Shown: piece by piece, positions 1-23,030 of the stretch
Numbering within the stretch: position 1 is the first letter of the stretch
Layout of the letters: each line of letters begins with the position of its first letter
From: a bacterium
GTDB taxonomy: Bacteria > SZUA-182 > DTGQ01
NCBI GenBank assembly: GCA_040752695.1
Contig: JBFMGO010000098.1
Coordinates: 1-23,030 of the forward strand
Reading direction: 5' to 3'
Length of the DNA stretch: 23,030 nt
Notes under the pieces: model-generated
Databases searched by the model: none
Told to the model about the DNA's origin: nothing
The model's input: only the letters and a program-made list of their open reading frames with translations
Made by a program: the position numbers and the translations under genes

Positions 1-1
1 G

Positions 2-1693
2 GTAATCCAAAGAGACATGCAGTCATTTTTCATGATCCTGCCAGCTATTGTGGGCGTATTCATTATGGTCTCTTTTCTGATTCTCTTCTTCTCGCTCAGT
101 CGCATGGTTCAGCAGGATATGGCCCAGTTGGGAACCTTGCTGGCCTTAGGGTACAGCCCGTTTCAGCTCTTTGGCGCTTATGTAATCGGAGGATCGATTT
201 TAGGACTGGCAGGATATTTCATCGGCTGTGCAGGATCAAACTCCCTGGCCAGCCTGGTGGTTAAAAGTTATATGTCCGGGACCGGACTTCCCTTGATGTT
301 CCGCTCCTATAACCGAATGTCTTTTCTGATCGCCTTTCTCTTCAGTCTTGCTGCGCCCATGATCGCTACCGCCCTCTCACTCATGCAGATCCGCAGAATG
401 AACGTAGCTGAAATGCTGGGAAGAACTATCGAAAAGCAATGGTCATGGTCATCATTATCGTCGTCATCATTATCATCATCGTTATGGTCATCGTCATGGT
501 TATCCGATGTCAGGAAAAAGCTGGCGGATAGTGCCCTTTTAGCGCCACTCATCGACCGCTGGAACCATTTGTTTGAGAGAGGAATTACCTTCAAGATCGG
601 AATGAGAAATTTATGGAGGAGAAAGGTCTTTTTCCTTCTATCCGCTTTCAGCATTGCCTTAGGCATTGCCCTGGCCGAATCCCTGTTAATTGCCGATGTA
701 TCGATCTATCGAACGATCGACAATTTTTTCACTATGGAAAAATGGGATTTGTTTATCCCTTTCAGTGGATCAGTGGAAAAGCAAAAGGTGGAAAAATTGA
801 AAGAGATCGAAGGGATAGCCGGGATCAGTTTGTATAAGAAGGGATTGGTTAACCTGCACTTGGGCGATGAGCGAAAGCCGTATCAGATAGCAGGAATTTC
901 CAGAGAAAATTCCCTGATTAAACCGGATGTTATTGAAGGAAGCTCTTTTTCATCCGATGATGCCAGGGAGATCATCCTCAATGCCGAGATGAAGGATCAG
1001 TACAACTTAAAAATAGGTGATTCGATAGACGTATGGACAGGGAATGAGCCTAAAGGCAGGCTCAAGCTCGTAGGAGTGATGAATAACTTTGTTGCCGGTC
1101 AGGCTTTTGTGCCTATGGGGGTTGCTCAGGACATGAGCGGGAGAAAGGACAGATTTACGGGAGTTTTCCTTGCTCTTTGTGCCCCTTTCGAGAAAATCAG
1201 AAGCAAAATCCAAAGACTGGATTTCACCGGCTATATAGTCCGCAAGGATGATGCCCGGGCTACTTTTCATATCAATATGAAGAAAATCTCGGTATTCCTT
1301 TACACCTACAGCCTGATAAGCCTTTTTCTCTCGATGTGCATCATTTTTGTTAACCTTTATCTTAACACCGTCTACCGGAAGGGAGAGTATGCCGTTCTCC
1401 TGGCCAATGGTTTTGGCCAAAGGGAGATAGGCTTGATGATCGTTTATGAGATTCTGGCAATCATGGTTATCGTAACTGCGGCAGCTATCCCTCTCAGTAT
1501 CATGATATCAAAGTATTTCTGTTACAAAATCGCCAAGGCGGCGGTTACGATCCATCTTCAGATCAGGCCGGTGGATTACCTGAAGGTATTTATCCCGATG
1601 TTGGTTCTCATGTCAGCAGTGGCCTGGTATTGCACCAGGTATGCAAGCAGTATCGACATAACCAGTACGATAAGGAACAGAATCAACGAATAA
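2..1693 (+). CDS. FtsX/MacB-like (LolE-type) ABC transporter permease, N-terminally truncated by the window edge
   Basis: The frame is open upstream of the ORF-track Met at 17 (GTA ATC CAA AGA GAC ATG). Two FtsX-type signatures (QLGTLLALGYS; EYAVLLANGFG), hydrophobic TM clusters, the RNLWRRK motif before the second half, and a periplasmic MacB-like domain (EIILN...YNLKIGDSI). Confidence 0.88.
   Translation, partial: VIQRDMQSFFMILPAIVGVFIMVSFLILFFSLSRMVQQDMAQLGTLLALGYSPFQLFGAYVIGGSILGLAGYFIGCAGSNSLASLVVKSYMSGTGLPLMFRSYNRMSFLIAFLFSLAAPMIATALSLMQIRRMNVAEMLGRTIEKQWSWSSLSSSSLSSSLWSSSWLSDVRKKLADSALLAPLIDRWNHLFERGITFKIGMRNLWRRKVFFLLSAFSIALGIALAESLLIADVSIYRTIDNFFTMEKWDLFIPFSGSVEKQKVEKLKEIEGIAGISLYKKGLVNLHLGDERKPYQIAGISRENSLIKPDVIEGSSFSSDDAREIILNAEMKDQYNLKIGDSIDVWTGNEPKGRLKLVGVMNNFVAGQAFVPMGVAQDMSGRKDRFTGVFLALCAPFEKIRSKIQRLDFTGYIVRKDDARATFHINMKKISVFLYTYSLISLFLSMCIIFVNLYLNTVYRKGEYAVLLANGFGQREIGLMIVYEILAIMVIVTAAAIPLSIMISKYFCYKIAKAAVTIHLQIRPVDYLKVFIPMLVLMSAVAWYCTRYASSIDITSTIRNRINE
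440..502 (+). repeat. Degenerate trinucleotide tract (TCA/TCG/TTA/TGG) encoding a Ser/Trp-rich linker in the permease
   Basis: tggtcatggtcatcattatcgtcgtcatcattatcatcatcgttatggtcatcgtcatgg encodes WSWSSLSSSSLSSSLWSSSW. Confidence 0.75.
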
Positions 1694-1749
1694 ACGAAGA
1701 GCAGGATGAATAATGAACAAACCAATAAACGCCTAGTAAGGAGGAAACG

Positions 1750-2397
1750 ATGGAGCCCAGGGAATTTCAATGGCCAATGAGCGTTCTGTACAGCAGGTTT
1801 TTTGCCAGAGCAATGGAACCAGCCTATGCCGAGGTTGCCCGCCAGGCTCCCATTCCACCCCAGGCGCAGGCCCTCCTTGACATAGGAGGTGCCGATGGCA
1901 GGCTTGCGCTTGCTCTGGCCAAACAGTACCCTCATCTGCCCCGGATAGTGACCGCGGATATTTCTCAGGATCTTGTAACCCGCGCTCAACGCAAGGCAAG
2001 GGAGCATGGGTTCAGTGAGCGGATTCACTCGGAAGTGCAGGATGTGCATAACCTGAATTACCCTGATGATTCTTTTGACGTGACCATGAGTTTTGGCTCC
2101 ATGCATCACTGGAGGGACCCCGTAACAGGGGTAAAGGAATTATGCCGCGTTCTTAAGCCTCAGGGCAAGCTGCTCATTTATGATGGCAACGATCGGCCAT
2201 CATTAAAGGACATGAAAAGGACAGTCTCCACGATTGAAGGATCTACTATCTGGACTGCCCTTGTCTACTGGATGGGAAGCAAAGATTTTCTTTCACGCGA
2301 TGAGATTACCGGGATCGTTCGGGATGCAGGCATCAAGTTTCTTTCAATCACCTGGAACGGACCTCTTTGTCTTATCGGAGGAACGAAAGAAGGGTAA
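1750..2397 (+). CDS. Class I SAM-dependent methyltransferase (Methyltransf_11/UbiE-like fold)
   Basis: Motif I variant LLDIGGADG, acidic TADIS at the end of beta2, QDVHNLNYPDDSFD, MHHWRDP, ELCRVLKPQGKLLIYD. Strong RBS AAGGAGG. Confidence 0.9.
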   Translation: MEPREFQWPMSVLYSRFFARAMEPAYAEVARQAPIPPQAQALLDIGGADGRLALALAKQYPHLPRIVTADISQDLVTRAQRKAREHGFSERIHSEVQDVHNLNYPDDSFDVTMSFGSMHHWRDPVTGVKELCRVLKPQGKLLIYDGNDRPSLKDMKRTVSTIEGSTIWTALVYWMGSKDFLSRDEITGIVRDAGIKFLSITWNGPLCLIGGTKEG

Positions 2398-2664
2398 ATT
2401 CTCCGGCTTCCGGCATCACCTGTCCAACATTTTTCCCCCTTATTATGCCCTCCATTGCGCCCTCTTGGATGTAATTGTTTTCTTATTGAGATGAGGTACA
2501 TTTTCTTATAGAAACCTCTTTCCAAGTCTTCTGTTATGTCGAACATACGTTAAATGAGCTGAGTTTCCTTGATAATGCCGATAATAATTCGTTGTCAGCT
2601 TTTGCGTAAAATTTTCAGTTTAGGAAACATTAAGTCAAAAATTTTAACTATGGACATGACTCTG

Positions 2665-4204
2665 ACACAGCAAGGATACTGCTTTTTTTGAACCAGCAGG
2701 AGTAAAAATGTTTGTCCAGCAGAAAAAATTTCTCAAGTTGGCTGAAAAGGACCGGATTCTTACCATTACCATAGATAATCCGCCGGGGAACAGACTTCAT
2801 CGTGAATTTTTTATGGAGCTTAACACCTGTCGTCATCTGCTCGCATCACCCGATATCGACCTTATTGTTTTCACCGGGCAGGGGGATACCTTTTCCAAAG
2901 GATTTGACCTGAACAGCATCAGTGACTGCACTGATCCTCAAAGTTTGAAAGAGGTTCTCATATATAGCAATGATGTCTTTACCTTTATCGAGAGTTTAAA
3001 CAAGCCCGTTATTGCTGCCATCAATGGCCATTGCCTTGGAGGGGGGATGGAATTGGCCCTCGTGTGTCACTTAAGGCTGTGCTCGGAAAAGGCCCGTCTG
3101 GGATTGCCTGAATTATCGGTTGGCATTATTCCGGGATTGGGAGGAGTCCACCGTCTGGCTATTTTGGTCGGCCGGGCCAAAGCCTTTGAGATGATTGCCC
3201 TGGGGGACGTAATCTCAGCTTCCGAAGCCTTAAGGATAAACCTGGTCAACAGAGTGCTCCCCAAAAAAGACTTTATGTCTGGTGTTCTGAAGATAGCCAG
3301 AACATTACTCATGGTGAACCAGAACCGGATGAGAGAAGTTATACAGCTTCTCAGGGATTTTACAACCAATGATGAACAGGAAAATATTAAAGCTGCCATA
3401 GCTTTTGCAAAAAATTCGCAATTGAAAAACGTTAAGTTAGCAACTTTGCATCCTTAGCAGTACTTTTTACACAGCAAAAGATACTACTTATTGAATCAGC
3501 GGGAGTGAAAAATGCTTGTTCAACAGAAAAAATTTTTAGAACTGACTGTAAAGGACCGGATACTGACAGTCACCATAGATAATCCGCCTGAAAATAAGCT
3601 CAATCATGAGATGTTTCTGGAGCTCGACACCTGCCGGGATATACTTTCGTCGCCTGACATTGACCTTGTGATCTTCACCGGTCAGGGGAATATCTTTTCC
3701 AAAGGATTCGATATGGATCTCATAAGAGCCTGCCCTGATTCCGGAACCATGAAAGAGCATCTGACCTTTATTCATGGAATCTACGCTCTTATCGGCAGCT
3801 TACCGAAGCCGGTTATTGCTGCCATCAATGGTCATTGCTTCGGAGGGGGATTGGAACTGGCTTTGGTATGCCACTTAAGACTGTGCTCGGAAAAGGCGCG
3901 CTTGGGACTGCCTGAATTGTCAAATGGCATTATCCCGGGGTTGGGAGGAATTCACCGTCTGGCTCACGTGGTTGGGCAGGCCAAAGCCTTCGAGATGATC
4001 GGCCTGGGGGATGTAATCTCAGCCTCCGAAGGCCTACGGATAGGCCTGGTCAATAGAGTGCTCCCAAAAGGAGGCTTTATGCCTGCTGCCCTCGCAATAG
4101 CCAAAACGCTCCTTATGGTGGACCAATACCGGATGAGAGAGGTTATGCAGCTTCTCAGGGACGCTCGCGTCAACAATGAGCAGGAAAATATTCAGGCTAT
4201 TATT
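2665..4204 (+). repeat. Tandem gene duplication (about 800-bp units starting at ~2665 and ~3469) including the 5' leader
   Basis: Leaders align: acacagcaaggatactgc...ttgaaccagcaggagtaaaaATG vs acacagcaaaagatactac...ttgaatcagcgggagtgaaaaATG. Coding sequences align to the NxEQENI motif. Confidence 0.85.
2708..3457 (+). CDS. Enoyl-CoA hydratase/isomerase (crotonase family), copy 1
   Basis: FSKGFDL oxyanion loop, KPVIAAINGHCLGGGMELAL (first catalytic Glu) and LGLPELSVGIIPGLGG (second catalytic Glu). RBS AGGAG. Confidence 0.92.
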   Translation: MFVQQKKFLKLAEKDRILTITIDNPPGNRLHREFFMELNTCRHLLASPDIDLIVFTGQGDTFSKGFDLNSISDCTDPQSLKEVLIYSNDVFTFIESLNKPVIAAINGHCLGGGMELALVCHLRLCSEKARLGLPELSVGIIPGLGGVHRLAILVGRAKAFEMIALGDVISASEALRINLVNRVLPKKDFMSGVLKIARTLLMVNQNRMREVIQLLRDFTTNDEQENIKAAIAFAKNSQLKNVKLATLHP

Positions 4205-4282
4205 GATAGCTTTGTCAATGTCTGTTTTGGGAGGAAGGAAAGGAGCGGCCTTGAGAATATTACTCGTCAATCCGCCGAATAG
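3512..4282 (+). CDS. Enoyl-CoA hydratase/isomerase (crotonase family), copy 2
   Basis: FSKGFDM, KPVIAAINGHCFGGGLELAL, LGLPELSNGIIPGLGG. Colinear with and highly similar to copy 1. Confidence 0.92.
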   Translation: MLVQQKKFLELTVKDRILTVTIDNPPENKLNHEMFLELDTCRDILSSPDIDLVIFTGQGNIFSKGFDMDLIRACPDSGTMKEHLTFIHGIYALIGSLPKPVIAAINGHCFGGGLELALVCHLRLCSEKARLGLPELSNGIIPGLGGIHRLAHVVGQAKAFEMIGLGDVISASEGLRIGLVNRVLPKGGFMPAALAIAKTLLMVDQYRMREVMQLLRDARVNNEQENIQAIIDSFVNVCFGRKERSGLENITRQSAE

Positions 4283-5633
4283 TGGAAGGAATATCATCGG
4301 GGAGAAGTATGGGGCGGAAATTATCCGTCAGGTGTTCCGGCAAGAACCCCTCTCTTTAGAGCTTCTGGCCGGTATGGTAAGCTCCGAGACGGTTGATATC
4401 TTCGATATGAAGGCCGACACCGCTACTCCCTATGAGAAAAAATTATCGGATTTCCAGCCCGACCTGGTAGGCGTAACCTGCATGACCTGTGAGGCGAAGA
4501 CCGCACTCAGGATCATGGAGATAACAAAGGAATACCATCCTCACATCACTACGGTTGTCGGTGGTGTACATGCGAGCAACGATCCTGAGTTTTTCAATCA
4601 CCCTTTTGTGGACTACCTTGTCGTGGGGCTCGGGAAAAAAACCTTCTCGGATCTTGTTCAAGGGATCAAGGAGAAAAAAGACGTCAGGCAGATACCGGGT
4701 GTAGGAAGTTTTAGTAATGGCAAATTTCAACTTCTTGCCAGAAAGTTCCAATACGAGGATTTGGCAGACGATATTCCCCCCAATAAAAATCTGGTAAAAA
4801 AATACCGGCCATTCTACCGACTTGGTAATATGAAAATAAATGTCGGGGCAGTAGATACATCTTATGGATGCACGAATAAATGCAATTTTTGCTGCCTGTG
4901 GAAGACCACCCAGGGCAAGTATTTAGCCAGAAAGTCAGAAACGATTGTCAGGGATATCGAGTTATCAAAGGATGATTATTTTATCCGGCTGGTGGATGCA
5001 AATACCTTCGGAGATAAGAGAAGGGCTGAAGAAATTGCCTCACTGGTGGCTCAAAAAGAAATTAATAAGGTGTTTATTGTCGATGCACGGGCAGATACCA
5101 TCGTCAGTCACCCTGAACTCATCCGCCTCTGGAGCAGGATCGGACTACGGGCGGTAGTCATTGGCCTCGAAGAAATCAGCGACAGGCATCTTACGGATTT
5201 TAACAAGAGAACTTCCCTGACGATGAACACGGAGGCCATCAGGATACTTCATGATAATGGCGTTATGATCATCGGGGATTTTATCGTTTCTCCGGATTAC
5301 GATGAGAAGGATTTCGATAATCTCAAAAATTATGTAAAACAAAATAAAATAGAATCGCCCGGGTTTTCAGTCCTGACTCCCATGCCGGGGACAGCACTGT
5401 ACGAGCAGATGAAAGATCAAATCATCATCAAGGATCTGGACTATTACACGCTTACCAATGCGGTTCTCCCTACGGCTATGCCCGAGGAGAAGTTTTACGA
5501 AAGAGTCGGTGATTTATATAGGGAATTTCATGCTCATTCATTGCCCAAGCAATTACTGTCTCAGTTATTCTTGCGTGAATCCTTTATCAAAGCAGGGGAA
5601 TTACTGAAGAGAAAATTTTCTAAAAGTGATTAA
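4251..5633 (+). CDS. Cobalamin (B12)-binding radical SAM protein (class B methyltransferase-like, HpnR-like N-terminus)
   Basis: CxxxCxxC motif GCTNKCNFC. N-terminal B12-binding Rossmann features: RILLVNPP, EPLSLELLAG, PDLVGVTCMT, TVVGGVHAS. C-terminal FSVLTPMPGTALY. Start re-called to TTG 4251 (in frame with the 4176 ORF) after RBS AGGAAAGGAG. Confidence 0.92.
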   Translation: MRILLVNPPNSGRNIIGEKYGAEIIRQVFRQEPLSLELLAGMVSSETVDIFDMKADTATPYEKKLSDFQPDLVGVTCMTCEAKTALRIMEITKEYHPHITTVVGGVHASNDPEFFNHPFVDYLVVGLGKKTFSDLVQGIKEKKDVRQIPGVGSFSNGKFQLLARKFQYEDLADDIPPNKNLVKKYRPFYRLGNMKINVGAVDTSYGCTNKCNFCCLWKTTQGKYLARKSETIVRDIELSKDDYFIRLVDANTFGDKRRAEEIASLVAQKEINKVFIVDARADTIVSHPELIRLWSRIGLRAVVIGLEEISDRHLTDFNKRTSLTMNTEAIRILHDNGVMIIGDFIVSPDYDEKDFDNLKNYVKQNKIESPGFSVLTPMPGTALYEQMKDQIIIKDLDYYTLTNAVLPTAMPEEKFYERVGDLYREFHAHSLPKQLLSQLFLRESFIKAGELLKRKFSKSD

Positions 5634-5688
5634 ATATTGAGCCTTTTGATTAGCAACATCGATATACAACATGTGAGGAGAAAAAAAG

Positions 5689-6024
5689 ATGCAAAAAATA
5701 CTTACTGATGAGGAGAAAAAGATCATTTATGAAGAAGTGCGAGAGATACTGTCTGATGAGTTGGGGGTTGACCTCGATAAAATTGATCCGGATACGAAAA
5801 TCATCGATGATCTGGGAGGAGACTCGTTAATTTATCTCGAATTAATCGAAGAGTTTAAGAAGAAATACGGGTTTAACCTCGAGGTCAGGGTCATTGGTCA
5901 ATACATTCTGGCACATCCTGTTTATACGGTGGAAGAGACAGCTAAAGCCATTTATGACATTATCGAAAGAGGCGAAGAGCTGGTAGGGGGAGCCGAACTG
6001 GTGGGAGGAATAGAATTGGCATGA
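5689..6024 (+). CDS. Acyl carrier protein (atypical, C-terminally extended)
   Basis: Acidic 111-aa protein with DLGGDSL phosphopantetheine site (Ser codon 5824-5826). RBS GAGGAG. ATGA overlap with the ketosynthase. Confidence 0.9.
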   Translation: MQKILTDEEKKIIYEEVREILSDELGVDLDKIDPDTKIIDDLGGDSLIYLELIEEFKKKYGFNLEVRVIGQYILAHPVYTVEETAKAIYDIIERGEELVGGAELVGGIELA

Positions 6025-7262
6025 ACAGTGTAAGCAACAACGCGGTAGCCATAACCGGTATTGGTATGATAAGCCCGCTGGGAGTGAATGCACCTCTGTG
6101 CTGGAAAAACATGGTCGCAGGGAAACCGGGAATAACCTGGATTACCTCTTTTGATACGAGCCAATGTATAACCAGGATAGGTGGAGAACTGCCCCCGGAA
6201 TATTACGAACTGGAAAAGAAGGAATTTCCAAAGAGACTTCGCAAACAAACCACCTCGGCATCCCGGATAGGATTACTCTGCGCTCAAGAAGCCATTGCGG
6301 ACAGCGGGCTGGAAGTGAAAAAGCTCGATCCCTACCGGTGTGCAGTCATTACCGGATCGGGCGGATCGAGTTTTCAATCCGGCAGAGACGAGCAAGACTC
6401 GGATGACAATAAATTCGTGGTCTTGCGAGAAATGGTCAATGCAGCTTCTGCCTGGATATCGATCCACTATGGCTTCAAGGGACCTTCGTTTAATATCGCT
6501 ACTGCCTGCGCCTCTGGCGGCCATGCTGTGGGAGCTGCCTGTGATTACATACGGTCAGGGAGAGGCGACCTGGCCGTAGCTGTAGGTATGGATGCCATGC
6601 TGACCCGAAAGAGCATCAATGGATTTAACCAATTACACGCACTGAGCGAAGAAAATACCTTTCCGGAGAAGGCGAGCCGACCCTTCGACCGCAAAAGAGG
6701 TGGGTTTGTTCTGGCCAACGGAGGAAGTGCCATTATTCTGGAAAACCTGGATATGGCACGCAAGCGGGGGGCCAGAATCTACAGCCTGATCTCAGGCTAC
6801 GGTATAAGCTCCGAGGCATTCAATATCATGTCTCCTGAACCAAGCGGGAAGGAAATGGCCAAAACCATTGATCTGGCTTTGAAGGATTCAAGGATTCCCA
6901 AAGAAAAGATTGGCTATATCAATGCCCACGGCACTTCGACTCATCACAATGACCTTTGTGAAACCATAGCCATAAAGACGATCTTCAAGGATGACGCTTA
7001 CCGACTGGCCATCAGTTCGCAAAAGTCCATGATCGGCCACACGATCGGAGCTGCCGGGGTCATCGAATGTGCAGTTACTGCCCTTTCTCTTTATCATGGG
7101 ATCATTCCTCCCACCATCAATCATGAGGAGCCCGATCCTGAATGCGACCTTGATTATGTACCGAATGAAGCCAGGGAGGTTAACAATCTGGAGGCAGCCA
7201 TGAGCAACTCGTTTGGATTTGGCGGACACAACTGTTCACTGGTATTAGAGAGGCACTCATGA
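6021..7262 (+). CDS. fabF: Beta-ketoacyl-ACP synthase II (FabF-type ketosynthase)
   Basis: VAITGIGMISPLG. Intact Cys-His-His triad: TACASG, NAHGTST, KSMIGHTIGAAG. Also SRPFDRKRGGFV and SNSFGFGGHN. Probably a pathway-specific paralogue rather than the housekeeping copy. Confidence 0.93.
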   Translation: MNSVSNNAVAITGIGMISPLGVNAPLCWKNMVAGKPGITWITSFDTSQCITRIGGELPPEYYELEKKEFPKRLRKQTTSASRIGLLCAQEAIADSGLEVKKLDPYRCAVITGSGGSSFQSGRDEQDSDDNKFVVLREMVNAASAWISIHYGFKGPSFNIATACASGGHAVGAACDYIRSGRGDLAVAVGMDAMLTRKSINGFNQLHALSEENTFPEKASRPFDRKRGGFVLANGGSAIILENLDMARKRGARIYSLISGYGISSEAFNIMSPEPSGKEMAKTIDLALKDSRIPKEKIGYINAHGTSTHHNDLCETIAIKTIFKDDAYRLAISSQKSMIGHTIGAAGVIECAVTALSLYHGIIPPTINHEEPDPECDLDYVPNEAREVNNLEAAMSNSFGFGGHNCSLVLERHS

Positions 7263-7906
7263 AAAGTCAGGACTCAAAGGATCTCAAGGAAATCATCTAC
7301 GGCCGCAGCAGCGTCAGGAAATTTTCTGACAAACCGGTACCAGAAGAGCTTTTGTATGAGGTAATCGATGCGGGGCGAATGTCACCCTCACCGACCAACA
7401 GTCAACCCTGGTATTTTTCCATCTTTTCCAAAGAGGACAAACACGGGATAAGTGAGATTTTATATGAGGAAGCACAAAGATTAGAAGTACCCGGGACGAG
7501 AGATATTGTCTTTGAGGCTGCTAAAATCACGGCTTCTGCTCCTCTTGTCATTACTGCCTGGAACATGAAGCACTTTTCGAACCGATTGAGAAAAATCGAG
7601 GGATTGATCGGAGACGATTTTCGCAGAAACTACGAACGGGCCGAACTGGTATCCATCGGCTGTGCAGTGCAAAATATGTGGCTCATGGCCCATGCCCTGG
7701 GGCTGGGAATGGTCTGGCTCATGGCTACTTTGCGTACTTCCGAGGAATGCAGTAAAAAGTTCGGCCTTCAGGGGGAACTCGTAGCCTATCTGCCGATAGG
7801 CTATCCTCTGGATAGTAATACTGCGGTAAAAAAGAGGAGAAAGTCACTTTCGGACATTTGCAGTTTTTACTCGTCAAGGGAGGAGGAGATTCACGCCCAT
7901 GGGTAA
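7259..7906 (+). CDS. Nitroreductase-family FMN-dependent oxidoreductase
   Basis: GRSSVRKFSDKPV, SPSPTNSQPWYF, GCAVQNMWLMAHALGLGMVW, LPIGYP. ATGA overlap with the fabF stop. Confidence 0.9.
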   Translation: MKSQDSKDLKEIIYGRSSVRKFSDKPVPEELLYEVIDAGRMSPSPTNSQPWYFSIFSKEDKHGISEILYEEAQRLEVPGTRDIVFEAAKITASAPLVITAWNMKHFSNRLRKIEGLIGDDFRRNYERAELVSIGCAVQNMWLMAHALGLGMVWLMATLRTSEECSKKFGLQGELVAYLPIGYPLDSNTAVKKRRKSLSDICSFYSSREEEIHAHG

Positions 7907-8816
7907 AGGAGAGCTCACGATTCCTCTCAAAAGGAAAAGGGCAGTGCATTCCAGACGGCCACACGGACTGCTCTTCATTATCCCCCTTTTGCTGCTCTTT
8001 TCCACTCATCCTGATGCAGCTCATTCTGCACTCCAGAGTAAGGGACAGGAGCAGCAAAAGAGAGAAACCGGGAATAAGGACCAGATCGACGATCCCTTCA
8101 AAAAAGGGCGCTCGATTATGGAGGAAGTGGAAAGAAGGGCCAAATCGGTGTCCGAGCATCTTTTTCTGACCATGATTATCCGCGACAGCGCTGGTAAGGA
8201 AAGAAAGCGGGCACTTGAAGTATGGAATGAATATAACCAGGATGGAAGGCGAAAAAATCTCATGCGCTTTACCAGCCCTCAGATGGTCAGAAATACGGGG
8301 TTACTCTCCCTGGAAAGAGAAGCGGGAGAGGATGACCAGTGGCTGTACCTGCCTATCTTGCGCAAAAGCAAGCGAATAGCAGCTTCGGCCAAGACCAATG
8401 AGTTTGTCGGAACGGATTTTACCTTCGAGGATTTGAGCGCTGAAAATATCGACGATTTCAAATACGAATTCCAGGGGGAACAGGAAACCGGCGGCCATAC
8501 CTGCTTCGTGGTCAAGGCCATACCCCTCGAGAGCAGGGCGAAAAGCACAGGCTACAGTGAGCGGATTATCTTTATCAGAAAGGATATCTACGCTCCTGTC
8601 ATGATCCAGCATTACGATTGGGATGGCAAATTCTATAAAAAATGGCTGGCCTCTGATCTGGTTCATGTCAAAGACGAATGCTGGCGGGCTAATCGTGAAG
8701 AGATGATTAAGGTCATAGAGAACAAGTGCACTATTCTCCTGATCGACAGGCGCATATCCAGTGATACCCTGGATAATGCCATTTTTACACAGCGGGAATT
8801 AACGAAAGAATACTAA
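7899..8816 (+). CDS. Outer-membrane lipoprotein-sorting (LolA-like) periplasmic protein
   Basis: N-terminal basic/hydrophobic signal-like segment. Family-typical motifs MRFTSP...RNTGLL, EDDQWLYLPILRKSKRIA, FVGTDFTFEDL, TGYS and C-terminal FTQREL. Confidence 0.85.
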   Translation: MGKGELTIPLKRKRAVHSRRPHGLLFIIPLLLLFSTHPDAAHSALQSKGQEQQKRETGNKDQIDDPFKKGRSIMEEVERRAKSVSEHLFLTMIIRDSAGKERKRALEVWNEYNQDGRRKNLMRFTSPQMVRNTGLLSLEREAGEDDQWLYLPILRKSKRIAASAKTNEFVGTDFTFEDLSAENIDDFKYEFQGEQETGGHTCFVVKAIPLESRAKSTGYSERIIFIRKDIYAPVMIQHYDWDGKFYKKWLASDLVHVKDECWRANREEMIKVIENKCTILLIDRRISSDTLDNAIFTQRELTKEY

Positions 8817-8867
8817 GGGGAAAGGGAAGAGACGGAAAATGTTTTTCAACCCGGATTCTCAATACAA

Positions 8868-10172
8868 ATGACTGGTAAAAAAAACTTCATCATCATAACT
8901 ATATTTCTCATATCGGCTTTTCTTCTCCCCTGGTATCAAAAAGGTGTCCAATGCGCTCCTTTCGGAACCTTCGATATCAATATCCTTGGAAGGGGCTACG
9001 CTTACTTCCAGCCTGCCCCTGGTGAGGAAAAAGAAACCCTCGGAGAGACAAAGATTAACCTGACCTACAGCAATACTTTCCGTAAGGGCTTGTTTTTTAA
9101 GTTATCATCTCGTTTGCAAATTGATACGGACCAACAGTCCGAAGGCGCTCTTGACAGCTACAAGGATAACGACCGGAAAAGGAAGATATTCGATGTCAAC
9201 GAGGGTTTCATAGAACATCGTCTGGGAAGGTTTGATTATTTTCTGGGCAAGAGAATACTCTCCTGGGGAAAAGGAGATCATTTTAACCTCTCCGATAAAA
9301 TCAATCCGAAAGATTACACGGATTTCCTTGATAATGAAAAGATGGGGATACTTTTAGCCGGGGTTAAGCTCTACCCTACCAGGAATTCTCAGTTAGAGGC
9401 GTGTCTCATACCGTTTTTTACCCGAAGCAGAATCCAGTTCTCCGATTCCCGCTGGGCACCATGCGGCCAGGGGTTTCGAATCGAAGAGGATATACCCGAT
9501 GATGCCATGCAATATGCCTCCCGGTACTCACTCTACCTGAACAACCTGGATATCGATGTGACCTACATGAGGAAGACAGAGGATCTGGCAACATGCCTGA
9601 TCGTTCCCACACCGATGATCGGCTCTCCCGACCTGTACGGGCCTCCCGGCCTGGTTGCACAATACCGGAAGATGAACCTCTTTTCAATAGAAGGGGCAAC
9701 GACTATGGCCGATCAGTTCGAATTACATGCCGGAGCAGCGTACCACGATATCGATAAAAATGAACTATACGGCCAGTTTATCCAGTACCTGCTTGGCATA
9801 AATTATACACTTGAAGAAAAATTACCTTTCAGTAAAAGTGTCAAACTGATTGGCGAGTACCTGGGTGACATCGACATTAATAAGCCGGAGAATAAAAAAC
9901 TGATAGTTCTTGATTTTTCCCGTATTTTCGAAAATTCATTATTCATGCGGATAACCTCTAAACTGACCGATTTTTCGGATTTCCAGATAGGCAATCTTTT
10001 CTCTCTAGAAAAATCCTTTAATGATATCCTGCGCCTTGAGTATACCTATAACCCTAATGACAAGCTAGAATTCAAAGCAGGATTGGATTTAATCTGGGGA
10101 GACGACCAACTGATCTTCGAGCAGTTTGAAGAAAACGATCGAATGTGGATAAGTATTAAGTATTTATTTTAA
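8868..10172 (+). CDS. Probable outer-membrane beta-barrel protein (DUF1302-like)
   Basis: Signal peptide. GKRILSWGKGD...DKINP motif typical of barrels encoded next to LolA-like genes. Amphipathic strands and a terminal aromatic BAM-type signal (WISIKYLF). Confidence 0.75.
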   Translation: MTGKKNFIIITIFLISAFLLPWYQKGVQCAPFGTFDINILGRGYAYFQPAPGEEKETLGETKINLTYSNTFRKGLFFKLSSRLQIDTDQQSEGALDSYKDNDRKRKIFDVNEGFIEHRLGRFDYFLGKRILSWGKGDHFNLSDKINPKDYTDFLDNEKMGILLAGVKLYPTRNSQLEACLIPFFTRSRIQFSDSRWAPCGQGFRIEEDIPDDAMQYASRYSLYLNNLDIDVTYMRKTEDLATCLIVPTPMIGSPDLYGPPGLVAQYRKMNLFSIEGATTMADQFELHAGAAYHDIDKNELYGQFIQYLLGINYTLEEKLPFSKSVKLIGEYLGDIDINKPENKKLIVLDFSRIFENSLFMRITSKLTDFSDFQIGNLFSLEKSFNDILRLEYTYNPNDKLEFKAGLDLIWGDDQLIFEQFEENDRMWISIKYLF

Positions 10173-10183
10173 GAGGAAACATT

Positions 10184-11095
10184 ATGCAACCAGGAGCAGC
10201 ATTTCTCTTTCCAGGAAATGACATTGATTGCAAAGAGACACTGAAAAAATTACATGCAGAACAGACATTCAGGGAAAATCTCGGAAAGGTAAACGAGTTG
10301 GCCAGGACACTCGGCCATATCGGGTATCCCGGCCAGGATACCGACGCGGACAGCGGAGAGTCTTCCAGCAGCGAGTTATATAATCAAATGATGATCTATG
10401 CAATCTGCTGTTCGATGTGCGACCGTTATAAAAGAGAGCACATTTTCCCGGCAGCGGTTTCAGGCTACAGCCTGGGAATTTACAGCGCCCTGTATGCCGC
10501 TTCAGTATACAGCTTTGAAACCGGTCTATCCATTCTGGTGGAAGCCTTCAACCTGGTAAAACAGTTCTATGAGAATACAGGACAAAAATTCGGGATGGGA
10601 GCGATTATTGGCCTTACGGAACAGGAAATCCAGAATCTTGTCTTTCCAAAGATTAACGGTTTTCTAGAAATAGCCTGCCTGAACGGTCATCGAAGCTTCG
10701 TTATTGTTGGAGAGAGCAGAGCAATAACGGAAAGTCTGGAACTGGCTGCCAGATTAGGTGCCATGAGAACCATCCGGATTAACACGGGATTCGGGTATCA
10801 TACCTCTATTCTCAAGGAAAGCATTGAAAAGCTGTATGCCTTCATGGATCATTGCACAATCCTCGATCCGCAATGCAAAATCTTATCCCCCCTCCATCTG
10901 GGCCTGGTCAGGAAGGATACTGTTACCAACGAGATCGTGAAGAGTCTGCATTCTCCCGTCAATTGGAACTCCCTGGTGAATGTTATGGTCGATCGCCATG
11001 ACATTCGGGTAGGCTACGAGGTTGGACCTGGAGAATCATTAGCCAAGATGGCTCGCTATATTAACCAAAACCTGAAGGTTTACACTTTCTCATAA
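10184..11095 (+). CDS. FabD-like acyltransferase (atypical active site)
   Basis: AFLFPG, nucleophile motif GYSLG, IACLN, GYHTS (catalytic His), SPVNW, EVGPG. The canonical GQG Gln and malonyl-binding Arg are not conserved. Confidence 0.85.
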   Translation: MQPGAAFLFPGNDIDCKETLKKLHAEQTFRENLGKVNELARTLGHIGYPGQDTDADSGESSSSELYNQMMIYAICCSMCDRYKREHIFPAAVSGYSLGIYSALYAASVYSFETGLSILVEAFNLVKQFYENTGQKFGMGAIIGLTEQEIQNLVFPKINGFLEIACLNGHRSFVIVGESRAITESLELAARLGAMRTIRINTGFGYHTSILKESIEKLYAFMDHCTILDPQCKILSPLHLGLVRKDTVTNEIVKSLHSPVNWNSLVNVMVDRHDIRVGYEVGPGESLAKMARYINQNLKVYTFS

Positions 11096-11115
11096 GATTT
11101 ACACTTTCTGATAAG
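11079..11115 (+). repeat. 18-bp direct repeat (19-bp period) spanning the acyltransferase stop and the next RBS
   Basis: tttacactttctCataag (11079-11096) and tttacactttctGataag (11098-11115), one mismatch. Confidence 0.75.
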
Positions 11116-11127
11116 GATAGATTGCAG

Positions 11128-12291
11128 ATGAAAATAGGACTTGTCGGTTACGGTAAAATGGGAAAAGGCATTTTTAACCTGCTCTCGTCACTGGACCATG
11201 AAGTCATCGTCTGGATGAGAGATGAAAAGAAGGTAAAAGAAGCACAGAATCAAATAGACAGGAAGTTAAGGAGAGCTCTTAAAAATGGTATTGTCACCCA
11301 GGATCAGTTCCAGGAGAAAGTATCTTCCCTGACCTTCACCGACCGTATGGAGGATCTGGCTGGGTGCGATCTGGTCATCGAATCCGTTGCCGAGGATTTT
11401 CAAAAGAAACTGACCATACTTCAAAAACTCGAGTCCATCCTTTCTCCCCAGGCTCTACTCCTGACCAATACCTCTTCTCTTTCCATCAATAAACTGGCCG
11501 GGGAACTGAAAAGAAGTGAGCGCTTTTGCGGATTTCACTTTTTCTATCCTGTCCCTTTAGTCAATCTCATCGAGATTATAAAATGGGAAAACGTGTCGGC
11601 TGACGTAGTAAACTCACTGCGGGTTTTTGCCTATGCTCTTGGCAAGGAGCCGATCATCATCAATGATGCTCCCGCTTCGGGAATAAATGACATTTTAGCT
11701 TATTATTATTATGAGGGAGCCTACATACTGGAGCAGGGTCTGGCTGCTCCCTCGCTGGTAGATAAAGCCGCTCTCGGATTCAGCCGGGTTGGCCCCTGTG
11801 AATCCATGGACATTATCGGAATCAAGCTCATCATAGAGACTTCGGAAAGAACAGCCAATATGCGCAAAGAGGGTATGCTCATACCTGACCTGTTCTACAG
11901 GCTGATCTCAATGGACCGGTTAGGAAGAGACTGCGGAAAGGGTTTTTTTATTTACCGGGCAGAAAAAATGGAGGATGATGTCCGTGAATTTTATCTGAAC
12001 CCTCTTCAGAGGCATTCATATAGCAGCTCAAGTCAGGATAAATCGATACTGCCGAAAAGGCTGCTCTACTCACTATTCAATGGATTCTTGCATAGTGTAT
12101 CAAGAGGCATCTCTTCGCAGGCGGAACTGAATTGCGGGTTGAAAGAAGTGCTCGGTATGACCGCGGGTCCCTGGGATATGATGAAATCCATTGGCAAGGA
12201 TACGCTTGCCAGAGAATTTCGCTTCCTCGCCCAGCACGTAGGGCAAAGATTCGAGCAGGGGAGCGGGTCAGCCCTTGACAATTGCTTATGA
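11128..12291 (+). CDS. 3-hydroxyacyl-CoA dehydrogenase-family protein
   Basis: Rossmann GYGKMGKG, DLVIESVAED, TNTSSLSI, GFHFFYP (catalytic His), LIEII (Glu), LGRDCGKGFF, plus a second C-terminal helical repeat. ATG 11128 preferred over TTG 11122 on RBS spacing. Confidence 0.88.
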   Translation: MKIGLVGYGKMGKGIFNLLSSLDHEVIVWMRDEKKVKEAQNQIDRKLRRALKNGIVTQDQFQEKVSSLTFTDRMEDLAGCDLVIESVAEDFQKKLTILQKLESILSPQALLLTNTSSLSINKLAGELKRSERFCGFHFFYPVPLVNLIEIIKWENVSADVVNSLRVFAYALGKEPIIINDAPASGINDILAYYYYEGAYILEQGLAAPSLVDKAALGFSRVGPCESMDIIGIKLIIETSERTANMRKEGMLIPDLFYRLISMDRLGRDCGKGFFIYRAEKMEDDVREFYLNPLQRHSYSSSSQDKSILPKRLLYSLFNGFLHSVSRGISSQAELNCGLKEVLGMTAGPWDMMKSIGKDTLAREFRFLAQHVGQRFEQGSGSALDNCL

Positions 12292-12307
12292 ATGTCAAGG
12301 GCTGACC
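12266..12307. terminator. 15-bp inverted repeat at the convergence of the lipid operon and the large secreted-protein gene (possible terminator or 3' stabilising hairpin)
   Basis: ggtcagcccttgaca (12266-12280) pairs with tgtcaagggctgacc (12293-12307). No U-tract lies on the correct side for either strand, so it is not a canonical intrinsic terminator. Confidence 0.45.
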
Positions 12308-12326
12308 AAAAAAACAGGCAATTACT

Positions 12327-15300
12327 TTAATCGAGGCAGGAAGGCTGCCCTAAATAGTACATAAACAGGCAGAGGGCATCTGCCGGAGTAACCTTGCCAT
12401 CCTGGTTTACGTCAGAGCAATCAGGACAGGCGCCTGAGCCGAGGTAGCACTTAAAAGCAGCCAGAGCGTCCGCGGGGGTAACCTTGCCATCCGCATTCAG
12501 ATCTCCGCTGCACACAGCCGATATGCAAAAACATCCGCCGCTCTTTGTGAACTGGGCAAAACCATCCTCTACATTTGCCAGCCCCAAGGGATAGCACTCA
12601 TTGTTCTGGCCGCCTTTTACCAGGAACTTCAGCCGGACAATCGAACCGCTTGCGCCTCTGGCAATACCCTGGCTGGTAAACAGCCCTCCTATTCTTATCG
12701 TGCCTGCACTCATAACCTTGACGTCAAAAAAGGTGGCATTCGTCATCAATTCGCCTTTTTCAAAGGTGGAATATTCCAGAATACCCGTATTGAAGGTAAC
12801 GTCAAAACCAAAGGAACTGACAGCCGAAGGTGCGGACTGAATCTTAACCGGTATCCAGACTTCACTTCCCGGCTTTCCCTTTGCCCCCTCGATGTCGAGA
12901 TTTCCTGAAGTGTTCTCCGTGCAGGTCTGTGAGCCGCAACTGTCTCCTCCCAGGCAATCGTCATCTTTGCCATTGCAGGGGATTTCCTGAGCTCCTGGAT
13001 GAACGTTTCTGTCCCCATCGTTGCAGTCGCTGTTATTCAAAACATAACCACTGGGAGTGGTGCAGCTTTGAGTGCTTCGTGAGGCATCGCCATAGCCATC
13101 CTGGTCCGCATCTGCATAAAAGGTTTGAGGCTGATTCGCGGTACAGCCGACCCACTGGCCATACTGGCAACTTTCCTCTCCCGTACCGCAGGACCCTGTG
13201 CATGGTCTGGTCAAACCCTCGTCCACCTGGCCGTTTTTATTGTTGTCCAGGCCGTCGCAGATTTCACCCTGACTCGATTGACACTCGCCTAAATGATCTA
13301 CATTCACACCCTGGCTTTGCGCCACACATGAATTGGAATAGGTTTTCCCGTCGCATCCGCAGACCGGACTGTAGAGCATAATGCACTGCTCGGGCAGGGG
13401 AGAGCAAACTCCCTGACCGTAGCACGCCCCAGTCTCTTTCTTGCAATAATCCTGAATCGAGCACTGGGAATTATCCATACAGACCTTATTGGAAGAGGAA
13501 TAGCTGCCAAAGGCATAGATCCTGCCATCCCTGCTGCCGATATAAATCGAACCATCAGCTCCGATGGCAGGTGAGGAATAAAAAGCGTCCCCTGCCTGGT
13601 AGCTCCACTTCTCGCTTCCATTGGCTGTCAGGGCATAGACTTTCTTATCCTGACTGCCCACATACACGGTGCCATCGGCACCAATGGCAGGAGTGGAACT
13701 AATGGCCCCGCCGGTCTGATAACCCCACCTGAAACTGCCGTCTTGCGCATTAAGAGCATAGAGCTTGCCGTCATTGCTGCCGATATACAGTTGCCCGTTG
13801 TTCCCCAGCGCAGGTGAGGAGTTGATCCACGATGAGGTCTGATACCGCCATTTGATCGTTCCGTTCGGCATAATGGCATAGACCTTGCCATCGAAACATC
13901 CGGTGTAGATTGTACCATCGGTTCCTATGGCAGGTGAGGATGCGATCCGGTCTCCAGTCACACAGCTCCACTTTATGCCTCCATCTTCGGGCTTAAGAGC
14001 ATAGAGCTTGCTGTCATGGCTGCCGACATAGACCGTACCGTCCGCTCCCATGGCCAGAGGTGAGTCAATCCGGTCGCCGAGTTTTTGGCTCCACTTCAGG
14101 CTGCCATCCGGGTTAACGGCTAATACTTTACCGCCAACGGTTCCGATATAAACCGCCCCATCAGCTCCTATAACCGGCGAAGAATAGATCTGGGTTCCCA
14201 GGATGGATGATGTCGGTTCCGCATAGGCCCACTTTTGGGTGCCGTTGGGGTTAAGGGCGTAGACTTTGCCGCTTTCGGTCCCGAAGTAGATGGTGCCGTC
14301 AGCAGCCAGGGCAGGTGAGGAGACGACCATGCTCCCGGTCTGATAAGCCCACTTTTGCGGGCCATTGGGATCGATGGCATACAAGTAGCCATCACAGCTT
14401 CCCACATAGACCGTGCCATCGGCTCCAATGGCCGGTGATGAGTCAACCCAGTAGCCTGTCTGGAAGGCCCATTTCAAATCGCCCGTTTGGGCGCCGGTAT
14501 AAGGGCTCTGGCCGCTGCGTCTTGAATCATATCCTTTCAAGGGCCAGGCTGCACCCTTGCCCGTGCACTCTCCCTCATGATCCACATTCACTCCCTGCCA
14601 GGCCGCATAGCACGAATTGGAATAGGTGATGCCGTCACATCCGCAGACAGGATTATAAACCGCAGGGCATTCTGCGGCCAAAGGAATGCACGATCCCTGG
14701 CCGGAGCAATTTCCAGCACCTTTCTGGCAATACTCATTTGATGAGCATTGTCCATTCACCGTACAGACAGGAGCACCAAAGGCGTACAGCGAGCCGTCCC
14801 TGCTGCCGACATAAATTGCGCCATCGGATCCTATGGCGGGGGAGGAATACACTTCACCGTTTGTCTGATAGCTCCATTTCGGACTGCCACCTTGCGCATT
14901 CAAGGCATAGATCCGGCCATCCCTGCTCCCGACATACACCGTACCGTCAGACCCTATCACCGGAGAGGAATCAACATTACCTGCGGTCTGATAGCTCCAC
15001 TTCGGATTGCCACTGGCACTGAGAGCGTAGATCTTGTCATCACCGCTGCCGATATAGATCGTGCCGTCATCGGCTATGGCAGGAGAGGAATAGATAGCGT
15101 CTCCAGTCTGACGATACCACCTCAGGCTGCCATCGGGATTGAAGGAATAGATCCTGCCATCCATGCTTCCGATATAGATCGTGCCATCGGTACTTATGGC
15201 AGGCGCAGAGCTGATCTTGTTCCCGGTCTGATAACGCCATTTCACGCTTCCATCTTCAGGCCGAAGAGCATAGATCCAATAGTCATGACTACCGATATAA

Positions 15301-17237
15301 ATGGTTCCGTCATTCCCTATGGCTGGCGGAGAATCTGCCCGATCGCCGAGTTTTTGGCTCCATTTCAGGCTGCCATCCGGCATAAAGGCCAAGACCTTGC
15401 CATCACTGACTCCGATGTAGACCGTACCGTCGGCTCCGACGACCGGCGAGGAATAAATCGCAGCCCCCATCTGGGAAGAATATGGCGGAAGCCCGGTATA
15501 AGCCCACTTTTGACCGCCGTTGGGACTGATGGCATAGACCCTGCCGCTTTCACTTCCGACATAGATGGTGCCATCGGCTCCTATGGCAGGCGAAGATATG
15601 ACCCTGCCCTGAGTCTGGAATCCCCATTTTTTATTTCCGCCTGCATCAATGGCGTAGAGCTGGCCATCATAGCTCCCCACATAGACAGTCCCATCAGCAC
15701 CTATAGCAGGCGAAGAGTCGATCGAATAGCCTGCCTGGCAGGTCCATCTCAAAGCATTGGTCTGTGCCCCCAAATAGGGACTCTGGCCGGAGCGCCGTGC
15801 ATTATACCCCTTGAGGGGCCACACACCCGCTCCTTGCGAAGGGCCGGGAAAGGTCGAGCATTCTCCGGTATGATTCACATTCACTCCGTGTGCCGCCGCA
15901 TCACAGGAATTTGCATAGGTGGCGCCATCGCACCCGCAGACAGGAGAATAGTCCATGGTGCACACGGATGACGGAAGACTGGCACATCTACCCTCTCCCT
16001 GGCAGTTGCCCGCACTTTTCTGGCAATATTCATTGGCCGAGCACTGGTCATCAGTAAGGCAAGGTTTGCTGGCAAAAGCATAGATCTTGGCATCCCTGCT
16101 TCCGAGATAAACCGTGCCGTCAGCTCCTATGGCCGGGGTTGCCCAAATATCGCCGCCGGTCTGATAGCTCCACTTCTGGCTGCCATCCTGGGCATTGAGG
16201 GCATAAACCATGTCATCATCGCTTCCGATGTAGACCGTGCCATCAGCTCCTATGGCCGGTGAGGAATGAACCGCTCCTCCGGTTTGAGATTTCCACTTCA
16301 GGTGGCCATCCGAACTCAGAGCATAGACCCAGCCATCGTTGCTTCCGGCATAGACCGTGCCATCGGCTCCTATAGCCGGAGAAGAATAGACGTCGGCATC
16401 TGTCTGATAGGCCCACTTCTGGGCGCCATCTTTGATGGCATAAATTTTGCCATCCATCTTTCCTTCCCGCCACCATCCGCCTCCGACATAAACGGTACCG
16501 TCCATTCCCACGGCCGGTGATGAATAAACGTAGAATGCCGTCTGGAAGCTCCACCTTACGGTGCCATCGGCTTTCAGGGCATAGACCTTGCCATCGAAAC
16601 TTCCAATGTAAACCGTTCCATCAGCTCCTATGGCAGGTGAGGAATGAATGCCGCTCCCGGTCTGGTAGACCCATTTCTGGGTGCCGTCTGGCTTCAGCGC
16701 ATATACCTTGTAATCAAGACTTCCGACGTAAATCGTGCCGTCAGCTCCTATGGCCGGCGAAGAAGAAACCCCGCCTCCGGTTTGAAAGCGCCATTTAAGG
16801 CTGCCATCCGGTTTGATGGCGTAGATTCTTCCATCATTGCTGCCAACGTAAACCGTACCATCGGCTCCCACGGCCGCAGTGGAATCGATACTGGAGCTGG
16901 TCTGATAGACCCATTTTGGACTGCTGGCCGAGCCAAAATCCGGGGCGAAAGCATAGATTTTACCATCGTTGCTTCCGACATAGACCGTGCCATCAGCAGC
17001 TATGACTGCCGAAGCATTGATCTTCTGGCCGGTCTGATAGCTCCACTTTACGCTATTGGCCTGTGATCCGATATACGCACTGCGCCCGGTGCGGCCCGGG
17101 TCATGCCCGCTGCATGGCCACGCACTGTCGGCCAGCCCCGCAGCGGAAACAGACGCAGCAGCAGACAGGATAAGAATACCCACACACCATACGGTTATTC
17201 CAATGAGGAAAAACTTCTTTAAGCTGTAACCTTTCAT
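12327..17237 (-). CDS. Large secreted multidomain protein: 3 x (PQQ-like 8-blade beta-propeller + Cys-rich/Kazal domain), MopE-like metal-binding repeats, cohesin, dockerin
   Basis: Signal peptide and RBS GGAGGAG. 24 repeats of [24 protein letters not shown]. Three Kazal motifs [29 protein letters not shown] and DADQDGYGD...DCND...[15 protein letters not shown] repeats. Cohesin-like V.IPVKI...[11 protein letters not shown]. Dockerin duplicated loops [15 protein letters not shown] / [14 protein letters not shown]. Confidence 0.9.
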
Positions 17238-17406
17238 AACCTCTCTCCTCCACCATTGCCTGATTTTTTTATTTTAAAAGTTAAATGACCAATGAGTATC
17301 AGCGGTCCTGGAACTGGCAGTCAGGAAGGACTGAAGAGCCTCAACTAAGGAAAAGACTCTTCAGTTAACACGTTTCATCTTTTATTATCACCCCCCTTGG
17401 AAGACT

Positions 17407-17544
17407 TGTTGTGAATTTCGAAACCTGTTGTGAATTACGGGCAGCCACACCATAAGCAAGTCTGCAAAAGATCTTTAAGCAATGATGATCTATGTAAGCA
17501 ATGAATATCTGTTTATCTGTCAGAAATCTGTTTATCTGTCAGAA
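17407..17544. repeat. Cluster of short direct repeats, all with 19-bp period
   Basis: tgttgtgaatt at 17407 and 17426; taagcaatga at 17476 and 17495; perfect tandem atctgtttatctgtcagaa at 17507 and 17526. Confidence 0.8.
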
Positions 17545-18068
17545 TCCACGTATCAATGAGAATCTACTTAATCTATGAAGATCTATAATAAGAATACAAA
17601 GAAATTACCGGAACATTCAAGAAAAAGAGAAAATAGATAAGAAAAAAAATTGATAAGATAGAAAAGACGAAGACGCTGGAGCAGATAAAGAGCATCCCTT
17701 CGATCCCCCACGATTGGCTATTGTCATAAACGACGAAAGAAGGCAAGGATCTCTTACGTTTTCAAGAGGGTATTTAAAAAAATGCTACGCCGCAGAATTT
17801 ACGGCATAGCCTGTGAAATAAAAAGTGCGAATTCAAATATTGATTTTTGCATTTATGGGGGAACCCTATGAGTAAAGCATAAACAGGGAGACAGGAGTCC
17901 TTAAAATCCTGCCTCTGACATGAATTATCCCTTCTGGTGGGCTGTACGATCCGCACACTGCGGGTTAGGCTAACAGCAGCCTGTATTCACTTTACCTGGC
18001 TGATGCCCATGTGCATTGGCCGGATTTTTATTTTCCGGGCAGACATAAAGGCTACGAAGAGACTTGAA

Positions 18069-18515
18069 CCGTGATTCCGCACCACCTAAATAAAATTTGG
18101 CATTTATGCATAATAATCTTGATAGTCCAAGAGGTTGATAATTTGCCAGTGTTTCTCTTCGAGGTTTAGCACCCTCAGACACTGTTATCCATTATAGAGT
18201 ACATGGATCCCCACAAACCAGTGGAAAATCCATCGAGCGGTGGGACGGTGGTTTTTTGACCTGATTGAGGACGGTGGTCCCCTGCTCTCGCAAGCCCTTT
18301 CGTAGGCGATACTCCAAGTGCGGCATACACCATCAAACACAGGGTCATAATCATCAATAGAGCCATAATCCTCTCTGGTTTTTTGAGAAAGAGAGCACTG
18401 GCTAAGAACTCAGGATTCTTAAAGAAGCGGAATCCTTTTTCCACATGGCTTGACCTTTATACCCTTGGAGCACATCTGGAGCTGGGAGCTTTTTTGAGTC
18501 TAGTTCATTTGTCGC
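18069..18515 (-). mobile_element. Decayed IS1634-family element (right end only)
   Basis: Transposase remnant followed on the minus strand by ggtgcggaatcacgg (ending 18069), which resembles the TGCGGAAT....GG right ends I associate with this family. The left end and most of the gene are missing. Confidence 0.6.
18104..18515 (-). pseudogene. IS1634-family transposase C-terminal remnant with frameshifts and an internal stop
   Basis: Stitching minus-strand frames gives ATNELDSKKLPAPDVLQGYKGQ / HVEKGFRFFKNPEFLASALFLKKPERIMALLMIMTLCLMVYAAL / EYRLRKGLREQGTTVLNQVKKP / RPTARWIFHWFVGIHVLYNG*QCLRVLNLEEKHWQIINLLDYQDYYA*. This matches the recognisable IS1634 C-terminal pattern. Confidence 0.85.
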
Positions 18516-18743
18516 TCCGCTTCTTTTTTCCCATGACCAATCCCCCCTTTATCAATTTGTTCGATGGAGGATAGGTCATACATCAATTTATTGCCGGCAA
18601 ATGCTTACCACAAAATATGGGGGAGTCCGAATAATAATCTTTCCACCTAATTAACGATAAGTATATTTTAAAGGACACACACCGCATCTGTATGTATCCC
18701 GATTCCCGCAAAATAGGAGGTACAAAACAGAGAGGAGATAAAT

Positions 18744-20030
18744 ATGGACCGGGATAGAACAGGTTATTGTATTGATAGCACTAAACTGAAAATAAGGAAA
18801 ATTGTTCTCCCCCTTCCCCTAAAATTTAGAGTAATAAATTTGGCCGGTGGAATACTTACCCGGTTTGGTTTATTTCAGCAAATTCTCTCAGTAGACTCTA
18901 TGCTTGATGAGGCTCAAAGCCAGACTGGTCTATCCGACTGGGGAGATGAAAGCTTCTTACCCCCCCTACGCATGCTGACTGATCCTGATATGGAAAAGTT
19001 TAAATTGACTTTGGTGGGCAAAGCGATGCTCCGGTGGAATTTAGTTAACTGCCTGAAAAATAGATTACTTATCCAGGAAGAAATAAAACGTCATCCTGAA
19101 ATCATAGAACAAACTATTAAGCGGCCCTTGTTTATTGCCGGTCTACCCCGGACAGGCACAACTCTTCTGCAGAATCTCTTGTCTCAGGATCCCTTCTGCC
19201 GCCCGCTCCTTTACTGGGAAGCATTAAGTCCAGCGCCTTCACCCGATCCGCAGACTTACGAAGTAGATCCACGTATAGCTAAGACAGAAAAGCAAATCGC
19301 GTCTTCTTTTAAATTATTCCCTCAATATAAGGCTATTCATCCTTCCGGCGCCAGAAAGCCTGAAGAATGCATGTATCTTTTGAAGAATACCTTTTTTGAA
19401 CCAACAGCTTTTAGGCTACTGGCAAACTTCCCTCAATATATAGAATGGCAAAAAGAACAAAGCATGATCCCAGCATACCAATATTATCGTCAGCAACTTC
19501 AAATACTTCAGTGGAAGTTCCCGCCGGCTCATTGGGTTCTTAAGGCCCCCGTACACCTTATCTATTTAGATGCGTTATTGGCTGTTTTTCCTAATGCTCG
19601 GGTAATTCAAATACACCGAGATCCTCAAAAAGTTGTTCCTTCCTTTTTAAGCCTTTTAGGCAAATCACTAGGGGCGGGCAACAAGTTTGACGGGAAGGCT
19701 TTTGCGGAATTATCAGAGACAGTGATAGATTCAATGCAAACTATACTGGAACGTGCTATTGATATTCGTAGCCGTGCTGATACCGGTCGCTTCTTTGATG
19801 TATATTATAAAGAGCTTATAGAAAACCCAATTGGCGTTATTCGCCGGATTTACAAATCCTTTGATTATAAATTTGATAGCCGTTTCAAGGATCGGATTAT
19901 TGCCTGGTTGAATGAAAATCCGCAGGGAAAATATGGAGAGCATAGGTATTCACTGGAGCAGTTTGCTCTGAAACCGGAAACATTAAAAAGCCGCTTCGCG
20001 ACATATTATAAGCAGTTCGCTCTTATATAG
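18744..20030 (+). CDS. PAPS-dependent sulfotransferase (Sulfotransfer_3-like)
   Basis: 5'-PSB loop FIAGLPRTGTTLLQNLL, WVLKAPVH, 3'-PB motif IHRDP..VVPS, YKELIENP, C-terminal GEHRYSLEQFAL. RBS AGAGGAG. Confidence 0.92.
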   Translation: MDRDRTGYCIDSTKLKIRKIVLPLPLKFRVINLAGGILTRFGLFQQILSVDSMLDEAQSQTGLSDWGDESFLPPLRMLTDPDMEKFKLTLVGKAMLRWNLVNCLKNRLLIQEEIKRHPEIIEQTIKRPLFIAGLPRTGTTLLQNLLSQDPFCRPLLYWEALSPAPSPDPQTYEVDPRIAKTEKQIASSFKLFPQYKAIHPSGARKPEECMYLLKNTFFEPTAFRLLANFPQYIEWQKEQSMIPAYQYYRQQLQILQWKFPPAHWVLKAPVHLIYLDALLAVFPNARVIQIHRDPQKVVPSFLSLLGKSLGAGNKFDGKAFAELSETVIDSMQTILERAIDIRSRADTGRFFDVYYKELIENPIGVIRRIYKSFDYKFDSRFKDRIIAWLNENPQGKYGEHRYSLEQFALKPETLKSRFATYYKQFALI

Positions 20031-20051
20031 GAGCCATCACATCTTTTCTTT

Positions 20052-20120
20052 GTCATTCCCGCGAAGGCTTAGAATCCAGAAGCCCTGGTATACTGGATTC
20101 TAAGCCTTCGCGGGAATGAC
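20052..20120. repeat. Perfect 28-bp inverted repeat; REP-like (GTCATTCCCGCG..GGC...AATCCAG type) doublet
   Basis: gtcattcccgcgaaggcttagaatccag (20052-20079), 13-nt loop, ctggattctaagccttcgcgggaatgac (20093-20120). Lies just downstream of the sulfotransferase stop. Confidence 0.85.
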
Positions 20121-20304
20121 GGGATTTGAAGCCTTTGGTGTGTTATCTTATAAATATGAGCGAAGCAGTTTCAAATTTCCTGATCCTATTCTTATCAAGG
20201 TTAGTAAAATGTATTTATTATGTCAGCCATATTTGAAAAAAATAAAGATATATATACTAAGTTGAATATTTTAGAGCTAAAAATAAAAATGGATCTTTTA
20301 TTCT

Positions 20305-22851
20305 ATGGTTTTTAAAAGTCTCGTTGAAGCGATAAGGTATTATAAAACGTGCACCTGGAATGGTATAACTTTTATATCTGGAGGAAAAGATGAATTATTT
20401 ATTTCATACGCAAATCTTTACAATAAGGCACTATCCATTCTCTACTCTCTTCAACAGAAAGGATTGAAACCAGGTGATGAATTAGTATTTCAGCTTTCTA
20501 ATAATTATGACTTTGTATCGGTTTTCTGGGCCTGCCTGCTCGGGAAGATTATTCCCGTACCTTTATCAATAGGTAATAATGATGACAATAAATCCAAACT
20601 ATTTAATATCTGGAAAATTTTAACAAATCCTTACCTGATTACCTCTAAAGATAGTTTAAATAAAAGTTCCAAAGATAGCATTGCCGAATTAAAAAGAAAA
20701 TTAATTTTTATAGAAGATATGGAAAACAAAGACAAAGCAGGGAAATATTTTTCTCCCAAGGGATCTGATATAGCTTTCATTCAATTTTCATCCGGCTCAA
20801 CAGGTGATCCAAAAGGTGTTATCTTAACCCATAAAAACATATTAACTAATATAAAGGCAATGCGCAAAGGTATCAAATCTCCCGACACAGGAGATGTTTC
20901 CTTAAGCTGGATGCCTCTTACTCATGATATGGGCCTGATTGGCTTCCATTTAGGTCCAATGTGCCATGGCTGGGATCAATATTTAATGCCGACGTCTCTT
21001 TTCATAAGGAACCCTTCTCTATGGTTAAGCAAGATTTCAGAGCATAAAATTACTTTGACCTCCTCACCCAATTTCGGTTATAAGCATGTTTTAGGGCATT
21101 TTAAAGAAAGAAAATATAAAGACCTTGATCTATCATCAGTGCGAGTTATAGTGAATGGAGCCGAGCCCATTTCAGTAGAATTATGCAATTCATTTCTTGA
21201 TAAATTGGATCCATTTGGGCTGAAAAGAAATACCATTACCCCCGCTTATGGCCTTGCAGAAGCAAGTTTAGCTGTTACCTTTTCTGATCCGGACGAGAAA
21301 ATCATACCTGTCAAAGTAGATAGAAATAAACTGGGTGTGGGAAGCAAAGTTACCAAACCGCTTAAGATTGAAAATAAGGCTTATTTTCTAGACGTAGGTT
21401 CCCCGGTTGAGAATTGTTATCTGCGGATAGTTGATGATTGTAATAGAGAGTTTTCCGACGGATTTGTCGGGCACATACAGATCAAGGGAGATAATGTAAC
21501 TTCGGGTTACTATAATAACAAAAAAGCTACCTTAGAAGCTGTTACTGTTGATGGGTGGCTTAATACAGGAGATCTTGGTTTTTTAAGAAATAATCATCTG
21601 GTAATCACGGGCAGGACTAAAGATATTTTGTTTATAAACGGACAGAATTTTTATTCTCACGACTTAGAAAAAATAGCTGAAGATGTTAAAGGCATTGAGT
21701 TAGGAAAAGTTGCCGTTGCAGGCCATTTTAATGAGGCGACAAACAAAGATGAAATAATTGTATTTGTCCTTTTTCGAGGTAATTTGGAAGGTTTTATCCC
21801 TATTGCCTTAAGTTGTAAAAAACATTTTAGCCAACAGGCTGGTATAAGCATAGATAGAATTATTCCCGTAAATAACTTACCGAAAACAACGAGTGGAAAA
21901 CTTCAAAGATACAAGCTCATAGAAAAATACAAAAATGGTGAATTTGACCAAGTTCTAGACAAAATTGAAAAAATGCTCAAAGGAAAAGCTGCTTTGGACC
22001 TGTCAGATAATGCACAATCAGAAATTGCAAGGAAGCTTGCCCTAATATGGAAGCAGGTTACTCATCGAAATGCAATTAGTATAAACGACAATTTTTTTCA
22101 ACTTGGCGCTACCTCAATAATCCTTGCTCAGGTACACGCTGCCATTGAACAGGAGTATCCGAATAAAGTAGGAATAACTGACTTTTTTACTTATCCTACC
22201 ATAGCCAAATTATCTCAATTTATTCAAAACGGACTCATAACAGAAGCCAGAAATAGCTTGATCGAGTATATTTCACTGCCTCCGGAATTTTTCAAGGATA
22301 ATCACGATATAGAAAAGGAAACCCGATTAATATTCAAAATCACTTCCAAACTGAATAATAAAATCTTAAAAATGGTGAAAGAGGGAAATGTTTTCGATGA
22401 CGACTTCTACCTGTCCTTACTTATTTACCTGGTCTTACAGATATCAAAAAACAGCAATATCAGGCTTCAAACCGCATTCTCTGAAGAGAATACTATTACA
22501 ACCCATATATTTTCAATCTGTGGGTTTTCTGATTTTTTCGCTTTATTGAAATTTATCAAAAAAGAGCGGCTGAAAAATGAAAAGGCCATAAGATTAAATG
22601 CCAGATACATTTCAAAAATTAACTTCGAAATACCTGAAAGGGAAGCAAGTATATTAGTTTATAATACTAGACTACTAAAAGATAACATCAAGCTACTTGC
22701 TCTCTATGATATATTAATAGGACTCGTGAAAGAAAGCCAAGGACCCAAAATCATCTTTGAGTATAATGCCTCAAGAATAAAGAGAAACGCCATAAAGCAG
22801 CTTGCAGTAAGATATCTGAGTATCATAGAAACAATTACCGAACAGATATAA
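20305..22851 (+). CDS. FAAL-like adenylation domain + carrier (PCP/ACP) domain + degenerate condensation-like C-terminal region (NRPS/PKS loading-module type)
   Basis: FIQFSSGSTGDPKG, SWMPLTHDMGLIG, NGAEPI, YGLAEASLAV followed by a FAAL-type insertion, WLNTGDLGF, GRTKD, LPKTTSGKLQR. Carrier motif NFFQLGATS (Ser 22114-22116) and DFFTYPTIAKL. C-terminal FEYNAS..K...IKQL...YL resembles a condensation-domain end. Confidence 0.88.
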   Translation: MVFKSLVEAIRYYKTCTWNGITFISGGKDELFISYANLYNKALSILYSLQQKGLKPGDELVFQLSNNYDFVSVFWACLLGKIIPVPLSIGNNDDNKSKLFNIWKILTNPYLITSKDSLNKSSKDSIAELKRKLIFIEDMENKDKAGKYFSPKGSDIAFIQFSSGSTGDPKGVILTHKNILTNIKAMRKGIKSPDTGDVSLSWMPLTHDMGLIGFHLGPMCHGWDQYLMPTSLFIRNPSLWLSKISEHKITLTSSPNFGYKHVLGHFKERKYKDLDLSSVRVIVNGAEPISVELCNSFLDKLDPFGLKRNTITPAYGLAEASLAVTFSDPDEKIIPVKVDRNKLGVGSKVTKPLKIENKAYFLDVGSPVENCYLRIVDDCNREFSDGFVGHIQIKGDNVTSGYYNNKKATLEAVTVDGWLNTGDLGFLRNNHLVITGRTKDILFINGQNFYSHDLEKIAEDVKGIELGKVAVAGHFNEATNKDEIIVFVLFRGNLEGFIPIALSCKKHFSQQAGISIDRIIPVNNLPKTTSGKLQRYKLIEKYKNGEFDQVLDKIEKMLKGKAALDLSDNAQSEIARKLALIWKQVTHRNAISINDNFFQLGATSIILAQVHAAIEQEYPNKVGITDFFTYPTIAKLSQFIQNGLITEARNSLIEYISLPPEFFKDNHDIEKETRLIFKITSKLNNKILKMVKEGNVFDDDFYLSLLIYLVLQISKNSNIRLQTAFSEENTITTHIFSICGFSDFFALLKFIKKERLKNEKAIRLNARYISKINFEIPEREASILVYNTRLLKDNIKLLALYDILIGLVKESQGPKIIFEYNASRIKRNAIKQLAVRYLSIIETITEQI

Positions 22852-22948
22852 CCGGCACCTCCCATTTTTCTTCCTGCTGTCCCTTTACAATTTATTTTTT
22901 CTCATCCGTGCTTCCGCACCCCCGATAATAGTTTTTAGATTTTTTTAC

Positions 22949-23025
22949 TTGACCAATAATCGCTGATTTCATACTGTGGTATAGTGCCATGTTGATGTAT
23001 CATTTGCAACCAGCCATAAGGGGGG
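22949..23025 (+). promoter_or_regulatory. Candidate sigma70-type promoter and RBS for a gene starting just beyond the window
   Basis: TTGACC (22949-22954), 17-bp spacer, TACTGT; an overlapping extended -10 TGgTATAGT (22977-22985); purine-rich AAGGGGGG at 23018-23025. Confidence 0.45.
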
Positions 23026-23030
23026 AAAGC

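Follow-up and report, generated by a model that had tools for sequence, protein, structure and literature searches.

What does the operon at the start of this contig make, and what is the contribution of its B12-binding radical SAM enzyme? In the window, by which we mean the whole analysed stretch of 23,030 nucleotides, all twelve + strand open reading frames between positions 2 and 12291 were verified, and Pfam and NCBIfam matches agreed with the families assigned to them in an earlier note made from the sequence alone. These twelve genes make up the 3' portion of a 14-gene operon. The operon head, located at the end of contig C11 of the same genome, G000, encodes an ABC ATPase together with KAS*, a divergent DarB/StlD-like ketosynthase (G000:C11:79580-80695, assigned by its fold and sequence match to StlD). 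No exact overlap exists between the end of C11 and that of the window contig; residues 1-258 of the permease of the congeneric genome G002 align to the end of C11 and residues 261-803 to the start of the window, and the upstream gene order is identical in the metagenome locus L069. All 13 distinct genes are collinear in G002:C1 and L069 with 55-91% identity, and since they keep their order in both, the clustering is not due to chance. The proposal that the gene set is conserved as a unit thus held, and the retrieved upstream sequence was that of neither an ordinary FAS II nor a catabolic operon.

The window begins within a gene for a MacB/LolC-E-type ABC permease, of which it contains the 3' two-thirds (2..1693; Pfam FtsX and MacB_PCD) and C11 the 5' third; then follow genes for a class I SAM methyltransferase (1750..2397; Methyltransf_11, 71.5 bits) and, after a gap of 310 nt, two tandem crotonases, copy 1 with an altered C-terminus (2708..3457; ECH_1, 140 bits) and copy 2 (3512..4282; ECH_1, 136 bits). 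The B12-binding radical SAM gene (4251..5633; Pfam B12-binding, 62.7 bits, cut-off 32.1) most likely starts at TTG 4251, which agrees with database entry P0001 and gives 460 aa; it therefore overlaps crotonase 2 by 32 nt. The genes for a dedicated acyl carrier protein (ACP; 5689..6024; PP-binding, 44.7 bits), a FabF-type elongating ketosynthase (KS; 6021..7262; NF005589, 420.9 bits, cut-off 387), a nitroreductase-family flavoprotein (7259..7906; Pfam, 104 bits) and a LolA-like periplasmic lipid carrier (7899..8816; PF17131, 158.7 bits) overlap successively by 4, 4 and 8 nt; these three overlaps had been pointed out before and were confirmed, and the radical SAM start given here is a correction. 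A predicted porin/DUF1302-like outer-membrane beta-barrel (8868..10172), without a Pfam match but with porin/DUF1302 clusters as neighbours of its Atlas model (TM 0.79-0.88), precedes a FabD-fold acyltransferase (10184..11095) and a 3-hydroxyacyl-thioester dehydrogenase (3HCDH; 11122..12291; 3HCDH_N, 161 bits). Scans for promoter-like (26 versus 17.3+/-4.1) and terminator-like sequences (15 versus 13.9+/-3.6) were uninformative.

KAS* is related to the StlD/DarB ketosynthases. StlD was its best match in a PDB sequence search (E 7e-20) and occupied the top six rows of a Foldseek search with the KAS* model (pLDDT 94; TM 0.88-0.89). The best NCBIfam match was likewise the StlD/DarB family, with scores far below the family cut-offs (139.1 vs 450 for NF005293; 106.4 vs 550 for NF053539); a second DarB-type copy of G000, on contig C43, passes NF005293 at 551. 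At 21-25% identity to StlD/DarB, KAS* retains the active-site Cys and shares the DarB-type motif residues R/K189, W190, D194, Q254 and E356. StlD His302, Asn337 and Glu154, the last of which we take to be catalytic, are replaced by Asn, Tyr and Gln in 11/11 KAS* rows, while His is kept in 31/31 DarB rows and Asn and Glu in nearly all of them. Over 53 sequences, His is replaced by Asn in 52, Asn by Tyr in all 53 and Glu by Gln in 52. Because of these replacements the KAS* reaction may differ from that of StlD; the assignment of His302 comes from the title of PDB entry 5gk2. The KAS* family comprises 346 proteins at E<=1e-20, searches of the family found no characterised member, and a KAS* scan of viral contigs gave no match.

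The same KAS*/KS/ACP/crotonase core occurs together with DarA in five Desulfobacterales genomes. These were the only KAS* genomes found among 401 Desulfobacterales, and all five encode DarA, four in the locus and one on another contig; DarA identity rests on the Atlas comparison (score 0.97, TM 0.96), because searches of NCBIfam and Pfam, at the thresholds applied, returned nothing for DarA. Since canonical DarB is absent from all five, KAS* is the only visible partner of DarA there, and the clade radical SAM was found in none of them. G000 and G002 carry the radical SAM and not DarA, and no DarA match was obtained in G000 (96.6% complete) or in 19 other genomes of its phylum. KAS* without DarA and without the clade radical SAM was observed in G005, G340, G856 and G874.

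The radical SAM enzyme of the window, which has an N-terminal B12-binding domain and a CxxxCxxC radical SAM domain with invariant C207, C211 and C214, groups as sister (SH-aLRT 100, L057 left out) to a clade encoded directly upstream of canonical darB. Canonical darB was present in 22/301 Desulfobacterota genomes, 12 with DarA, 10 with the clade radical SAM, none with both and none with neither, in a count seeded with G041, a genome picked for its radical SAM, and with thresholds placed at visible gaps after the results were seen; with 5-7 candidates scored per genome, misses are possible. Six weak DarA-profile matches (G265, G323, G215, G304, G107 and G103; E 1e-12 to 3e-16, about 200/311 positions or fewer), including one that lies 1.35 Mb from darB in a genome of the radical SAM-darB type, were set aside, as were 22 genomes with no radical SAM match better than 33-38% identity (E 1e-84 or weaker). 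DarA was adjacent to darB in 11 of its 12 genomes and a contig-edge fragment in the other, and the radical SAM gene was adjacent in all 10, with a gap of 10-175 nt. In 48 of 50 radical SAM-darB loci (L016-L065) DarB starts downstream of the radical SAM gene at a distance of no more than 0.9 kb, the remaining two ending at a contig edge. Both G000 and G002 encode a pair of DarB-type enzymes and a pair of clade radical SAMs, and G004 one of each. In a quick DarB tree, from which L118 was left out, the DarA and radical SAM types separate once within canonical DarB and once within KAS*; judged from the trees, the swaps would amount to about two independent events, not 22.

A DarB/StlD-like KAS* upstream and a radical SAM that alternates with DarA together led us to a head-to-head ring-forming pathway of the dialkylresorcinol/cyclohexanedione kind. 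In the reading that we prefer, and to which we give an even chance, the operon is responsible for synthesis and export of a phenolic lipid of the dialkylresorcinol type; KAS* would close its ring, which would then be aromatised by the B12 radical SAM. The latter is proposed as a substitute for DarA that probably uses different chemistry. The suggestion of a methyl-branched, cyclised or cross-linked chain comes closest to this reading in the word cyclised; tailoring of a linear acyl chain by the radical SAM was not upheld, as its context with KAS* points to a ring-forming pathway.

According to this model, the acyltransferase would charge the dedicated ACP from a plain acyl-CoA, after which the FabF-type KS would extend the chain to a 3-oxoacyl thioester. 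The acyltransferase keeps the catalytic Ser and His, but the Arg of housekeeping FabD, presumably malonyl-binding, is Ala or Val in 4/4 radical-SAM-type loci and also missing in 3/3 DarA-type loci aligned; the enzyme is predicted to load a non-carboxylated acyl-CoA. The ACP attachment Ser is conserved, with a phosphopantetheinyl transferase gene directly preceding ACP in L070. The KS has an intact Cys-His-His set; its identity is 42% with the housekeeping FabF and 49-58% with its counterparts in DarA-type sister clusters.

3HCDH and crotonase, in place of FabG and FabZ, would then convert part of the 3-oxoacyl pool to 2-enoyl thioester, yielding both substrates required by DarB-type enzymes. 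3HCDH, whose predicted reaction is the interconversion of 3-oxoacyl and 3-hydroxyacyl thioesters, retains its His-Glu pair and occurs in 7 of 10 core clusters compared, the three misses being contig-limited. Crotonase copy 2, the predicted supplier of the 2-enoyl thioester, has an orthologue in 10/10. The crotonases share 71% identity at the protein level, and their genes 76% over 732 nt; together with the single copy in G002, L069 and L070, this implies a local duplication. Copy 1 retains both positions that we aligned as the presumed catalytic Glu residues.

KAS*, with its rewired active site, would condense the two thioesters head-to-head to a carboxy-cyclohexanedione. The radical SAM would abstract hydrogen at the ring position beta to the carboxylate; decarboxylation coupled to a one-electron oxidation would then give the resorcinol, a step performed elsewhere by DarA. 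The SAM methyltransferase, found in G000, G002 and L069 and without a match at E 1e-6 in L070 and the DarA-type clusters, is a predicted accessory enzyme for O- or C-methylation that would decorate the ring product. Transport of this product to or across the outer membrane would fall to the ABC permease, the LolA-like carrier and the barrel. The nitroreductase, whose top PDB relatives are generic nitroreductases, is present in 5/5 radical-SAM-type loci and in 0/5 DarA-type sets. It may serve as an enoyl reductase replacing FabI, as a redox partner of the radical SAM or as an oxidase; as it co-varies with the radical SAM in KAS* clusters, it could be the oxidant.

The mutual exclusion of DarA and the radical SAM fits a different end product equally well. 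The ring pathway might hold with the radical SAM acting as a methylase of the cyclohexanedione or resorcinol, which would give a C-methylated, possibly non-aromatic lipid, aromatised, if at all, by the nitroreductase that accompanies every radical-SAM-type locus. Cobalamin radical SAMs are predominantly methylases according to PMC13598231, the best NCBIfam match is HpnR, and the top fold matches (TsrM, OxsB and MgmA, also CysS and TokK) are mostly methyltransferases; the fold comparison does not separate methylases from non-methylases. We nevertheless consider a methylase somewhat unlikely. The sister of the window radical SAM stands beside canonical darB without nitroreductase and without DarA in 50/50 loci and takes the place of darA in a dar cluster that otherwise resembles the one for arcuflavin, some co-occurrence with DarA would be expected of a methylase and was seen in 0/22 genomes, and the operon already has a separate SAM methyltransferase.

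Less probable still, and in our view clearly unlikely, is that KAS* is not a cyclohexanedione synthase at all and catalyses acyl transfer, ester or amide formation or a pyrone/tetronate-type condensation, while the radical SAM introduces a methyl branch, small ring or cross-link into the ACP-bound chain, much as the earlier note had it. The replaced StlD residues would fit this, as would the alternative set N136, H251 and Y325, conserved among distant KAS* members, the tetronate-forming AbyA1 as the next fold match after StlD, and G340, where KAS* adjoins a different, ladderane-type radical SAM (301.9 bits). Against it stand the 5/5 Desulfobacterales KAS* genomes that encode DarA and no canonical DarB, and the sister relationship of the window radical SAM to the darB-tied clade. 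Very improbable is an operon for catabolism or uptake of a lipophilic substrate, with import through the barrel and LolA-like protein and with two stray genes of fatty-acid synthesis. The beta-oxidation folds of crotonase and 3HCDH would suit it, as would the link of DUF1302-type barrels to hydrophobic-compound uptake in other bacteria, but MacB/LolCDE-type permeases are exporters or extractors, thiolase, acyl-CoA dehydrogenase and CoA ligase are absent from the operon, and ACP, KS, acyltransferase and KAS* are kept together with the beta-oxidation folds across two phyla.

The phenolic-lipid reading invites comparison with darABC/StlCDE/BrtCD of Pseudomonas aurantiaca, Photorhabdus, Synechocystis salina and Azoarcus (arcuflavin). 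Common to these systems and the window cluster are a StlD-fold KAS III, a dedicated ACP, a linked lipid exporter and the need for 3-oxoacyl and 2-enoyl thioesters, and the sister clusters carry true DarA homologues. The window cluster differs in lacking DarA, in having a B12 radical SAM and a nitroreductase, and in a KAS* with replaced His, Asn and Glu that does not reach the family cut-offs. It also owns its chain supply (KS, Arg-less acyltransferase, 3HCDH and crotonase), unlike the Photorhabdus pathway, which borrows FAS II enzymes according to 10.1101/2022.10.20.513026. HpnR (TIGR04367; 179 bits, cut-off 650) and BchE (149 bits, cut-off 481), the two best NCBIfam scores, share the B12-binding and radical SAM architecture; both scores are far below cut-off, and the context of the window enzyme is DarB-type ketosynthases. 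A hopanoid methylase was rejected on the HpnR score and because no squalene-hopene cyclase in G000 exceeded its cut-off (best TIGR01507, 34 bits vs 431). B12-dependent BchE carries out a non-methylating oxidation and CgdH (HemN)/AhbD an oxidative decarboxylation, as described in PMC13598231 and PMC10114771, respectively. The proposed chemistry would resemble the latter in that a hydrogen is abstracted and a C=C bond forms as CO2 and one electron are lost; these enzymes act on tetrapyrroles, are not B12 enzymes and are likened by chemistry, not sequence kinship.

The earlier note had also compared the locus with the candidate ladderane loci of anammox bacteria. These candidate ladderane/polyunsaturated-hydrocarbon clusters, of anammox bacteria and Desulfotalea, likewise combine a B12 radical SAM, ACP and FabF in an anaerobe. 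The comparison was not supported, since their radical SAM is of another family (TIGR04072, 45.3 bits vs cut-off 360) and the window operon lacks FabZ and the phytoene-desaturase-like gene; a term search of the main text of the ladderane paper (PMC2649909) returned no mention of enoyl-CoA, hydroxyacyl-CoA or nitroreductase genes. A polyketide beta-branching cassette was dismissed as well (KAS* 26.7 vs 244 for NF003274, Cys kept in KS, and the ECH pair a local duplicate). So was a housekeeping FAS II operon, given the Arg-less acyltransferase, no FabG in the locus and a separate fabD/fabG/fabF locus on contig C91 of G000; the claim of a lipid pathway that is dedicated and conserved, not housekeeping, and that brings its own ACP and envelope transport was supported. 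G000 encodes acetyl-CoA synthase and no haem-copper oxidase, and the source bacterium is probably anaerobic. Anoxic life does not account for the swap, because DarA is common in Desulfobacterota too (12 sampled genomes); haem-copper oxidase was also missing in 3/4 DarA-type genomes tested.

We found no paper on a radical SAM replacing DarA or on this gene set, in agreement with the view that it is not a characterised pathway; figures or supplements of Fuchs 2013, Mori 2016 and the KAS III review PMC6786007 may show radical SAM-darB clusters. Taken as a whole, the cluster might, tentatively, represent a second self-contained route to resorcinol lipids, with beta-oxidation enzymes working on an ACP, a ketosynthase with a new catalytic set and a non-methylating cobalamin radical SAM aromatase. 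A review of alkylresorcinols describes DarB homologues without aromatase whose products are unknown (PMC6836626), a gap on which the resorcinol reading bears. If true, it would provide a testable reaction for a widespread, uncharacterised B12 radical SAM clade (10/301 sampled Desulfobacterota genomes), the first radical SAM aromatase for a polyketide-type ring and one more non-methylating reaction in a class where few are known. As cultured Desulfuromonadales carry the sister radical SAM gene, the reading is testable there, and anaerobes would be predicted to have phenolic outer-membrane lipids.

The window spans contig C98 of genome G000 in its entirety. Twelve ORFs on the + strand occupy positions 2-12291 of the window, and Pfam and NCBIfam searches returned for them the same gene families that an earlier note had read from the sequence alone; the overlaps it had listed for the ACP/KS, KS/nitroreductase and nitroreductase/LolA-like pairs were borne out by the coordinates. 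The orphan at 8868-10172 (+ strand) found no match in the Pfam search, and its Atlas model resembles porin/DUF1302 barrels, making it the barrel candidate. Translation of the radical SAM gene most likely starts at TTG 4251. The two crotonases of the window, 71% identical in protein and 76% in DNA, are a tandem duplicate, in contrast to the single crotonase of the congeneric genome G002, of the metagenome locus L069 and of locus L070.

In G002 the whole cluster lies inside one long contig, where a KAS III-like gene and an ABC ATPase are followed, in this sequence, by permease, methyltransferase, crotonase, radical SAM, ACP, KS, nitroreductase, LolA-like, barrel, acyltransferase and 3HCDH. Its leading genes match the end of contig C11 of G000, the genome of the window, and residues 1-258 of its permease map to this C11 end, residues 261-803 to the window start; comparison of both ends revealed no exact overlap. 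L069 carries the same 13 genes with upstream neighbours as on C11. The permease split across the two contigs, together with the genes and neighbours of L069, implies that the G000 operon comprises 14 genes. Part of the cluster is also present in L068. In L070, a variant further removed (44-68%), the enzymes are retained and the transport genes are absent from the stretch examined. L070 also includes a phosphopantetheinyl transferase, two KS genes, a SpoIIE-domain fragment and, at its end, a second, unrelated B12 radical SAM gene. The permease of the window has a Ser-rich low-complexity insertion (window positions ~430-490) that is absent in G002.

Beyond the operon, the - strand at 12327-17237 encodes a secreted protein of 1636 aa with PQQ-type beta-propellers, Kazal repeats, and cohesin and dockerin domains; a similar gene lies convergent after the G002 cluster (L013). 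Short broken frames at 17970-18444 (- strand) gave no Pfam/NCBIfam match and resemble the remnant of an IS1634-type transposase. A sulfotransferase (18744-20030; 25% identity to one sulfotransferase of the sister clusters described below) and a fatty acyl-AMP ligase-ACP fusion (20305-22851; 35% G+C), neither seen in the G002 region examined, probably represent another cluster cut by the contig end. A large separate cluster in G000 (C19:15000-62000, L161-L163) holds two KS genes, one ACP, an MMPL-like gene, two LolA-like genes and at least five B12 radical SAM genes; for two of the latter the best match is of the ladderane type, at 221 and 308 bits, below the cut-off of 360.

The ketosynthase heading the operon on C11, termed KAS*, is a distant relative of StlD/DarB. 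Among PDB entries StlD matches it best in both sequence and fold (TM 0.89), and the KAS* scores fall far below the StlD/DarB family cut-offs. In the alignment KAS* retains the Cys along with several residues of the DarB motif, and has Asn, Tyr and Gln at StlD His302, Asn337 and Glu154, respectively, the last of which has a catalytic role in StlD. A new residue set, N136, H251, Y325 and E356, is conserved even in distant members, so that the site looks rewired rather than decayed. The family comprises 346 proteins at E<=1e-20, and homologues occur in the cultured Desulfatiglans anilini and Thiococcus pfennigii; among the 90 representatives obtained from a 50% library at E<=1e-30, DarB and further KAS III proteins may be counted. 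DarB-type enzymes convert a 3-oxoacyl and a 2-enoyl thioester to a carboxy-cyclohexanedione, which DarA then turns into the aromatic ring, releasing CO2 (PMC6836626; PMC13748660). We propose that the window cluster works alike, but it departs from the darAB pathway in three tested features, namely family score, catalytic residues and DarA. Assignments as a ladderane, HpnR, beta-branching or housekeeping locus were each rejected. We found no description of the gene set in the literature, where the supplements of Fuchs 2013 and Mori 2016 may bear on its novelty, and no such enzyme stands among the headings of a 2026 review on radical SAM enzymes that modify lipids (PMC13459092).

KAS* was detected in 1 of 401 Desulfobacterota genomes, in 5 of 401 from the Desulfobacterales and, within the class to which G340 belongs, in 4 of 122. 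Common to all five loci from the Desulfobacterales are KAS*, crotonase, ACP and the cluster-type KS, with the acyltransferase visible in four and 3HCDH in three; radical SAM and nitroreductase are absent from all of them. FabI and DarA (Atlas name) are present in four, and the fifth genome has its DarA on another contig. Neither a clade radical SAM nor a canonical DarB was found in these five draft genomes, and searches of G000 and 19 further genomes from its phylum detected no DarA. As exceptions, G005, G340, G856 and G874 have KAS* but neither the core nor DarA (G852 lay outside the DarA search). In G340, a ladderane-type radical SAM gene (301.9 bits) is immediately followed by a more distant KAS*, amid MMPL and LolA-like genes (L099/L100). 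Four Desulfobacterales clusters (L106/L157, L107, L109/L159, L110/L160) add DarA, FabI and sulfotransferases. In three of them the acyltransferase directly precedes DpgA (453.9 bits in L109, over the cut-off of 425), which two crotonases flank; this adjacency fits starter loading, and the gene content points to dihydroxyphenylacetyl as the starter and a sulfated bis-resorcinol as the product.

With regard to chain supply, the cluster KS is intact. Every aligned cluster acyltransferase lacks the malonyl-binding Arg of housekeeping FabD, and this points to a non-malonyl acyl donor. The operon contains neither FabG nor FabZ; 3HCDH and crotonase retain their catalytic residues and could yield exactly the two DarB substrates. 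Since neither DpgA nor a close FabI was found in G000, the starter is likely aliphatic and the nitroreductase may replace FabI. A MacB/LolCDE-type permease, a LolA-like carrier and a barrel suggest that the product is delivered to the outer membrane.

The nearest relatives of the window radical SAM (44-51%) form a sister clade in the tree, and their genes precede canonical darB: in 48 of 50 sister-clade loci DarB comes within 0.9 kb, the other two stopping at a contig edge. Carriers of the adjacent pair include Desulfuromusa kysingii DSM 7343 (L018) and Geothermobacter hydrogeniphilus HR-1 (L023). The DarA profile matched none of the 50 radical SAM-darB loci. In the arcuflavin cluster, darA holds the slot that the radical SAM takes in these loci (PMC3949708). 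One set of 301 Desulfobacterota genomes was searched for darB, DarA and radical SAM in turn. Twenty-two had darB, 12 with DarA (11 adjacent, one a fragment at a contig edge) and 10 with an adjacent clade radical SAM, none having both or neither; this count leaves out six weak DarA-profile matches and 22 genomes with a best radical SAM match of 33-38% identity. G000 itself has a second cluster (C43:1-7000, L083), in which a clade radical SAM immediately precedes a canonical DarB (551 bits, over the cut-off). A hypothetical gene and a BtrH-like one come next, an arrangement shared with the arcuflavin dar cluster, and the opposite strand bears an ACP and two KS-like genes. On a Streptomyces plasmid, a run of ACP, KAS III, DarA homologue, FabF and P450 (L114:4565-12855) is a possible unannotated resorcinol cluster.

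The most economical reading, to which we give an even chance, is that the radical SAM performs the aromatisation step of DarA. It would abstract the hydrogen beta to the carboxylate, followed by oxidation and decarboxylation. Precedents exist in the oxidative decarboxylation by the radical SAM enzymes CgdH/AhbD (PMC10114771) and in BchE, a non-methylating B12 enzyme (PMC13598231). The mutual exclusion is explained almost as well by a methylase that has the same ring as its substrate, which also matches the prior for the enzyme class; we regard this role as possible, if rather doubtful. That KAS* catalyses another reaction, with the chain tailoring proposed in the earlier note, appears unlikely. 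The fold search of the radical SAM gave a result compatible with aromatase, methylase and chain tailoring alike. A catabolic locus is very improbable.

Searches of G000 found no haem-copper oxidase and no hopene cyclase, and acetyl-CoA synthase is present; a shortage of oxygen is at most a candidate cause for the exchange of DarA and radical SAM. In the DarB tree one change explains the split between the two, and one more falls within KAS*, so that the exclusion pattern rests on about two events. The window contributes the second DarA/radical-SAM event, in an unrelated cluster architecture.
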